Positions 1-64,000 of a stretch of 64,000 nucleotides of DNA are shown here, in pieces (the first letter of the stretch is position 1; each line of letters starts with the position of its first letter). The notes beneath the pieces were generated by a model that had not been told where the DNA came from, searched no databases, and saw nothing but the letters and a program-made list of their open reading frames with translations. The position numbers and the translations under genes are program-made. The DNA comes from Candidatus Latescibacterota bacterium (GTDB lineage: Bacteria > Latescibacterota > UBA2968 > GCA-2709665), in assembly GCA_965116875.1 (NCBI GenBank), contig OZ220733.1, positions 1,664,001 to 1,728,000 on the forward strand, in the 5' to 3' direction.

Positions 1-79
1 CATTGGCAGCGGCGCACCCATCCGATGATGCGTCACATGCACGGCGACAGCGTCCTGAATCAAGGCGCGAACGTACGTT

Positions 80-829
80 ATGCGGCGCCAACAGGCAGAC
101 GCTGAAGATCACGGGAGGGACTTAATGCCGTCTTCCGGAAACGGACTGACGCAGCGGATGGCCGAACTCTTCCAGGAGTTACTCGAACGGGAACTGCAAA
201 GCGTCAGACGGGCCGTCGAAGCACGCAGGATGGAACTGCTCGAAAACATCGGAACCAGGGAAACGGAATTGAACGATGACGACCAACTGGAAGCCCTGTT
301 CGAACAATACAAAGCCGGCCTGGCGGAATCCGATCGACCGGCAAATCGGGTGCAGGAACGCCGCCTGTATACCCATTGGGAAGGCCGGCTCAGGTCGGAA
401 CTGGGCGCCTGGAGAGTGGGGCTGGAAGAACTGGAAAAACGGAGCACCGACGACAATACGGTATTGACAAACGCGCGGAGCAAGGCCATGCGACTCCTGC
501 TGCGTGAGACCCTGGTGGCGGTCAATCGAGGATGTATCAATGGACAGAAATCGGATAAGCGGGAATATGACAACCTTGCGGACTGTCTCATACCGATTGT
601 TCAGGAAATGAAAAGGGGGAAAACCCATACCGAGGCGTTCCGTACCGTTGCGGAAAAACTGGGCGCCCGAAGAACGACCGTCGCTTCTGTATGTACACGA
701 GGACTGGGCCTGACGACGGGACAATTCGTCGATCACGTCACGAGCGGCCGGATCGTCCAGGTTGTGAAGAAGAAATACCCCGAACAAATGGAACTGATCT
801 GCCGGAAGTTGGCTTCGCTCTATTCTTAG
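80..829 (+). CDS. hypothetical protein, coiled-coil-rich with possible C-terminal HTH
   Basis: 249-aa ORF; likely real start is ATG 125 after GGGAGGGA; C-terminal EAFRTVAEKLGARRTTVASV looks HTH-like. Confidence 0.6.
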   Translation: MRRQQADAEDHGRDLMPSSGNGLTQRMAELFQELLERELQSVRRAVEARRMELLENIGTRETELNDDDQLEALFEQYKAGLAESDRPANRVQERRLYTHWEGRLRSELGAWRVGLEELEKRSTDDNTVLTNARSKAMRLLLRETLVAVNRGCINGQKSDKREYDNLADCLIPIVQEMKRGKTHTEAFRTVAEKLGARRTTVASVCTRGLGLTTGQFVDHVTSGRIVQVVKKKYPEQMELICRKLASLYS

Positions 830-882
830 CAGCCCGTTGAAAAAGTCCATCCGGGCTGCAGAGCGACATTATCAACGGACTG
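830..882. mobile_element. MITE-like element, copy 1
   Basis: Imperfect TIRs CAGCCCGTTGAAAAAG / ATTATCAACGGACTG with TTAG on both sides (826-829, 883-886); related copies at 16433-16660 and 38273-38330. Confidence 0.7.
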
Positions 883-959
883 TTAGAGCTCTGTCCCGAC
901 AATTCCTTATCATTCGACTGCCGACTCATCGCGTCTCGCTGAAACGTGCTCATTGCCTG

Positions 960-1172
960 TGCTGAGCTTGTCGAAGCAAGCATGCCTGCATTGAGCTTGT
1001 CGAAATGTCGAAATGCGCGCGTTTCAATATCCGTCGATGGCCACTCGATATCCCTTCGCCGACCCTTCGACAGCCCTTCGACAGGCTCAGGGTGGCAGCT
1101 CAGGGAGCGGCTCAGGTCTCACCCGCCGATTCCTGAGCCTGTCAAAGGCGCCGTCCTGAGCTTGTCGAAGGA
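960..1172. repeat. cluster of REP-like CTGAGC(T/C)TGTCGAAG repeats
   Basis: Several direct and inverted copies (ctgagcttgtcgaag, cttcgacaggctcag); same family at 44460-44542. Confidence 0.75.
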
Positions 1173-1284
1173 ACACGAGCCTGGCGACTCGGCGGTCGAA
1201 TCCAGGCAACTTATTTCCGTGACAGAACAACGCGTTCACCAATCCGTATGGTAATCGTATGACCCGCGGCCGCCGTGGCACACC

Positions 1285-2685
1285 CTAATTCTTCAGGGCT
1301 TCCATCCCGAAACGCTCCGCGGTATCCAGGGTTTCGCGTACGTCATCCCAGGTCGTACTGTGGTTGATGATACACAGCCTGAGCGAAAACGTCCCGTGTA
1401 GATTCGTCGAAGAAAAAAACGCCCGATCTTCCCAGAACACGCGCGCAAGCACGGTCCTGTTCATTTCCTCCAGCGCTTCCTCGGTGCGGCCCTCATTGCA
1501 TGGATTCACGCGAAAACAAACCACTCCAAGCGACACGGGCGTCAGAAGCTCCAGATTCGGACTCTCCTCGACATACGCTCCGGCGCGGCCGGCAAGCTCC
1601 ATCCCGTTCGATACGGCGCGCCGGAACGCCTCCATCCCGAACGTCTGCACCGACATCCAGATCTTCAGCGCGCGAATGGACCGGCTCAACTGCAGACCCC
1701 GGTCCGCGATGTTCGGATGGTTCGCGCCCCACACCGTATCCTGCAGGACATCCGGGTGCACGGCGAATACGCGCTCGAGGGCGCCGACGTCTTTCACCAG
1801 GAGGCATCCCGCCTCGTACGGCTGGAAGAACCACTTGTGGGCGTCCAGACCGACCGAGTCGGCGCGCGCGATTCCCTTCAGGAGACGCTTGCCCGCTTCG
1901 GTAACTGCCGCAAAACCGCCGTAGGCCGCATCCACGTGAAGCCAGATCCCTTCCGCTTCGCAGAAATCCGCCATCCCCTCAAGCGGGTCGATTGCCCCTG
2001 TGCTGCTGGTTCCCGCATTGGCGCAAACCGCTATCGGGTTGAAGCCCGCCGCACGGTCCTCGGCCACGGACCGCGCAAGCGCGTTCACGTCCAGCCGGAA
2101 CCGCTCGTCGCTGGGTATCATCCGAATGCATTCCGGCCGGACGCCTACGATCCTGGCCGCGCGGATGTGGGCGCTGTGGCTCTGGTCGCTCAGGTACACG
2201 GTCGGCCGATCCGGATGTCCGGCCGCTTCTCGCGCCGCGACAAACGCGTCCAGACTGGCGGCCGAACCTCCGCTGGTGAGCAGGCCGCCGGCGCTTTCCG
2301 GATAACCGATCCAGTTTCGCAGCCAGTCGATAACCACCAGTTCAAGCTGGCTCGGACCGCTGGCAACCAGCCAGGTGCAGACGTTATTGTTGAACCCCGC
2401 TGCCAGAAAGTCGGCAAGCACTCCCGGCCAGGTGGGTGATGACGGGATGAATCCGAAGCACCGTGGATGATCGAGCCGGGTCGCCACGGGAAGAATCTCC
2501 TTCGCGGCCTGCTCCATCACCTCCTCAGCGGGACGCCCCGCCTCGGGTGGCGGCGCCATCAGGCGGTCATCCAGTTCCTGGCGAAATTCACCGTCCCAGG
2601 CGCCCTCTTCGGGCAGGTTTTCGGCCCGCGCAACCAGGAGTTCGGCGGCTTTGCGCGCCAGTTCGAGCATGGCCTCGGGGGACAT
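1285..2685 (-). CDS. group II PLP-dependent decarboxylase (aromatic L-amino acid/glutamate decarboxylase family)
   Basis: HPRCFGFIP, NAGTSSTGAIDPL, WLHVDAAYGG, DAHKW (PLP lysine). Confidence 0.92.
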   Translation of the reverse strand: MSPEAMLELARKAAELLVARAENLPEEGAWDGEFRQELDDRLMAPPPEAGRPAEEVMEQAAKEILPVATRLDHPRCFGFIPSSPTWPGVLADFLAAGFNNNVCTWLVASGPSQLELVVIDWLRNWIGYPESAGGLLTSGGSAASLDAFVAAREAAGHPDRPTVYLSDQSHSAHIRAARIVGVRPECIRMIPSDERFRLDVNALARSVAEDRAAGFNPIAVCANAGTSSTGAIDPLEGMADFCEAEGIWLHVDAAYGGFAAVTEAGKRLLKGIARADSVGLDAHKWFFQPYEAGCLLVKDVGALERVFAVHPDVLQDTVWGANHPNIADRGLQLSRSIRALKIWMSVQTFGMEAFRRAVSNGMELAGRAGAYVEESPNLELLTPVSLGVVCFRVNPCNEGRTEEALEEMNRTVLARVFWEDRAFFSSTNLHGTFSLRLCIINHSTTWDDVRETLDTAERFGMEALKN

Positions 2686-2898
2686 CTGGAGACCGCCGCA
2701 CTCGCCGTTGTTCTTTCTGTTATCGGATTCTATGGTGTCGTCTCGCTGTTCATCGTTTGCTCTCAGGGATTTCGCCTTAGTGCTGTCTTTTTCCGAATTT
2801 ACGCTGAGAGTCAGGATTGGAAAAGTTCATTTATTTGCACGAAATGAGTTGACATTTTCCAGAGAAACGGCCATATATATAACCACGGAGACGCAGAA

Positions 2899-3087
2899 TT
2901 GCAAACAAGAACGGAACGAATCAGGCGCCTCCTCGAAAACGATGGGTGGTACCTGGCACGTCACGGCTCCGGTCATGACATTTTTCGGCACTCTGACATC
3001 AGAGGGATCATTACCCTGCCGAGACACAGAACCGTATCCCCGGGCGTTGCCAGATCGATCGCAAGAAAAGCGGGCTGGACGGAATAA
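2899..3087 (+). CDS. hicA: HicA family toxin (mRNA interferase)
   Basis: 62 aa, LENDGW..RHGSGHDIFRH..TLPRH; immediately upstream of hicB. Confidence 0.85.
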   Translation: MQTRTERIRRLLENDGWYLARHGSGHDIFRHSDIRGIITLPRHRTVSPGVARSIARKAGWTE

Positions 3088-3111
3088 TCAACATTTAGGG
3101 AGAACCGAAAT

Positions 3112-3498
3112 ATGGATCGATACCCTGCGTTAATTGATGGCGAAAAAGGCGCCTATGGGGTCACGTTTCCCGACCTTCCCGGAATCGTCGCTATGGGAAG
3201 CACCGTCGACGAGGCGCTGGTGAATGCCGAAGAAGCCCTTCGCGATTACGCAATCGAGGTCGAGAAGGACGGAGAGAAGATCTCGCTGCCAAGCGATTTC
3301 GAGCAGTTGGAGGTTCCGCGCGGGAATACGTTTGTGTCAGTCCCGTTAATCCGCGTAACAGGCCGCAACGTCCGCGCCCATATGACGCTGGACGAGGGCG
3401 TTGCGGCCTTTATTGACGGCGAGTCGCGAAGACGAGGCATGACCCGCAAAGCCTACGTTGAGTGGATCGTAAAGCGAATCGCGCAGGTTGGCGGATAG
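3112..3498 (+). CDS. hicB: HicB family antitoxin
   Basis: YPALI..YGVTFPDLPG...G.TVDEALVNAEEAL plus C-terminal RHH-like segment. Confidence 0.9.
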   Translation: MDRYPALIDGEKGAYGVTFPDLPGIVAMGSTVDEALVNAEEALRDYAIEVEKDGEKISLPSDFEQLEVPRGNTFVSVPLIRVTGRNVRAHMTLDEGVAAFIDGESRRRGMTRKAYVEWIVKRIAQVGG

Positions 3499-3529
3499 GT
3501 ACCTGAAACCTGCAGTCGGTTGCCGACCC

Positions 3530-5050
3530 TTATTCGAAAACGACCAGCTCGCCGTCCCTGACAATCAACACGACCGGGTCGTAAACCGCGTCACCATTGT
3601 CGTCGAAGGAAAACGAGCCCAGGACGGTATCCAGATCCCGAGTCCCGGCCATCGCGACTCGAATGGCGCCCGCATCGGTTGACCCGGCCCGGGCGATGGC
3701 CTCCGAGAGAATGTAGAGGGCGGCATATGACTGGGCAGCCCACGTGCTCGGTTCGGAACCGTATCTCGCAAGATAGCCCGCCACAAAGGCTTCATTTCCG
3801 GGCGTGCCGGCAGCGCTCGACCAACTGACAAAAGAAATCGCGCCCTCGGCGGCATCACCCGCGGCTTCGACTTCCGCCGCGGTCATTACCGGAACCAGGA
3901 AGGGTATATTTGCGCCGATACCGGCCTCGCGGGCCTGGATCAGTATCCTGGATTGTTCGGCGCCCAGGGCCGAGACGAAGACGGCTTGCGGATTCAACGC
4001 CTTGATACGCGTCAATTGTTCTCCAAACGTGGTATCGCCCGTGGCAATCGTCTCTCTTGCCAGGACTTCGACGTCGATCTCGGCCAGCGTGATCCTTATC
4101 GACTCGTCACTGCTGCTCGAAAAGACGTCGGTACCATCCACAATGGTTGCCACTCTCCGATATCTCAGCTTTTCCTGCGTCTCCCTGACGGGGCCCGGGA
4201 TCAGCGCATCGACGTTCAGACCGGACCGGAATATGTAATCGCCGATCGCGCTCAGGCCTGCGGCGGTCGAGGTTGAACTGAATGCGACGACCTCTTTTTG
4301 CTGGGCAATCGGGAACGCCTCCCGGGCCGCCGTAGAGATTGCCGGACCGAGTATGACGGACACGCCGTCCTGATCGATCAGTTTGTTGAATGCGTCTACG
4401 GCGCCTGCGGCTGTTCCGCGGGAATCCTCTACGATGAAGTTGATGCCGGCGCCGCCGAGTCTGGACGAGTTGTTGATCTCTTCCCGTGCGAGGTCAAAGC
4501 CGTCTCTTGCGGGAAATCCGTAACGGGTCTGAGGTCCTGTCAGCGGCAGAACGACGCCGATGGCAATCTCCGCGGGGAGACCGCCCGATGCCAACCTGAT
4601 CGTACCCGCCGTGCTCGCCATGCCGCCAATCACCAGTTCGACGGTCGTTTCATTACCACCATTGACGGGAATGCTCGACCACGTTCCAAGCTGACTTCCG
4701 CCGCGCTTCGCGCGCGCGCGGTAGTAACCCGTTACCCGGACCCCTTCGATCTCAATCCTTGCCCGGCCGCGCGCGTTGGTCGTACCCGTCCATTCGTATT
4801 CCACAGCCCGCCCCGAAACGGATCTTCCGATTTCGAGGGTAACGCCGCTGACCGGCGCTTGATCCTGCATCACGCGAGCGTTCAGGACCGCCAGAGTCTG
4901 GGCCCCGCTCAAAGCCAGTTTGCCAAGCGGCTTTGCTACCCGATCTTCCGCATTCGGAGCAAGCGCCGGCGTCCTGCTTTCGCCACCGCAGCCCCATAGA
5001 ACTCCGGCAGCCAGCGCGACAAATATGGCTCCGCGTATCCCGCCGAACAT
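3530..5050 (-). CDS. lipoprotein: Ig-like module + LivJ-type substrate-binding domain (subtype A)
   Basis: Start MFGGIR (5050), lipobox-like LWGC, IGVVLPLTGP, C-terminal GSFSFDDNGDAVYDP. Confidence 0.88.
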   Translation of the reverse strand: MFGGIRGAIFVALAAGVLWGCGGESRTPALAPNAEDRVAKPLGKLALSGAQTLAVLNARVMQDQAPVSGVTLEIGRSVSGRAVEYEWTGTTNARGRARIEIEGVRVTGYYRARAKRGGSQLGTWSSIPVNGGNETTVELVIGGMASTAGTIRLASGGLPAEIAIGVVLPLTGPQTRYGFPARDGFDLAREEINNSSRLGGAGINFIVEDSRGTAAGAVDAFNKLIDQDGVSVILGPAISTAAREAFPIAQQKEVVAFSSTSTAAGLSAIGDYIFRSGLNVDALIPGPVRETQEKLRYRRVATIVDGTDVFSSSSDESIRITLAEIDVEVLARETIATGDTTFGEQLTRIKALNPQAVFVSALGAEQSRILIQAREAGIGANIPFLVPVMTAAEVEAAGDAAEGAISFVSWSSAAGTPGNEAFVAGYLARYGSEPSTWAAQSYAALYILSEAIARAGSTDAGAIRVAMAGTRDLDTVLGSFSFDDNGDAVYDPVVLIVRDGELVVFE

Positions 5051-5110
5051 AATAACCCTCCAGCGATTGTGGAAAAACACGACAGACAACCCTGACAATT
5101 GATCACGGCA

Positions 5111-6718
5111 TCATGGTACGAATCGATAGACCACGGGCAATTGGGAGGGATCGGTGACGCTCGTGTCGGTGTGGTGGTAGATATTGATGCGTCCGGTGCC
5201 GCAGTCGCCGAATTCATCGCAGGCGACGGTGCCGACGAGCGCCTGAAAACCGGACGTCGCGTGGAGTTCCCGTCGCAGCGCGTTGCGGTCCACGATCAGC
5301 GCTCCGTCCCTTGCAATCGCCACGGATTCGATGGCGCTGAGGAGCAGGGTCACGGCGTCGTAGGAATGCGCCCAGTACGGCGTGCCGGGAAATCCACCAT
5401 ACGCAGCGTCATACGCGGCCAGCGCCTCGTCCACGCTCCTGCCCGTAACCATATTGACATTCGAGCCGAGATCCGCCACCGGTCCGGCGGCGTACACGCC
5501 CTCGGACTGCGGCGAGGCGAGAAACTCCGAATCGAGCAGGGCGGCGCCCGTAATGAGGGTTACCCCTTCGAGACCGTCGAATTCCCTTGCCTGCTTCGCG
5601 AACGGCAGACCCTCCTCGTCGAAAAGCGGGAAGAAGATGGCATCTGGTCCCGCTTCCGCGAATTCCGTGAGAACGGAGGTCATGTCCGTTTGTCCTTTGT
5701 CTATCCGCGCGCTGACAGGTACCTCCCCTCCAACTTCGGCGAACGCATCGCGGAACGCGCTGACGAGGGCGGTGGTATAGGCGTCGCCGTCGTCGACCGC
5801 AACCATGCGCCTCAGGCCCAGTTCATTGTACGCGAAATCCGCGACGGCCCGGGCCTGATAGAGGTCGTTGATCGCAAGCCGGAAGTAACCGGGGTGATAG
5901 TCCGGACTTGCGTTGCCCGCCAGGTCGGACGTCAATCTCGGAGACGTATTGGAAGGCGAGATCATGACCAGACCGGCCGCGCTGATGACCGGTGAGGCCG
6001 CTACTGCCGCGCCGGAGCAGGAGGTGCCCACGACGCCCAGCACCCGCGAATCGGCGACAATCCGCTCTGCGCCCGACCGACCGCCCTCCGGCCCGCACAG
6101 GCCGTCTATCGGATCGCCGAGTTCAACGTTGCGGCCGTGTACGGTCCCATAGTCCCGGACGGCCAGCTCAACGGCCTTGCGCGAAGGATCGCCAAGCGAT
6201 GCCGCGATCGTGTGGGTGAGCAGCGAGCGGATGTGTACGGCCTGACCCTCGCGGAACGCAACCAGGGCCCGCTCATACGTACCCGTAACGCGCGCCGTTT
6301 CCCCAACCGGCAAATCGACGTCGGTTTGGTATCCACCGTTTATCGGTATACTGGACCACGATCCCAGAGCGCTTCCATTCAGCATCGCCCGGACCCGGTA
6401 GTAACCCCCCGGCCCGCCGATCTCCACCTTCGCCACACCGTTCGCGCCGGTCGTTCCCGACGCCTCGTAGTCCGCCGAACGCCCGGAAATGGAACGTGCG
6501 ATTTCCACGTTGGCCCCGCTTACCGGATTCTCCCCCTGCATTACCCGGGCCACAACCAGGGCGGGCGTGGTGTCTCCATCGACAGCCAGTTTACCCAGTG
6601 GCCGGCCGGTTGGTACGTCCGCCTCGGGTACCTGCGACGGGGTCAGGCGTTCACCCCCGCAACCCCAGGTTACGGCCGCGACAAGCGCATACAAGAAACT
6701 GCGAGAACCGGTAAACAT
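5111..6718 (-). CDS. lipoprotein: Ig-like module + LivJ/LIVBP-type substrate-binding domain (subtype B)
   Basis: Start MFTGSR after GGAGG, TWGC, GTSCSGAA, ISPSNTSP, CDEFGDC. Confidence 0.88.
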   Translation of the reverse strand: MFTGSRSFLYALVAAVTWGCGGERLTPSQVPEADVPTGRPLGKLAVDGDTTPALVVARVMQGENPVSGANVEIARSISGRSADYEASGTTGANGVAKVEIGGPGGYYRVRAMLNGSALGSWSSIPINGGYQTDVDLPVGETARVTGTYERALVAFREGQAVHIRSLLTHTIAASLGDPSRKAVELAVRDYGTVHGRNVELGDPIDGLCGPEGGRSGAERIVADSRVLGVVGTSCSGAAVAASPVISAAGLVMISPSNTSPRLTSDLAGNASPDYHPGYFRLAINDLYQARAVADFAYNELGLRRMVAVDDGDAYTTALVSAFRDAFAEVGGEVPVSARIDKGQTDMTSVLTEFAEAGPDAIFFPLFDEEGLPFAKQAREFDGLEGVTLITGAALLDSEFLASPQSEGVYAAGPVADLGSNVNMVTGRSVDEALAAYDAAYGGFPGTPYWAHSYDAVTLLLSAIESVAIARDGALIVDRNALRRELHATSGFQALVGTVACDEFGDCGTGRINIYHHTDTSVTDPSQLPVVYRFVP

Positions 6719-6852
6719 GACAGGCACCTCCAATTTAAGATTCAACCGCAAAATGAACCCGTTGAATCAGTCAGATGGCTCGGGGACCGGCGTGGGAAGC
6801 CGGAAAGGAATCGTCTACGCGAAAACGGACACCGTACGTCGTTGACGCAAGA

Positions 6853-8364
6853 TCATTCGAAGATCTCGAATTTGCCACCACGCGCAATCAGCACAACAGG
6901 ATCGTAAACCGCATCCCCGTCGGCGTTGAAAGAGAACTGGCCCAGGATTGTATCCAGATCCCGGATTCCCGCCATCGCGTCTCGAATCGCACTCGCATCG
7001 GCTGAACCGGCAGTCGCGATCGCTTCCGAGAGAATATGGAGAGCGGCATAGGACTGTGCCGACCGGCGGCTGGCGTCAATATCGTATTTGGCTTCGAAAT
7101 CTTCAACAAAAGCCTGGTTTCCCGGCGTGGCAGCCAGTCCGGTCCAACCTGTAAACGTAATTGCGCCTTCAGCGGCTGCGCCCGCGGCTCGCACTTCGTT
7201 CAAGGTCATCTCCAGAGTAATAAAGGGAACACCGGGGGGAACGCCCAGGCGACGGCCCTGGATCAGAATCTCAGACAGTTCTGCTGAAAGGGCCGAGACG
7301 AAGACGGCGTCCGGATTCAACGCTTTAATCCGGGTCAACTGGTCGACAAAGGTCGTATCGCCGGTCTCAAACGTCTCCCTGGCCAGGATCTCGACTCCGC
7401 TTTCGGCGAGCGCACCGCTCAGGGTCTCGTCGCTGCTCCGGGTGAAGACGTCGATCCGATCGTATATCGTCGCCACTCTCTGATAGCCGAGCTTCTCATG
7501 CGTCTGCCGGATGCCGGCGGGTACGAGGACATCCACGCTGAGCGCAACACGGAAGATGAAATCGCCAATCGCGCTCAGGCCGGATGCGCTTGAGGTCGAA
7601 CTGAATGCCACGACCCGATTCCGTTGCGCGATGGGGAAAACCTCTTTGGCCTCGGTTGAGAGTGTGGGGCCGAGAATGGCGGGAACACCGTCCTGATGAA
7701 TGAGCTTGTTGAACGCTTCAACGGCGCCCTCTGGCGATCTTCGAGAATCCTCGATAATGAACGCGATGCTCGCTTCGCCGAGTTTGGATGAGCCGTTGAT
7801 CTCGTCGCGAGCGAGTTCAAAGCCGCTCTTGATCTCCAGCCCGCGCGGGGTGTTCAGGGGCAGGACGATGCCAATCGCAATTTCACCACGGAGACACTCT
7901 GATGCCGGAAGGGACGAACCCGTCACGCGCGCGGTCCCGCCAACGGGCAGGTCAACCGTGACTTCATACCCTCCATTTATCGGAATACTCGACCATGTCC
8001 CCAGCGGACCACCGTCTCGCATGGCCCGGGCCCGGTAGTATCCGCTCACCCGGTCTCCCCGGATCTCTACCCGCGCCTGACCGTCCACGCCGGTTGTGCC
8101 CGACCATTCGTAACCGGCAGCCCGTCCTGAAACTGCACGGGCGAAATCGACCGTGACGCCGCTTACGGGCGTCTGACCGTTCCGCACGCGGGCCAGCACC
8201 ACGGATCGCGTCAGGTCTCCTTTGGCCGCCAGCTTGCCGAGAGATTGCACCTCCTCGCCATCTGTCCCGGGTACTTGCGACGTCGTCACGCGTTCGCCAT
8301 CGCATCCCCAGGCTACGGTTCCGACAAGCACGAACAAGAAGAGACGGTGAATGCAGGTTGACAT
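6853..8364 (-). CDS. lipoprotein: Ig-like module + LivJ-type SBP (subtype A)
   Basis: AWGC, paralog of 3530-5050, ends FNADGDAVYDPVVLIARGGKFEIFE. Confidence 0.88.
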   Translation of the reverse strand: MSTCIHRLFLFVLVGTVAWGCDGERVTTSQVPGTDGEEVQSLGKLAAKGDLTRSVVLARVRNGQTPVSGVTVDFARAVSGRAAGYEWSGTTGVDGQARVEIRGDRVSGYYRARAMRDGGPLGTWSSIPINGGYEVTVDLPVGGTARVTGSSLPASECLRGEIAIGIVLPLNTPRGLEIKSGFELARDEINGSSKLGEASIAFIIEDSRRSPEGAVEAFNKLIHQDGVPAILGPTLSTEAKEVFPIAQRNRVVAFSSTSSASGLSAIGDFIFRVALSVDVLVPAGIRQTHEKLGYQRVATIYDRIDVFTRSSDETLSGALAESGVEILARETFETGDTTFVDQLTRIKALNPDAVFVSALSAELSEILIQGRRLGVPPGVPFITLEMTLNEVRAAGAAAEGAITFTGWTGLAATPGNQAFVEDFEAKYDIDASRRSAQSYAALHILSEAIATAGSADASAIRDAMAGIRDLDTILGQFSFNADGDAVYDPVVLIARGGKFEIFE

Positions 8365-8497
8365 GGCACCCCCTCCGGCTTGAATTCAACCTGTGAAACG
8401 AACAGGAGTGGCTGGCTGATCGCTTCGTATACGGGCTTTCGAATCCAGCCGGAACGATCTCTCAGCGCAGAGGTATTGGAACAAAGGACACGTACGA

Positions 8498-10021
8498 TCA
8501 TTCGAAGATTTCGAATTTGCCATCACGCGCAATCAGCACAACGGGATCGTAGACGGCATCCCCGTCGGCGTTGAAAGAGAACCTTCCCAGAATCGTATCC
8601 AGATCTCTGATGCCCGCCATTCCGTCGCGAATCATCCCCGGATCCGTCGAACCGGCCTCCGCGATTGCCGCGGCGAGAATATTGAGCGCCGCATAGGATT
8701 GCGCGGCCCAGTGGTTCGGATCGGACCCGAATCTCGCTATATAGTTCTCGACGAAACCCTGATTGCCGGGCGTCGTTGCCGACAGGACCCAACCTGTAAA
8801 TGTAATCGCACCTTCCGCGGCTTCACCGGCGGCCTGCACTTCATCTATGGTCAGTTCCGTGACAATGAACGGCACGTTGGCGGGTGTGCCCAAACGCCGT
8901 CCCTCGACCAGGATCCGGACCTTGTCCGCCGGCGATATCGCGGAAACAAATAGTGCGTCCGGGTTCAGCGCCCCAATGCGGGTCAATGGTTCGACAAAGG
9001 TGGTATCGCCCGTTTCAAACGTCTCTCTTGCCAGAATCTCGACGTCCGCGGCGGTCAACGCGCTCCTGAGCGCCTCGTCGCTTGCCCGCGCAAAGAAATC
9101 GCTCTCATCCACGATCGTCGCCACCCTGCGATAGCCCAGTTTATCCTTCGTCTTTTCAACGCCTCCGGGCACGAGTACGCCCAGGCTGAGTCCGGCACGG
9201 AAGATGTGGTCGCCGATCGCGCTCAGCCCGGGGGCTACCGAAGTTGAACTGAAGGCGACAACCTCATTCTCCTGCGCGACCGGGAAAGCCGCGACGGCCG
9301 CGGTCGAAAGCGTCGGACCGAGAATTACCGGTACTCCGTCCCGGTGAATCAGCCCCTCGAACGCTTCAACCGCGCCTTCGGCACTGGCGCGGGAATTCCC
9401 GACAACGAACGAGATGGACGCTCCGCCCAGCCGGGATGACACGTTGATCTCCTCGCGGGCGAGTTCGAATCCATTCATGATCGGCTGGCTGAAGGGGCGC
9501 TGCGGCTCTTCCCAGGGAAGTACCAGGCCGATCGAAATCCGCTCGGGCAGACCTCCCGGCGTCAACTTCAATGAGGCGGTCACACGGGACGTTTCGCCGA
9601 CCGGTAATTCAACCGTGGATTCGAATCCCGCGTTGACGGGAATGCTGGTCCAGGAACCCAGTGCGGTCCCATCCTGCATAGCCCGCGCACTATAATAACC
9701 GCTCACCCCGTTTCCCGCAATCTTGACGCGGGCGCGCCCTCGTGCGTCCGTCTCACCGGACCACGCATAGTCCGCCGCCCGTCCGGAGACGGATCGGGCG
9801 AACTCAACGGTGACGCCGCTCAGGGGCGCCTGGCCCTGACGGACGCGAACGATGACAAAGGTCTGTGTCATGTTTCCGTCTAAAGCGAGCTTGCCCATCG
9901 CGGGCGCAACCGCGTCCTCTGCTTCCTGAAGCTGCGACGTCGTGACGCTTTCGCTTCCGCAACTCCAGCTCACGGAAGTGATGAGCGTAAATACCAGCGA
10001 ACTCCGGAACTTGCTGAACAA
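8498..10021 (-). CDS. lipoprotein: Ig-like module + LivJ-type SBP (subtype A)
   Basis: Probable TTG start at 10021 after AGGAGG; SWSC; paralog of 6853-8364. Confidence 0.86.
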   Translation of the reverse strand: MFSKFRSSLVFTLITSVSWSCGSESVTTSQLQEAEDAVAPAMGKLALDGNMTQTFVIVRVRQGQAPLSGVTVEFARSVSGRAADYAWSGETDARGRARVKIAGNGVSGYYSARAMQDGTALGSWTSIPVNAGFESTVELPVGETSRVTASLKLTPGGLPERISIGLVLPWEEPQRPFSQPIMNGFELAREEINVSSRLGGASISFVVGNSRASAEGAVEAFEGLIHRDGVPVILGPTLSTAAVAAFPVAQENEVVAFSSTSVAPGLSAIGDHIFRAGLSLGVLVPGGVEKTKDKLGYRRVATIVDESDFFARASDEALRSALTAADVEILARETFETGDTTFVEPLTRIGALNPDALFVSAISPADKVRILVEGRRLGTPANVPFIVTELTIDEVQAAGEAAEGAITFTGWVLSATTPGNQGFVENYIARFGSDPNHWAAQSYAALNILAAAIAEAGSTDPGMIRDGMAGIRDLDTILGRFSFNADGDAVYDPVVLIARDGKFEIFE

Positions 10022-10088
10022 ACCGGACCTCCTCAGAATAAACGAACTCAGGCGGAACGAGCAGACACGCGCCTTCCGCCAAACCGCA

Positions 10089-10120
10089 AAATGACAGGCA
10101 GCCTGCACTGCCTGTCATTT
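10089..10120 (-). terminator. hairpin, probable intrinsic terminator/attenuator
   Basis: Perfect 13-bp stem AAATGACAGGCAG / CTGCCTGTCATTT with a 6-nt loop, between two array genes. Confidence 0.55.
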
Positions 10121-10201
10121 ATGTGGTACAAACCGGCCGGCGCGGATACTCATGACCGGTGAAAAGTGAACTCACCCGGGAAACCGGGCCATGCTTCCAC
10201 A

Positions 10202-10267
10202 GAGAATCAAACCGGTCGATTCGTAAACCGCGTTCCAATTCGCATCGAATGAGATCGATCCCCGAAT
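10202..10267 (-). pseudogene. decayed 3' end of a seventh subtype-A SBP gene
   Basis: Minus strand translates IRGSISFDANWNAVYESTGLIL versus paralog ILGRFSFNADGDAVYDPVVLI. Confidence 0.6.
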
Positions 10268-10298
10268 TCAATCCTCATCCCGACTGACGGTCGGCGCT

Positions 10299-11915
10299 TC
10301 ACGGTTCGAACCGATAGACCACAGGTAGCTCAGCGGGGTCTACGATGTTTTTATCGGTGTGGTGGTAGATGTTCACAACCCCGGTGCCGCAGTCTCCGAA
10401 CTCGTCACACGTGAGTTCGCCGATGAGACCCGGAAAACCCGCCGTGGCCCCCACCTCGGCGCGCAATGCGACGCGGTCTATGTATAACGTTCCGCCATCG
10501 GTCACCGCAACCGACTTGATGGCGCTCAGAAGGAGCGCCGTGGCGTCGTACGCGTGCGCCCAGTAGGGATTGGTATGCGTCCCCCCGTAGATGGACTCGA
10601 TCTCGGCGAGTACCGCGTCACTGTTCTTGCCGGTCGCGATATTGACGTTTTCGCCGTGAACCGGCTCCGGCCCCGCAAAATAGATGCCTTCGGACTGCGG
10701 TGTGCCCAGGAACTCCGAAAGGAGAAGGGCCGCGTCCGTCAGGAGCGTCGCGTCTTTCAAACCATCGATATTTCTGACCTGCTCGGCAAACGGCGAACCT
10801 TCAGCAATGAAGAGCGGGAAGAAGATTCCGTCGGGTCCGGCGTCCGCGAAATCCGCCAGGACGCCGGTCATATCCGTTTCGCCTTTTTCGATCCTGGCCG
10901 TCACCGGGACCTCGCCGCCGAGTGTGCGGAACGCATTGCCGAATGCGCCGGTGAGACCCATTGTATACGGGTCGCCGTCGTCAATGGACACCACCCGCCG
11001 CAGGCCCAATTCGTTGTATGCGAAGTCCGCGACCGCCTGTCCATGATAGAGGTCGTTGTTGGCCGTACGGAAATAGCCGGGATGATAGTCGGGACCGGGG
11101 TTGCCCGTGAGGTCGGAGGTGAGCACCGGCGACGTGTTGGCCGGCGATATCATCACCAGACCCGCCGCGCTGAGCAGAGGGGAAGCGGCCACGGCGGATC
11201 CGGAACACAACGTGCCGATGACGCCGATTACCTGCGGGTTGGCGATGATCTGCCCCGCGCTGGCGCTTCCGCCGTCCGGCGAACACATGCCGTCTATGGG
11301 CTCGCCGAGTTCAACCTCGTGACCATGAATGGGGCCATAGTCTCTGATGGCCAACTCGGCGCTGTAGCGCGCCCAGTCCGAAACGGACGGTACGACCTCG
11401 TGCGCGAGAACCGTACGGATCTGCACCGGCTGGCCTTCACCGATGGTCACCACGTCCCGCGCGGTTGTACCCGTCACGACGGCATTGCCTTCAACCGGCA
11501 GGTCTACCTTTGTCTCGTATCCGTCGTTGACCGGTATGCTCGACCACGAACCCAGAACGCTGCCGTCCTGTACGGCCCGCGCACGGTAGTAGCCGCCCAC
11601 CCCGGGGCCCCCGATCACAACCCGAACCCGACCGCGCCCATCGGTTGTGCCCGACCACTCGTAATTCGCGGGCCGACCTGAAACCGAACGCGCGAACTCC
11701 ACGGTGACGCCGTTGACAGCCGCATCGCCCTGTTGCACGCGGGCAAGGACAGCGGCCTGCTCACTGTCTCCACCGAACGCCTGTTTGCCGAGGGGCCGAC
11801 CTGCTTGTTCCTCCGCCTCCGGCGCCTGCGACGTCGTCACGCGGTCACCGCCGCAGCCCCACGCCACACCCGCGGCAATCGCCAGGATCAAAACGCTGCG
11901 AATCCCCGGAAGCAT
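10299..11915 (-). CDS. lipoprotein: Ig-like module + LIVBP-type SBP (subtype B)
   Basis: AWGC, paralog of 5111-6718 (GTLCSGS, CDEFGDCGTG, VVYRF). Confidence 0.88.
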   Translation of the reverse strand: MLPGIRSVLILAIAAGVAWGCGGDRVTTSQAPEAEEQAGRPLGKQAFGGDSEQAAVLARVQQGDAAVNGVTVEFARSVSGRPANYEWSGTTDGRGRVRVVIGGPGVGGYYRARAVQDGSVLGSWSSIPVNDGYETKVDLPVEGNAVVTGTTARDVVTIGEGQPVQIRTVLAHEVVPSVSDWARYSAELAIRDYGPIHGHEVELGEPIDGMCSPDGGSASAGQIIANPQVIGVIGTLCSGSAVAASPLLSAAGLVMISPANTSPVLTSDLTGNPGPDYHPGYFRTANNDLYHGQAVADFAYNELGLRRVVSIDDGDPYTMGLTGAFGNAFRTLGGEVPVTARIEKGETDMTGVLADFADAGPDGIFFPLFIAEGSPFAEQVRNIDGLKDATLLTDAALLLSEFLGTPQSEGIYFAGPEPVHGENVNIATGKNSDAVLAEIESIYGGTHTNPYWAHAYDATALLLSAIKSVAVTDGGTLYIDRVALRAEVGATAGFPGLIGELTCDEFGDCGTGVVNIYHHTDKNIVDPAELPVVYRFEP

Positions 11916-12049
11916 TGGAATCTCCTCCCACGGTCAAAGACGCGTTTCGGACTGTTAAGCAGGCGTCCAGGGTCTCCTTGTCATGCAATTGCGGACATTT
12001 GAAAAAACAACCCCCAGACACACGACCCCGGCAGAAGCGACTGACGGGT

Positions 12050-13558
12050 TTATTCGAACAGCTCGAATGCGCCGTCGCGGACGATCAGGACGATGGGATC
12101 GTAAACCGCGTCGCCGTCGTCGTTGAACGAAAACCGGCCCAGAATCGTGTCGACGTCACGGGTAGCGGCCATTGCGTCCTTGATTGCGCCCGCATCCGTT
12201 GATCCGGCGTCCGCGATTGCATCTGCAAGAATGTACAGCGAGGCGTACGAAAGCGCGGCCCACGGACCGGGTTCACTGTCGTTTGCCGCCATATAGCTTT
12301 CGATAAAGGTCTGGTTCCCCGGCGTGGACGCGTTGGTTGCCCAACTCGTAATGCTGATCACACGTTCCGCGGCGTCTCCGGCGGCGGCCACCTCATCCAA
12401 TGTCATTTCGGGAATAATGAGGGGAATATTCGAGGGAATGCCGGCGTCTCGGGCCTGGAGCATAATTTGAATCATCTCCGACGCCAGACACGAAACGAAG
12501 AGGGCGTGCGGATTCAATTCCTTGATGTTGTTCAACTGGTCCGCGAACGACGTATCTCCCGTTGCGAATGTTTCCCGGCCCAGAATCTCCACCTCGCCTT
12601 CCGTGAGGGCATTCGTTACCGCCTCGTCCAGGCTCCTGGAATAGACGTCTGCATCGTCGACCATCGTGGCGACCCTGCTGAACCTCAGTTTCTCCTGCAG
12701 GTCCTTGACGGCGCCGGGGACCAGCGTACCCACGTTGAGACCGGAACGGAAGATATAATCGCCGATCGCGCTCAGGCCGACTGCGGTGGAGGTGGAACTG
12801 AATGCCAGGACTTCGTTCTCCTGGGCGATTGGGAACACTTCCTTCCCCACGGTGGAAATACCGGGGCCCAGGATGACGTTCACGCCGTCTTCGTTGATGA
12901 GTTTGTTGAACGCCGCGGTGGCGGCGTCGACCGTGCCCTCCGTATCCTCGACGATAAATTCGATGCTCGCGCCGCCGAGTCTCGAAGAACCGTTGATTTC
13001 TCCCTGAGCCAACTCAAAGCCTTCCCGCGCCGGCACGCCGTACACGTTTTGAGGACCCGTCAGCGGCACGGCCAGGCCGATGGTGATCTTCGCCGGCAGA
13101 CCGCCGGGCGTCAGCGCGATTGCGCCGGTTGCGCTCGCCTTGTCGCCGATCGGCAGTTCAACCGATGACTGATATCCGCTGTTGACCGGGATGCTCAACC
13201 ACGAACCGATCTCGCTGCCGTCCCGCATCGCCCGCGCACGGTAGTAGCCGGTCACCCCGGCGCCCCCGATGTCCACGTGGGCCTGACCGCGCGCATTCGT
13301 GGACCCCGACCACTCGAAACTGGCGGGCTGGCCGGATACCGAACGCGAGAACTCGACGGTCGCACCGCTTACAGGCGTTCCGCCGTCCGACACGTTTGCC
13401 ACCACCACTGCCCGCATCATGCCATTGAGTGCCAGCTTGCCCGCGGCCTGGCCACCCGCCTCCGGTACCTGCGACGTTGTCAGGCGTTCACGGCCGCAAC
13501 CCCACGTCAGACTCACTGCCACTGCGAACACAAACACACTGCGAATACCACCGAACAT
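12050..13558 (-). CDS. lipoprotein: Ig-like module + LivJ-type SBP (subtype A)
   Basis: Start MFGGIR at 13558 after GGAGGG; TWGC; closest to 3530-5050. Confidence 0.88.
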   Translation of the reverse strand: MFGGIRSVFVFAVAVSLTWGCGRERLTTSQVPEAGGQAAGKLALNGMMRAVVVANVSDGGTPVSGATVEFSRSVSGQPASFEWSGSTNARGQAHVDIGGAGVTGYYRARAMRDGSEIGSWLSIPVNSGYQSSVELPIGDKASATGAIALTPGGLPAKITIGLAVPLTGPQNVYGVPAREGFELAQGEINGSSRLGGASIEFIVEDTEGTVDAATAAFNKLINEDGVNVILGPGISTVGKEVFPIAQENEVLAFSSTSTAVGLSAIGDYIFRSGLNVGTLVPGAVKDLQEKLRFSRVATMVDDADVYSRSLDEAVTNALTEGEVEILGRETFATGDTSFADQLNNIKELNPHALFVSCLASEMIQIMLQARDAGIPSNIPLIIPEMTLDEVAAAGDAAERVISITSWATNASTPGNQTFIESYMAANDSEPGPWAALSYASLYILADAIADAGSTDAGAIKDAMAATRDVDTILGRFSFNDDGDAVYDPIVLIVRDGAFELFE

Positions 13559-14025
13559 GACGATCCCTCCAATGCTGCGGGTTACCAGCGAAAAGAGCCG
13601 GAAAGCCATAAGCAGCGCGCTCGAATACCGCCCACTGAAGCTGGCTCCTGACCCATTCACCAATGTGATTGAAGACGTGAATGAACCGAACGACAACGTC
13701 CCTGCTCGAGCGCTCGGATGCGCTGTCGGATTTATCCGTAATAATGAATATAAACGCAATTTCCCTGTACACAAGGGCATGTCCGAATTTCTTTTAAAAA
13801 AAGCCCGCTCAATTTCCGGCTTGAATTCGAGCCGACGAGGATACCGATAGACGGAACAGGCTGGGTCTTACAAATGTTGCCACATGACGAAAAAACCAGC
13901 GGCCCGAATTGCGGCCCCTGGTTGACGGATAGACGCCGATCGCGCCGGAACCTTTCATATGTCCTTCCCGAAAGGGTTTTCCGCCCCGGCTTCCCGGCAG
14001 GGATCCGGAAACCACGCACTGTCCG

Positions 14026-15648
14026 CTATATACCGAGGATCCCTCGCGTTGCCTGTCTTGCCTCGTCCAGCGTTCTGACAACGCGGTGCCTGGGCAGATG
14101 TTTCAGGATACCGAGCGCGTCCAGGGTTCTGGGAACCAGACCGGACAGGCCCATCACAATGCATTCGGTCTGCTCGCTTCCGGCGATATCCATGAGCTCC
14201 CCAAGTGCCATGGCCGCGCTCTCATCCAGATACGTGGCGCCGGAAAAGTCGAAGATGACGACGTCGCGATCCCTGATATTCGCGCCGATCACGCTCGCCA
14301 GCTTGTGGGAGGATGCGACGGTGAGGCTTCCCCTGAGCTCAACCAGTCCCACGCGAGCCGAATCCGGACTGAAGGCGGTCACGTCGATGTCCTCCTCCTC
14401 AGAGAAAAACGTACGGTCCAGCAGCGGCACGGAGATCACGCTATCCAGTTCCAGGCGCTGCATCTGACCCGCGTGTACCAGGCCCGAAACGATAAGGCCG
14501 ATCGCGGCGGCGGTCAACAGATCGGCAAAGATCGTGAGGCCCAGAGTAACCAGCATGACCAGGAGGTGTTCGCGGCGCAGGCGGCGGACACGCACGAGAA
14601 GACGCCAGTCTACGATGTCCCATCCGACTTTCATCAGGATACCGGCGAGAACCGCATGCGGAATCGGCTCCATGTACCGGCCGAGACCAAGCAGGACGCC
14701 GAGCATAAGTATCGCGTACAACGCGCCCGATACCGGCGTTTTGCCTCCGGCGCGTATGTTGGTTACGGTTCCGGTTGTCGATCCCGCGCCCGGGAGACCG
14801 CCGAACAGTCCTGAAACCATATTGCCGAGACCCTGCCCCACCAGTTCCCGGCTCGGATTGTGCCTCGTTCCCGTGTACGAGTCGGAAGCCAGGGAAGTCC
14901 TGAGGCTTTCCACCGAACCCAGCAGGGCGAGGATGAGCGCGGGCACCAGCGCGTGCATCAAAAATGCGGCGGACGGCACCGTCAATCGCAGCTCCGGCAA
15001 TCCGGCGGGCAGCCGGCCGATGACCGGCACGTCACCGAGCCAGAACACGCCGAGCATCGTTCCCGCGACCAGCGCCGGAAGGGGTCCGGGCAGGTATCTG
15101 GCCAGCCTTCGCGGCCAGACCACGCCCACGCCGAGAGCAACGACCGCGACGGCCACCGCGTTGTAGTTCACGTTTTCAATCGCTTCGGACACCGCTCGGA
15201 TCGCGCCGGTCACACCGCCCGGGGCCGGGGCCGACCCGAGGAACGGAAGGACGTGCATGACCATGATGATGACGCCGATGCCGGACATGAGTCCCGAGGT
15301 CACCACGCGTGGCGTATACGCCACGAAGCGGCCGATCCTCGAAAGGCCCAGCAATACCTGCATCAACCCGGCCATGGCCACCACGGTCAGCGCTTCGATG
15401 AGGTTGGAAGCGTAGATGGAGACAATGACCACGAGAGCGACGGTCATCGGCGCCGTGGGTCCCGAAATCCGGGTCCGCGTGCCGCCGAATACCGTCGCGA
15501 AGAAGCCAACCGCGATCGCGCCGTACATGCCGGCGGCCGCGCCCATGCCCGACGCGACCCCCAGCGCCAATGCGACCGGCAGCGCGGCCACGGTTGCAGT
15601 GACGCCGCCGAGCATGTCCCCACGGAGCGTCTGGACGTCATATTTCAT
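14026..15648 (-). CDS. SulP family anion (sulfate/bicarbonate) transporter with STAS domain
   Basis: GDMLGGVTA..ALPVALA, ISGPTAPM, ELVGQGLGN, C-terminal DFSGATYLDES. Confidence 0.92.
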   Translation of the reverse strand: MKYDVQTLRGDMLGGVTATVAALPVALALGVASGMGAAAGMYGAIAVGFFATVFGGTRTRISGPTAPMTVALVVIVSIYASNLIEALTVVAMAGLMQVLLGLSRIGRFVAYTPRVVTSGLMSGIGVIIMVMHVLPFLGSAPAPGGVTGAIRAVSEAIENVNYNAVAVAVVALGVGVVWPRRLARYLPGPLPALVAGTMLGVFWLGDVPVIGRLPAGLPELRLTVPSAAFLMHALVPALILALLGSVESLRTSLASDSYTGTRHNPSRELVGQGLGNMVSGLFGGLPGAGSTTGTVTNIRAGGKTPVSGALYAILMLGVLLGLGRYMEPIPHAVLAGILMKVGWDIVDWRLLVRVRRLRREHLLVMLVTLGLTIFADLLTAAAIGLIVSGLVHAGQMQRLELDSVISVPLLDRTFFSEEEDIDVTAFSPDSARVGLVELRGSLTVASSHKLASVIGANIRDRDVVIFDFSGATYLDESAAMALGELMDIAGSEQTECIVMGLSGLVPRTLDALGILKHLPRHRVVRTLDEARQATRGILGI

Positions 15649-15775
15649 TGTGCAGTTTCCTCAGGCATCCGGGAATGACGACCCACACCCGTGCCGCGCG
15701 ACAGGCTTGACAATGCCCCATCTTGCCGTATCATTTATGTTGGACGATGACTTCCATTCACGAAAGGAACCGACA

Positions 15776-16432
15776 ATGCTGAGATTCCCCGAAGAACTCA
15801 TGCTCCTGATACTCGACGACGACAACGGCAGGTTCGCCCGCGTACCGGACCAGTCCCTGCGTTACGCGCTTGCCGGCGGCGTGCTGATGGACCTGGCCAT
15901 GGAAAACCGAATCGACACCGACCCGAACCGGCTGGTCCTGGTGGATTCGACCCCCGTTGGTGACGGCCTTCTCGATCCCACGCTCGCCGACATCTCGCAG
16001 GCTGACGAAACCCACGATGCGCGCTTCTGGGTGGAACGCACCGCCATTCGCAGCGCCGCGGGCATTCGCGAAACGTCTCTTGACCGGCTGGTTGAAAAGG
16101 GCATCCTCGAACGCAGGGACGACCGGTTTCTGTGGGTCTTCCGGTCGCGGCGATATCCGTCCGTGGACGACCAGGCCGAGCGGGAAGTCAAGCTCAGGAT
16201 CATGGAGATCCTGTTCAGCGACCAGATCCCCGACCCTCGCGACGTGGTGATCATCAGCCTGGCGCACGCCTGTAACCTGTTCAGCCAGATTCTGTCTGCC
16301 AGAGAACTGGCGCGCGTTGCCCCCCGCATCAACCAGGTGAGGAAGCTCGATCTGATCGGCCAGGCGACGTTTCGGGCGATCACGGAGATTGAACTCTCGC
16401 TTGCCCTCGCCGTACAGATGCGGCCGTATTAG
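15776..16432 (+). CDS. GPP34 (Golgi phosphoprotein 3-like) family protein
   Basis: EELMLLILDD..G, LAGGVLMDLAMENRI, LVEKGIL, FRSRRYP; ATG 15776 after AAGGA. Confidence 0.8.
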   Translation: MLRFPEELMLLILDDDNGRFARVPDQSLRYALAGGVLMDLAMENRIDTDPNRLVLVDSTPVGDGLLDPTLADISQADETHDARFWVERTAIRSAAGIRETSLDRLVEKGILERRDDRFLWVFRSRRYPSVDDQAEREVKLRIMEILFSDQIPDPRDVVIISLAHACNLFSQILSARELARVAPRINQVRKLDLIGQATFRAITEIELSLALAVQMRPY

Positions 16433-16660
16433 CAGCCCGTTGATAAAGCCCATCCGGGCTACGTCCGGCCCACTCCCGCAGCCCCGTTCGCCGGCATTGG
16501 CAGCCCGTTGAAAAAGCCCATCCGGGCTGCGGCCGGCTCTCGTGGCCGACCGACGGCGTTGCGCTCCCTCGCCGAATCGATGGATGGGACTCGGTCGCAC
16601 GCCTTGTCTTCGGCCACGATGGCTCGGCCTCGCCTGCAGAGCGACTTTATCAACGGACTG
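16433..16660. mobile_element. MITE-like element, copy 2 (doubled left end)
   Basis: Left ends at 16433 and 16501 (CAGCCCGTTGA(T/A)AAAGCCCATCCGGGCT), right end TTTATCAACGGACTG at 16660; lies between two convergent stop codons. Confidence 0.7.
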
Positions 16661-18403
16661 TTACGACGCGCCCTTCACCTGAACGGTAACGATGTCCAGA
16701 TCGTGATACTTCTGGTGGCGCACCGACGAAGCGTAATGGCGCAGCAGCCGGAACGATATTTCATGCTCGTCCAGGATCTCCGGCTGTTCACTCAGGTACG
16801 CCAGCCTGTCTTCCAGATTTGCTCCGGCCGCAGCCGCCAGAAACTCCAGTTCCGCCGTCCCTTCCACCTGCCGGGCGGTGATGACAAGCAGCCGCCCTCC
16901 CTCACTCGCACCCTCACCGGCCTGCTCGATCAGAATCGACAGGGTTTCTTCGCCCGCGGCGCGCAGCCGGCCGGTTGCCGGCTCCGTCCATCCGATACCT
17001 GCCGAAAACCCGCGGAGGAACTCGTCGATACCGGGAAGTGATTCGGCGGACAATTCCACCTGGAGGCGTTTCCGGCGGCGGGCCGTCAATTCCATGAAAG
17101 CGGTCAGCAGGATTGCCGCGAGGCCGCCCGCGGTCATTCCGTTTCCGAGCAGTGTCCCCCACGTCCCGCCAAACAAGCCTGGAAAGATCACCTGATTCTG
17201 AAAACCCACGCCCAGCCAGAACGCCAGCCCGACCACGGTGGCCTTCCTGTGATCGATGCCGTCCTCGAAAATCAGCTTCATACCCTGAACGAATAACAGG
17301 CCGATCAGCAGCGTGACATAGGCAGCCGCGACGGGATTGGGAATGGCGATCACGAGGGCGGTTACCTTGGGGGACAGGGCGAGCAGGACGAATATGATGC
17401 CGATATATATCCCGACGCGGCGCGCCGCGACTCCGGTCAGTTCTGCAAGCGAGACGCTGGTGGAATAGGTCGTATTGGGCGGTGTCCCGATGAGGCCGGA
17501 GAGCAGATTGCCCATGCCGTCGGCATTGAGTGCGCCCTGCACCAGGCGGAAGTCGGTTGCACGGGGCCGGCGCCGGGAGACCCGTTGAATGGCGACGCCG
17601 TCGCCAACCGTCTCGATCGCCCCGACGACCGTGACCACCACAAATGCCGGAAGCAGCGCCCAGAACTCCGCGCTCAGGGAGAGATCAACCCCCGGCCAGG
17701 CGTAGTTGGGAAAACCGATCCAGGGCGCTTCTACGACCCCACCCACGTCGTACAGTCCGAACGGCGCGGCAACCGCGCATCCAACCGCGATTCCGATCAG
17801 CGGCGCCCACAGCCGCAGCGATGCGGGGGCCCGCAGCGCCAGCACGACGAGGGTAACGAACGCCGCGCCCGCCGCGGCCGGTGACGCCGCCGCCGGCGTT
17901 CCTTCGGGCACGTCCGTCAACAGGCCGAAAACCACAGGCATCACCGTGACAGCGATCAGCATGATCACGGTTCCGGCGACAACCGGAGTAATGATGCGGC
18001 GCAGGAGCGAGAGACGCGCGGCCAGGGCGAACTGAAACAGCGAGGATACCACGATCAGACTCGCCATTAACGCCGGCCCGCCCTTCACCAGCGCCGTGAT
18101 GCACACCGCGATAAAGGCGCCGGACGTACCCATGATGAGCACGTGGCCCGCCCCGATGCGCCCCACCCTCACGGCTTGCAGCACCGTACTCACGCCGCTG
18201 ACCACCAGCGCCGCGAAGGCAATCCAGTTCAGATAGCTGTCCGGTTGATTGGCCGCCCGGCCGATGATCACCGCGCTGAGCACCACGGGCGCCAGGACCA
18301 CAACAGCGGCCTGAAAGCCCACCGCGGCGGCGACTGAGTGCGGGGGTCGCTCGTCCGGTTCGTACCGGATGGTTTCGTTTGAACGGGTTTCTTCCGAAGG
18401 CAT
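16661..18403 (-). CDS. NCS2 (xanthine/uracil) permease with extra C-terminal HATPase-like domain
   Basis: IRYEPDERPP, IMGTSGAF, IETVGD, PNTTYS..LTGVAARRVG; ~135-aa soluble tail. Confidence 0.85.
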   Translation of the reverse strand: MPSEETRSNETIRYEPDERPPHSVAAAVGFQAAVVVLAPVVLSAVIIGRAANQPDSYLNWIAFAALVVSGVSTVLQAVRVGRIGAGHVLIMGTSGAFIAVCITALVKGGPALMASLIVVSSLFQFALAARLSLLRRIITPVVAGTVIMLIAVTVMPVVFGLLTDVPEGTPAAASPAAAGAAFVTLVVLALRAPASLRLWAPLIGIAVGCAVAAPFGLYDVGGVVEAPWIGFPNYAWPGVDLSLSAEFWALLPAFVVVTVVGAIETVGDGVAIQRVSRRRPRATDFRLVQGALNADGMGNLLSGLIGTPPNTTYSTSVSLAELTGVAARRVGIYIGIIFVLLALSPKVTALVIAIPNPVAAAYVTLLIGLLFVQGMKLIFEDGIDHRKATVVGLAFWLGVGFQNQVIFPGLFGGTWGTLLGNGMTAGGLAAILLTAFMELTARRRKRLQVELSAESLPGIDEFLRGFSAGIGWTEPATGRLRAAGEETLSILIEQAGEGASEGGRLLVITARQVEGTAELEFLAAAAGANLEDRLAYLSEQPEILDEHEISFRLLRHYASSVRHQKYHDLDIVTVQVKGAS

Positions 18404-18434
18404 TCATCTCTCCCTGTCGAGCCGTCTTTCCCGC

Positions 18435-19208
18435 TTACATGCGCCAGACCACGAGCATCTGCGCGATGATTTCGTCTTCGTCCGTTCCGAGCTTATTGCG
18501 CCAATATTGGAATTCCACGCCGACCATGAACCGGTTGGCTTCGCCCGCCATCGCCTTGCCCACGTCCCACACCACCTGCGGCTGCGCCAGGATCGATCCC
18601 TTGACGTCTTCCCCGAACTCGTTGGAACGACCGCCGATGTATTCCGCATGCCCCGTGAACGTGATTGACTGTTCCCCCGCTTCGATGGGCAGCATCCAGC
18701 TGACGTCGAACATGAAGCTGTTGCCGGTCTTCGGGGCGCCGCCGCCGTCCACGCCGGTGTTGTCGTCAATATAGGCCGTCAGGTCCGTATTTAGAAAAAG
18801 AAATCCCGGCGCGCTCCAGGAGGCCCTCACGCCCGGCAGATATTTCAATACCTTGGCGTCGCCCCCGGCGTTTACCCCCGCGACCAGGGCGAAGTCCCGG
18901 ATGGGACCCGCGCGCACTTCCTTTCTTGCCAGTTTGCCGAAACTCAACGTGGGATACCACTCTGAATAAAAGTCCCGGTCGTTGAATCCGTCGCTGCCGC
19001 TGTCGTCTATATAATCGAGAAAAAAGAAACTGTCGCCGAATTTCCATCTCGAGGCGTTCTGCACGGTAAACACGAGCGTCCAGTGGTCGGACCCCGAGAA
19101 TGGATTCAGATGCGAACCGTATTGGAGGTGAAACTCGGTCTGCGCGACCGCGGCGGTGCGTGCGGTCAGCAGCAGGATGCCCGCGATGCCGGCGGATCGG
19201 ATTTTCAT
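18435..19208 (-). CDS. Tsx-like nucleoside-specific outer-membrane channel
   Basis: Signal peptide; WKFGDSFFFLDY, FYSEWYPTLS, GVEFQYWRNKLG. Confidence 0.75.
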   Translation of the reverse strand: MKIRSAGIAGILLLTARTAAVAQTEFHLQYGSHLNPFSGSDHWTLVFTVQNASRWKFGDSFFFLDYIDDSGSDGFNDRDFYSEWYPTLSFGKLARKEVRAGPIRDFALVAGVNAGGDAKVLKYLPGVRASWSAPGFLFLNTDLTAYIDDNTGVDGGGAPKTGNSFMFDVSWMLPIEAGEQSITFTGHAEYIGGRSNEFGEDVKGSILAQPQVVWDVGKAMAGEANRFMVGVEFQYWRNKLGTDEDEIIAQMLVVWRM

Positions 19209-19343
19209 CGTGTAATCCTGACGTTATTCGGATTGGGTTTTCATGATGTAATCCTGACGTTATATTGGATTTGCTCGTCAAGCGTCTTACCGGATGGTGT
19301 GACAGACCACGACAGACACAACACATTCCGCTCGGGAGGAAAT

Positions 19344-20126
19344 ATGAACCTGTTCAGACTGACAACGCCATTGTGTATTATGTGTATCGGGGCGACCGGC
19401 TGCTCGGAATCGGAGGACTCGTCATCCGTTTCGAACAAGCCGGCGTGGGGGTACGGCGCCGAAAACGGACCGGCCGTCTGGGGCCGGTTGAGCGCGGATT
19501 ATGCGCTTTGCGCCGAAGGGTCGCGCCAATCCCCCATTGACCTGCGGAACCCGACGCCGGCGAACCCGCCGGCCATCACCTTCAACTACCGGCCAACGCC
19601 CCTGAACCTCCACAACAACGGCCACACCATAGAGGTTGCATCCACCGGGGAGAACTGGATCGAGGTTGGCAACGAAAGATACAGCCTGCTGCAGTACCAC
19701 TTTCACGCGCCGTCCGAACATACGGTGGAAGGCAGGTCGTTTGACATGGAAATGCACCTCGTCCACCGGAATGAGGAAGGCGCGTTAGCCGTTATCGGCG
19801 TGCTGATCGAGCGCGGAAACAAAAACGTCGCATACGATCGCGTCTGGACGCATTTACCGCAAGCGGCTGGCGAAACGGAACGCATCGAAGGCGTCTCGGT
19901 CAACCCCGGTGACTTGCTGCCGCCGGACAGGCGTGCCTACAGGTACGACGGCTCGTTGACAACCCCGCCGTGTTCCCAGGACGTCAGCTGGTTCGTAATC
20001 GCAGCCCCCATCGAAATGTCAGAGGTGCAGATTGCCGCATTCGAAGCCATTGTTCACAAAAACAACCGGCCGGTACAGGCGTTGAACGGCCGCGAGGTTT
20101 TCATCGACGTTGGAATGGAGGAATAG
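19344..20126 (+). CDS. alpha-class carbonic anhydrase (probable lipoprotein)
   Basis: QSPIDL, NNGHTI, QYHFHAPSEH, EMHLVH, GSLTTPPC, NNRPVQ; N-terminal ATGC lipobox. Confidence 0.95.
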   Translation: MNLFRLTTPLCIMCIGATGCSESEDSSSVSNKPAWGYGAENGPAVWGRLSADYALCAEGSRQSPIDLRNPTPANPPAITFNYRPTPLNLHNNGHTIEVASTGENWIEVGNERYSLLQYHFHAPSEHTVEGRSFDMEMHLVHRNEEGALAVIGVLIERGNKNVAYDRVWTHLPQAAGETERIEGVSVNPGDLLPPDRRAYRYDGSLTTPPCSQDVSWFVIAAPIEMSEVQIAAFEAIVHKNNRPVQALNGREVFIDVGMEE

Positions 20127-20225
20127 TCCGGGGATTTGCAGGCCGAAGAATCGGGGGCAGGAATTCTACAGTTCTGATTTCGAGTCTGCGGTGAGCGAAT
20201 CTCGATGCTTCCGTATGCGTCGTGT

Positions 20226-21548
20226 TCAGGATTTCCCCGGTACCGGAATCCCATAGCGGTGCAGCGTACTGGCCAGCGTGGGTCGCCCCAGGCGAATCCT
20301 GCCGTCGTTCAGCAGATACGTGAAAAGATATCCCGCGCCCAGCATGAGGATCCCGATGAGGAAGCAATACATCACCGCTCTATCGGGATATACATCCTTG
20401 AGATACCCGACGTACAGGGGACCCGTGATACCGGCGGCGGCCCAGGCCGTCAGGACGGCGCCGTAGATGGTCGACATCTTTTTTGTGCCGAATACGTCGA
20501 GGACGAAGGGCGGCATGGTCGCGAATCCGCCGCCGAAGCAGAGCAGAACGTAGCAGACCAGGGCGGAGAATACCCACGGATTGGTCTCCGTCATCAGGAT
20601 GCCGAAGACGACCATCTGGCTGGCGAGCAGAACCCTGAAAATCGTAACCCGGCCGAACTTGTCCGACAGCAATCCCCAGAACAGGCGCCCCAATCCGTTG
20701 CAGATTGAACTTACGGCGATCAGCGTGGCGCCGTATTCGGCCAGTGTGGTCGGCTCTATCCTGTTGTCCGCCAGGCCCCATATTTCCTGAAGGATTTCCG
20801 ACTGGAAGCTGATGACGGAGATGCCGGCCGCGATATTGAAGAAGAAGACGATCCACATGATCACGAACTGGGTCGTCTTGAGATACGTGACGGCGGAGTC
20901 CGGTTCCCCGTATTCCAGCGCATCGTCGGCTGTACCGCCCGCGGGGCCCGCGGTTGCGGGGGGATCGCTGAGAGCCAGGCTGCAGGGCAGCAGAATGATA
21001 CCGAATATGATCCCGAGCCAGATGAAGACGAGCGGAAGCGTGCCCTGCGTGGTTACGATCAAAAACGGCGCCAGTCCCTTGCTCAGGAGGAAGGCGCCGA
21101 CGCCGAAGCCCATAACCACGATCCCGGTGGCCAGTCCCTTGCGATCGGGGAACCACTTGGCGACCGTGGCGACCGGCGTGACGTATCCCAGCCCGATACC
21201 CGCACCGCTTATCACGCCGTAGCCCAGATAGAACAGCGGTATCGAGTCCAGCTGAAGCGCCGCCCCGGAGATCAGGTATCCGCCTGAGAACAGGATGCTG
21301 CCGGTCACCGCCAGAAACCTGGGACCCAACCGCGAAAGCATGTTGCCCGCCCAGGCGGCCGAGACACCGAGCGTAAAAATCGCGATACTGAACGCCCACG
21401 CGGTCTCCGTATGCGTCCAGCCGCCCCGATGCACCAGAATCGTCTGGAAGAAACTCCACGCGTAGACCGTGCCGAAGCATATTTGCAACACGGTGCAGAA
21501 TAGTGCGATAGCGCTTCTTGGAATACGCAACGTCCGTCCTCCGTTCAA
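20226..21548 (-). CDS. OFA family (oxalate:formate antiporter-like) MFS transporter
   Basis: GTVYAWS, GYVTPVATVAKWFPDRKGLATG, NGLGRLFWGLLSDKFGR, IYGAVLTAW. Confidence 0.92.
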   Translation of the reverse strand: MNGGRTLRIPRSAIALFCTVLQICFGTVYAWSFFQTILVHRGGWTHTETAWAFSIAIFTLGVSAAWAGNMLSRLGPRFLAVTGSILFSGGYLISGAALQLDSIPLFYLGYGVISGAGIGLGYVTPVATVAKWFPDRKGLATGIVVMGFGVGAFLLSKGLAPFLIVTTQGTLPLVFIWLGIIFGIILLPCSLALSDPPATAGPAGGTADDALEYGEPDSAVTYLKTTQFVIMWIVFFFNIAAGISVISFQSEILQEIWGLADNRIEPTTLAEYGATLIAVSSICNGLGRLFWGLLSDKFGRVTIFRVLLASQMVVFGILMTETNPWVFSALVCYVLLCFGGGFATMPPFVLDVFGTKKMSTIYGAVLTAWAAAGITGPLYVGYLKDVYPDRAVMYCFLIGILMLGAGYLFTYLLNDGRIRLGRPTLASTLHRYGIPVPGKS

Positions 21549-22288
21549 TCTGCCTTTTCGGTCGACCCTTCCGGTCCACCGCCGCCAGGCGAACGTCCCG
21601 ATATGTGACGGAACAGCCGCGCGAGGTCGCCGACTTCATCATCGCGCGCAAGCAGTTCGTCGTCCTCCTGCTTGTCCTGCTTTCGATCGTCGGCCAGGTC
21701 GACCGCGTAGGAGAGAAGCCCTCCAAGCGGCTTTGCGGCCAGGTTGACCAGCCAGATCGACGCCAGTACGCCCACAACGAGGAAGATACTGATCAGAATG
21801 ACCTGCTGGCCGATGGCGCGCTGGATCTTGAGCGCGACGATGTCCAGGTCCATACCAACGTGTACCGTGCCGGCCACTCCGGCCAGGATCGGGCTGCCCA
21901 CCTCCAGGAAATCGCCCAGACCCGGAATGCTCCGTTCAACCGGTTCGGTGCTGGACGGATCGCTCGCGAGAATTTCCTCGGGGATGCCGGGAACGAAGGT
22001 ATGCGCCAGATACTCGCCCTTTTCACTGGTAATGTAGATGTAACGGATGCCCTGAATCTCTACGAACTGATCGATCATCGACTGCAGCGTCGCAAGATTC
22101 CGGTTCAGCAGGATGTCCACACTGGCATTGGCGATGGTCTTTGCGATGTCTTTGCTGTTGGACGCGTACTCCGCCGACAACTGCGTGTCTACCGTGTAGA
22201 TGCACAGGAACGAAGTGGACAGTACGATCAGCCCGAAGAGCGCGAAGATGCCGAACCTGGTCTTCTGAAACAACCTTTGAATTTTCAT
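21545..22288 (-). CDS. membrane sensor (TM - periplasmic Cache-like - TM - HAMP) with no output domain
   Basis: Two hydrophobic helices, LAHTF, GTVHVGMD, HAMP motifs KPLGGL and DEVGDLARLF, then stop. Confidence 0.8.
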   Translation of the reverse strand: MKIQRLFQKTRFGIFALFGLIVLSTSFLCIYTVDTQLSAEYASNSKDIAKTIANASVDILLNRNLATLQSMIDQFVEIQGIRYIYITSEKGEYLAHTFVPGIPEEILASDPSSTEPVERSIPGLGDFLEVGSPILAGVAGTVHVGMDLDIVALKIQRAIGQQVILISIFLVVGVLASIWLVNLAAKPLGGLLSYAVDLADDRKQDKQEDDELLARDDEVGDLARLFRHISGRSPGGGGPEGSTEKAD

Positions 22289-22289
22289 T

Positions 22290-23657
22290 TTACGAAAGCC
22301 AGCTTTCCCAGTCGTTCAGAGTGACAAACCGGCCGTCCTGAACAACGGTATAGTATACGGTTTGCAGTCCCTGTCGCCGGTCGGGCCCGAAAGAGACCTT
22401 CTCACCGATGCCGAGGTCGAAATCCCGGACGGAGAAAACCGCGTCCTCCAGACCCGCCCTGCCTGGATTGTCACCGAGACGCCTCAGAATCTCGGTCATC
22501 AGCTTGGCATCCAGAAAACCCTCGAGGCTTACGAAGCTCTGCTCGAACGGACTGTAGGGCTCTTTGACGAGCTCCCGGGGAACGGCCGGATTGTAACGCG
22601 CCATCAGCTCACGGTACTCTCTCACGGCCGGAATGGACGTGTCTTCGTAGCTGGGCACGACCTGGGAGTTGACGAGATACCGGGTGTACGTCTCGGCGTC
22701 CTCCCTGCCCTCGCTGAGCAGATGCAGCAGGTTCTCGCTGCCAACGAACGAGAGATTGGCGATCGGGACCTTCAGGCCCAGATCGATCGCGTCGCGAGCG
22801 AAGGCGGCGCACGCCGCGTACGACCCGATACAGATGACGGCGTCCGGAGAAGCCTTCTGCAGAATCTCAACCTGCCGCCTCATGCTCCCGGTGAACCTCT
22901 GCCCGCGTTGGTACGTCGCCTCGCCGGCAATGTGTTCTCCGTGCGCCTCGATTGCCGCTCGCACGCCCGCCCATCCGCTGCGTCCGTACGCGTCTGCCTG
23001 ATAGAACACGGCGATCCGCTTTCTGCCGGTCTGAACGAAATTGTCCACAAGCCCCGCGGTCTCCTGGCGATAGGACGCCCGGAGGTTGAACGCGAAATCC
23101 CCGTATGGCGGCTCCCTTTGAGGCTGGGCGCCGGTAAACGGGAAAAACAGATAGACCCGCTCGTCCTGAAACTTCTTCAGCAGCGGAAGCGCGCGGGTCA
23201 CAGTCGGCGTACCGACGTACCCGAATAACAGGAACACGTGATCTTCCAGCATGAGCTTCATGGTGTTCTTCACACACGGGTCCGGCTGGTATCCGTCGTC
23301 GTACAGCTTGAAGACGATCTGGCGGCCGCCAACGCCGCCATTTTCATTGACGTGGTTGAAGTACGACCTGGCTCCCCGGTAGAGCTCGCTGCCCAGCCCC
23401 CGGGAGGGCCCGGAAAACGCGGCGGACATGCCCAGGACGATCTTGCCGTCATAAACGCCTTCGGAGCCTCCGGCGCGACTCTGATCGACATCAGAATCCC
23501 CGTTCGACCCTCCTGTCTGGGCGCCAACGTCCTTCCAGCCTCCCCAGGAAAACGCCAGCAGTCCGAGCAAGCCTCGACGGAGCATCGACCTTCGCGTCAG
23601 GTCGGACGCGTGTTCGTTCCGCGGGTCGTGTCCGTCGGTACAACTGAACATATCCAT
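22290..23657 (-). CDS. Tat-exported type I periplasmic binding protein
   Basis: LTRRSML Tat motif; LGMSAAFSGP, YDDGYQP, GYVGTPT, FNLRASY. Confidence 0.88.
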   Translation of the reverse strand: MDMFSCTDGHDPRNEHASDLTRRSMLRRGLLGLLAFSWGGWKDVGAQTGGSNGDSDVDQSRAGGSEGVYDGKIVLGMSAAFSGPSRGLGSELYRGARSYFNHVNENGGVGGRQIVFKLYDDGYQPDPCVKNTMKLMLEDHVFLLFGYVGTPTVTRALPLLKKFQDERVYLFFPFTGAQPQREPPYGDFAFNLRASYRQETAGLVDNFVQTGRKRIAVFYQADAYGRSGWAGVRAAIEAHGEHIAGEATYQRGQRFTGSMRRQVEILQKASPDAVICIGSYAACAAFARDAIDLGLKVPIANLSFVGSENLLHLLSEGREDAETYTRYLVNSQVVPSYEDTSIPAVREYRELMARYNPAVPRELVKEPYSPFEQSFVSLEGFLDAKLMTEILRRLGDNPGRAGLEDAVFSVRDFDLGIGEKVSFGPDRRQGLQTVYYTVVQDGRFVTLNDWESWLS

Positions 23658-23700
23658 TTCGTGCCTCTTCAGCTGAAATACGATATCGCCTGAATACCTG

Positions 23701-23836
23701 TGGCGCCGCGACGAAACTCTCCGAAACGTTTCGAATTGGTCGTCAGGAAGGACATTTTTTCGGTTGACGGCCAGCGACCTGGTGTATCCTGGGTATCCGC
23801 AGTTAAATCGCCTTTATCAACTTGCACATATACGAA
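23701..23836 (-). repeat. ~135-bp dispersed intergenic repeat, copy 1
   Basis: Reverse complement aligns to 52952-53087 (AAAGGCGATTTAACTGC..CCAGGATACACCAGG..GAAAAAATG.CCTTC.TGACGACCA..GTTTCGTCGCGG). Confidence 0.75.
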
Positions 23837-23865
23837 CGAACACACCGAAGAACGACGAATCATGG

Positions 23866-24981
23866 TTAAAAATTGTAGGTAAAATGGATGTCCAGCCGGT
23901 TGGCGATCCCGTCGTTCGGTCCCTTGTAGGTGGTTTTCCAGTACAGGTATTCAACCGCTATCTGCAGCGGTTTCCACGGCCGATAACGTCCGACACCGTA
24001 GAAGGCCCCGTTCCTGGTGCGGCCTCCGGCGGGTATGGCCTCCTCATCGGGCTGCTCCATCGTCGCTCCGACGTACAGCTTCCACTGCGCATTGGGCATG
24101 ATCACGATCTGCGCCCACCCGCCGGTAGAGGCGATCTCCTCGCCCGTCGCTGTGTTGACCCCCTGGCCGATGCCGCCGCGGATGTCGGTGAGATTCTTCC
24201 CCGTCCAGGCTTCGCCCTGCACCATAAACTGGTCGGTCAGGGAGATCGAAGCGTCCAGACCGACGGCGGTCGAGGTGAAGCTTGTTTCACCGCCCACGGG
24301 CGCGGCAGTCTCTTCGGCGCCCCAATGGGCCCACGCGCCGGCCTTGAATTTCGGCTGCTCGAAACCCAGCCGCGCCTGCAGGAAAGGCACCGCCGCGTCC
24401 CAGCCATCCAGAATGCCGTTCCTGTCCAGGTCTTTCCTGTCCACGGCCCCGGTCTGCCCCGCCGCCATCGCCAGGGAAAACCCGCCTTCCGGCTTGTACG
24501 TGAGCCTCGCCTGGGGATGACGGTCGCCCAGATTGCCGGCGTGCCACATCAGGCCGTCGTTGTTGGCGATCGGAAAGATCGGCGAAATGACGTCCCAGGC
24601 TTGGCCGGCAAGAAAGTGCCAGTCCCCGCGCTGCAAATTGAAATAGGCCTGCCGGAGGCGCAGGATCTGGCGCGATTCGCTGCCCCCGTTCTGAAAATCG
24701 ATCTCGACGAGACCGCTGATACTGGAGACTTCGTCCAATTTCACAGGTTTGAACCTCGCCCCCAGACGGGTAAGGCGCGGGTACATGGTCAAATTGCCAT
24801 CGGTCTCGGCGCCGGGATCTTCCGGCTTTACCCAAAAGCCGAACTGGTGGCTTTGCATCTTCGAATCGTCGATAACGGCGTCGAAGCGGACAAAGCCGTA
24901 AATCGACAAATCTCCGGCAAAGGCCCACTCCCCCCCGGTCAACAGACAACCCAGAATCACTGCGGCAATTGCCTTTTTCAA
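23866..24981 (-). CDS. DcaP-like outer-membrane porin
   Basis: Signal peptide, IYGFVRFD, EIDF..LRLRQAY, LAGQAWD, terminal YNF. Confidence 0.75.
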   Translation of the reverse strand: MKKAIAAVILGCLLTGGEWAFAGDLSIYGFVRFDAVIDDSKMQSHQFGFWVKPEDPGAETDGNLTMYPRLTRLGARFKPVKLDEVSSISGLVEIDFQNGGSESRQILRLRQAYFNLQRGDWHFLAGQAWDVISPIFPIANNDGLMWHAGNLGDRHPQARLTYKPEGGFSLAMAAGQTGAVDRKDLDRNGILDGWDAAVPFLQARLGFEQPKFKAGAWAHWGAEETAAPVGGETSFTSTAVGLDASISLTDQFMVQGEAWTGKNLTDIRGGIGQGVNTATGEEIASTGGWAQIVIMPNAQWKLYVGATMEQPDEEAIPAGGRTRNGAFYGVGRYRPWKPLQIAVEYLYWKTTYKGPNDGIANRLDIHFTYNF

Positions 24982-25070
24982 GAGTCACTCCTTCGCGGGT
25001 GCGTATCCATGTCCGTCCCCGCGCTTGCGGTACGAATTCTCAATGTGCCTGTAGCGTCGAACATCCTGCA

Positions 25071-25304
25071 CTACGACTCGGCGGACTCCTCCGCACCGTC
25101 TCCGTTTTTCGCGCGGATGCGTTCCACGTACGACCGGCCCTTGTTTACGGCTCTGTCCACGTTGCGTCGAACGGTCTGGCGGGTTTCGATACCGCTCCGG
25201 GGCGCCAGCAAAACACCGGCGATGATCCCCAGGGCCATCCCGATAATTGCGCCGAGGCCGAATACCCCCAGGCAAAAACCCAGGTCATTCGTCTGACGAT
25301 CCAT
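25071..25304 (-). CDS. YtxH domain protein
   Basis: GAIIG...GVLLAPRSGIETR; ATG after AGGAGG. Confidence 0.75.
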   Translation of the reverse strand: MDRQTNDLGFCLGVFGLGAIIGMALGIIAGVLLAPRSGIETRQTVRRNVDRAVNKGRSYVERIRAKNGDGAEESAES

Positions 25305-25712
25305 CCAGGCCTCCTGGTCCAATGGTTGTCCCGCAATCAGTTTCCTGCAAGAATCCCTAATTTATAATGCAAATTATCAGATTAGTCAATGCAATTGGTA
25401 GAAACTGCCCCGAAACGGAGCGCATGGTCCACAAGGATTTATTGAAAATTCGCGCATAGTTTACGTTCGTGTTACGATCTCTACCGAACTCCCAGTTACC
25501 TCTGATGGAATGGCGAGCAACGGCCGGCGGCGATGATCCAAATACGCTGGAATAAATCGTTGCGGGGCGATTCACGGCCGAGCTGTGCCGTTCGTCGAGC
25601 CAGTACTCGATTAGGTCCCTCATTTCATAGTTCAGTCAATTGCGATAACTTCGCTCTGTCTATTAGACATTCCTTTCGAATAATCGATGCAATTCTGCAC
25701 ACGCTAATGCAC

Positions 25713-27758
25713 TTACGCATTTCTGGGCGTTGGTTTTTTTCCCGTCACACCTTCCCAAATCTCAGGTGTGGCGCAATAGAATCGCTTGCCATCATGATCG
25801 ACTATGTGAAGATTCCCTTCGCCGAGCAATAAGGTGAGAATTGGACGCTTAAGCTCATTTTCTGTGCGCGAATCTTCAGGTGTTTTGCTTTCCTTGATGA
25901 GGTAGTATAGCTGGCCATCATAGATGCCGACTAACCCTTGCTCATCATTGACTGTGCTAGGTACCGAGTGGAACACGGCTCGATTCCTTATTTGCTCCAG
26001 CAGGCCGTCCTTGATGCGAGCCATTGCTTCCGAAGTTGCCTTTATGACTTCCTTTGCACCCGTGTTCTCGATCGCCTGTTCGTTTTCATCTCTGCAGATG
26101 TATTCTCTATAGATTTCGCCGAAATCGCGAAGGCGAACGGGAAGAACAAAGGGTTGATGTGGTGCGCTCCACATGTAACAGTTTCCGGGAATCGGCTCCG
26201 CAATAAGATGAGCGAGAATATCGGATGAATAATGGGAGTTGTATTTTCCGAGTACACCAGCATCACCTTCGGACAACAGATGAAAACAGAACCAGTTGTC
26301 CGCTTGGCTAAGCAGTTCTGGTGCCATCGCACCAGGTTGTTGTGTGATGAGCATGGCCCCAAGATCGTACTTGCGTCCTTCCTTAACCCATTCGACATAC
26401 GGGCTAGTATCGTCCAAATTGCGACCAAGGACACTCTGCGCCTCTTCTACAATGGCTACGACAGGTATGATTGGTGCACCGCCAGTGAAGTGCTCCTGAT
26501 TGTGGGAGAAGATCCTTCGGAGAATCAAGCCTGCGAGCATATTGCCAGCACCAGAACTCAACAGGCTGATATCGATTACAACGATATTTCCGTTCGCAAG
26601 AGCCTGCAGCGTTCCAGTCAATACTTGGCTGTTCGAATCATGGAGCGTCCGCACTACGCCATACATGTTGCTACGAGCAGCCCCAATTTCAGCCGCGGAT
26701 TGTTGGGTCTGCCCCTTTTCGTAACCAAGGAGTCTACCGACTTCCTCGTCGCTAGCTTGCAATCCCTTTTTGTCAATAAGCTCAACGAGTTCACGCCAGT
26801 TAGAATCGGAAACGCTCTTGAGCTTAAGCACATTCTGTTGTGTTTGGCGTTCGGAAGAAATCGTAATGCTGATCACATCGCGTGGAGAGAGATCCCTAAT
26901 GTCTAGTTTCACCTCGCCAGCCTTCCAACTGCCATAGTACGCGCTTGGGGCCGGTCTGTTGGTAAACGCAAGTAGCCGTTCCTTTAGATGTGGCACATCG
27001 CATAGTCCCGGACGATCAGCAACACGATCCGGCCAAAAATACTCTCCGTCCGGATCGAAGATCAACGTGCCCACAGGACGGTTGTTTGCAGTCATCGGTT
27101 GTTCTTGATACAATTCTGAAACCAGAAACTTGACAAGATTGGACTTTCCATAACCCGCTCTTGCAAAAACGACCGAACGCCTGGATACGAGCTTCTTAAT
27201 GTCAAATGTTACTTGGAGACAAGGATCAAGAGAAATCAGTTCTGGTTGCGATTGGTTGAATGCAGCACCGCTGTAGACGAATTCGCCCAATACATACATT
27301 CCCAGTTCGGTAGTACCCCGACTTAGATTGCAGAGTTCTTGTAGGACTTGATCGCTAGGTAAGGCTACACGAGCACCGAGATGTGGCAGTCTGCGTTGAG
27401 AAGGTACGTAAATGATCCCGCTATCGACGGTGCGTACAGCTCCAAGCAGTTTTACTTGAACGCGGTATTTTAGACGTTGCTGCTTCAAATCCTCGGGCAC
27501 TTCTTGCTGCCTACGCTGCATTGTGTTTACGTAATCTTCTCCTTCTGGAGTTGCGAGCAATCCAGATGGTACAAAACGGGTAATTCGCCCGAGAGACGCT
27601 TCCTCTTGGGAGCCTAGTTCGACGAGGAGGAATTGTCCGAGTTGGGGGCGGTCAAGCATACTCGCATCGTATGGGGCTACAATCTCGGCTGCGAATTCAA
27701 GACCTCGTTCGTTGAACCCCTTAAACGTCCCCACGATCTGCGAGTCCGCGAACAACAT
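25713..27758 (-). CDS. herA: HerA/FtsK-family ATPase with N-terminal HAS-barrel
   Basis: Walker A ARAGYGKS, IFDPDGEY, Walker B IVEEAQ, KEGRKY, ITQQP. Confidence 0.88.
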   Translation of the reverse strand: MLFADSQIVGTFKGFNERGLEFAAEIVAPYDASMLDRPQLGQFLLVELGSQEEASLGRITRFVPSGLLATPEGEDYVNTMQRRQQEVPEDLKQQRLKYRVQVKLLGAVRTVDSGIIYVPSQRRLPHLGARVALPSDQVLQELCNLSRGTTELGMYVLGEFVYSGAAFNQSQPELISLDPCLQVTFDIKKLVSRRSVVFARAGYGKSNLVKFLVSELYQEQPMTANNRPVGTLIFDPDGEYFWPDRVADRPGLCDVPHLKERLLAFTNRPAPSAYYGSWKAGEVKLDIRDLSPRDVISITISSERQTQQNVLKLKSVSDSNWRELVELIDKKGLQASDEEVGRLLGYEKGQTQQSAAEIGAARSNMYGVVRTLHDSNSQVLTGTLQALANGNIVVIDISLLSSGAGNMLAGLILRRIFSHNQEHFTGGAPIIPVVAIVEEAQSVLGRNLDDTSPYVEWVKEGRKYDLGAMLITQQPGAMAPELLSQADNWFCFHLLSEGDAGVLGKYNSHYSSDILAHLIAEPIPGNCYMWSAPHQPFVLPVRLRDFGEIYREYICRDENEQAIENTGAKEVIKATSEAMARIKDGLLEQIRNRAVFHSVPSTVNDEQGLVGIYDGQLYYLIKESKTPEDSRTENELKRPILTLLLGEGNLHIVDHDGKRFYCATPEIWEGVTGKKPTPRNA

Positions 27759-27759
27759 A

Positions 27760-28923
27760 TCAAGCCTCCTTGTATCTAAGGTTCGCCAGCGTCTGCCCTA
27801 GATACTTCATACGAAGCATACGTTCCGACTCATTTTCCGTCAGTCTCTCGCACAATCCGTTAAGTACCATGTCCTGGAGATCCTGTATCTCGAGGCCAGA
27901 TAATTTCGCAAAGTCGTGTGCTCGTTGGATACATATAGGGTAATCGGGAATAGGGAAGCCCTGCTGAGCATCTACTGTGAGTTGCCCGAGGATGCGTTCC
28001 GCCTGGTCGATCTGCCAGACTGCAATATCCACTGGCCAAACCGGGTCCATCGGTCTATCGCCGAACTTGACGAGGTAAAGTTGCCCGAGGGACTGATATA
28101 GCCTTCGACCGACATCGTCTTCTTCGGTAGTTTCATATGTATCTAGCCAAGTACGATCAAAGTTATAACACTCGGCTTCGATATCATTGTCAACCTGAAC
28201 AAAACAGGGATACGATTTGTGAAATGTAGCCTCAAGCTCCAGAGCGACGGCGAGTCGGCCAAGTACTGCGCTTTGCTTGGCAACTCCAACCAACGAAAGC
28301 TGCACATTTCTTGTCGTATGGGCGGCAACACCGGCGCGAATCTTCCGATCGATTAACGGAAAAACCTCTCGTGAAAACGACTTGGTTCGCAGTAGTCCAT
28401 CTCGAACCAGGATCGTATCCCCACCCCATTGAAGATTAGGGTTGGCGACCAAGTCATAAAGAACAGCCCATTCTACGATATCACGGTAACATCGCATTGC
28501 TCCGGTACTCTTGCCGGGCGTCCCAAGTCCTCTGAGAAGGTATGACATTTGTCTAAGCGATTTGCCGATATCTTGTGCTAATCGCTCTAACGGCGAAATA
28601 GTATTCCCCGATCCTTGTTTTGCCCTCGTTTCGAGTTCTTCAATACTAATTGTGCTGGATATCGCGTCGAGCGCGTGTTCATTACCACGTGAATCGACCA
28701 CACGAACAAGCTCGACAATCGCCGGATTGAAGACGAGACGATTGTCTCCTCCATCAGCAGAAACAAAAGAGACGGCATTGACCGAATAGGTTCGAAGTGG
28801 TTTAACGGCACTTCGAAGACGTCGTGCATACTCTCGAAATTTCCGAAGATGTGGTTCGTCAGTGTTGACTGCCTCTGCGACCTTTTTTCGGAGTTCTTCT
28901 CTGTCCAGGTTTGCTAGCGACAT
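27760..28923 (-). CDS. nurA: NurA-like nuclease
   Basis: SADGG, LVRDGLL, VGVAKQS, DYPICIQRAHDFAK match the NurA motif order; directly upstream of herA. Confidence 0.75.
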   Translation of the reverse strand: MSLANLDREELRKKVAEAVNTDEPHLRKFREYARRLRSAVKPLRTYSVNAVSFVSADGGDNRLVFNPAIVELVRVVDSRGNEHALDAISSTISIEELETRAKQGSGNTISPLERLAQDIGKSLRQMSYLLRGLGTPGKSTGAMRCYRDIVEWAVLYDLVANPNLQWGGDTILVRDGLLRTKSFSREVFPLIDRKIRAGVAAHTTRNVQLSLVGVAKQSAVLGRLAVALELEATFHKSYPCFVQVDNDIEAECYNFDRTWLDTYETTEEDDVGRRLYQSLGQLYLVKFGDRPMDPVWPVDIAVWQIDQAERILGQLTVDAQQGFPIPDYPICIQRAHDFAKLSGLEIQDLQDMVLNGLCERLTENESERMLRMKYLGQTLANLRYKEA

Positions 28924-28924
28924 T

Positions 28925-30094
28925 TTATCTGCCCATATCTTTGGCTATAGTATGAAGGCGACGAAGGTCATTAATTGTCTCGTCGAGAGTCCACGTTATC
29001 CAATCGGGAAACCTGTTTGCTCGAGGAATCGCCCACCTTCGAATCCAATAGTCAGTGATCTGGCTTGATTTCATAGTGATGTACTTTGGGCGTTTTGCTC
29101 TGCCCAGAAGGACGTCACGGGCATTGTGTGCGAGAGGAATAACGAAAACCTGCCGGTGTATACCATGTTGAAGCACATCAATCTTAATTCCAAGTTCCGC
29201 AGCAGCCCGCCGGATAACGCGGATGCGCCAGTTCGGACCGTCACCGAAGTTATTCCCCTTAGCATAGGAATGACCCCGACGCTCGAGGAGTCTCTGCAGT
29301 TCTTTAAATGTATGGTTATCAATATGGAAGTGGCCAAATCCCTTGGTATACCATGTTGGAATACGATCGTCATCAACATTTGATAGGAATGCGACACCAC
29401 CAGGAATACGTAGGCGGTTGTAGATAGATGATCGACCAAGAGCAGAAGATGTTGTCAGGAGAACAAGACGGGGATTCTTCCTTTTTTCACTAATAATACC
29501 TTTATAGTTGGAATACTTGACTCGGAAGTGCTTTACAACTTCGCTAGACGTCGCCAATAAAGCCACCAGTTTGCCACCTAGAATCCTGTTGTATGGTGGA
29601 AGAGCTCCAAGCACAAATGCATCCATCGAGTGAACAAGCCGCTCTCGTCGTCCACTGGCGTCCCAACCGACCCAAGCATCTCGTGGAGTAAGGTTAAAGA
29701 CAGGATCCGTTAAGCCGATTATACCGATGAGTTTACCGTTATTCTTGTCCCATACAAGATACCGCATTCGCCTTCCGAAGCCCTTGCTTACCGGCACTGA
29801 CCAAAGAAGCGAGGCTGCGTTGAAGATTTGCGAATCGTCATGTCCCGCAGTGACGATACTAAGGTATGGTTTGATGTTCGAAATCTCGATTTCGTTCGGA
29901 CAGGCGAGATGCTCACGCAATAGATCCATGTGATAGTTAAAAAAACCGTTCATTGACGACATGACTGACAGGCGTCTCTCTGAATGCAAGAAACGGATCT
30001 GTTCTTTACTCAGAGAGTTTGACGAGTTAGGTATTTTTCCTGCTACGCGGAGTAACTGTTCCCGGAGAGAGCATTCTTCTGGCGTTAGTTCCAT
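28925..30094 (-). CDS. druA: Druantia DruA-like protein (DUF4338)
   Basis: WSVPVSKGFGRRMRYLVWD..NGKLIG, DPVFNL..RD.WVGW, VLGALPPYN.ILGGKLVA, TTSSALGRSSIYNRL, GHFH, FGDGPNWR; alternative TTG start at 30112. Confidence 0.85.
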   Translation of the reverse strand: MELTPEECSLREQLLRVAGKIPNSSNSLSKEQIRFLHSERRLSVMSSMNGFFNYHMDLLREHLACPNEIEISNIKPYLSIVTAGHDDSQIFNAASLLWSVPVSKGFGRRMRYLVWDKNNGKLIGIIGLTDPVFNLTPRDAWVGWDASGRRERLVHSMDAFVLGALPPYNRILGGKLVALLATSSEVVKHFRVKYSNYKGIISEKRKNPRLVLLTTSSALGRSSIYNRLRIPGGVAFLSNVDDDRIPTWYTKGFGHFHIDNHTFKELQRLLERRGHSYAKGNNFGDGPNWRIRVIRRAAAELGIKIDVLQHGIHRQVFVIPLAHNARDVLLGRAKRPKYITMKSSQITDYWIRRWAIPRANRFPDWITWTLDETINDLRRLHTIAKDMGR

Positions 30095-30130
30095 GACTCT
30101 TCTTCCGACCAAATTCGACTCGTTTCCTGA

Positions 30131-31231
30131 TCAATAGTCCCACGGAATCCGATACGGGTGAGTAAACCCTCCCGGTTCTTGTAGAACGACTTCAAAGGCG
30201 GCGAGGTTCTCCGTCCGCGTCCCAGGATAGGCTCCCCGGTCCGGCGGGCCCACGCCCAATACCAGCGCCTCCGGCATCTCGAAGGCCGACCGGAAACCCA
30301 GCGCCTTCAAGACCTCCGTCTTCATCGTTTCGCCCGGTGTGTCCATCGTGCGCAGACGGCAGAAGCCCATGTCCGCGGCGGATTTCCGGACACCATCGAA
30401 CAACGCGCGGCACCGGTCCAAGCGCCAGGAACCCCGGTGCAGGTACATATCCATCAGACCGATATGGGCCTCGTGCCGGTTGTCCCATTGCGTTGTCCGC
30501 CACGGCGCCAGCGTTGAGAACCCGATCAGCTTCGACCCGGAAAACAACCCGAGCATCCGTACGTGCCGCGCCTCGGAACGCCCCTCCGACAGCTTCGGAA
30601 TCTCCACCAGAATCTGGCCCTCGTGCAGCTGATCGTCGGCGAGCAGCGTCAGCAGATAACTCTTCACCAGAACGTCAGGGTCCACCGCCGAGTTTAACAG
30701 GACCTGAATCTCGTTCAGATGGCTGAAATCGAGGGGCCGCACCTCCAGCGGGTCGCCGTCTCCAATACGGAAATACGCATCCAGGTATTCCTGTATACTC
30801 CCGCCGCCGTAGTCCAAACCCAGCCATTCCGGATGGTCCTGCACCACATCCCGAAACCCGTACTTTTCATATACCCGGTGTGCGATGCTCGGGCCGGTGT
30901 CGATAAACATCGCCTCGGCGCCCGTTTCTCTCACCGCGTCGATGCACAGCTTCAGCAGCCTCCCGCCCAGCCCCTTCCGCTTGTGTTCGTCGGCAAACAT
31001 CCCATAGTGTCCCAGCCGCCCCCAGGGACTGTGCCGGGACGTCAGCGTCCACCCCTCTCCCACGATCTCGCCGTTGAGATCCGCCACAAACCGCCGGATA
31101 TTTTCAAAATACCCGTACGGATTGATCCCGCACAGCGTGAACTGCACCTCGGTATCACTCTGGATTTCTCTGAACCCCTGTTCGCGGATCCCATAGTCAT
31201 CCACCTGTTCGATGATTCCGGGTTCAGACAT
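30131..31231 (-). CDS. GNAT family N-acetyltransferase (two-domain)
   Basis: HKRKGLGGRLL, AHRVYEKYGF; second degenerate GNAT half. Confidence 0.8.
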   Translation of the reverse strand: MSEPGIIEQVDDYGIREQGFREIQSDTEVQFTLCGINPYGYFENIRRFVADLNGEIVGEGWTLTSRHSPWGRLGHYGMFADEHKRKGLGGRLLKLCIDAVRETGAEAMFIDTGPSIAHRVYEKYGFRDVVQDHPEWLGLDYGGGSIQEYLDAYFRIGDGDPLEVRPLDFSHLNEIQVLLNSAVDPDVLVKSYLLTLLADDQLHEGQILVEIPKLSEGRSEARHVRMLGLFSGSKLIGFSTLAPWRTTQWDNRHEAHIGLMDMYLHRGSWRLDRCRALFDGVRKSAADMGFCRLRTMDTPGETMKTEVLKALGFRSAFEMPEALVLGVGPPDRGAYPGTRTENLAAFEVVLQEPGGFTHPYRIPWDY

Positions 31232-31300
31232 CGGTCCATCCGTCCACGCGAAATCTCCGTTCCTCGACGATCGGGACCGGGAACTGTTATCGTGCGCCGC

Positions 31301-32581
31301 TCATGTTCCTTTGCAATCGTAGAACCACGACAGCGGATAGACACGCAGCACCAGTTCGCCGGGTTTCCTGGCCGTAAGCTTCCGTTCGCCAAGCGTCACG
31401 GCCTGGCCCGTATCCTCATCCGCCTCCACCCAGCTTCGATGATACATCAGCAGGACCCTGTCGCCGTGAAACCATACGTTCGCATAATCGAACGTCGCGA
31501 AGTCCTCCGGAAGGGTCCCGAGTTCCGGAAGCGCAATGACGGGGCTGACCGGATACTGCGGCGAAACCCGGTCCACGTCCTCCATCCCGCCGCTGAGTTC
31601 GATCGTCCGGAAGTGCGACCAGCTGGCGCCGCTATCGCTCGATATGGCCGAGGACAGTCGTCCCCGTCTGTACCCTCTGAGGATCTCCTCCCGGGACGTC
31701 TGATTCCAGACGCACATCAGGTGGCCCGTACCCGGTATCCGCCTGAGCCTGGGCGGCGAATAGGAAGCGGCGAGATCGCTCGGCGTCACGGGCGTCCAGG
31801 TCTCGCCGCCGTCCTCACTGTAACACTGCACCAGCCGCCCAACCGTGGACCTCGCCATCATCATCAGTCGTCCGTCGGGACACACGGCCACGCCCGGCTC
31901 GTCTACCGCTGTGATGCCGCCGCGGCCGTTCGGTATGCCTTCCGCGTCGAACCAGCCCATCAACTGCCCCCGGCACATTTTCCAGGTGCGGCCGTCGTCG
32001 TCGGAATAGCTCACAGCGGCAATGTCCACCTCCGGGTAATGATAGTGCCCGCTCACCTGCAGGCGCAGGCCTTTCCAGAATCCGTAGCTGCTCACCCGCG
32101 CGTACTCCAACCCCGAATGATGGTTATTGCTGTGGCAGATCCGGCTGGGCACCACCATCCTGCCGCCCGGCATTTGAATCATCGTGTCGTAATACGGTCC
32201 TCCGAGCAGATTCATCGGCCACTGTCCGGACCAGGACCTGCCCTCGTCGTCCGACACGGACAGGTAGAACGGATTCCAGTTGAACATCTCGGACCCGCGA
32301 TTGATATTCCTGCCACCGAGGTGCGAGAGGGCAAGCCTGCCCGACTGCAACCGGATGCAGGACAGGCAGGAGGTCTCTCCCATGGAATCCCAGTCGGGCG
32401 CTTCCGCTCTTTCCCAGGTCCGCCCCGAGTCTCCGGACCGGTAACACCGGCGGCCTGCGATCATCAGAAGACCGTCCCGCACCTCCACAACGGCCGTCGC
32501 GCTTCCGGCGCCCACACCGATATGCTCAATAACGCCGTCGGGGACCGGCTTTCGAAATACCGGCCTTTCTGAATCGGTCAT
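31301..32581 (-). CDS. BNR/Asp-box repeat sialidase-like protein
   Basis: Five Asp-boxes (SGDSGRTW, SDDEGRSW, SDDDGRTW, SEDGGETW, SSDSGASW). Confidence 0.85.
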   Translation of the reverse strand: MTDSERPVFRKPVPDGVIEHIGVGAGSATAVVEVRDGLLMIAGRRCYRSGDSGRTWERAEAPDWDSMGETSCLSCIRLQSGRLALSHLGGRNINRGSEMFNWNPFYLSVSDDEGRSWSGQWPMNLLGGPYYDTMIQMPGGRMVVPSRICHSNNHHSGLEYARVSSYGFWKGLRLQVSGHYHYPEVDIAAVSYSDDDGRTWKMCRGQLMGWFDAEGIPNGRGGITAVDEPGVAVCPDGRLMMMARSTVGRLVQCYSEDGGETWTPVTPSDLAASYSPPRLRRIPGTGHLMCVWNQTSREEILRGYRRGRLSSAISSDSGASWSHFRTIELSGGMEDVDRVSPQYPVSPVIALPELGTLPEDFATFDYANVWFHGDRVLLMYHRSWVEADEDTGQAVTLGERKLTARKPGELVLRVYPLSWFYDCKGT

Positions 32582-32685
32582 GCCAGTGTCCTCCATATCC
32601 CGTTACGCGAATGTCGTCGCTCACATTCCTGGCAATGTGGTCGGCATCCCGATCCCGATGAGTACTCACGGCGCAGGCGCCATCC

Positions 32686-34068
32686 TCACTGAAAGCGTAT
32701 GGCGTAGAGGTCGGCCTCCTTCATCGCCGCGCGAAGGCGCACCGGCCTCCCGGCCAGCGCGGATACGTCCGAGCCGCTGTCCCAGCTGACCGTCCGCGCA
32801 ATCTCGTCTCCATAAATCTCGGCGCTTTCGGACAACGAGCGGCCCTCGATGGGCCTGCCCTGCTCGTCCTGCAACTCGAACCGGATTTCGCCGGCCACCG
32901 ACGTCGAATAGTTGATGACCAGCTCACTGCCGGCGAAAGTGAAGGGCCTGGTTACGATTTCGCCGCCTTCGAAGGGTGCGTTGACGGAGACGAAACCGTC
33001 GGTCCGAAGGACGCCTCGACGGAGCCGGCACGTCGGGTTCCGGTAGTTCTCCACGTAGTAGATCGAGATTTCCCCGGCCCCGGTGGGCACAACACCCACG
33101 CCGGCGGCCATATTCCGCTCATTCCAGTTCCTCGTGTCAAGGCCCGGACGGATGAACGGACCCATGAACCGGCGGTCCCACCGGATCCCGTCCCGGCTGG
33201 ACATGAAGACCCCCTCGGACAGGCCGTCGGACACCCAGTCCCTGTGGAACTTCCGGCCAAGCCGAAGCCGCTTGGGGAACATCAGGTAGACGTGGGGAGC
33301 GCGGAAGTACTGGGTCGCCGCGTTGGTGTACAGGTGCTCCTTTTGCCTTCCTCCCATGTCGATCAGCTCCGGCACGGTCCAGTCCAGGAAGTCGTCCGAC
33401 TCGGCCCGCCGAATCGACCGGTATACGCCACCCTGAGCGGGGCCCCCGCCACCCTCGCGACCGGGCGTGAAGCCCCTCAGGTAGCTGACGTACTTGCGAA
33501 TATTGACGTCCCAGAATGCCACGTTCGGTGAGTCGAAGCTGGGATGGCCGTCGGGTGGCGCATGCAGGATCGGTCTGTCCCGGATCAGCTCCCAATGGAT
33601 GCCGTCGGGCGAACCGTAGCCGTAAATCGTACTGCGCCGGTCCAGTTTTTCGCCCCTCAGGAAGCCCTTGTACCGCTGCGAGTCCGGCGCGGCCGGATTG
33701 GGATCCTTGAAGACGCAGGCGTTCCAGTGCGTGGCCTCCATCACGATGTTGTTCTCCTTCGAGCCCTCGAACTCGTGGAGCCCGAGAGTTGGACGCTCGA
33801 AATGGAGGCCATCGGGGCTTTCGGCGTAACAGGTCGTCCGGTTCGTTCCGTCAGGACCGGTGGCGCGGTACCAGAGGCGGTAGCGCCCTTCGTCCAGGAT
33901 GACGTTGGCGGCCCACGACGTCTCCCCTTCCCAGCGCCGGTCGAATTCGAGGACGACCTCGGCCGGCGCGGGAGGATGGAGCTTGAGGCTCGTGTTCGTC
34001 ATCGTGTCGATCAGCCAGTCGTCGACGAATAGCTCGAGCCTGGAGCCTATGTTTCTGATGTCGGCCAT
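32686..34068 (-). CDS. beta-propeller glycoside-hydrolase-like hypothetical protein
   Basis: ELFVDDWLI, CYAESPDGLHFERP.LG, SPDGIHW, SSRDGIRW, LRTDGFVS. Confidence 0.7.
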   Translation of the reverse strand: MADIRNIGSRLELFVDDWLIDTMTNTSLKLHPPAPAEVVLEFDRRWEGETSWAANVILDEGRYRLWYRATGPDGTNRTTCYAESPDGLHFERPTLGLHEFEGSKENNIVMEATHWNACVFKDPNPAAPDSQRYKGFLRGEKLDRRSTIYGYGSPDGIHWELIRDRPILHAPPDGHPSFDSPNVAFWDVNIRKYVSYLRGFTPGREGGGGPAQGGVYRSIRRAESDDFLDWTVPELIDMGGRQKEHLYTNAATQYFRAPHVYLMFPKRLRLGRKFHRDWVSDGLSEGVFMSSRDGIRWDRRFMGPFIRPGLDTRNWNERNMAAGVGVVPTGAGEISIYYVENYRNPTCRLRRGVLRTDGFVSVNAPFEGGEIVTRPFTFAGSELVINYSTSVAGEIRFELQDEQGRPIEGRSLSESAEIYGDEIARTVSWDSGSDVSALAGRPVRLRAAMKEADLYAIRFQ

Positions 34069-34097
34069 GGTTCATTCCCCTGTCCCGCCGCTGATGG

Positions 34098-35321
34098 CTA
34101 ATTCCAATCAACCGGCGATTCCAGCATACCCAGCACGGCCCTTCTGACGCGGTCCAGGCCCAGCATCACCGTCCAGCGCCGAACCAGGTCCGAGTCTTCG
34201 AAGCGTCGCCCCTCCTCGTTCGTCTTCACATCCCCCGGTCCACGAACGGCGATTGCCGTCGATCTTCCCTCGAAAGGGCCGATCATCGCCAGCCCCACGC
34301 CGCCTTCCGGCGCAATCCGGTCTGCCAGAAGTCCCGCCAGCGTCCGCTCATCGTCGCCTTGCCGCAATTCGCCGCGTGCGGCCTCTACCGCCTGATCGGC
34401 CCGGCTCCCGTGCAAGGCGGAGACCAGGACGCTCTCGAATCCCGCTTCGTTCAATTCCCGCGACAGTTGTCCCCCGGTCAGCGTATCCACCAGGCCCAGC
34501 TTCAATTCCCGCTTTGACAGCAACCCGCCTACGACCCCGGCCACGGTCTCTTTGTCTACACCGTAAACGGCCACACCCAGCCGTTCCCGGAGCTCGGACT
34601 CCATGCCGGCAATCAGCGCTTCGGCGTCCGCCTTCGAATCGGCCCGGGCTGTTATGCGAACGTCCGTTTGTCCCGCGTGTGCTGCCAGACCAACCGTCGG
34701 GTTCGACGAAGTCATCAGGTCTCCGATGCCACGATCGATATTGCTTTCGCCAACCGCGCACGTCCGAAGTACCCGTACGTGGATGACCTTCACCCCGCCC
34801 ATCCTCTCGACGAGCAGCGGCACGACGGTATGCTCCATCATGTGCGCCAGTTCCCGGGGCACTCCGGGCAGACAGATGATGAATCCCCGTTCTCCGGTGT
34901 CCTCACTCAGAAAACACGGCGCGGTCCCGACGGGGTTCTCCAAAGGAAGCGCCCCCTCCGGCAGGTACGCCTGCCTTCTGTTGTTTGCGGCCATCTTTCG
35001 CCCGAAGTTGCGGAAGCGCGCCGCGATCTGTCGTTCCAACTCCTCGCTGTAGATCAGCTTCCGCCCGGTAGCGCGCGCAATCGCCTGCCGGGTCACGTCG
35101 TCCACGGTGGGCCCGATGCCCCCTGACGTGATTACCGCGTCGGACCGATCCAGCGCGAGATTGAGTACCTCTGCGATGCGTTCCTCGTTATCTCCAACCG
35201 TGGTCTTGTAATAGAGGTCTATCCCGACGTTCCGGAGCGCAACCGCCAGCAGATTCGCGTTGGTGTCGACGATTTCCCCCAGCAGAAGCTCGGTTCCGAT
35301 CATGACGATTTCTGCGCGCAA
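34098..35321 (-). CDS. cinA: CinA-like protein (molybdopterin-binding-like domain + degenerate PncC domain)
   Basis: IGTELLLGEIVDTNA, VGDN, SGGIGPTVDDVTR, GTAP, LPGVPREL; probable TTG start 35321. Confidence 0.85.
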   Translation of the reverse strand: MRAEIVMIGTELLLGEIVDTNANLLAVALRNVGIDLYYKTTVGDNEERIAEVLNLALDRSDAVITSGGIGPTVDDVTRQAIARATGRKLIYSEELERQIAARFRNFGRKMAANNRRQAYLPEGALPLENPVGTAPCFLSEDTGERGFIICLPGVPRELAHMMEHTVVPLLVERMGGVKVIHVRVLRTCAVGESNIDRGIGDLMTSSNPTVGLAAHAGQTDVRITARADSKADAEALIAGMESELRERLGVAVYGVDKETVAGVVGGLLSKRELKLGLVDTLTGGQLSRELNEAGFESVLVSALHGSRADQAVEAARGELRQGDDERTLAGLLADRIAPEGGVGLAMIGPFEGRSTAIAVRGPGDVKTNEEGRRFEDSDLVRRWTVMLGLDRVRRAVLGMLESPVDWN

Positions 35322-35359
35322 ATCTCTCCCCTCACCTGTCTCATGTCTTCCCGATTTTG

Positions 35360-35387
35360 GCTGACAGCTGACGGCTGATAGCTGGTA
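35360..35387. repeat. GCTGAnn heptamer tandem repeat
   Basis: gctgaca gctgacg gctgata gctggta; same family at 59458-59488. Confidence 0.6.
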
Positions 35388-35395
35388 GCCACATT

Positions 35396-36979
35396 TCACC
35401 GAAAAACCGGCGCGGCGGCGGGTTCAATCGCCACGTTCACGCACGCGGGAAGGCCGGACGCCACCGCTTCGTTCAGCGCGGCCGGAATATCCTCCGCCCG
35501 GTCCACAAAGGCGCCGTATCCGCCCAGCGCCTCCGCCACCCGATCGTACCTCGTCCCGAGCAGATCGCACCCGACGGTTCGATCGGACCCGTAGGTTTCG
35601 ACCTGGAGTACGTGCTCGGCATTCCACCTTGCGTCGTTTCCGACGATAACAACCACCGGCAGTCCATAGCGCAGCGCCGTATCCAGTTCCATCCCATGGT
35701 AACCGAATGTCCCGTCCCCCAGCAATACGAACACGGCCCGGTCCGGATAGGCCAGCTTTGCCGCCAGACCCATCGGCAACGCGCTCCCGATTGAGCCGGA
35801 GGGCCCGTTGATCAACCTGATCTCCGCCGCGAGACCCGCCTGCGCCCACTGCCCGAACTCCCCTCCATCGCTCACGAAAATCGCCCCGTCGTCCAGGAAC
35901 GGCTGCACTGCATCACAGACCCCCAGCGGATGCACGGGACTGGCGGCCGGACGCAACAGACCGTCCCAGTCCGCCGGGGTGGCGACACGCAATCTGTTCA
36001 CGTCCAACCGCCACGACCCGGAATTCCAGGACCGTTCGCGCGCCATTCCCGCAAGCCGCCGGGTGGCTTCCCACGGGTCCGCGCACAGCCGCAACGCCGC
36101 ACCGTCCCTCAACTCGTTCCGCTCCGCGTCGATCTGAATGAACCCTCGCTCTTCGGAAAAAAACGGGGGCTGGCCGAAGCGCAGCGAAAAATCGAGCTTC
36201 TTGCCGAGTAGAAGCACAACGTCGGCACTGGCCAGACACATGACCGCCCGGCGCAGCGCCGGATCGTTCACGCCGCGCGGGCTTTCCATCGGCAGCGCCG
36301 GAATCCCCGTTGCGGCCGCAAGCGCTTCCACGGCCCCCCAGCGCTGACCCCGACCCATCGCGGGTCCGGCCAGGATCAGCGGCCGGTCCGCCTTGTTCAG
36401 CATCGCCAGCACGGCGTCCAGGTCCTCTTCGGCCGCCTCCGCCGCACGTCTCGAACCGGTCCCCGGAATCTGCCGCGCGGATGCCTCCAGAACGTCCGAG
36501 GGCAGGCTCAAATGCACGGGGCCGGGCCGGCCGGATACCGCCTGTTCCAGCGCCCTGGACAGGTCGCCCTCCAGGTCTTCGCTTCTCTCCACCCGCCAGG
36601 ATGCCTTTGCCACGGGCCGCGCGGCGGCTGCCTGATCGATCTCCTGGAACGCGCCCCGCCCGATTTGCGCCTCCGGACAGTGACCGCTCAGCATCAACAG
36701 CGGCGATTCCGCCATCAACGCCACGTAGAGCGCCGTCAGCCCGTTGCAGTGTCCGGGCCCCGCGGTCAGCAGCGCGACACCTGGCGCCTCGGTCAACCTG
36801 CCCCAGCCATCGGCCATATGGACGGCCGCGGCTTCGTGGCGGGTGTGGATCAGTTCAATGTCCCGCCCGATGGTGGCATCGTAGACCGAAAGGATCTGAT
36901 TGCCCGAGAGCGAAAACAGATGCTTTACCCCGGCCGCGATCAACCCTTCGGCCAGCACGTCCGCACCTGTCAGTGACAT
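35396..36979 (-). CDS. thiamine pyrophosphate-dependent enzyme (acetolactate synthase-like)
   Basis: TRHEAAAVHMADG, TAGPG, GRPGPVHL, GDGTFG...N. Confidence 0.9.
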   Translation of the reverse strand: MSLTGADVLAEGLIAAGVKHLFSLSGNQILSVYDATIGRDIELIHTRHEAAAVHMADGWGRLTEAPGVALLTAGPGHCNGLTALYVALMAESPLLMLSGHCPEAQIGRGAFQEIDQAAAARPVAKASWRVERSEDLEGDLSRALEQAVSGRPGPVHLSLPSDVLEASARQIPGTGSRRAAEAAEEDLDAVLAMLNKADRPLILAGPAMGRGQRWGAVEALAAATGIPALPMESPRGVNDPALRRAVMCLASADVVLLLGKKLDFSLRFGQPPFFSEERGFIQIDAERNELRDGAALRLCADPWEATRRLAGMARERSWNSGSWRLDVNRLRVATPADWDGLLRPAASPVHPLGVCDAVQPFLDDGAIFVSDGGEFGQWAQAGLAAEIRLINGPSGSIGSALPMGLAAKLAYPDRAVFVLLGDGTFGYHGMELDTALRYGLPVVVIVGNDARWNAEHVLQVETYGSDRTVGCDLLGTRYDRVAEALGGYGAFVDRAEDIPAALNEAVASGLPACVNVAIEPAAAPVFR

Positions 36980-37028
36980 GGGATGCTTCCTTCCTGTATC
37001 TTCGATATCGGCGCGCGGAGCGTACGAT

Positions 37029-38243
37029 CTACATCGCAGACACCCTGTCGAACCTGCCTCTCACCAGCGCCTTCATCTCGCTCGCCCTGCGGAATGTTTC
37101 CGTGACTTCCTCTTTCAGCTCCTCCGGCTGGTAGACTTTCCCCTTGCGCACGGTCAACACCGGCGTAATCATCCGCGAGCCCATCTCCTGGTTGTCGCCC
37201 ACGTCCCTGAACTCGAACGCGCCGTCCCGCACTTCGAACGCCGCCAGGTCCGCCACGGTCCCGACCTTCAAGGTCCCCAGTTCCTCCTCCCGTCCAATCG
37301 CCGCGGCCGGCGCGGCCGTTGTCTGGTAGACGACTTCCGGCAACTCCATTCCCAGGTTCAGCATCTTGGAGGCCGTTTCGGGCAGACTGTACACCGGATC
37401 GTTTAAACAGAGCACGTGCAGGTCCGTGCTGATCACGTCCGAAGGAAAACCCTGCGCCAGCGCCTTCTTGGCAACCTCGAACAGGAAACTTCCGCCACCG
37501 TGGCCGAGGTCGAACAGGACCCCCCGTTCCCTCGCCGCCCACACCTCCGGTATTACCCGTCCCTCCGTGCCGAGGATCGTATCGCCGCCGCCGTGATAGC
37601 AGTGGGTGACGATATCGCCGGGGCGAACCTCGCCAAGGACGTCCGGCAGAGGAACGCCGGATCCGGCGTGCACCATCACCTTCGAATTCGAAAGCTCCGC
37701 GGCCTTTACCGCGAGTTTCAGGGGCGCAACCCCGTTGTCCCCCACCTGATGGCTTCCCTCGCGCACCTTTACGCCCACGCAGAGTTCCGGCCATCGATCG
37801 ATGATGTACGCCGTACGTTCCGGGTCCGCGTACCTCAAGTCCAGCATCTCACCCACGGGTCCGCAGGTCAACCCGATTCCGCTGATGTGTACGAACGTAA
37901 GTACCTGCGTCCGCGCCGGGGCCGCGACGTAATCGTGGAATCCCATGAAATTCGCCCAACCCGGGCTGCCCGCGTCCACGACCGTCGTGACCCCGGTCGC
38001 CAGGCACAGCGCATCCCCCTGGATCCCCCAGGTGGTCGCCCCCGCGTAGATGTGGGTGTGAATATCCACCCAGCCCGGCGTCAGAATCCTTCCTCCCAGA
38101 TCCACCGTTTCTCTGGCCGGCTCCGCGATTTCCTTCTCCACCGCGGCGATTTTTTCACCTTTCACCGCGACGTCGTACGCCCCGTTCAACCCCAGGGCGC
38201 CGTCAATCACGGCGGCGCCCTTCAGCACCAGATCATAGGTCAT
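37029..38243 (-). CDS. metallo-dependent amidohydrolase (dihydroorotase-like)
   Basis: PGWVDIHTH, GVTTVVDAGS, DLGHGGGSF, ISTDLH. Confidence 0.88.
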   Translation of the reverse strand: MTYDLVLKGAAVIDGALGLNGAYDVAVKGEKIAAVEKEIAEPARETVDLGGRILTPGWVDIHTHIYAGATTWGIQGDALCLATGVTTVVDAGSPGWANFMGFHDYVAAPARTQVLTFVHISGIGLTCGPVGEMLDLRYADPERTAYIIDRWPELCVGVKVREGSHQVGDNGVAPLKLAVKAAELSNSKVMVHAGSGVPLPDVLGEVRPGDIVTHCYHGGGDTILGTEGRVIPEVWAARERGVLFDLGHGGGSFLFEVAKKALAQGFPSDVISTDLHVLCLNDPVYSLPETASKMLNLGMELPEVVYQTTAAPAAAIGREEELGTLKVGTVADLAAFEVRDGAFEFRDVGDNQEMGSRMITPVLTVRKGKVYQPEELKEEVTETFRRASEMKALVRGRFDRVSAM

Positions 38244-38272
38244 ATTCCTGGTTCTCCGCTTCCCGGCTCCAA

Positions 38273-38330
38273 CAGTCCGTTGATAAAGTCGCTCTGCAGG
38301 CGAGGCCGGATGGGCTTTTTCAACGGGCTG
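38273..38330. mobile_element. MITE-like element, copy 3 (inverted)
   Basis: CAGTCCGTTGATAAAG...CTTTTTCAACGGGCTG abutting the TTAA stop of the NUDIX gene. Confidence 0.7.
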
Positions 38331-38870
38331 TTAAACTTGAACGCGTTCTCGTTCGGCGCCTGCCCGGTTCAGATATTTTTGAAAGAACTCCTGTGGAGAC
38401 ATCCCGGACTCCAGAAATATCCGGCGCAGGTCCCTCCGGTTCACGCCGGCCTCCCGCGGCCAGATCCGGTCCTGCAGACAGACCGTCCCGCAGACGCCGT
38501 CCAGTGTATCGCCGATCCACCGGCGGTGCCACCAGACGAAGGGTTCCGGCAGTTGAGTGGCGCAAAAATAACCGGATTCGATTACCTCCTCCGGTTGGGG
38601 CGTAATTTCCCGGCTGAGAGGACGGGCCGCGAAGACAACGCTGTGGTTTCCACCTGAAAGCCACCGCGGACTTACGTAGATCCCCACAAGCCGCGTCAGT
38701 TCGATTTCAATCCCCGTTTCTTCCCTGACCTCCCGCACGGCCGTTTCCGCGACGGTCTCCCCGTCCTCCACATTCCCACCCGGCAACGCCCACGCTTCGC
38801 AGTCCAGCCTCTTGATCAGCAGCACCTTTTCCGCTGACGTGACAATCGCGCTCGCCCCGATCGTCGGCAT
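38331..38870 (-). CDS. NUDIX hydrolase
   Basis: Nudix box [23 protein letters not shown]. Confidence 0.92.
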
Positions 38871-38940
38871 ACTGTCTCCTTATAACACGCCACTCAAGAC
38901 ACTCCCTGACTCCACAGCCAACACAGGAGGCGTACTCCGG

Positions 38941-39732
38941 TCAATTCCTCCGGAAATGCGGATGTTGCATCACCTCGCGCTCCGCCTCGGTCATGTCCAG
39001 AATATAATCGGGATACGACACCGTATGCGCGCCCGCCCCGTACGCCTGGAATGAGGGACTGAACTTGTACAGCAGCGCCCGCCGCTGATGTTCGGCCGTC
39101 CACGGCAACGTCCCGTGGGTCAGCGTTTCGGTAAAAATCACCACGTCTCCGGCGCGGCCGTTGACCTCTACGACGTGTTCCTGGTATTTCTCACCCCGCG
39201 TCATCTCCCTCGGGCACGCCAGATTCGCCTTGTGGCTTCCCGGCACCACCGCGACTCCTCCTTCGCCCGGCCCCTCGTCCGCCAGCAGATACTCCACGAC
39301 AGTCAGCCCGCAGTAGATACGCCCGCTCTTGAAGAAATACGCCTCTGAAAGATCCGGACGTTCCACACCGCCCCCGTGCAGCGTGCCTCCCTCGCAGCCC
39401 TTGTCCATGGCAATCAGGCCGGGCCCGTGATCCAGCCGATATCCCTTGCCCAGAATCACGTTCAGATGAGGCATCACACGGGGATGCACGAGCATTGCCC
39501 TGAAGGGTTCGCACCACGGACGCTCCCACGCCAGCATTCCGCCCAGATCCATCCTGTTCGACGTGCCTCCGAGCGCCGGGGCGCCTATCGTGAGCGACCC
39601 ATCCCTCTCCCTGAGCTGATCGGCATGGCGATCGATCGCCTCATTGCAGCGGTCGACTTCCTCCTTCGTCAGGACGTCCCGGAGTACCAGGTACCCGTTC
39701 AGATCGAACAGATATTTTTCATCGTCTGTCAT
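38941..39732 (-). CDS. phytanoyl-CoA dioxygenase (PhyH) family protein
   Basis: FDLNGYLVL, VVPGSHK, AGDVVIF.E.LTHG. Confidence 0.85.
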   Translation of the reverse strand: MTDDEKYLFDLNGYLVLRDVLTKEEVDRCNEAIDRHADQLRERDGSLTIGAPALGGTSNRMDLGGMLAWERPWCEPFRAMLVHPRVMPHLNVILGKGYRLDHGPGLIAMDKGCEGGTLHGGGVERPDLSEAYFFKSGRIYCGLTVVEYLLADEGPGEGGVAVVPGSHKANLACPREMTRGEKYQEHVVEVNGRAGDVVIFTETLTHGTLPWTAEHQRRALLYKFSPSFQAYGAGAHTVSYPDYILDMTEAEREVMQHPHFRRN

Positions 39733-39839
39733 CTCGTTCCTCCTTAACCTTGATTCATCGAAAAACCCGAACGTACATGGATAAACAGGATATGCAGGAT
39801 AAAAACCTGAAAGGATCGATGCGATTAAGCAGGATTAGC

Positions 39840-39980
39840 CTCAATTCGAAAAAACGACCGTTGATTTACCACAAAAAGCACAAAGGGCACAGAAGGTACC
39901 GGTGCTGAACGGGGCGTTGAGGCCGTTCAAATGGTTGAAATTTCCGTTCGCCTTCTACATCAGTCCATGCTCCTCCACTA
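39840..39980 (+). repeat. ~110-140-bp dispersed repeat with ACCACAAAAAGCACAAA core, copy 1
   Basis: Aligns to 52704-52843. Confidence 0.7.
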
Positions 39981-40135
39981 TCCGGAGCGAGGGCATCCTG
40001 CCCTCGAATTGCAGATGACTCGTCGATGTCCAAATCAAGGGCCGATTGCCTCCCTCCCATCCGAAGCCAAATCTGGAAGAACGGCGCCAGGGCCTCGCGA
40101 ATAGGCTTTCGAGGGCAGGATGCCCTCGCTCCGGA
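39981..40135. repeat. REPIN-like inverted pair
   Basis: 27-bp TCCGGAGCGAGGGCATCCTGCCCTCGA and its exact reverse complement at 40109-40135; second pair at 42784-42861. Confidence 0.8.
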
Positions 40136-40145
40136 GAAAGGCGCT

Positions 40146-41195
40146 TTACCCAGTTACGACGTTCTGGCGATAGTCGCCGTGGGCAATCAACTCGGGCGCG
40201 TAGGCGAACAGAGCCGGGTTGCCTCCGGTATGCACGTATACCGCGGTCGATCCTGACGGAATTTCCCCCGTGCGGATCCGGTCGATCACCCCGGACATCG
40301 CCTTGCACGTATAAACCGGATCCAGCAGGATTCCCTCCGTCCTCGCCAGCAGGTGCAATGCGTCCAGTCCGGCTTCGGTGACAATCCCGTAGTTCTCGCC
40401 CACGTAGGCGTCCGTATTCTCCATTTCACCGGCAGTCATTCGAGCTTCCAGATTCATCAGCGCCGCGGTTTCGTTGGCCACTTCCGCAATCTGCGCGTTT
40501 CGCCTCGCGTTGTCTCCCCTGCTCGGTGAGAATCCCTGTGTGCGAACCGGCAGTCCCAGCGCCTTCACGCCCAATGCCAGACCCGCGTGCGTGCCGTGTC
40601 CGGATGCAGTGCAGATGAAATTCGTTTGCGCGTCCATCGCCTCGAGTTGCTTGACAATCTCCAGCAGGCAGCCGACGTACGCCACCGTACCCAATACCAC
40701 GGCCGGTCGCCCGATGATATAGGGTTTCTCTCCCTGCGCCCGCAGTTCCTCCGCCGCCCGGTTCTTCACCTCTTCCTGGTTCACGCCTTCCGCAACCAGC
40801 CTGACGTCAGCGCCAAAGATATTGTCCAGAAGCTGATTTCCCTGAATGCCCATCCGGCTTCGATTGTCGTGGCGGTTCACCAGCACGCACTTCATGCCCA
40901 GTTTCGCCGCGGCGGCCGCCGCCTGCCGCGCATGGTTCGACTGCGACGCCGCCCCCGTGATCAACGCCGTGGCCCCTTCCGCCAGCGCGTCGCCCAGGGC
41001 AAGCTCGAATTTTCGCGTCTTGTTTCCTCCAAAGGCGAGACCGGTCAGATCATCCCGTTTTATCAGTACCCTCACCTTCCCGCCCAGCGCTTCCGAAAAA
41101 CGCGGACAATCGTGCAGAGGCGTGGGCAGTTCCGCCAGCCCCGCTCCTGGAAAACCATCGATAGCGGCCTGCAATTCCTGAGCGCCTACGGCCAT
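40146..41195 (-). CDS. D-cysteine desulfhydrase / ACC deaminase family PLP enzyme
   Basis: IKRDDLTGLAFGGNKTRK, QSNHARQ, EGILLDPVYTCK, HTGG. Confidence 0.9.
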   Translation of the reverse strand: MAVGAQELQAAIDGFPGAGLAELPTPLHDCPRFSEALGGKVRVLIKRDDLTGLAFGGNKTRKFELALGDALAEGATALITGAASQSNHARQAAAAAAKLGMKCVLVNRHDNRSRMGIQGNQLLDNIFGADVRLVAEGVNQEEVKNRAAEELRAQGEKPYIIGRPAVVLGTVAYVGCLLEIVKQLEAMDAQTNFICTASGHGTHAGLALGVKALGLPVRTQGFSPSRGDNARRNAQIAEVANETAALMNLEARMTAGEMENTDAYVGENYGIVTEAGLDALHLLARTEGILLDPVYTCKAMSGVIDRIRTGEIPSGSTAVYVHTGGNPALFAYAPELIAHGDYRQNVVTG

Positions 41196-41431
41196 GCATC
41201 CCTCCATTTCCACTGTGGATCCGGGTGTTGTGGGTCAACGCGGACAGCACCTCCTTCCGCATTGCGGCGGCGCCGTGGGTGGCAATGCTGCCATGATGGC
41301 ACAGTTTCCCGCGGATGTCAAAGAAAAAGGGTCTGTGCGCCCGCCTTCAATTTCATTGTGTCCGCCCGGGTCGATTCCTATATTCCGCAGGTCCCGCAGT
41401 CCGCCGATCCGTTGGGGTTGAGGAGGGTTTG

Positions 41432-42256
41432 ATGAAACCATACAACGATAGTGTCATCGCGAAAGACGCCCAGGCCTTCGACGAAGAAACCACGCGGAAG
41501 ATCGTGGAACAGTTCAGCCGCGACGGCTATTATTTGATGGAAAACGTGCTTGACGTCGACGAGATCGACGCGCTCAGGGACGGGATGGTACGCAAATGGA
41601 ACGATCCCCGGATTCAGGCGGACGAAGCCGGCGATCACATCCGCGGCATCAGCATGATGCGCATGTACGAATACGACCGCAATTATCTGGACCTCATTGA
41701 GCGGGAGCCCATTGTCAGCCTTGTGGAGGCCATCCTCGGCGAGGACTGCCATATGATGTCCCAGAACGCCCTGCGTTACGAACCCGGCCAGGGCGGCGGC
41801 TGGCACCTGGATGACAGAGTCCACTTCCCGTTGCCGGATGGTGTCCCGCGCCACAGTCCGGAAATCCCCATCCCCTGCTTCGTGATCAACGTGATGATTC
41901 CCCTGAGCAGGGCCGATTCTGTGGAATACGGCGTCACACAGGTCATTCCCGGAAGCCACTTTGCGGGCCGGAATCCGAACGACCGTGAGAATCCGACGTT
42001 TGAAGGCCGGGGGCCGGTTTCCCTGGTCGCGAATCCAGGCGACGTTTACATGTTCCACAACCAGGTCTGGCATTGCGGTTCGCGGAACAACTCCGACCAG
42101 GTGCGATACGTCGGCTCGGTCGTCTACAGCCAGCGCTTCATCGCCCAGCGCCTCTATCCGTTCATCGACTACCGGATGCCGGACTACGTCTGGGAAGGCG
42201 CCAGCCCGCGCCTCCAGCGGCTCCTGGGACGGCACGAAAAAGGTGCGTACGGATAG
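41432..42256 (+). CDS. PhyH family dioxygenase
   Basis: FSRDGYY, WHLD, IPGSHF, GDVYMF...WHCG. Confidence 0.88.
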   Translation: MKPYNDSVIAKDAQAFDEETTRKIVEQFSRDGYYLMENVLDVDEIDALRDGMVRKWNDPRIQADEAGDHIRGISMMRMYEYDRNYLDLIEREPIVSLVEAILGEDCHMMSQNALRYEPGQGGGWHLDDRVHFPLPDGVPRHSPEIPIPCFVINVMIPLSRADSVEYGVTQVIPGSHFAGRNPNDRENPTFEGRGPVSLVANPGDVYMFHNQVWHCGSRNNSDQVRYVGSVVYSQRFIAQRLYPFIDYRMPDYVWEGASPRLQRLLGRHEKGAYG

Positions 42257-42280
42257 CCAAACAGCGGTCAGACGCAAGAC

Positions 42281-42459
42281 GGGCGACCACAAGGGTCGCC
42301 CCTACGAATGCAACGTCGCCGCAGACCTCTCCCCCCAGCCCCTCTCCTGAAGGAAAGGGGGAGGAAAACCAGAAAAACAGGCCCCAAACGGGGACACGGA
42401 GACGCAAAGGGAAGACTCGTAACCGAGACAAGGCGGGCGACCACAAGGGTCGCCCCTAC
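42281..42459. repeat. two GTAG-type REP palindromes plus a CCCCTCTCC-type REP
   Basis: GGGCGACCACAAGGGTCGCCCCTAC at 42281 and 42435; CCCCCAGCCCCTCTCC hairpin near 42330. Confidence 0.8.
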
Positions 42460-42526
42460 GAATACAACGTCGGTGCGGGGAAAGAGAGCGATGAGCGATC
42501 GGCAGAAAACGAGAAGGAATAACCCG

Positions 42527-42727
42527 ATGAATACGATGACGTATAGAGGATACGCGGCTCGAATCGACTACAGTGATGAAGACGGCTGCTTCGTCGGTCA
42601 TATTGCGGGGATCAATGACGTGGTGGGTTTTCACGGCGAATCGGTCGAAGAACTGCGGGATGCCTTTGTAGAATCGGTAGATGACTATCTTGAAACCTGC
42701 GAAAAGCTCAACAGGTCCCCTTCTTAG
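42527..42727 (+). CDS. HicB family antitoxin, N-terminal domain only, orphan
   Basis: MTYRGYAARIDYSDEDGCFVG.IAGINDVVGFHGESVEELRDAF..SVDDYLE; no DNA-binding tail, no hicA. Confidence 0.8.
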   Translation: MNTMTYRGYAARIDYSDEDGCFVGHIAGINDVVGFHGESVEELRDAFVESVDDYLETCEKLNRSPS

Positions 42728-42783
42728 CGCCACTGCTGCACAAGACAGCAACAGATTTGAGACCGGCGTGGTTGGCGTTCCCG

Positions 42784-42861
42784 GGAGCGAGGGCATCCTG
42801 CCCTCGACGCAAATAGAGGTGGGTTACACGTAGTTCGAGGGCAGGATGCCCTCGCTCCGGA
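42784..42861. repeat. REPIN-like inverted pair
   Basis: GGAGCGAGGGCATCCTGCCCTCGA ... TCGAGGGCAGGATGCCCTCGCTCC. Confidence 0.8.
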
Positions 42862-43363
42862 TACGGGTGGATCACGTCGCGATCCAGGGCTGGTTGACTT
42901 TGGTCACGGGGCGCTCGTGGCCGGTGTAGCAACTTTGGTTTTTCCAGAATCTGGGGCCACCCGTACGGAGAAGATTCAAGATCCTATCACAGGTGTCCAG
43001 GATAATTCGTAAAAGTCGATTTTGGTCAGGTTTGGGATGACGAATATCTTGAAACCCGTGATAAGCTCTCAACAGGCCAAATTCCGGAAATCTATGGCTA
43101 ATTGAAGGCTATGTCTGTGAGAAAATAAACGAGTCGACCCCGCTTCAATCAGTTCCTCGACAGGTATAGAAATAGTGCGTAGGGCTGAGCGCGAGGGAAA
43201 TCGTCTTCGCCCTTGCCATAGCTTCCAATTGTCGGTATTTTTCCACGTGCCACCGGGAATGCGACTGGCTGGGTTTGATCCGATCCCTTGCTCCAGTCTG
43301 CACGGTGTGCCATATTCGCAATCGACTCAAGGTAACACGTACGAAGGTGAGAAGGGACCTGCC

Positions 43364-43579
43364 ATGGCGCAAAAATCAAAGGCATTCAATTGCAAGAGAG
43401 TGCATGTCATCTCAAGAAGAGATCGTTGGGTTGTCAAGAAGGAAGGGAATTCAAGAGCGTCGAAAATATACGACACCAAGTCTGCTGCCGAAAAAGGCGC
43501 CAGCGAAATATCGAACGGTAGTGACGTTGTCATCCACAGAAGAGATGGAACGGTACAAAAATGGATAAAGGCTAAGTGA
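43364..43579 (+). CDS. DUF2188 family protein
   Basis: HVISRRDRWVVKKEGNSRASKIYDTKSAA...VVIHRRDGTVQ. Confidence 0.8.
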   Translation: MAQKSKAFNCKRVHVISRRDRWVVKKEGNSRASKIYDTKSAAEKGASEISNGSDVVIHRRDGTVQKWIKAK

Positions 43580-44193
43580 ACAGCCGGGGGGATTTCCATT
43601 CCAACGTCTTCATCAATTGTCCGTTTGATGAAGATTACACGCAGCTACTTAGACCTCTCCTGTTCAGTGCTGTTCGTGCCGGCCTGACAGTGAGAATTGC
43701 ATCGGAGACTTTTGACTCTGGAGTTGCGAGGATACATCGAATATGTGATTTGGTACGTGAATCCAAATACAGTGTGCATGATTTGTCAAGGATCCGAGCG
43801 TCATTCGAGGGCGAAATCCACAGGATGAATATGCCCTTCGAACTGGGTCTCGATATCGGTTGCCGGGTTTTCTCTCGCGGCTTGATGAGTCAAAAGCGAT
43901 GTTTGATATTGGAGACCGAACAGTACGAATACCAAAAGGCACTGTCTGATCTCTCGAACTCCGACATTAAACGCCACCGTGATGAGCCTGAAGAACTGGT
44001 CCGGCAAGTACGCAACTGGTTTGTTGAGGTTGGCATCAATGGTGTTCCGAGCGGTACCGTGATTTGGGAACAATTCAACGAGTTTGTGGCCAACTTCCAT
44101 CACGAGAGGGAGGCCGAGGGTTTCAGGGACAAAGATCTGGAGATGATGCCTGTTCCTGAGTATATCGGATACATAAAAGACTGGGTAGGTTGA
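43576..44193 (+). CDS. nucleoside 2-deoxyribosyltransferase/TIR-like protein
   Basis: VFINCPFD, SKYSVHDLS, NMPFELGL (candidate catalytic Glu), SDL; 4-nt overlap with the DUF2188 gene. Confidence 0.65.
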   Translation: MNSRGDFHSNVFINCPFDEDYTQLLRPLLFSAVRAGLTVRIASETFDSGVARIHRICDLVRESKYSVHDLSRIRASFEGEIHRMNMPFELGLDIGCRVFSRGLMSQKRCLILETEQYEYQKALSDLSNSDIKRHRDEPEELVRQVRNWFVEVGINGVPSGTVIWEQFNEFVANFHHEREAEGFRDKDLEMMPVPEYIGYIKDWVG

Positions 44194-44459
44194 ATTAAAG
44201 TAAATTCGGGTGGTAATGCGTCCAACCTCATGTGAATCTCGCACGAGGTTTTCGTTTATTCAGGTAGTGCCGTCCGTGACTGCATGAGCGAGACTATGGT
44301 CGCGCGCAAACAAGCGAGCAATCGTGGGAGCGAAAAGACAGAAGAAGGTCAAACCCGGCTACCTGCCTGAGCAGGAATCTATCCGACCAACATCACCTTT
44401 TGAAGTTACTGCGGGGAGTACCCGATCGTTTACGTTTTACCACAATATTGACCGGGCAA

Positions 44460-44542
44460 CCTGAGCCGCTCCCTGAGCTTGTCGAAGGGTCGGCGAAGGA
44501 AAAAGGACGCCCAGACGCGGGCGCTTCGACAAGCTCAGCGTC
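44460..44542. repeat. REP-like CTGAGCTTGTCGAAG inverted pair
   Basis: cctgagcttgtcgaaggg ... gcttcgacaagctcagc. Confidence 0.7.
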
Positions 44543-44654
44543 CCCTTCTGAGCAAGTTCCTCTCCACCGTAGTAGGCACAATATATGTCAACTATTTACT
44601 GCTCCCGGTAGTATTTATTCAGAAGGCTGCGCACTCCCGCAAGGAGGCGAAGAA

Positions 44655-44909
44655 ATGACCGACTTACTTCAGCAGGCATTATCGGAAATTCAGAAGCTTC
44701 CGCCAGATAGACAGGATGCCATTGCCACTCGTATTCTGAACGACCTGAAGGATGAGCATCTTTGGACGGCACGTTTTCATGCCACAACCGATGAGCAGTG
44801 GGACCGTTTGGCCGAAGCCGCCAGAAAAGAGATTGCTGCGAGCGAACCGATTTCATTTGAGGATGTTTTTCCGACGGCGCAGACCTCTCCCCCCAGCCCC
44901 CTCTCCTGA
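44655..44909 (+). CDS. small putative antitoxin, orphan
   Basis: MTDLLQQALSEIQKLPPDRQDAIATRIL.DL.DE..W..RF; AGGAGG RBS; runs into a REP. Confidence 0.55.
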   Translation: MTDLLQQALSEIQKLPPDRQDAIATRILNDLKDEHLWTARFHATTDEQWDRLAEAARKEIAASEPISFEDVFPTAQTSPPSPLS

Positions 44910-45038
44910 GGGGAAGGGGAGCAAAGGCAGGCGAACGGGCACATCGGCGACGTTCGCGTCAATGAACTATGGGGCAAATGGCGACAGTTCGCGCGTTATG
45001 TTTTCGAGAGTCGACGTTTAACCAACGAAAGGAATCCC

Positions 45039-46109
45039 ATGACGAAATCCGATCCATTCGAACAGGGCCTGGCGGCCGGTGAGGCGGCTGCTTCCACCTC
45101 CGGCGGCGCGTCAGAGTCATCGTCGAACGGCGGGCGCATGTACGTGCGCACGCAGAGTTTCGGGTCCTCCGATGCCGAATTGCGCTTTCTGCAGCGGTGC
45201 GGCGTACGCCACAAGGCCGTTGTGTTTCCGTTCCATCCCGGCCGCGGATGGGACCTCGACGAACTGATCCAGGTACGGGAACACCACGAGTCCTTCGGCA
45301 TCACGCTGGATATGAGTTCGCTGCCCATATACGAGCGTTTTCCCAACATCATCTACCATGGCAAGAGCCCGGAGCGCGACCGGGAGATCGACGTCGTATG
45401 CGAAATGATCCGGACGGCTTCGCGAGCCGGCATAGACTCGCTGCGCTACAACACGTGCGTACTGCCCATCGACCGGACCGAACCGGAAGAAGGCCGCGGC
45501 GGCTTCTTCCACACCGCGTTCCGCCTGGAGAAGATCCCGGCGGAAGACCAGGCCAGGCTGACCGAAGCCGGGCGCGTCACGACGGAAATGCGCTGGGAAC
45601 GCATCGAATATCTGCTGGAACGCATGATTCCGGTGGCGGAAGAATTCAAGGTTCGGATGGGCAATTCCCAGGAGGACCCCGCCACACCCCCCGGCTACAT
45701 GGGCGTTGACAAGGTCCTCAATGACTTCGAGGGCATGAAGCGTTTCATCGAGATTCAGCGCAGTCCGTATCACGGCTGGAACTTCTGCGTGGGCTCCGTC
45801 GCCGAAGGGCTCGAAGATCCGGCAAGTGAAATTTATCCCATCATCGAATATTTCGGCAGCCGGGATACGATCTTCCTGGTCCATTATCGCAACATCATCG
45901 GGGGGCAGTACAGCTTCCGCGAGTCCCTGCCCGATGAGGGAGACATGGACTTCTATCGTGTCATAAAAGCCCTCAAGGACACGGGCTACTGTTACGGCAT
46001 CGATCCGGACCACGTTCCATGGACGGACGACGATCCGAATCGCTCGTATCAGTCCTACGCGTACTGCTTCGGTTATATCAATGCCATGATTCAGGCGGTG
46101 TACGGTTAG
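45039..46109 (+). CDS. mannonate dehydratase (UxuA)-like protein
   Basis: LERMIPVAEE..VRM, NFCVGS, VHYRNI, F.ES.PDEGDMD, PDHVP. Confidence 0.8.
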   Translation: MTKSDPFEQGLAAGEAAASTSGGASESSSNGGRMYVRTQSFGSSDAELRFLQRCGVRHKAVVFPFHPGRGWDLDELIQVREHHESFGITLDMSSLPIYERFPNIIYHGKSPERDREIDVVCEMIRTASRAGIDSLRYNTCVLPIDRTEPEEGRGGFFHTAFRLEKIPAEDQARLTEAGRVTTEMRWERIEYLLERMIPVAEEFKVRMGNSQEDPATPPGYMGVDKVLNDFEGMKRFIEIQRSPYHGWNFCVGSVAEGLEDPASEIYPIIEYFGSRDTIFLVHYRNIIGGQYSFRESLPDEGDMDFYRVIKALKDTGYCYGIDPDHVPWTDDDPNRSYQSYAYCFGYINAMIQAVYG

Positions 46110-46145
46110 CGTATACCCATGCGAGCCCGGGCAAAGGACAACAAC

Positions 46146-46991
46146 ATGAAACCAGATGAAATAGCGCGCGAAATCAGGGACAACGGCTACTGCATCGTCG
46201 ATGGCGTGATCCCCTCACAGGAAGTTGACAGGATCCGCGAGTGCGTTTTGCGTGCGCAGGCCGCCAACGACGCCGCCCACCAGGCCAGGGAACGGGCGAC
46301 TCGCGCCAGGGGCCACCGCGTGGGCGCACGCGGCGTCGGCGTACTCAAGCAGGCGATCAACCACGACCAGTCGTTCGCGCCGTATCTGGCCGACCGGCGC
46401 ATCGTGGGCGCCCTCGAGGTCATCTTCGGTCCCTGGCTGCGGATTTCCTGCACTGACGTGGTTGTGAACCATCCGGGGAACGAGCGCGGCTACTGGCACG
46501 CGGACTGGCCGTACAACCAGACGAACGCCTCCAATGTCCGCGCCCCTTACCCGGACGTGATGATGCACGCGTCCTCGCTGTGGATGCTAACCGATTTCTC
46601 CCCCGCCAACGGAGGCACGCTGCTGCTGCCGGGCACGCACCGGAAGGACCGCAATCCGGCGACGGGAGACATCCCCGGCTTCGACAACGAAGCGCCCCAA
46701 CCGGACGAGGTCAACGCCGAGGGCAGGGCGGGATCGGTGCTGCTCTACGACAGCCGGCAGTGGCACGCGGTTGCCCCCAACCGGAGTGACAGCCCGCGGG
46801 TGGCCCTGATCGTGCGCTACGCGCCCTGGTGGCTGAACCTGAATCCAACGCACACCGGCACGCCGGAGCATGAAATGATGGTGGTGGAGACCGGCGGGAA
46901 GAACTACGAGATGGAGCCCCTGCGCCGCGACGTGTACGAGGGCCTTCCGGAGGACGTGAAGCCGCTCTTTCGGCACTTCGTGGGCATGTAG
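46146..46991 (+). CDS. PhyH family dioxygenase
   Basis: IRDNGYCIV, WHADWP, NGGTLLLPGTH, AGSVLLYDSRQWH. Confidence 0.9.
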   Translation: MKPDEIAREIRDNGYCIVDGVIPSQEVDRIRECVLRAQAANDAAHQARERATRARGHRVGARGVGVLKQAINHDQSFAPYLADRRIVGALEVIFGPWLRISCTDVVVNHPGNERGYWHADWPYNQTNASNVRAPYPDVMMHASSLWMLTDFSPANGGTLLLPGTHRKDRNPATGDIPGFDNEAPQPDEVNAEGRAGSVLLYDSRQWHAVAPNRSDSPRVALIVRYAPWWLNLNPTHTGTPEHEMMVVETGGKNYEMEPLRRDVYEGLPEDVKPLFRHFVGM

Positions 46992-47043
46992 GCGAGCGGA
47001 GAGTTTGTGTTGGAAAACACGAGTTGATTGCTGCAAGGGAAAT

Positions 47044-47232
47044 ATGCGGTACAAGGTCGCGCTACACAAATCCGAGGAAGGCTACAGTGTCTCGGTACCC
47101 GGCTTGCCAGGTTGCTGGTCGCAGGGAGCCACCGAAGATGAAGCGATGGCAAACATCGAAACGGCAATACGCGAGTATCTGGAGGTCGTTGGTAACCCTG
47201 ACGATAACGTGGAAGTCGTCGATTTGCATTGA
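47044..47232 (+). CDS. short HicB-like antitoxin, orphan
   Basis: EEGYSVSVPGLPGCWSQGATEDEAMANIETAIREYL; no hicA. Confidence 0.85.
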   Translation: MRYKVALHKSEEGYSVSVPGLPGCWSQGATEDEAMANIETAIREYLEVVGNPDDNVEVVDLH

Positions 47233-47258
47233 GTTGGTACTACCAGGAGGCGACCGAC

Positions 47259-48014
47259 TTGGAATGGTATGAGGATGAGTCGTTCTGGAAAGCGACTTAT
47301 CCGTTTCTTTTTTCCGAGGCAAGGTTTGACGCTGCCGGGACGCACCTTGAAAGCATCCTGAATCTGGTCGGCCTGGACTCCGGGCCGGTCCTCGACCTGT
47401 GTTGCGGCCCCGGCCGATTCTCGATCCCGCTGGCGCAGCGCGGGTTTCCGGTCACGGCGGTAGACAGGAGCCCGTTTCTGCTGGACAAAGCGCGGCAGAG
47501 GGCGGCGCAAGCGGATCTGGACATCGAATGGGTCGAGGAAGACATGCGGGAGTTTGAGCGGCCGGAGGCCTTCGACCTTGTCCTCAATCTCAACACTTCT
47601 TTCGGGTATTTCGATGCCAAAGACGAGGACGTCCGGGTGCTGCGAAAGATTTTCGCCAGCCTGAAGCCCGGCGGACGTCTCGTGATGGACCTCATGGGCA
47701 AGGAAAAGCTGGCACGGATCTTCCAGCCGACGGTCTCCGAGAAGCTCGAGGACGGCACCCTGCTGGTCCAGCGCCACGAGATCTTCGACGAGTGGACCCG
47801 CATCAGGAATGAATGGATAATCATCAGAGGCCCGGAGGTCCGCACCTTCGAATTTCATCACACCATCTATTCCGGCCAGGAATTGAAGGACAGGTTGCTT
47901 GCCGCCGGCTTTGGGGATGTGAGACTCTGCGGCAGTTTCGAAGGGGAGGAATACGGCAGGGAATCCGATCGGTTTGTAGCGGTCGCCGGGAAGCCCGCCG
48001 TGACAACTGCCTGA
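47259..48014 (+). CDS. class I SAM-dependent methyltransferase
   Basis: VLDLCCGPGR, VDRS, EEDMR, SLKPGG; TTG start after AGGAGG. Confidence 0.9.
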   Translation: MEWYEDESFWKATYPFLFSEARFDAAGTHLESILNLVGLDSGPVLDLCCGPGRFSIPLAQRGFPVTAVDRSPFLLDKARQRAAQADLDIEWVEEDMREFERPEAFDLVLNLNTSFGYFDAKDEDVRVLRKIFASLKPGGRLVMDLMGKEKLARIFQPTVSEKLEDGTLLVQRHEIFDEWTRIRNEWIIIRGPEVRTFEFHHTIYSGQELKDRLLAAGFGDVRLCGSFEGEEYGRESDRFVAVAGKPAVTTA

Positions 48015-48077
48015 TCATACGGCAGAATAAGAGCCGACCCGGCGAAGACGTCAATCCTCACAGCAAGTAATACACTC

Positions 48078-48518
48078 ATGGACACAGATCACACGAACTC
48101 AGTCAGATACCAAAATACCCTTGAGGGGATCGGGCCCGACAATCTCAAGGGTCACTTCATGGGTTGGCCCAATCCTCCGTCCCCGGATGCGCATCTGAGG
48201 ATTCTTCAGGGCAGCGACCACTTCGTTCTGGCTGTTTCGGCGCAAGGAACGGTGGTCGGCTGGATTTCCGCCATCTCGGACGGCGTGTCCTGCGCCTATA
48301 TCCCCCACCTCAGCGTACTCCCGGAATACCAGGACTGCGGTATTGGCGCCGAGCTTGTCAGGCGAATGCTCGAACAGGTTGGCCATCTCTACATGATCGA
48401 CCTCGTGTGCGACCGGGACGTGGCCGATTTCTACGTCAAGCAGGGTTTTTCCGAGTGCGTGGGAATGGTGGTTCGCAATTTCGAGCGGCAGAATTGCGAA
48501 TATGGCGGCAAACCATGA
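48078..48518 (+). CDS. GNAT family acetyltransferase
   Basis: AISDGV..AYI..L.VLPEYQDCGIG, FYVKQGF. Confidence 0.88.
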   Translation: MDTDHTNSVRYQNTLEGIGPDNLKGHFMGWPNPPSPDAHLRILQGSDHFVLAVSAQGTVVGWISAISDGVSCAYIPHLSVLPEYQDCGIGAELVRRMLEQVGHLYMIDLVCDRDVADFYVKQGFSECVGMVVRNFERQNCEYGGKP

Positions 48519-48645
48519 TATATCATGGCTAAATCAGGACAAAAAACCGCCGATTTATACTATATATAATATGTGACATATCTTATTTGATATATAAAAG
48601 CCGTATTCACCCTTTGGAAATGCAAATAATAGAGATGGAGACACG

Positions 48646-49467
48646 ATGAACGTCGATCCGGACAAGGCAATCGCTTACGTTCTCGACACGAATGATCCCG
48701 TTCTTTCGAGCCTCGCCCTGTATGCGAGCGGCGGTTGCGGTCGTGACGACGTGATCAGAGCTCTTCAGCTCCACCAGAGAAACGATGGTGGCTGGACGCG
48801 AACCGACAAGGACTTTCAGGGTGACCTGTCGATCATCAGCGCTACGTGGGTGGCGGTGCAATGGTTGAACTGGATTGGAGATCGAAACAGTTCGGTACTC
48901 GCGGACACGATCGATTACCTCCGAAGAACCCAGCGTGACGACGGCAGTTGGGACGAACCGGATGAGATCGTCAACTTCAATCCGCCTTTCTGGATGCTGC
49001 CCGGACGGTACGAGAACCGGGTATGGCTCACCTCCGCACTGTGCTGCAAGCTGAAAGAAGCCGGCCGGGAACATCAGGTGGACTTTCCGAGAGCGGTGCA
49101 GTTTATCCGACAGGCGTGGGATGGCGAGAAATTCCCGGTCTACCAGCATACGCACTGGATGGCAATGCCTCTGTTCAGTCTGATTGGAACCGGCGACGAA
49201 GCGGACGGGGGAATCATCAACGGATGCAAGAAGGTCCTTAACGATGCGGTGGCGGCAGGCAGGGCGGATCCGGGAGACACGATCTCGATTGCTTATGCCG
49301 CCCACCTCGCCGGTGAAGTCGCGGAAGACCTTTTCAATTTATCGCTCGAAAAGGTAAAAGGCTTTCAGCAGGATGACGGAGGCTGGATCACAAATCATGG
49401 AGAGGAACACCGCGCGGCCTTTACGGTCGAAGCGCTGTTTCTTTTCAGGAAAATCGGCGTGTATTGA
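48646..49467 (+). CDS. prenyltransferase/squalene-oxidase repeat protein
   Basis: QRNDGGW, QRDDGSW, QQDDGGW repeats. Confidence 0.75.
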   Translation: MNVDPDKAIAYVLDTNDPVLSSLALYASGGCGRDDVIRALQLHQRNDGGWTRTDKDFQGDLSIISATWVAVQWLNWIGDRNSSVLADTIDYLRRTQRDDGSWDEPDEIVNFNPPFWMLPGRYENRVWLTSALCCKLKEAGREHQVDFPRAVQFIRQAWDGEKFPVYQHTHWMAMPLFSLIGTGDEADGGIINGCKKVLNDAVAAGRADPGDTISIAYAAHLAGEVAEDLFNLSLEKVKGFQQDDGGWITNHGEEHRAAFTVEALFLFRKIGVY

Positions 49468-49540
49468 GTCTATGGCGCGCGAGGAGAAATCCGGCGTGAC
49501 AACTGCCTCGGCACGGGAATTCGCTCCAGGGAACTTCCAT

Positions 49541-50254
49541 ATGACGCCTCATTCCAGCGATGCGACGTCCGAAGAAACGGCCCGATACTACGCGGCGCGC
49601 GCGCCTGAATACGACCTTAGCGCCGGGTATCTGACTCGTGATAGAGAAACTCTCCGTGTTGCGAAGAAGAAAAGATATCAGCAGCTCTTTCGCGGACACG
49701 ACGTGATCGAGATTGCGTGCGGGACCGGATACTGGACGGAGGTCCTCGCGGAAACCGCGAAGTCGGTCGTTGGAATTGACGTGAACCCGGAGATGATATC
49801 CCGGGCTCAATCGAGGTGTGAACATCTCCCGCATGTGAGCTTCCGACTTACAGACGCGTATTCCCTCGGCCCCGAGGCAGGCGCTTTCACGGCAGGGTTC
49901 GCCGTCTGGTGGTGGTCGCACATACCCAGATCACGTTTACAGGAGTTTCTGCAATCGCTTCACCGCAGGCTGATCCCCGGAGCGCTCGTGCTGTTTTCGG
50001 ACCAGCTCGAATACGACGTTCCCAGGGTTGACGGCATGGCCACGCAACGGCGCCAGGATTCCAACGGCGATACCATCGAACGGCGGGTTCTCTCGGATGG
50101 ACAGAAGTACGACATCGTGAAAAACTTCCCGACCGAACAGGAACTCGTTGCCGCCGTCAGTGGATTTGGAACGGACGTCCAGTACAACGAGTGGCCCGGC
50201 GAGGCGCATTGGGAGTTGACGTACAGCGCCGTCAAGATGGCTCAAACCGAATAA
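49541..50254 (+). CDS. class I SAM-dependent methyltransferase
   Basis: YYAARAPEYD, VIEIACGTGYWT, WWSHIP, YDIVKNFP. Confidence 0.88.
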   Translation: MTPHSSDATSEETARYYAARAPEYDLSAGYLTRDRETLRVAKKKRYQQLFRGHDVIEIACGTGYWTEVLAETAKSVVGIDVNPEMISRAQSRCEHLPHVSFRLTDAYSLGPEAGAFTAGFAVWWWSHIPRSRLQEFLQSLHRRLIPGALVLFSDQLEYDVPRVDGMATQRRQDSNGDTIERRVLSDGQKYDIVKNFPTEQELVAAVSGFGTDVQYNEWPGEAHWELTYSAVKMAQTE

Positions 50255-50269
50255 GGTAGGGTACATCAG

Positions 50270-50953
50270 ATGAAACGATCATTGGTAATGCTGACAGCTG
50301 TGATGGTGAATATTCCTGACGCTGGTTGGGCAGAGGCTGAAGACCACTTCCACGTTCGAGAGCGGACCGGTTACTCTTCTGAGCCTGTGAGTAGTGCGCG
50401 CATTGACAAAACCATTACAGAGTCCGCGTTACGTTACCGGAAACATGGAGTTGTGGCTGCACGAGCCGGGTTTCACGACATTGCGTTTCCAAGGGATAGC
50501 AAGGAGTTTCACCGTTTGAATGGATATGGACTCCTGGTCGTCACGGCCATCTCTCAAGACAGTTCCGAGCTTCCGCTCAGACGCGTCTACGTACAAGGCG
50601 AACATGGACAGCAAGCCCTGCAGCGGCTTTTTTCAACCTCATCGGCGGTAGAACCTCCGGATGGAGCAGTTGCACAGGTTTTCGGTCCATTTCGATCTGA
50701 TGCCATGTATCTCTTTCCGGTACACTACAAGTTCAAGGACAGTAAACTGCTCACTGATTTCGAGCAGAATCGAAAAGGCTTTCAACTGGCAACTTTCCCC
50801 GAACGTATTCCGTCGGCCTTGAAGGCACTTCCAAAGGAGAAGCCTACGTCTAGTCCTCCATTGGAAGAAATTCGACAGTTCGCACACAGAGAGTATCCCG
50901 ATCTCAGTCGTTTGCTGGTAGAAGTGCAAAAAGAAAGCGGAAAAGAGAATTGA
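50270..50953 (+). CDS. hypothetical exported protein
   Basis: 227-aa ORF with signal-like N-terminus (AWAEA-type site). Confidence 0.6.
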   Translation: MKRSLVMLTAVMVNIPDAGWAEAEDHFHVRERTGYSSEPVSSARIDKTITESALRYRKHGVVAARAGFHDIAFPRDSKEFHRLNGYGLLVVTAISQDSSELPLRRVYVQGEHGQQALQRLFSTSSAVEPPDGAVAQVFGPFRSDAMYLFPVHYKFKDSKLLTDFEQNRKGFQLATFPERIPSALKALPKEKPTSSPPLEEIRQFAHREYPDLSRLLVEVQKESGKEN

Positions 50954-51501
50954 GTGAGCCGTATCGCTTGGAGTCCGTGACCTTGAATGACATCTATCAA
51001 CTCCCCCGGTACTACGAGATCGCGTTCTCTTTCCGCGATATTCCGCGGGAGGTAGACGTTCCGGAGGAGACCGCCCGTCGCTTTGCAGAGATCCCTGTCA
51101 AAACCTTTCTCGAGATCGGATGCGGCAACAGCCCCCACATGGAAGAGCTGGCAGGCAGAGGCTACGATTTCATAGGAATCCACACAAGTGACGAAATGCT
51201 CATGTACTCGAAGGAAAAAGCCAGGAAACGGGGAGTTCACGCGCGGTTTGTGAAGGCGAACATGGTCGACTTTCGCATCGACCGGACTGTTGATTTCGCC
51301 TTCGTGATGCTCGGCTCACTTTTTATAAATAGTAACGAGGGGCTTTCCACACATTTCGACGCCGCCGCCTGAACATTGAGACCTGGTGGTCTTTATCTGC
51401 TTGATTGGTGCGCCAGGTTCGATAATCAGGATTTCAGCGAGGATTCCTGGGAAATTGAAAAGAACGGTGTCGTCGTGAAGGCCAGTTTCAGTAGTAAATG
51501 A
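50950..51501 (+). pseudogene. SAM methyltransferase pseudogene
   Basis: LEIGCG motif; in-frame TGA at 51370 followed by TLRPGGLYLLDW, then an early stop at 51499-51501. Confidence 0.8.
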
Positions 51502-51613
51502 TAGGAGACTCACCCTGATGAAGGATGAAGTCATTACGCGAAAACCGTGCGGGGCTATATTTCTGCTGTGAAGGACGAAATGGGTGCGACGACACCCAGG
51601 AAAGCAATTAGCG

Positions 51614-51730
51614 TTGCACGGCCCCCTATAGGTGATCGTGATACCGTTCAGGACGAGTGAGAATGTGGGATACGAATTTGCCGTGTTTCATCGGCCGGAT
51701 GACTCTGTGTGGCAGTTTATTAGCAGCAAG
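51614..51730 (+). pseudogene. NUDIX-like 5' fragment
   Basis: ARPL*VIVIPFR...YEFAVFHRPDDSVWQFI; similarity ends before a Nudix box. Confidence 0.5.
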
Positions 51731-51842
51731 GCAGCCCAGGGGGATAATGAGCGAATCGTAGAGTTGGTGCACTCCGGAATGAGCGGAGATCTACGATATT
51801 CTGTCGATTCCATCCCTGGTTCACGCAGAAGGCAAAAGAAGA

Positions 51843-52661
51843 GTGATACGGGTACAGCCTACCGAAACGCGATTCGTTGACATTCACCACCTGGACTGGG
51901 ACCTGAAGTGGTCTCTCCAGTTTCCGGAAGTCATCACGTCCATGAACGGCGTGACGATGATGTGGCAGAAGATCTGCCCTCGATGGACCAGGACGGGAGA
52001 CAATGCATGGGCGTACGAATGGCAAACGACGCCTGAGTACATTAAGGAGCAGATGGAATACCATCAGACGGATCCCTCAGGGAACGTCGTTCGACACAAC
52101 TTCATAACAGGTCTTGTTCTCCAGGCAGCGTTGTCCGGACTCGAGGACGGCGTAGAACTGACGTTGACCCTCACGAATCAGTCATCCGCGCAATTCTATG
52201 ACGTCGCTTCCGATGGTGGATGTTTCCAGGCGAAGTCATCCGATTTCATCGATCAAGATGAAGTCAGACGATCCTACGTCCTGGTGAAGGGCAAGCCGGA
52301 GAGCATGGGCGATCTTCACAGAACGACGGACATTCGGACCGCGTATCATGCAGACCTCATGGACTATGAGAAGGAGTGGGTCAACAGGGCCGCATGGTTC
52401 TGGGGAAGAAGCAACACGGCCATAGACGCACCGGCCATTCTGGGTGCCGTTTCTCATGACCGGTCCAGGGCAACAGCGCTCGGATATGAGTGCGCGACGT
52501 CGGCTCTTCAGAACGCTGACGGTCATCATTGTCTGCATAGCAGGCCCCTTTTTGGTGATATTGAACCGGGGCAGTCGGTAACTCGCAGGGGCTATATCCT
52601 GTTCGGCAGCGAGTTCCCTGCACTGGCAAAGCAACTCGGCAAACAACTCAACAGACGCTAA
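51843..52661 (+). CDS. hypothetical protein
   Basis: 272-aa ORF, no motif recognised. Confidence 0.6.
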   Translation: MIRVQPTETRFVDIHHLDWDLKWSLQFPEVITSMNGVTMMWQKICPRWTRTGDNAWAYEWQTTPEYIKEQMEYHQTDPSGNVVRHNFITGLVLQAALSGLEDGVELTLTLTNQSSAQFYDVASDGGCFQAKSSDFIDQDEVRRSYVLVKGKPESMGDLHRTTDIRTAYHADLMDYEKEWVNRAAWFWGRSNTAIDAPAILGAVSHDRSRATALGYECATSALQNADGHHCLHSRPLFGDIEPGQSVTRRGYILFGSEFPALAKQLGKQLNRR

Positions 52662-52703
52662 GCCTCCGCGTCGGTTCAGCTTCAGAACGTGGCCCGGTCT
52701 AAC

Positions 52704-52843
52704 CTCAAATCGAAAAAAGGCATCCGTTAATTTACCACAAAAAGCACAAAAGGCACAGAAGGTGACGGTGCGAAAACGCGGCATTGAGGTCGTTCAGATG
52801 GTCAAGACTTCCCTTCACGTCCAGTGACCTCAAGTATCCGGGA
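52704..52843 (+). repeat. dispersed repeat, copy 2 of 39840-39980
   Basis: TTTACCACAAAAAGCACAAAAGGCACAGAAGGT...TTGAGG.CGTTCA.ATGG. Confidence 0.7.
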
Positions 52844-52951
52844 TCTTTGACGTCAATTTGCCTTTGCTCTTCTGTATACATTCGACATTCAGGTCCCCGA
52901 ATTATCGCGAATCAGGGCTAACCTTGATTCCTCATTTTTCGAGGACGTTAA

Positions 52952-53087
52952 TTCGAATATGTGTCAGTTAAAAAGGCGATTTAACTGCTGATTACCAGGA
53001 TACACCAGGACTCTGTACGTGAACGGAAAAAATGGCCTTCATGACGACCATTTCGGCCCGTTTCGAACGGTTTCGTCGCGGTGCCGC
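52952..53087 (+). repeat. dispersed repeat, copy 2 of 23701-23836
   Basis: See the 23701-23836 alignment. Confidence 0.75.
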
Positions 53088-53381
53088 GTTGCGGCTTTTT
53101 CGGAATTGAGCCTAAGCACATTTTCGGCTCTGAAGTCGCCAAGGCCCTTGCCAGCGTCTTTGTGCATACGTATAATTCCATATACGTACCGAAAACCTGC
53201 AATTCGCTCGATTCGAGGCAGTTCTAGGACGGTCCTGTGGTCGCCATCGAGCCATTGATTGGCGGGTATCCGACATCGGACGCATAGGACTGCGCCGGGT
53301 GGACAATGAAGACCATAGCCGAACTTATCCTGGAACAGTTTGAGCGATGAAGCTCGAAAACGGAGTTCTGGAGAGTTGGAA

Positions 53382-53564
53382 ATGAGGAATGAATTTACGG
53401 CGGTGATCGAACAAGACAACGAATGGATCATTGCCTATTGCCCTGAGATCCCCGGCGCCAATGGACAGGGCAAGACCAGGGATGAAGCCCTTGCAAGCCT
53501 GCGGGATGCAATTTCCCTCATCCTTGAGGATCGTCGGGAAATGAGAATCTATGAAGAAGGCTGA
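53382..53564 (+). CDS. short HicB-like antitoxin with BrnT-like tail
   Basis: FTAVIEQD..W.IAYCPEIPGANGQGKT.DEA...L.DAI.LILEDRRE, ending MRIYEEG. Confidence 0.8.
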   Translation: MRNEFTAVIEQDNEWIIAYCPEIPGANGQGKTRDEALASLRDAISLILEDRREMRIYEEG

Positions 53565-53778
53565 ATCCGACGAACTGAGACAGGAATATCGCCCTGGAGA
53601 TCTCGGTCCTGGCGTCCGGGGCAAGTATCTTGAGTCTTTTCGATCCGGGACAAATCTCGTCATGCTCGAGCCGGACGTTGCCAGGGCATTTCCCACGGAG
53701 GCGGCCGTGAATGCTGCGCTTCGGTCATTCATTGACGGGGCCAAAGGACCGGCAGACTCGGGGAAGAGCACAAGTTGA
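53551..53778 (+). CDS. BrnA-like antitoxin, orphan
   Basis: DELRQEY, GVRGKY, LEPDVARAFPT.AAVNAALR. Confidence 0.75.
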   Translation: MKKAESDELRQEYRPGDLGPGVRGKYLESFRSGTNLVMLEPDVARAFPTEAAVNAALRSFIDGAKGPADSGKSTS

Positions 53779-53954
53779 CTCGTGCGTTGCGATAAATCTT
53801 GATATTATCGTGGCAACGGTGTAAATTAGGACGCGCCTATGATCGGGTGCACGTAACGTACTCCATTTGCAATTGGGAGGTCGATCGCCTGCCGAAATAC
53901 CCAACGGTCTTTCAACAGGAGGACTTTTCAGATCTAAATAGAGCAGCGACTACA

Positions 53955-54112
53955 TAGAAATCTCGGATTCAGGTTACAAAACAGGGAAAACGGTGAAAAT
54001 CCGTTGCGGTCCCGCCGCTGTAACTGGGGATGTCTCCCGCAAAGATGCCACTGGTTAAATACCGGGAAGGCGCGGGAAACAGATGATCCAGGAGCCAGAA
54101 GACCTGCCTGAA
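53955..54112 (+). ncRNA. cobalamin riboswitch
   Basis: AGGGAA..CGGTG.AA.TCCG..GCGG.CCCGCC.CTGTAA, GCCACTG...CCGGGAAGG, B12 box AGCCAGAAGACCTGCC; upstream of B12 genes. Confidence 0.93.
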
Positions 54113-54190
54113 TCTCAGACCTTATAGCTTTCCTCGTGGATCTGGGAAAAGGTGACATAAACGCGTGCTTCGGCCGCGTGGTTGGCGATA

Positions 54191-54227
54191 CCCCGGATTT
54201 CTGCAAGGAAATCGGGGAATTTTTTTG
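54191..54227 (+). terminator. intrinsic terminator, probable riboswitch expression platform
   Basis: CCCCGGATTTC/GAAATCGGGG stem followed by AATTTTTTT. Confidence 0.7.
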
Positions 54228-54326
54228 CAGTCAGCTTGAAACGAAACGCAAAGGGCAATGTCCGCGCCGTATTTACATCTGCAGGGCAATCCTTGTGGTT
54301 GCCCATGCGAGCCTGGGGATGACGCC

Positions 54327-55451
54327 GTGTTGAAATCCAAAATCTGGCTTGGAACCATTTGTTGCATCGGAATCTGCGTGGCGCCGATACCTGTGTGCGC
54401 TCAGGTGTCGCTGAAATATGCCGAGGGATTCCGCGTTGACTATTTCGACGGGTACAAGGTTGTGACCGTCGTCGTGCCGGGGTCCGAAACGGGGGAAACG
54501 CTTCAATACATCCTGGTACAGCGAGGCGGGAATTCACCCGGCGGCTATGAAGGGGCCCCGAGGATCAAGATTCCCGTACGCGCGCTGATCACCACGTCCA
54601 CAACGCACCTGCCGCATATCGAAAAGCTGGACGAACTGGAAAGCCTCGTTGCGGTCGACAACGTCAGGTTCGTCAATTCGAAGGCCGTCAGACGGCGTTT
54701 CGCCGAGGGCGGGATAGCGGAAGTCGGCAGAGGCAAATCCATCGACATGGAGCGGGTCCTCGTACTCCGGCCCGATATCGTCGTCATCGACGCCCCGTCA
54801 CAGGACAATGCATACCATTCTCTCCGGCAGGCCGGCGTGGCTGCCGTGGTCAATGCCGCCTACGCCGAACCGACGCTGCTCGGGCGCGTGGAGTGGCTCA
54901 AGTTCGCGGGCGCCTTCTTCAACAAGGAGAATCTTGCCGCCGCGCAGTTCGACAGTATTGCAGCCAGGTACGATGCACGCAAGTCGTTGACCGCGAATCT
55001 GCACCCCGACGGGAAACCCACCGTCTTCGTCGGATCCCTCTGGCGGGGGACCTGGTTCATGTCGGGCGGAAAATCATATCCGGCGCAATTGCTGGAGGAC
55101 GCGGGCGCGAATTACCTGTGGGGCGACAATGAATCGCGCCGGAGCCTGACGCTGGATTTCGAGTCGGTCTACGAAAAAGCGCACGATGCCGATTTCTGGA
55201 TCACCATGAGAAACGAATGGCGGTCCATTGGCAACGTTGTCGCGGAAGATGAACGATACGGGAAATTCAATGCGGTCGGAACCGGCAGGGTCTTCAACGC
55301 CAATGCGCGCCTCAATGAACACGGCGGCAACGACTATTGGGAGACCGGACTGATCGAACCGGACGTGCTGCTGACCGATATCATCAGGATGCTTCACCCG
55401 GAACTGGTCCCCGATCACCAGCTCAAGTACTATCGAAAGCTGGATCCATAG
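54327..55451 (+). CDS. cobalamin/siderophore ABC substrate-binding protein (BtuF-like)
   Basis: YAEGF.VDY, STTHL, E.T.LGR.EWLKF, DAGANYLW, NDYWETG; behind the B12 riboswitch. Confidence 0.88.
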   Translation: MLKSKIWLGTICCIGICVAPIPVCAQVSLKYAEGFRVDYFDGYKVVTVVVPGSETGETLQYILVQRGGNSPGGYEGAPRIKIPVRALITTSTTHLPHIEKLDELESLVAVDNVRFVNSKAVRRRFAEGGIAEVGRGKSIDMERVLVLRPDIVVIDAPSQDNAYHSLRQAGVAAVVNAAYAEPTLLGRVEWLKFAGAFFNKENLAAAQFDSIAARYDARKSLTANLHPDGKPTVFVGSLWRGTWFMSGGKSYPAQLLEDAGANYLWGDNESRRSLTLDFESVYEKAHDADFWITMRNEWRSIGNVVAEDERYGKFNAVGTGRVFNANARLNEHGGNDYWETGLIEPDVLLTDIIRMLHPELVPDHQLKYYRKLDP

Positions 55452-55454
55452 CCT

Positions 55455-57650
55455 ATGCGATGCATTTATCTTCTGATCCTGTCGAGCCTCCTCGCGACCG
55501 TGCCCCTTCAGGCGGCGGAGATTACCGGCCGTGTCACCGATGCGGAAACGCGTTTGGCCGTTGCCAACGCGCGGGTTCACGTTCTCAGTGCCGATCTTTC
55601 GACAATGACGGACCACCGCGGCGAATTCCTTTTGTCCAATCTGAATGCCGGCACGTATACGCTTGCAATATCGCATATCGCGTACCTGCCCGCGCAGCGC
55701 ACGGTCAGCGTAACAGGAACGACAGACGTTGTCATCGAGCTTTCGCCCAGGACCTATCCTCTCGATGACTTCCCGGTGATCGCCAAACCCTTCGGCGCCG
55801 GCGACATTCACGGGAATCCGGCCTACGCCACCGTGATTACGCGCGAGAACTTTGAGGGCAGAGAGACGACCCTGCCGGACGTCCTTGCCGAGGCCACGGG
55901 CGTACAGGTCAAGCGCCTGGGCGGGTTGGGCGCATTCAGCACGATTTCGCTCCGGGGTTCATCCGCCGACCAGGTCGAGGTTTACCTCGACGGGGTTCTG
56001 CTGAATGCCGCTTTCGGCGGCGGCGTGGACCTCGGCAATCTGCCGCTTGCGCACGTCGGGCAGATCGAAGTGTATCGCGGGGCTGGGGCCGGCGGCAACG
56101 GAATGGGCGGAACCGTACACGTACGCACCCGCCGGCTGCAGAAGCGATGGCGGCATGGCGTTCGCGGATCCTGGGGGGCTTTCGATACGCGGCTGCTGAG
56201 CGGCGTCGTTGCCGGTGCGCGGGGCGAATCGGAGTTTCTCGTTGTGGCCGACTACGCGCAAAGCGATAACGATTTCGGGTTTATGGACGACAACGGGACC
56301 GAATACAATGCCGGTGACGACGTATGGAGCAGGCGCCGGAACAACAACCACAGGTCCATCAACCTGCTGGGCAAATGGCGACGCGCTCTAGGTGAGAACA
56401 GCGCCTTGTCCCTGAATGAGACCATGTATCGGAAGGTCCAGGGCATGCCCGGTATCAGCAACAACCAGTCCCGCAACGCGCAGCTGGAAGCCTTCCGGAC
56501 GATGACGGAAATCACATACGAGAATCGGGCGCTGTCGAACGGGGTGAAAACGCATCATTCGGTTTACTTCACGCACACCAAAGAGCGGTTCCGGGATCTC
56601 GACGGGGAAGTTGGAATCGGCCGCCAGGATAATGACTATCGCACGCGCACCTATGGATGGCGGGGCCGTCTGCAAACGGTCCTGTTCTCACGCTGCCATG
56701 CGACGGCCGCGATTGGTCTGCGCCGCGAGGCCTATGTGCCCAAAACACGGATCCGGAGCGTCGCGAATTTCTTCGACAGCCGGCGATGGGCGGGGTCAGC
56801 GCGGGCGGGGGTTGAACTTACCCTGCCCGGGAACGTTGGCGTCTGGTCGACGGGCGTCGAACAACGGCTCATTCACAGTTCGTTTACGGGCGCGAATCCG
56901 TTCGGCTTCTCGCCTCTTGCGCCGGACTCCGCAAATACCCGCAGTCTCACGAGCGTGCGTACCGGCGTTCGGCTGGATCTGGCATCGCACCTCGCGTTCA
57001 AGGCCAATGCCGGGCGTGTGTTCCGGATTCCGTCTTTCTTCGAGCTCTTCGGGGACCGCGGCGGCGTGGTGGGCAACGTCAATCTCCGGCCCGAATTCGG
57101 GTTCGCGTGGGACGGGGGCGTACGTTATTCGGATGGGACGAATACCCTTGAACTGGCGTTCTTCGATCACCGCTATGAAGACCTGATCCAGTTTGTCCAC
57201 ACGTCCCAGGCCACGTCGCGGCCCGTCAACATCGGGAAAGCACGGGTTTACGGGCTGGAATTCACCGCGCAAAGGCGCTTCGGAGCCCGCTTCAATCTTT
57301 CCGGCAATTACACGTTTCAGGATGCAAGAGACCATTCGGCAATTCCGTATCTGGCAGGCAACATTCTGCCCAACCGTCCGCCCCACGCGCTGTTTGTTCG
57401 CGCGACGGCCCGGCTCGGACGTTGGACTCTGGTGTATGATTACAGCCTCGAAGACGGCAGCTATCTGGACCAGTCCAATCGACGTCCCCTATCGGTGCGC
57501 CAGATTCACAATGCCGGCGTGAAGGTGGATACCGGGCTGCGGTTGCAAATCGGACTGGAGGCGAAAAATATGTCCGGTGCGCAGGTCGCCGATACCTGGG
57601 GTTATCCGCTGCCGGGGCGCGCGTTCTTCGTGAGCGTAAAAACGGAATAG
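55455..57650 (+). CDS. btuB: TonB-dependent receptor, BtuB-like
   Basis: N-terminal CarboxypepD-like domain, plug SLRGSSADQVEVYLDG, NLRPEFG, terminal GYPLPGRAFF. Confidence 0.85.
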   Translation: MRCIYLLILSSLLATVPLQAAEITGRVTDAETRLAVANARVHVLSADLSTMTDHRGEFLLSNLNAGTYTLAISHIAYLPAQRTVSVTGTTDVVIELSPRTYPLDDFPVIAKPFGAGDIHGNPAYATVITRENFEGRETTLPDVLAEATGVQVKRLGGLGAFSTISLRGSSADQVEVYLDGVLLNAAFGGGVDLGNLPLAHVGQIEVYRGAGAGGNGMGGTVHVRTRRLQKRWRHGVRGSWGAFDTRLLSGVVAGARGESEFLVVADYAQSDNDFGFMDDNGTEYNAGDDVWSRRRNNNHRSINLLGKWRRALGENSALSLNETMYRKVQGMPGISNNQSRNAQLEAFRTMTEITYENRALSNGVKTHHSVYFTHTKERFRDLDGEVGIGRQDNDYRTRTYGWRGRLQTVLFSRCHATAAIGLRREAYVPKTRIRSVANFFDSRRWAGSARAGVELTLPGNVGVWSTGVEQRLIHSSFTGANPFGFSPLAPDSANTRSLTSVRTGVRLDLASHLAFKANAGRVFRIPSFFELFGDRGGVVGNVNLRPEFGFAWDGGVRYSDGTNTLELAFFDHRYEDLIQFVHTSQATSRPVNIGKARVYGLEFTAQRRFGARFNLSGNYTFQDARDHSAIPYLAGNILPNRPPHALFVRATARLGRWTLVYDYSLEDGSYLDQSNRRPLSVRQIHNAGVKVDTGLRLQIGLEAKNMSGAQVADTWGYPLPGRAFFVSVKTE

Positions 57651-57775
57651 GCAAAGGCGGGACAGAACGGGAAAGCCCCGTTGCGCACCCGCCTTTTTCA
57701 ACCGAAGTCTTCCTGTCCGGCGAAGACTGAACAACAGATCGCGGACCTTTTACATTTTAGCCGAGGAGGGATTCA

Positions 57776-59026
57776 ATGAGGTGGTTTCTGCTGACGCTGT
57801 TTCTTGCAACCGATGCATTCGCGAACCAGGCGGTGATTACGACAGGCGTTTACGGCGGTGGTGGCGGATTATCCAGCGTGGATCTTGGCACGAATATCGC
57901 AACAAACGATCACCTGTTAATTCACTCGGATGCGGTCGTAGGTACGTACCGGGACAAGGTCTACGTGATCAATCGCCTCGGACAGGACAATGTGATCGTC
58001 CTGGATCGCGATAATCTTGCGACACCTTTGACGCAATATTCCACGGGGAACGGCTCGAACCCCCACGATATCGCCTTTGTCAACGAGGAGAAAGCCTACA
58101 TATCGCGATATGACCTGACACATATACTCGTCGTCAATCCCGTAACGGGCGATTCGCTGGGCTCGGTGGACCTTTCAACGTTCGCGGATGCCGACGGCCT
58201 GCCCGAAACGTCTCAACTCACGGTCCACGGCGGCCATCTGTTCGCGGCCTGTCAACGGCTCGACAGAGAGACCGCGACGTGGGATCCGACCGATTTTTCG
58301 GTAGTTGCCGTCGTTGACGTGACAACCGATCTGCTGGTAGACGTGGATCCGCAGGCTGAGGGCATGCAGGGGATTGTGATGGCGACAAAAAACCCGGCGG
58401 GCACCGCGCGGCGAGGGAGCAAATGGTTCCTGAGCTCGGTAAATACGACCGGCGATTTGACCGACGGCGGCATCGAGATGATTGATCTGGACAATCTGAT
58501 CAGCGAAGGAATTCTGCTTGACGAGACCGTTTTAGGCGGGAATATATGGTCATTGGCGATGGTTACCGATGACGACGGATATGTGGTTGTCGCCGACGAG
58601 AATTGGGCGAACACCGTCAAGCGGATCGATTTGGCAACGCAGTCGGTGTCCCAAGGGCTGGATGGTCTTTCCGGCGGATTCGTCCCCGCCCTCGGCGTGT
58701 TCGGCCAGCGGCTGTATGTTCTCGATCGAGGCAGTTCCGCCGATCCGGCTGCCGCCGGCGTAAAGGTATACGACGTGAGTACGGATGCGCTTGTGGCCGG
58801 CCCGATCGGCACGGGTTTGCCGCCGTCCAGCATCGCGTTCGTGGGCAGTGCGGCTGATTTCGATGGGGACTGCGTCGTGGATTTCAGCGACTTCCTGGCG
58901 TTCGCCGCCGCGTTCGGCAGGATAGCCGGCGACGATGACTTCGACGCCAGGTTCGACCTGAACGGCAACGGGGAGATCGAATTCCAGGACTTCCTGATCT
59001 TTGCCTCGGAATTTGGAGGAGGCTGA
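57776..59026 (+). CDS. BtuG/YncE-like beta-propeller with C-terminal dockerin-like EF-hand pair
   Basis: KVYVINRLG, SNPHDIAF..EKAYISRY; tail DFDGDCVVDFSDFL / DLNGNGEIEFQDFL. Confidence 0.7.
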   Translation: MRWFLLTLFLATDAFANQAVITTGVYGGGGGLSSVDLGTNIATNDHLLIHSDAVVGTYRDKVYVINRLGQDNVIVLDRDNLATPLTQYSTGNGSNPHDIAFVNEEKAYISRYDLTHILVVNPVTGDSLGSVDLSTFADADGLPETSQLTVHGGHLFAACQRLDRETATWDPTDFSVVAVVDVTTDLLVDVDPQAEGMQGIVMATKNPAGTARRGSKWFLSSVNTTGDLTDGGIEMIDLDNLISEGILLDETVLGGNIWSLAMVTDDDGYVVVADENWANTVKRIDLATQSVSQGLDGLSGGFVPALGVFGQRLYVLDRGSSADPAAAGVKVYDVSTDALVAGPIGTGLPPSSIAFVGSAADFDGDCVVDFSDFLAFAAAFGRIAGDDDFDARFDLNGNGEIEFQDFLIFASEFGGG

Positions 59027-59027
59027 C

Positions 59028-59416
59028 CTACCCCCTAACCCCCTTCCTGAAGGAAGAAGGAAAAAGGAAGAAGGAAAGAGTAGCGGTAACTTTGACGTCT
59101 GTCACTTCTGCAATCGGACTCTCCCAAGAATCGAGTGGAAGCGGATTGCTGAGGAGAGCTGAAAACTGGCGGCGTGTCCTTGAAAATCCGAGTGTCTATG
59201 GATGACCGGCACGCGAAACCTGTTTTCCTCCCTCTCTCCCGGAGCTACCCCCTAACCCCCTTCCTGAAGGAAGGGGGGACGTTGATGGGTTGATTTACAG
59301 GCTTTGTGATGTGCCGGATAGCGATACCCTTTCAATCGGAGTGTCTATCAATGACCGGCACGCGACGTGTGCCTTTCCTCCCTCTTTCCTTTAGGAGAGA
59401 GGGCCGGGGAGAGAGG
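59028..59416. repeat. compound REP-rich spacer with partial duplication
   Basis: CTACCCCCTAACCCCCTTCCTGAAGGAAG twice; GAGTGTCTAT..ATGACCGGCACGCGA twice; inverted GGAGAGAGGG copy. Confidence 0.7.
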
Positions 59417-59498
59417 TCGGCGCCGGGTGGAAGGGTTGCTTTTGACTTTCGCCTTTAGCTGACTGCTGAGAGCTGACCGCTGTTAGCTATCTCTGCTT

Positions 59499-60623
59499 AT
59501 GTGTGAATATCTCGATCGACATGAACACTACGTTCTGATGCGCGATGGGCGTTTTCTGATCGCCGAATTGCTGACCCCACACCAGGTGCTGAGTACGTCC
59601 GCCCATGGCGGCGGCCTGTGTACGGGCATCCGATTCCTGGTGAATCATCAGAGTTGCGAGGGCACGGGGCACGACGCGCGCTTTGCGTTGATCCGGCAAC
59701 TCGGCCTTGCGGGTTATCATCGCCACGTCAGTGCGGAACGCGGCCTGCCTCCGGATGTCGTCGCCGTGATGGGGACGGCCGCGAGTATGAACTGCGCGGC
59801 GCACGTCGTGGAAACCCATGCCGAATTACGCGTATTTGCGGTTGTGACGGCGGGGGTGGAGGGCAATGCCGGATGTGCGGGGGACCCGGCAACCTGGCAC
59901 GAAGAGGATGCGGAATGGATCCAGGGAAATCCACAGGCGGGCACGATCAATACCATGCTACTCATCAACTGGCCGCTCACGCCTGGCGCAATGGCGCGGG
60001 CGGCGGTCACGATGACCGAGGGCAAGTCCGCCGCACTGCGTGATCTCGCGGTATCCAGCCTCTATTCTCACGACCTCGCAACGGGAACCGGCACCGACCA
60101 GTACTGTATTGCGGCGCCGCTGGATGAAACGAGAATACCGAAGACCAACGCCGGCCATCACGCGAAACTTGGGGAATTGATCGGCAGGGCGGTACGCAAA
60201 GCCACACTGGAAGCCCTGCGATGGCAGAACGGTCTGGAGCCATCTCATACGAGGAGCGTCTTCCACGCGCTGAAACGGTTCGGTTTCGGGCGCGACCGGT
60301 TCCTGCGTGCGATGGACATACGCCTGAAGGAAGAAGAACGCGTGTTGCTGAAAAAAAACCTCAAGTCTGTCATATATGAGCCGCGCGTCGCGGCGGCGGC
60401 CTATGCATTCGCGGCGGTCTGGGACCGCGTGCGATTCGGGACGCTTACGCAAGCGCTAGCCGACCCGGTGTTGAGGCAGCAGGCGGCCACATTGGCGGCC
60501 TCGCTCGCGGCGAAACCCGAAGCATGGCCGTCCTGTTACGCCAGGCTTCAGGTGAAGGAAGACGCCCTGCTGGATCTCGTTTACGATGCGTTTGCGCTCG
60601 GGTGGCGACTGAAATGGACCTGA
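59499..60623 (+). CDS. cbiZ: adenosylcobinamide amidohydrolase
   Basis: MGTAASM, VTAGVEGNA, GTINTMLL, TEGKS, ATGTGTDQ, GHHAKLGELIG. Confidence 0.9.
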   Translation: MCEYLDRHEHYVLMRDGRFLIAELLTPHQVLSTSAHGGGLCTGIRFLVNHQSCEGTGHDARFALIRQLGLAGYHRHVSAERGLPPDVVAVMGTAASMNCAAHVVETHAELRVFAVVTAGVEGNAGCAGDPATWHEEDAEWIQGNPQAGTINTMLLINWPLTPGAMARAAVTMTEGKSAALRDLAVSSLYSHDLATGTGTDQYCIAAPLDETRIPKTNAGHHAKLGELIGRAVRKATLEALRWQNGLEPSHTRSVFHALKRFGFGRDRFLRAMDIRLKEEERVLLKKNLKSVIYEPRVAAAAYAFAAVWDRVRFGTLTQALADPVLRQQAATLAASLAAKPEAWPSCYARLQVKEDALLDLVYDAFALGWRLKWT

Positions 60624-61594
60624 CCCAGCTTGCGCCGGACCCGTATCTGCTCCTGTTCGCGGTGTTTCTGGACGGCCTGTTCGGGGACCCGGTCTTTGCA
60701 TGGCACCCCATTCGCCTGATGGGTGCGACGCTCTCCATTTTCGAGCGGATGCTGCGTCGTCTCGGTCCGGACGGCTACGCGGGCGGATGTCTGCTGATGT
60801 TGCTCCTGTCCGCATTGTGGCTTGGGATTGTCTGTGGATTGGCGGTGGTTTTGAGCTACCTCCAGTACGACGTCGGATGGATCTTCCAGGCATATATCAT
60901 ATTTAGTATGATCGCGCTGAAAGACCTGTGCAAGCACGGGATGGCCATCGATCGCGCCGCCGATCCGGATGGCGCGCGAACGGCGGTTTCCATGCTCGTC
61001 GGGCGGGATACCGACAGGATGGATGCCGCGGCATGCCGGCGAGCGGGCATGGAGAGTTTGAGCGAGAACGCGGTGGACGGTTTTGTTTCACCCATCTTCT
61101 GGTACGTGGTGCTGGGGCTTCCGGGGATCGTATTCTTCAAGGTGGTCAGCACCATGGACTCCATGGTGGGATTCAGGACGCCGCGATACAGGCGCTTGGG
61201 CTGGTGCGGCGCCCGGTTGGACGACGTACTCAACTATGTCCCGGCAAGATTGACCTACCTGTTGATGGTGGTGGTCGCTCTTCTCCTTCCCGGTTGTTCC
61301 GCCCGCAAGGCGCTGCGGGCCGGATGGCGGCAGCACACGCTCGTTCCCGGTCCGAACTCCGGCTGGAGCGAGGCGACGGCCGCGGGCGCATTGCAGCGGC
61401 GTCTCGCGGGTCCCATCTGGCAGGATGGCGAGATGATTACAGACGTCTGGCTGGGCGAGGGGTCCGACCCGGAAGGCGGACAGCCCGGGGATATGCGCCG
61501 CGCGTGCGCGTTTGTCATTGTCACCTGTCTCCTGGCGACAGGCGCAGCCGCTGCCTGTTTGTTCGTTTTGCGCCCGCACGGGTTGACTTTCTGA
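60614..61594 (+). CDS. cbiB: adenosylcobinamide-phosphate synthase CbiB/CobD
   Basis: GDP..WHPIRLMG, VGRDT, ESLSEN.VDG, STMDSMVG, ARLDD.LNY.PARL, PNSG. Confidence 0.93.
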   Translation: MDLTQLAPDPYLLLFAVFLDGLFGDPVFAWHPIRLMGATLSIFERMLRRLGPDGYAGGCLLMLLLSALWLGIVCGLAVVLSYLQYDVGWIFQAYIIFSMIALKDLCKHGMAIDRAADPDGARTAVSMLVGRDTDRMDAAACRRAGMESLSENAVDGFVSPIFWYVVLGLPGIVFFKVVSTMDSMVGFRTPRYRRLGWCGARLDDVLNYVPARLTYLLMVVVALLLPGCSARKALRAGWRQHTLVPGPNSGWSEATAAGALQRRLAGPIWQDGEMITDVWLGEGSDPEGGQPGDMRRACAFVIVTCLLATGAAAACLFVLRPHGLTF

Positions 61595-61663
61595 TGTCCC
61601 GCCGCTATCTTCATCTGCCAGGTTTGAGTAATCCGGTAGACCCGATATCAGGAGAAGGCGATC

Positions 61664-63250
61664 ATGAAATCTCTGCTTGTCATTTTGAGTCTGGCGGGTA
61701 TCTGTTTTTCTCAAGACCCTGCCTCTGCACAGGACAATAGAACGACGGCACGCGACGTGATGGACCGGGAGACCCTGATGGCCTTTGTGGATGGGGCCAG
61801 AGATTCCCTCGAGAGCGCCGTCGACTACGCCGCCGTCGGACGATTGGTGGAGGCATTCAGGCCCGAGGGCGACTGGAAGGCCGGTCCGGTCTATCTCGTC
61901 ATTCTGACCCCGGAAGGCGTGGTGAGTTTTCACGCGGCAGACGTGAAGTTCGAAGACAAGAATGTGATCGATCTCGAGGATGACAGAGGCACAATGTTCG
62001 TCCGGGACATGCTCGCCGCTGCCGCTGAAGACGGTGGGTTTGTCTCATACCACTGGGACGACCCGGCCGTGGCGGAAGAAGAGCCGTCCAGACTCGCCTA
62101 CGCGGTTCCGGTTGCCATTCGAGGGGATGACTTCATCCTTGTTGGCGGCTTCCATATGGATTTGTCAGACGTGGACGCCGAGCCAAACATCTTTGAACTG
62201 CTGGAGGTAACGGCCCGGGACGTCAAGGACAGAGCGTCGTTGAAAGCCTTTGTGGAAGGCCTGAGGGTCCTGGTACCCATCATCGAAGAAAAGGGCTATC
62301 CGTACCTGGCAACCGTGCAGGCCGCAATCAGGACCGAGGGCGAGGATTTCAAACATGGTTCGATATACATATTCGTCATAAACTCCTCGGGCTACCTTGT
62401 CTTTCACGGGACCGCCGACCTCAGTCTGATAGGCGAGAACATGATCGACGTCGAGGACGTCAACGGCCTCAAGATCGTACAGGAGATCATTGCGAAGGCC
62501 GAAGCTGGCGGCGGTTTCGTGAAATACTACTGGGACAATCCGGCGGTCATCGGAGACGAGGACACGAAGTCGCCCAAGCTCAGCTACGTGATCCCGGTCA
62601 ATGTATTCGGTCAGACCTTTATCGTGGGCGCGGGTATCTATCTGGAGAGCGATATCGCGTTCGAAGAGGTCGCCCAGGTGGACGTACAGATTGTCGGCGA
62701 TGGAGATCCGGGGGGTCTGACCGTTGAGGTTTCGCGGTCGATTTCCGGACGTGCGCCCGTCTATTCGTGGCGCAAGACGACCGATGAGACGGGGCACGCC
62801 GCGGTGAGAGTGACGCCGGACGAGCAGCGCCGCGTAAACGGCATGTACCGGGCGCGCGTGCGTCGTGAAGAAGGAGAGACCATTGCAAGCTGGAGCAGCA
62901 TTCCGCTGATGCCAGGCAGGCGCGTGACTTACGAAGTCAATTTGAATGGCGATGTAAACGCCGTCAGCCAGCTTGCGGCATCGCTGGACGCCAACCGGCC
63001 GAATCCTTTCAACCCCGCCACCTCGATTCGTTATACGCTGGACAGGGCAGTGGACGTGAAGTTGGCGGTCTACAACCTCCTGGGCCAGGAGGTCCGGCTG
63101 CTTGTTCGACGGTTCCAACCCGCTGGAAGCTATGCGGTCGCGTGGGATGGGCGCGATACCGCCGGACGGCAGGTGAGTACCGGCGTGTACCTGTACCGGC
63201 TCCAGGCGGGGACGGACGTGGTTACGCGCAAGATGGTGCTGGCAAAGTAG
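61664..63250 (+). CDS. secreted protein: two single-Cache domains + Ig-like module + FlgD-Ig/sorting-like C-terminus
   Basis: Signal peptide; repeated D.ED..G...V.D/E....A..GGFV.Y.WD.P; RSISGR..WSSIP module; NRPNPFNP..GVYLYRL..TRKMVLAK. Confidence 0.8.
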   Translation: MKSLLVILSLAGICFSQDPASAQDNRTTARDVMDRETLMAFVDGARDSLESAVDYAAVGRLVEAFRPEGDWKAGPVYLVILTPEGVVSFHAADVKFEDKNVIDLEDDRGTMFVRDMLAAAAEDGGFVSYHWDDPAVAEEEPSRLAYAVPVAIRGDDFILVGGFHMDLSDVDAEPNIFELLEVTARDVKDRASLKAFVEGLRVLVPIIEEKGYPYLATVQAAIRTEGEDFKHGSIYIFVINSSGYLVFHGTADLSLIGENMIDVEDVNGLKIVQEIIAKAEAGGGFVKYYWDNPAVIGDEDTKSPKLSYVIPVNVFGQTFIVGAGIYLESDIAFEEVAQVDVQIVGDGDPGGLTVEVSRSISGRAPVYSWRKTTDETGHAAVRVTPDEQRRVNGMYRARVRREEGETIASWSSIPLMPGRRVTYEVNLNGDVNAVSQLAASLDANRPNPFNPATSIRYTLDRAVDVKLAVYNLLGQEVRLLVRRFQPAGSYAVAWDGRDTAGRQVSTGVYLYRLQAGTDVVTRKMVLAK

Positions 63251-63377
63251 CTATCGGGTAAGCATACCCGGATAATTTCGGGTAAAAGAGAGAGACGGGT
63301 TTCGTGTATGGAGTCAGAAAAGGCGCGGCCCGTCTTTTCATTGACGTGTACGTGTTACGCGATTTCGGAGACGCGTT

Positions 63378-64000
63378 GTGACTGAGGCGATTCTTACGGC
63401 GCACGATCTCACCATCGGTTACAAACGCGGTCGCCGTCCGCCTCGCGTTGTCGCCAGCGGCATCAACGTCACGCTCGATCACGGTGAATTCGTCTGTCTG
63501 CTGGGTCCCAACGGCGCGGGAAAATCCACGCTCATGCGCACACTCGCCGGGATGCAGCCGCCGCTGGACGGCCACGTCCATATCGCGGGAAGAGATGTCA
63601 CGGAGATGTCTGCAACGGAAGTCGCCCAACACCTCAGCGTTGTGCTCACGGACCGTGTCAGCGCAGGGACTATGACGGTGCGCGATCTGGTCGGCCTGGG
63701 ACGATATCCCCATACCGATTGGATCGGACGCTTCGCACCTGAAGATCAAGAGGCCGTTTCCTGGGCGATTCGCGCGGCGGGCGCCGGGGATCTGGAATAC
63801 CGTAACGTGGCTGAACTCAGCGATGGCGAGCGCCAGAAGGTGATGATCGCGCGCGCGCTGGCGCAGCAGCCGGACCTGATGATTCTGGATGAACCCACGG
63901 CCTTTCTCGACCTGCCCCGCCGCGTGGAAATCATGGCTTTATTGCAAAATCTCGCGCATACGACCCGGAAAGCCATCCTCCTCTCCACGCACGACCTGGA
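63378..64000 (+). CDS. cobalamin/iron-chelate ABC ATPase (BtuD/FepC-like), runs off the window edge
   Basis: Translated by hand from GTG 63378: GPNGAGKST, LSDGERQK, ILDEPT, STHDL. Confidence 0.9.
   Translation, partial: MTEAILTAHDLTIGYKRGRRPPRVVASGINVTLDHGEFVCLLGPNGAGKSTLMRTLAGMQPPLDGHVHIAGRDVTEMSATEVAQHLSVVLTDRVSAGTMTVRDLVGLGRYPHTDWIGRFAPEDQEAVSWAIRAAGAGDLEYRNVAELSDGERQKVMIARALAQQPDLMILDEPTAFLDLPRRVEIMALLQNLAHTTRKAILLSTHDL

Follow-up and report, generated by a model that had tools for sequence, protein, structure and literature searches.

A low-GC insert joining DruA to a predicted nuclease and ATPase of the TdpAB type in a Latescibacterota genome: a candidate system against invading DNA

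The insert and its three genes

Druantia type I, which Doron et al. are said to have reported in 2018 as DruABCDE, has DruA as its signature protein. In a window of 64,000 nucleotides from a Latescibacterota genome, a druA gene is followed by genes for a NurA-like nuclease and a HerA-type ATPase. This raises the question of what DruA does beside a nuclease and a motor, and whether the trio is the new defence operon that an initial annotation had proposed.

The three genes are co-oriented on the minus strand and separated by single bases at 28924 (druA/nuclease) and 27759 (nuclease/HerA) in the ORF calls, and the block is richer in AT than its flanks, both as first described: the GC content is 0.48-0.50 over 25500-29999, compared with 0.57-0.63 in the left flank and 0.59-0.67 in the right flank. 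The closest relative examined (G014) has an empty site at this position; homology with it ends at about 25437 and restarts at about 30126-30131. The insert delimited in this way contains the three cassette genes and a 275-nt tail, and nothing else:

25438-30130, about 4.69 kb: three-gene low-GC insert, both edges placed by homology to the empty site of G014
28925-30094, minus strand: druA (DUF4338), 389 aa from the ATG at 30094; alternative TTG start at 30112
27760-28923, minus strand: predicted NurA-superfamily nuclease, TdpB type by profile and fold, 387 aa
25713-27758, minus strand: predicted HerA/FtsK-type ATPase, entire ORF, 681 aa
26109-27758, minus strand: HerA core, residues 1-550, with the N-terminal barrel region and the P-loop domain (PF01935)
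25713-26108, minus strand: HerA C-terminal domain, residues 551-681 and the stop codon, specific to the DruA-type cassette
25438-25712, minus strand: untranslated 3' tail, within the inserted block

The longest druA ORF (28925-30112, 395 aa) has a TTG start. Because the in-frame ATG at 30094 is preceded by a purine-rich stretch and agrees with the N-termini of the relatives, whose alignments start at residue 6-7, the gene probably begins at this ATG. Each of the three proteins is encoded once in the genome. There is no integrase in the insert, no terminal inverted or direct repeats or target duplications were found at its ends, and a promoter and terminator scan of 25200-30500 showed nothing above chance on the minus strand and no terminator-like site in the tail. 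An 88-aa ORF (25357-25623) that spans the insert border matched no family in Pfam or PADLOC. The flanking genes encode an outer-membrane barrel protein, a periplasmic binding protein, a GNAT protein and a BNR protein; the genes around the cassette are transport and metabolic genes of the housekeeping kind, and the remainder of the window is metabolic.

The nuclease-ATPase pair and its nearest relatives

Profile searches confirmed the families first suggested for genes 1 and 3. The product of gene 1 matched DUF4338 (Pfam PF14236, 1.7e-77) and the PADLOC model DruA1 (PDLC00002, 1.4e-123), families other than DruA were unmatched in Pfam and PADLOC, and its relatives carry the NCBI label 'Druantia anti-phage system protein DruA'. 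Among 40 DruA homologues, 50 columns are invariant, with Arg, Asp, His, Tyr and Ser frequent among them. The product of gene 3 matched PF01935 (3.6e-27), and its best solved relative in a PDB sequence search was TdpA (8wet_A, 1.1e-22), with weak matches to chains and models of the Sir2-HerA and DUF4297-HerA systems (8j4u, 2.5e-9; 8wiv, 2.4e-8; PADLOC HerA models). Both Walker motifs are intact, A as ARAGYGKS with S206 as its last residue and B as VAIVEEAQ. By sequence, gene 3 thus encodes a P-loop ATPase of the HerA/FtsK type and of the TdpA kind.

The NurA assignment of gene 2 was upheld by profile and fold, with no match in the family libraries: Pfam gave none even at E 10, NCBIfam and PADLOC gave none, and the Pfam NurA model was unmatched. 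A profile of 56 sequences detected TdpB (8wet_G) at 7e-17 and S. solfataricus NurA at 0.21, and the DGG and AH motifs aligned to the latter. A structural model built with an alignment had a pLDDT of 91, while the model built without one reached only 33 and was unusable. With the former, Foldseek detected TdpB at 6e-12 and NurA at 2.9e-5, and VIA gave a Z of 25.6 for TdpB (rmsd 3.6 Å over 332 residues) and of 10.5-14.9 for NurA chains, with archaeal NurA at 14-15; the S. solfataricus NurA chain 2ygk covers residues 1-367 of the model. Conservation among the 56 sequences is high at D57 (52), D77 (52), E151 (54), D175 (47 D and 8 E), D299 (50 D and 6 E) and H336 (44), and all six residues are kept in the window copy; D57, E151, D175 and H336 correspond to the Asp/Glu/Asp/His metal site of the NurA superfamily. 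Gene 2 is a predicted nuclease of the NurA fold (RNase H-like) and of the TdpB kind. Its homologues number more than 800 at 90% clustering, and no fused forms were found among proteins of 679-2000 aa, which is weak evidence. The distant fold matches listed by Foldseek include Tn5 transposase at low rank.

TdpABC is reportedly a phosphorothioate-based modification-restriction system of thermophiles, said to have been presented by An et al. in Nat Chem Biol in 2025. Among solved structures, TdpA and TdpB (8wet, 8wfd and 8y1k) come closest to the products of genes 3 and 2, respectively, and the compact layout of a motor, a nuclease and one further gene is common to both systems. However, the third gene here is DruA and not the phosphorothioate enzyme TdpC, which is absent from the insert, where DruA is the sole other gene. 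In addition, the nuclease is only 15-16% identical to TdpB, the hosts are mesophile-type environmental genomes rather than thermophiles, and HerA is longer by a C-terminal domain of about 130 aa, which lies past the part that matches TdpA, a chain of 586 residues. Since genes 3 and 2 are of the TdpA/TdpB type, the trio is a variant on the TdpABC theme and not unprecedented; on sequence grounds, it is a predicted TdpABC-like motor-nuclease in which the modification gene has been replaced by DruA.

Other known systems are less similar. With Druantia type I, the cassette shares DruA as its first gene, and the absence of druB-E noted at the outset was borne out: PADLOC found no DruB, DruC or DruD in the trio and six neighbours, while the same models detected them in two other loci (L045 and L046), and the DruE-type MZB/DUF1998 domain (PF09369) had no match in the 5.45-Mb genome, which is 97.7% complete, while control genomes were matched. 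Sir2-HerA and DUF4297-HerA are likewise small mobile operons in which a HerA ATPase accompanies an effector, but here a nuclease of the NurA fold takes the effector's place and a third gene is present; no Sir2 or DUF4297 domain was found in the trio or its neighbours with Pfam and PADLOC. The initial annotation had not recognised the system as described. This stands insofar as PADLOC-DB 2.0 (2023) does not recognise the trio, and the searchable literature, outside the TdpABC paper, the supplementary tables of PMC10853773 and those of the defence-system censuses, has no description of it; what had been overlooked is its nearest relative, TdpABC.

Inheritance and genomic context of the cassette

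The synteny of the three genes is conserved: of 22 related loci, 20 have DruA next to the NurA-like and HerA genes, upstream in 19 and downstream in one. Across 17 cassettes, the pairwise identities of the three proteins are correlated (r 0.81-0.92), that is, they have diverged in step, and DruA has evolved faster than its partners (mean identity 0.52 vs 0.70). Within HerA, the core (residues 1-550) has a mean pairwise identity of 0.765, whereas the C-terminal domain evolves fast, with a mean of 0.394. Relatives of the cassette that are 59-87% identical come from records titled Latescibacterota, Nitrospirota, Acidobacteria, Gammaproteobacteria, Phycisphaerae, Syntrophales, Syntrophomonadaceae, Poribacteria, Gemmatimonadales, Ignavibacteriales and Eisenbacteria. 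Within the phylum, 8 of 168 genomes carry the nuclease, as do 2 of the 14 genomes sampled from the genus, one of them the window's own. These comparisons indicate that the three genes are inherited as one unit that moves between phyla. At two loci (L008 and L010), an intact NurA-HerA pair stands with no DruA next to it, and DruA is missing altogether from one of the two genomes; the dN/dS of 0.14-0.15 for the DruA-less pair reflects purifying selection.

Defence-island context was found at some loci only. Restriction-type neighbours occur in 6 of the 22 (Type I R/M, Type ISP, GmrSD, NotI with a methyltransferase, PLD, and a DEAD/MZB helicase), and in four more the neighbours are toxin-antitoxin genes or else an HTH gene together with an AAA_14/DUF4143 ATPase, but the window copy lies among housekeeping genes. 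A search for the cassette in 72,556 plasmid and 50,697 phage records gave no match. Two IMG/VR contigs considered as cases of phage carriage were rejected, because they contain the same defence island as one of our loci (L011) and are therefore not independent evidence.

Three related genomes (G014, G126 and G134) contain a sister cassette, NurA-HerA-methyltransferase, for which we know of no name. It too has three genes in a low-GC insert, and its nuclease and ATPase core (residues 1-550) are 37% and 47% identical to those described here. It differs in that the further gene comes last and encodes an amino-methyltransferase of 375 aa, in which the methyltransferase motifs DPFCGRGTT and SPPYY are invariant, and in that the C-terminal domain of its ATPase, about 140 aa, is unrelated to that of the DruA-type HerA.

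The role of DruA and competing explanations

The trio is an intact copy of a mobile cassette, which we consider fairly likely to act against invading DNA, of phage or plasmid. In favour are the identity of its parts, the joint inheritance and mobility of the three genes, and the defence genes beside some of the other loci. The housekeeping neighbours of the window copy, with no defence island, and the lack of a match in the plasmid and phage records above argue against a defensive role. If it works like the TdpAB and HerA-NurA complexes of solved structure, HerA would form a hexamer that threads DNA into a dimer of NurA for degradation, and the comparison of gene slots suggests that DruA would be the discriminating subunit that chooses which DNA the motor-nuclease attacks. 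Our tentative preference is for the logic of Type III restriction-modification, in which DruA would recognise DNA and put a protective mark on that of the host. DruA would then fill the slot of TdpC, the modification gene in the third-gene position of TdpABC according to PMC12914056, and that of the amino-methyltransferase in the sister cassette. In the same direction, DruA is also found with DndF/DndH-like restriction proteins (L051; PMC10853773). It might couple to the machine via the HerA C-terminal domain, which differs between the two cassette types. A complex prediction of HerA residues 545-681 with DruA, without controls, scored 0.00 and speaks neither for nor against this coupling. The pairs that persist under purifying selection without an adjacent DruA argue against an indispensable self-protecting modifier.

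A doubtful but serious alternative is that DruA writes no DNA mark and acts as a sensor or co-effector, which detects a cue or product of the invader and licenses whatever effector set follows; here this would be a NurA-HerA DNA shredder, possibly leading to abortive infection. In a variant, DruA would act on protein or tRNA in the manner of an acyltransferase. Within this phylum, DruA heads at least five gene sets, NurA-HerA included. In the others it leads DruB/C/D (genuine DruA-DruB-DruC-DruD arrays in L045 and L046), a kinase/ORC-CDC6-like AAA protein with a CARF-like protein, both non-nucleases, or a 962-aa protein of no recognised kind with DruD, or it is fused to an SspF-like P-loop, with a DndH-like protein encoded next to it. 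This is what one would expect if a single sensor served several interchangeable effectors. The non-nuclease partners and the faster evolution of DruA count against a self-protecting modifier and fit a sensor equally, as does the fact that the fast-evolving parts are DruA and the HerA C-terminal domain, and the loss of DruA is tolerated.

The Aravind group (PMC10853773) assigns DUF4338 to the GNATs and takes it for a likely co-effector acting on proteins, which would favour a sensor. However, we did not reproduce this assignment with Pfam, hhalign or PDB sequence searches: not even weak GNAT matches were found in Pfam among 40 DruA sequences, hhalign of DruA against 27 GNAT domains gave a probability of 0.3%, and DruA had no match among PDB sequences. 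ESM Atlas returned DruA clusters only. The searchable literature states nothing on the activity of DruA, and the YprA/ARMADA preprint and the PADLOC paper are silent on its function, their matches to 'drua' being the word Druantia. In addition, in both other known arrangements of TdpAB-type pairs, the sister cassette and TdpABC (PMC12914056), a DNA-modifying enzyme takes this place, which argues against a sensor.

It is improbable that DruA writes a novel protective DNA mark, neither methylation nor phosphorothioate, of which the TdpAB-type NurA-HerA, the DndFGH-like proteins and DruBCDE would all be readers. If so, Druantia type I and this cassette would form one new family of modification-dependent immunity.

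We regard as very unlikely that the pair serves housekeeping repair by end processing, as in Deinococcus and archaea, with DruA as an accessory regulator. The two proteins share their fold and motifs with NurA and HerA (2ygk, 3taz, 9x1m, 7f6d), a hexameric pump feeding a dimeric nuclease is the architecture expected here, and the purifying selection on DruA-less pairs suggests a DruA-independent function. However, these complexes are more distant than TdpB in the VIA comparison, and the identification of the pair as generic end-resection NurA-HerA gave way to the TdpA/TdpB type. The cassette is mobile and sporadic, with an empty site in G014, a foreign GC content, copies in distant phyla and restriction-gene neighbours at several loci; as had been noted, mre11 and rad50 do not adjoin it, and Pfam found neither among the transport and metabolic neighbours nor in the rest of the window. 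For the T. kodakarensis HerA-NurA complex, which degrades both strands, a role in defence has itself been proposed (PMC12977600).

Equally remote is a selfish element, in which, with a transposase-like nuclease of RNase H fold and an FtsK/HerA pump, the cassette would move itself or maintain itself (addiction) without benefit to the host: the compact insert of only three genes without an integrase, the very strong conservation of the proteins across phyla and the low-ranking Tn5 match would suit it, but the cassette is single-copy, lacks terminal inverted repeats and target duplications, occupies varied sites, often within defence islands, and has a fold far nearer to TdpB and NurA than to any transposase.

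New here are the sister cassette, the type-specific HerA C-terminal domain, at least four other DruA-led sets and the purifying selection on DruA-less pairs. Because this is the smallest setting for DruA known here, a trio in which two members have close analogues of solved structure (TdpAB), it offers a tractable route to the activity of DruA. Our results suggest a general rule, by which a TdpAB-type motor-nuclease would be combined with one third gene from an exchangeable set (TdpC, methyltransferase or DruA) and with a matching C-terminal domain on its ATPase. If the cassette defends its hosts, a widespread unnamed system would be added to the catalogues.

The three genes and the identity of the nuclease

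The cassette consists of three co-oriented genes and, as the initial annotation had described, a single base lies between each neighbouring pair of open reading frames:

25713-27758, minus strand, ORF 3, the ATPase
27760-28923, minus strand, ORF 2, the nuclease
28925-30112, minus strand, ORF 1, druA

The block was also confirmed to be more AT-rich than its flanks, with a GC content of 0.48-0.50 vs. 0.57-0.67 on either side. Gene 1 probably starts at the ATG at position 30094, giving a protein of 389 aa, because this in-frame codon follows a purine-rich stretch and coincides with the alignment start of its relatives.

The assignments of the first and third genes proved correct. Gene 1 encodes a DruA (PF14236, 1.7e-77; PADLOC DruA1, 1.4e-123), whose invariant positions include D116, K175 and H255/H257. 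In PMC10853773, DUF4338 is read as a GNAT co-effector, a view that was not reproduced for DruA with the sequence tools used here. Gene 3 matched the HerA/DUF87 ATPases (3.6e-27) and possesses Walker A (ARAGYGKS) and Walker B (VAIVEEAQ) motifs. Its best match among solved structures was TdpA (8wet_A, 1.1e-22), the ATPase of the phosphorothioate-based TdpABC system, and the Sir2-HerA and DUF4297-HerA ATPases and the HerA of S. solfataricus ranked below it.

The label NurA for gene 2 was found to hold at the level of the superfamily and not at that of the family. No match was detected in Pfam (up to E 10), NCBIfam or PADLOC, and a single-sequence search gave a faint match to the nuclease TdpB (E 0.04). 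An exhaustive homologue search yielded 300 representatives (E <= 0.001), from which the 56 sequences of alignment A1 were drawn. The A1 profile matched TdpB (E 7e-17) and, far more weakly, S. solfataricus NurA (E 0.21), and the DGG and AH motifs of the latter align. The AlphaFold model built from A1 reached a pLDDT of 91; Foldseek placed TdpB at the top (6e-12), followed by the NurA of Sulfolobus, Thermococcus, Pyrococcus and Deinococcus. VIA-align gave a Z of 25.6 against TdpB (rmsd 3.6 A, 332 residues), 10.5-14.9 against NurA chains and ~9-10 against Argonaute PIWI domains. The conserved polar residues D57, D77, E151, D175, D299 and H336 are all present in the window copy and are kept in 44-56 of the 56 sequences, D/E exchanges at 175 and 299 included. 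The profile, fold and residue evidence thus identifies gene 2 as a NurA-superfamily nuclease of the TdpB family.

The insert and its neighbourhood

The gene flanking druA is conserved among relatives:

30131-31231, GNAT gene, with orthologues in four sampled relatives

In G014, the closest relative examined (92% identity), the GNAT gene adjoins an outer-membrane barrel gene with no trio between them, and the two genes are likewise adjacent without the trio in genome G011. Nucleotide homology between the window and G014 stops at 25435-25437 and restarts at 30126-30131, so that ~4.69 kb in the window takes the place of ~60 nt in G014. Neither inverted nor direct repeats were found at the insert ends. 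The 5.45-Mb genome has one copy of each trio gene, and the other genes of the window encode binding proteins, permeases and metabolic enzymes; the window copy is therefore a solitary insert outside any defence island. Among these genes, a tandem array of six paralogous periplasmic binding proteins (Peripla_BP_6) of 500-575 aa, all extended at the N-terminus by ~160-230 aa, occupies 3530-13777 on the minus strand, and a seventh copy lies at 22290-23657.

The trio as a unit across genomes

Gene 2 was used to scan 185,579 species-representative genomes, which yielded 22 loci, and the presence of the trio was checked by tblastn with the three window proteins:

DruA directly upstream of the nuclease-ATPase pair, 19 loci
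DruA downstream of the pair, 1 locus (L019)
DruA absent beside the pair, 2 loci (L008, L010)

The proposed adjacency of druA to nurA-herA was thus recovered in 20 of the 22 loci. The upstream class takes in L012, which is cut by a contig end, the decayed L021 and L022, and L016, in which HerA is interrupted. L021 and L022 are whole-cassette copies, frameshifted or truncated, and in L016 (8167-11522) the HerA gene is split by an insert of ~1.3 kb with a 429-aa ORF. Nuclease identity across the loci was 59-87%, and the record titles come from many phyla. The three travel together, since their pairwise identities across 17 intact cassettes are correlated (r 0.81-0.92). Over the same cassettes DruA diverged fastest (mean pairwise identity 0.52, compared with 0.70 for both nuclease and ATPase), and within the ATPase the mean identity was 0.765 for the core and 0.394 for the C-terminal domain, which spans residues 551-681.

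The expected defence-island context was borne out in part, elsewhere than in the window, whose copy lies among metabolic and transport genes. The 117 flanking ORFs scanned include restriction-type neighbours at 6 of the 22 loci, namely Type I R and M, Type ISP, GmrSD, NotI paired with a methylase, PLD and a DEAD/MZB helicase of 1632 aa. At 4 further loci the neighbours are either toxin-antitoxin genes, in which HigB or HipA accompanies an HTH gene, or an AAA_14/DUF4143 ATPase together with an HTH gene; the other loci were metabolic or without assignment. The helicase (DEAD/Helicase_C/MZB, YprA/DruE-like; L015:10232-15133) is convergent and immediately follows the cassette HerA. The island of L011, made up of Macro, Type I R, DruA-NurA-HerA and GmrSD, recurs on two IMG/VR contigs that are filed as viral and are 99.98% identical to each other (L055 and L056).

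Exchangeable partners and the role of DruA

G014 lacks the trio. Another low-GC insert lies ~5 kb from its empty site, beside a carbonic anhydrase gene, and the same three genes occur in two genomes of another family of the phylum (59%, 67% and 50% identity):

L034:618-4963, sister cassette, G014
L048:5903-10252, sister cassette, G126
L049:5897-10246, sister cassette, G134

The G014 sister nuclease shows 37% identity to gene 2, and the sister ATPase shows 47% identity to gene 3 over residues 1-550, while its C-terminal ~140 aa are unrelated to the gene 3 C-terminal domain and are conserved in G126 and G134 at 31-32%. The third gene (375 aa in G014) has partial matches to N6_N4_Mtase and to the methylases 2zie and CcrM, with the invariant DPFCGRGTT and SPPYY motifs of an amino-methyltransferase. 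In PMC12914056, TdpC is the third gene beside TdpAB, so the third gene of TdpAB-type pairs is one of at least three alternatives: TdpC, a methyltransferase or DruA. As judged from these sequences, the C-terminal domain of the ATPase changes type along with the third gene.

DruA, in turn, heads several different gene sets. It was found in 15 of the 168 genomes of the phylum and the TdpB-type nuclease in 8; both were present in 3, that of the window among them; the two genes adjoin in G024 and lie on separate small contigs in G030. Nine of the 12 other DruA loci were scanned:

Genes following DruA in other genomes of the phylum
G020 (L045) and G159 (L046): DruB-DruC-DruD
G141 (L047:5479-10654): 962-aa protein lacking any Pfam or PADLOC match, then a strong DruD (7.9e-132)
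G011 (L041:8542-13445) and G010 (L042:5453-10370): one 842-866-aa protein that combines a protein kinase and an ORC-CDC6-like AAA (PADLOC CARF6--CARF_STK_AAA), and a 368-408-aa CARF-like protein
G084 (L044): more distant NurA (Pfam 4e-5) and 583-aa HerA, next to TmtA
G038 (L043): 423-aa ORF and 592-aa HerA
G166 (L051:8355-18282): 1303-aa fusion of a DruA domain (PADLOC 2e-125) and an SspF-like P-loop, then a 1733-aa DndH-like protein
G145 (L052): DruA remnant only

L041 and L042 look like another DruA-led cassette without a name; a GmrSD/HEC-06-like gene lies upstream of the latter. L047 is a Druantia-like variant with one large ORF between DruA and DruD and no recognisable DruB or DruC. The L051 fusion is the DruA-DndF fusion mentioned in PMC10853773.

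Homology to solved complexes gives good grounds for the putative motor-nuclease role of genes 2 and 3, and the alternation of third genes in one slot favours a DNA-marking or DNA-recognising role for DruA. Most observations would be reconciled by the logic of Type III restriction-modification, in which the third protein would both recognise and mark DNA and the nuclease would be inert without it; we rank this first. The possibility that DruA is a pure sensor comes second; in some cassettes the partners that follow DruA are not nucleases, which agrees with it and counts against an indispensable protective mark. Such a mark is further opposed by the fast evolution of DruA and by the intact pairs without adjacent DruA in L008 and L010. 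One of their two genomes, G169, lacks DruA altogether, and the pair there shows a dN/dS of 0.14-0.15. The genome of L008 (G168) has a separate DruA (L054:6142-10300, 41% identity to that of the window). Two ORFs of lower GC, 460 and 607 aa long, come after it, and the set may be a divergent second cassette.

The suggestion that the system is new agrees with PADLOC-DB 2.0, which lacks a model for gene 2 and matches gene 3 to HerA models only in part. The DruA-NurA-HerA unit was undescribed in the searchable literature, where DUF4338 is mentioned in four papers and DruA, DruB and DruC occur together in one. The cassette is a credible and widespread candidate for a Tdp-type defence machine, in which HerA and a nuclease are combined with DruA as the exchangeable member.
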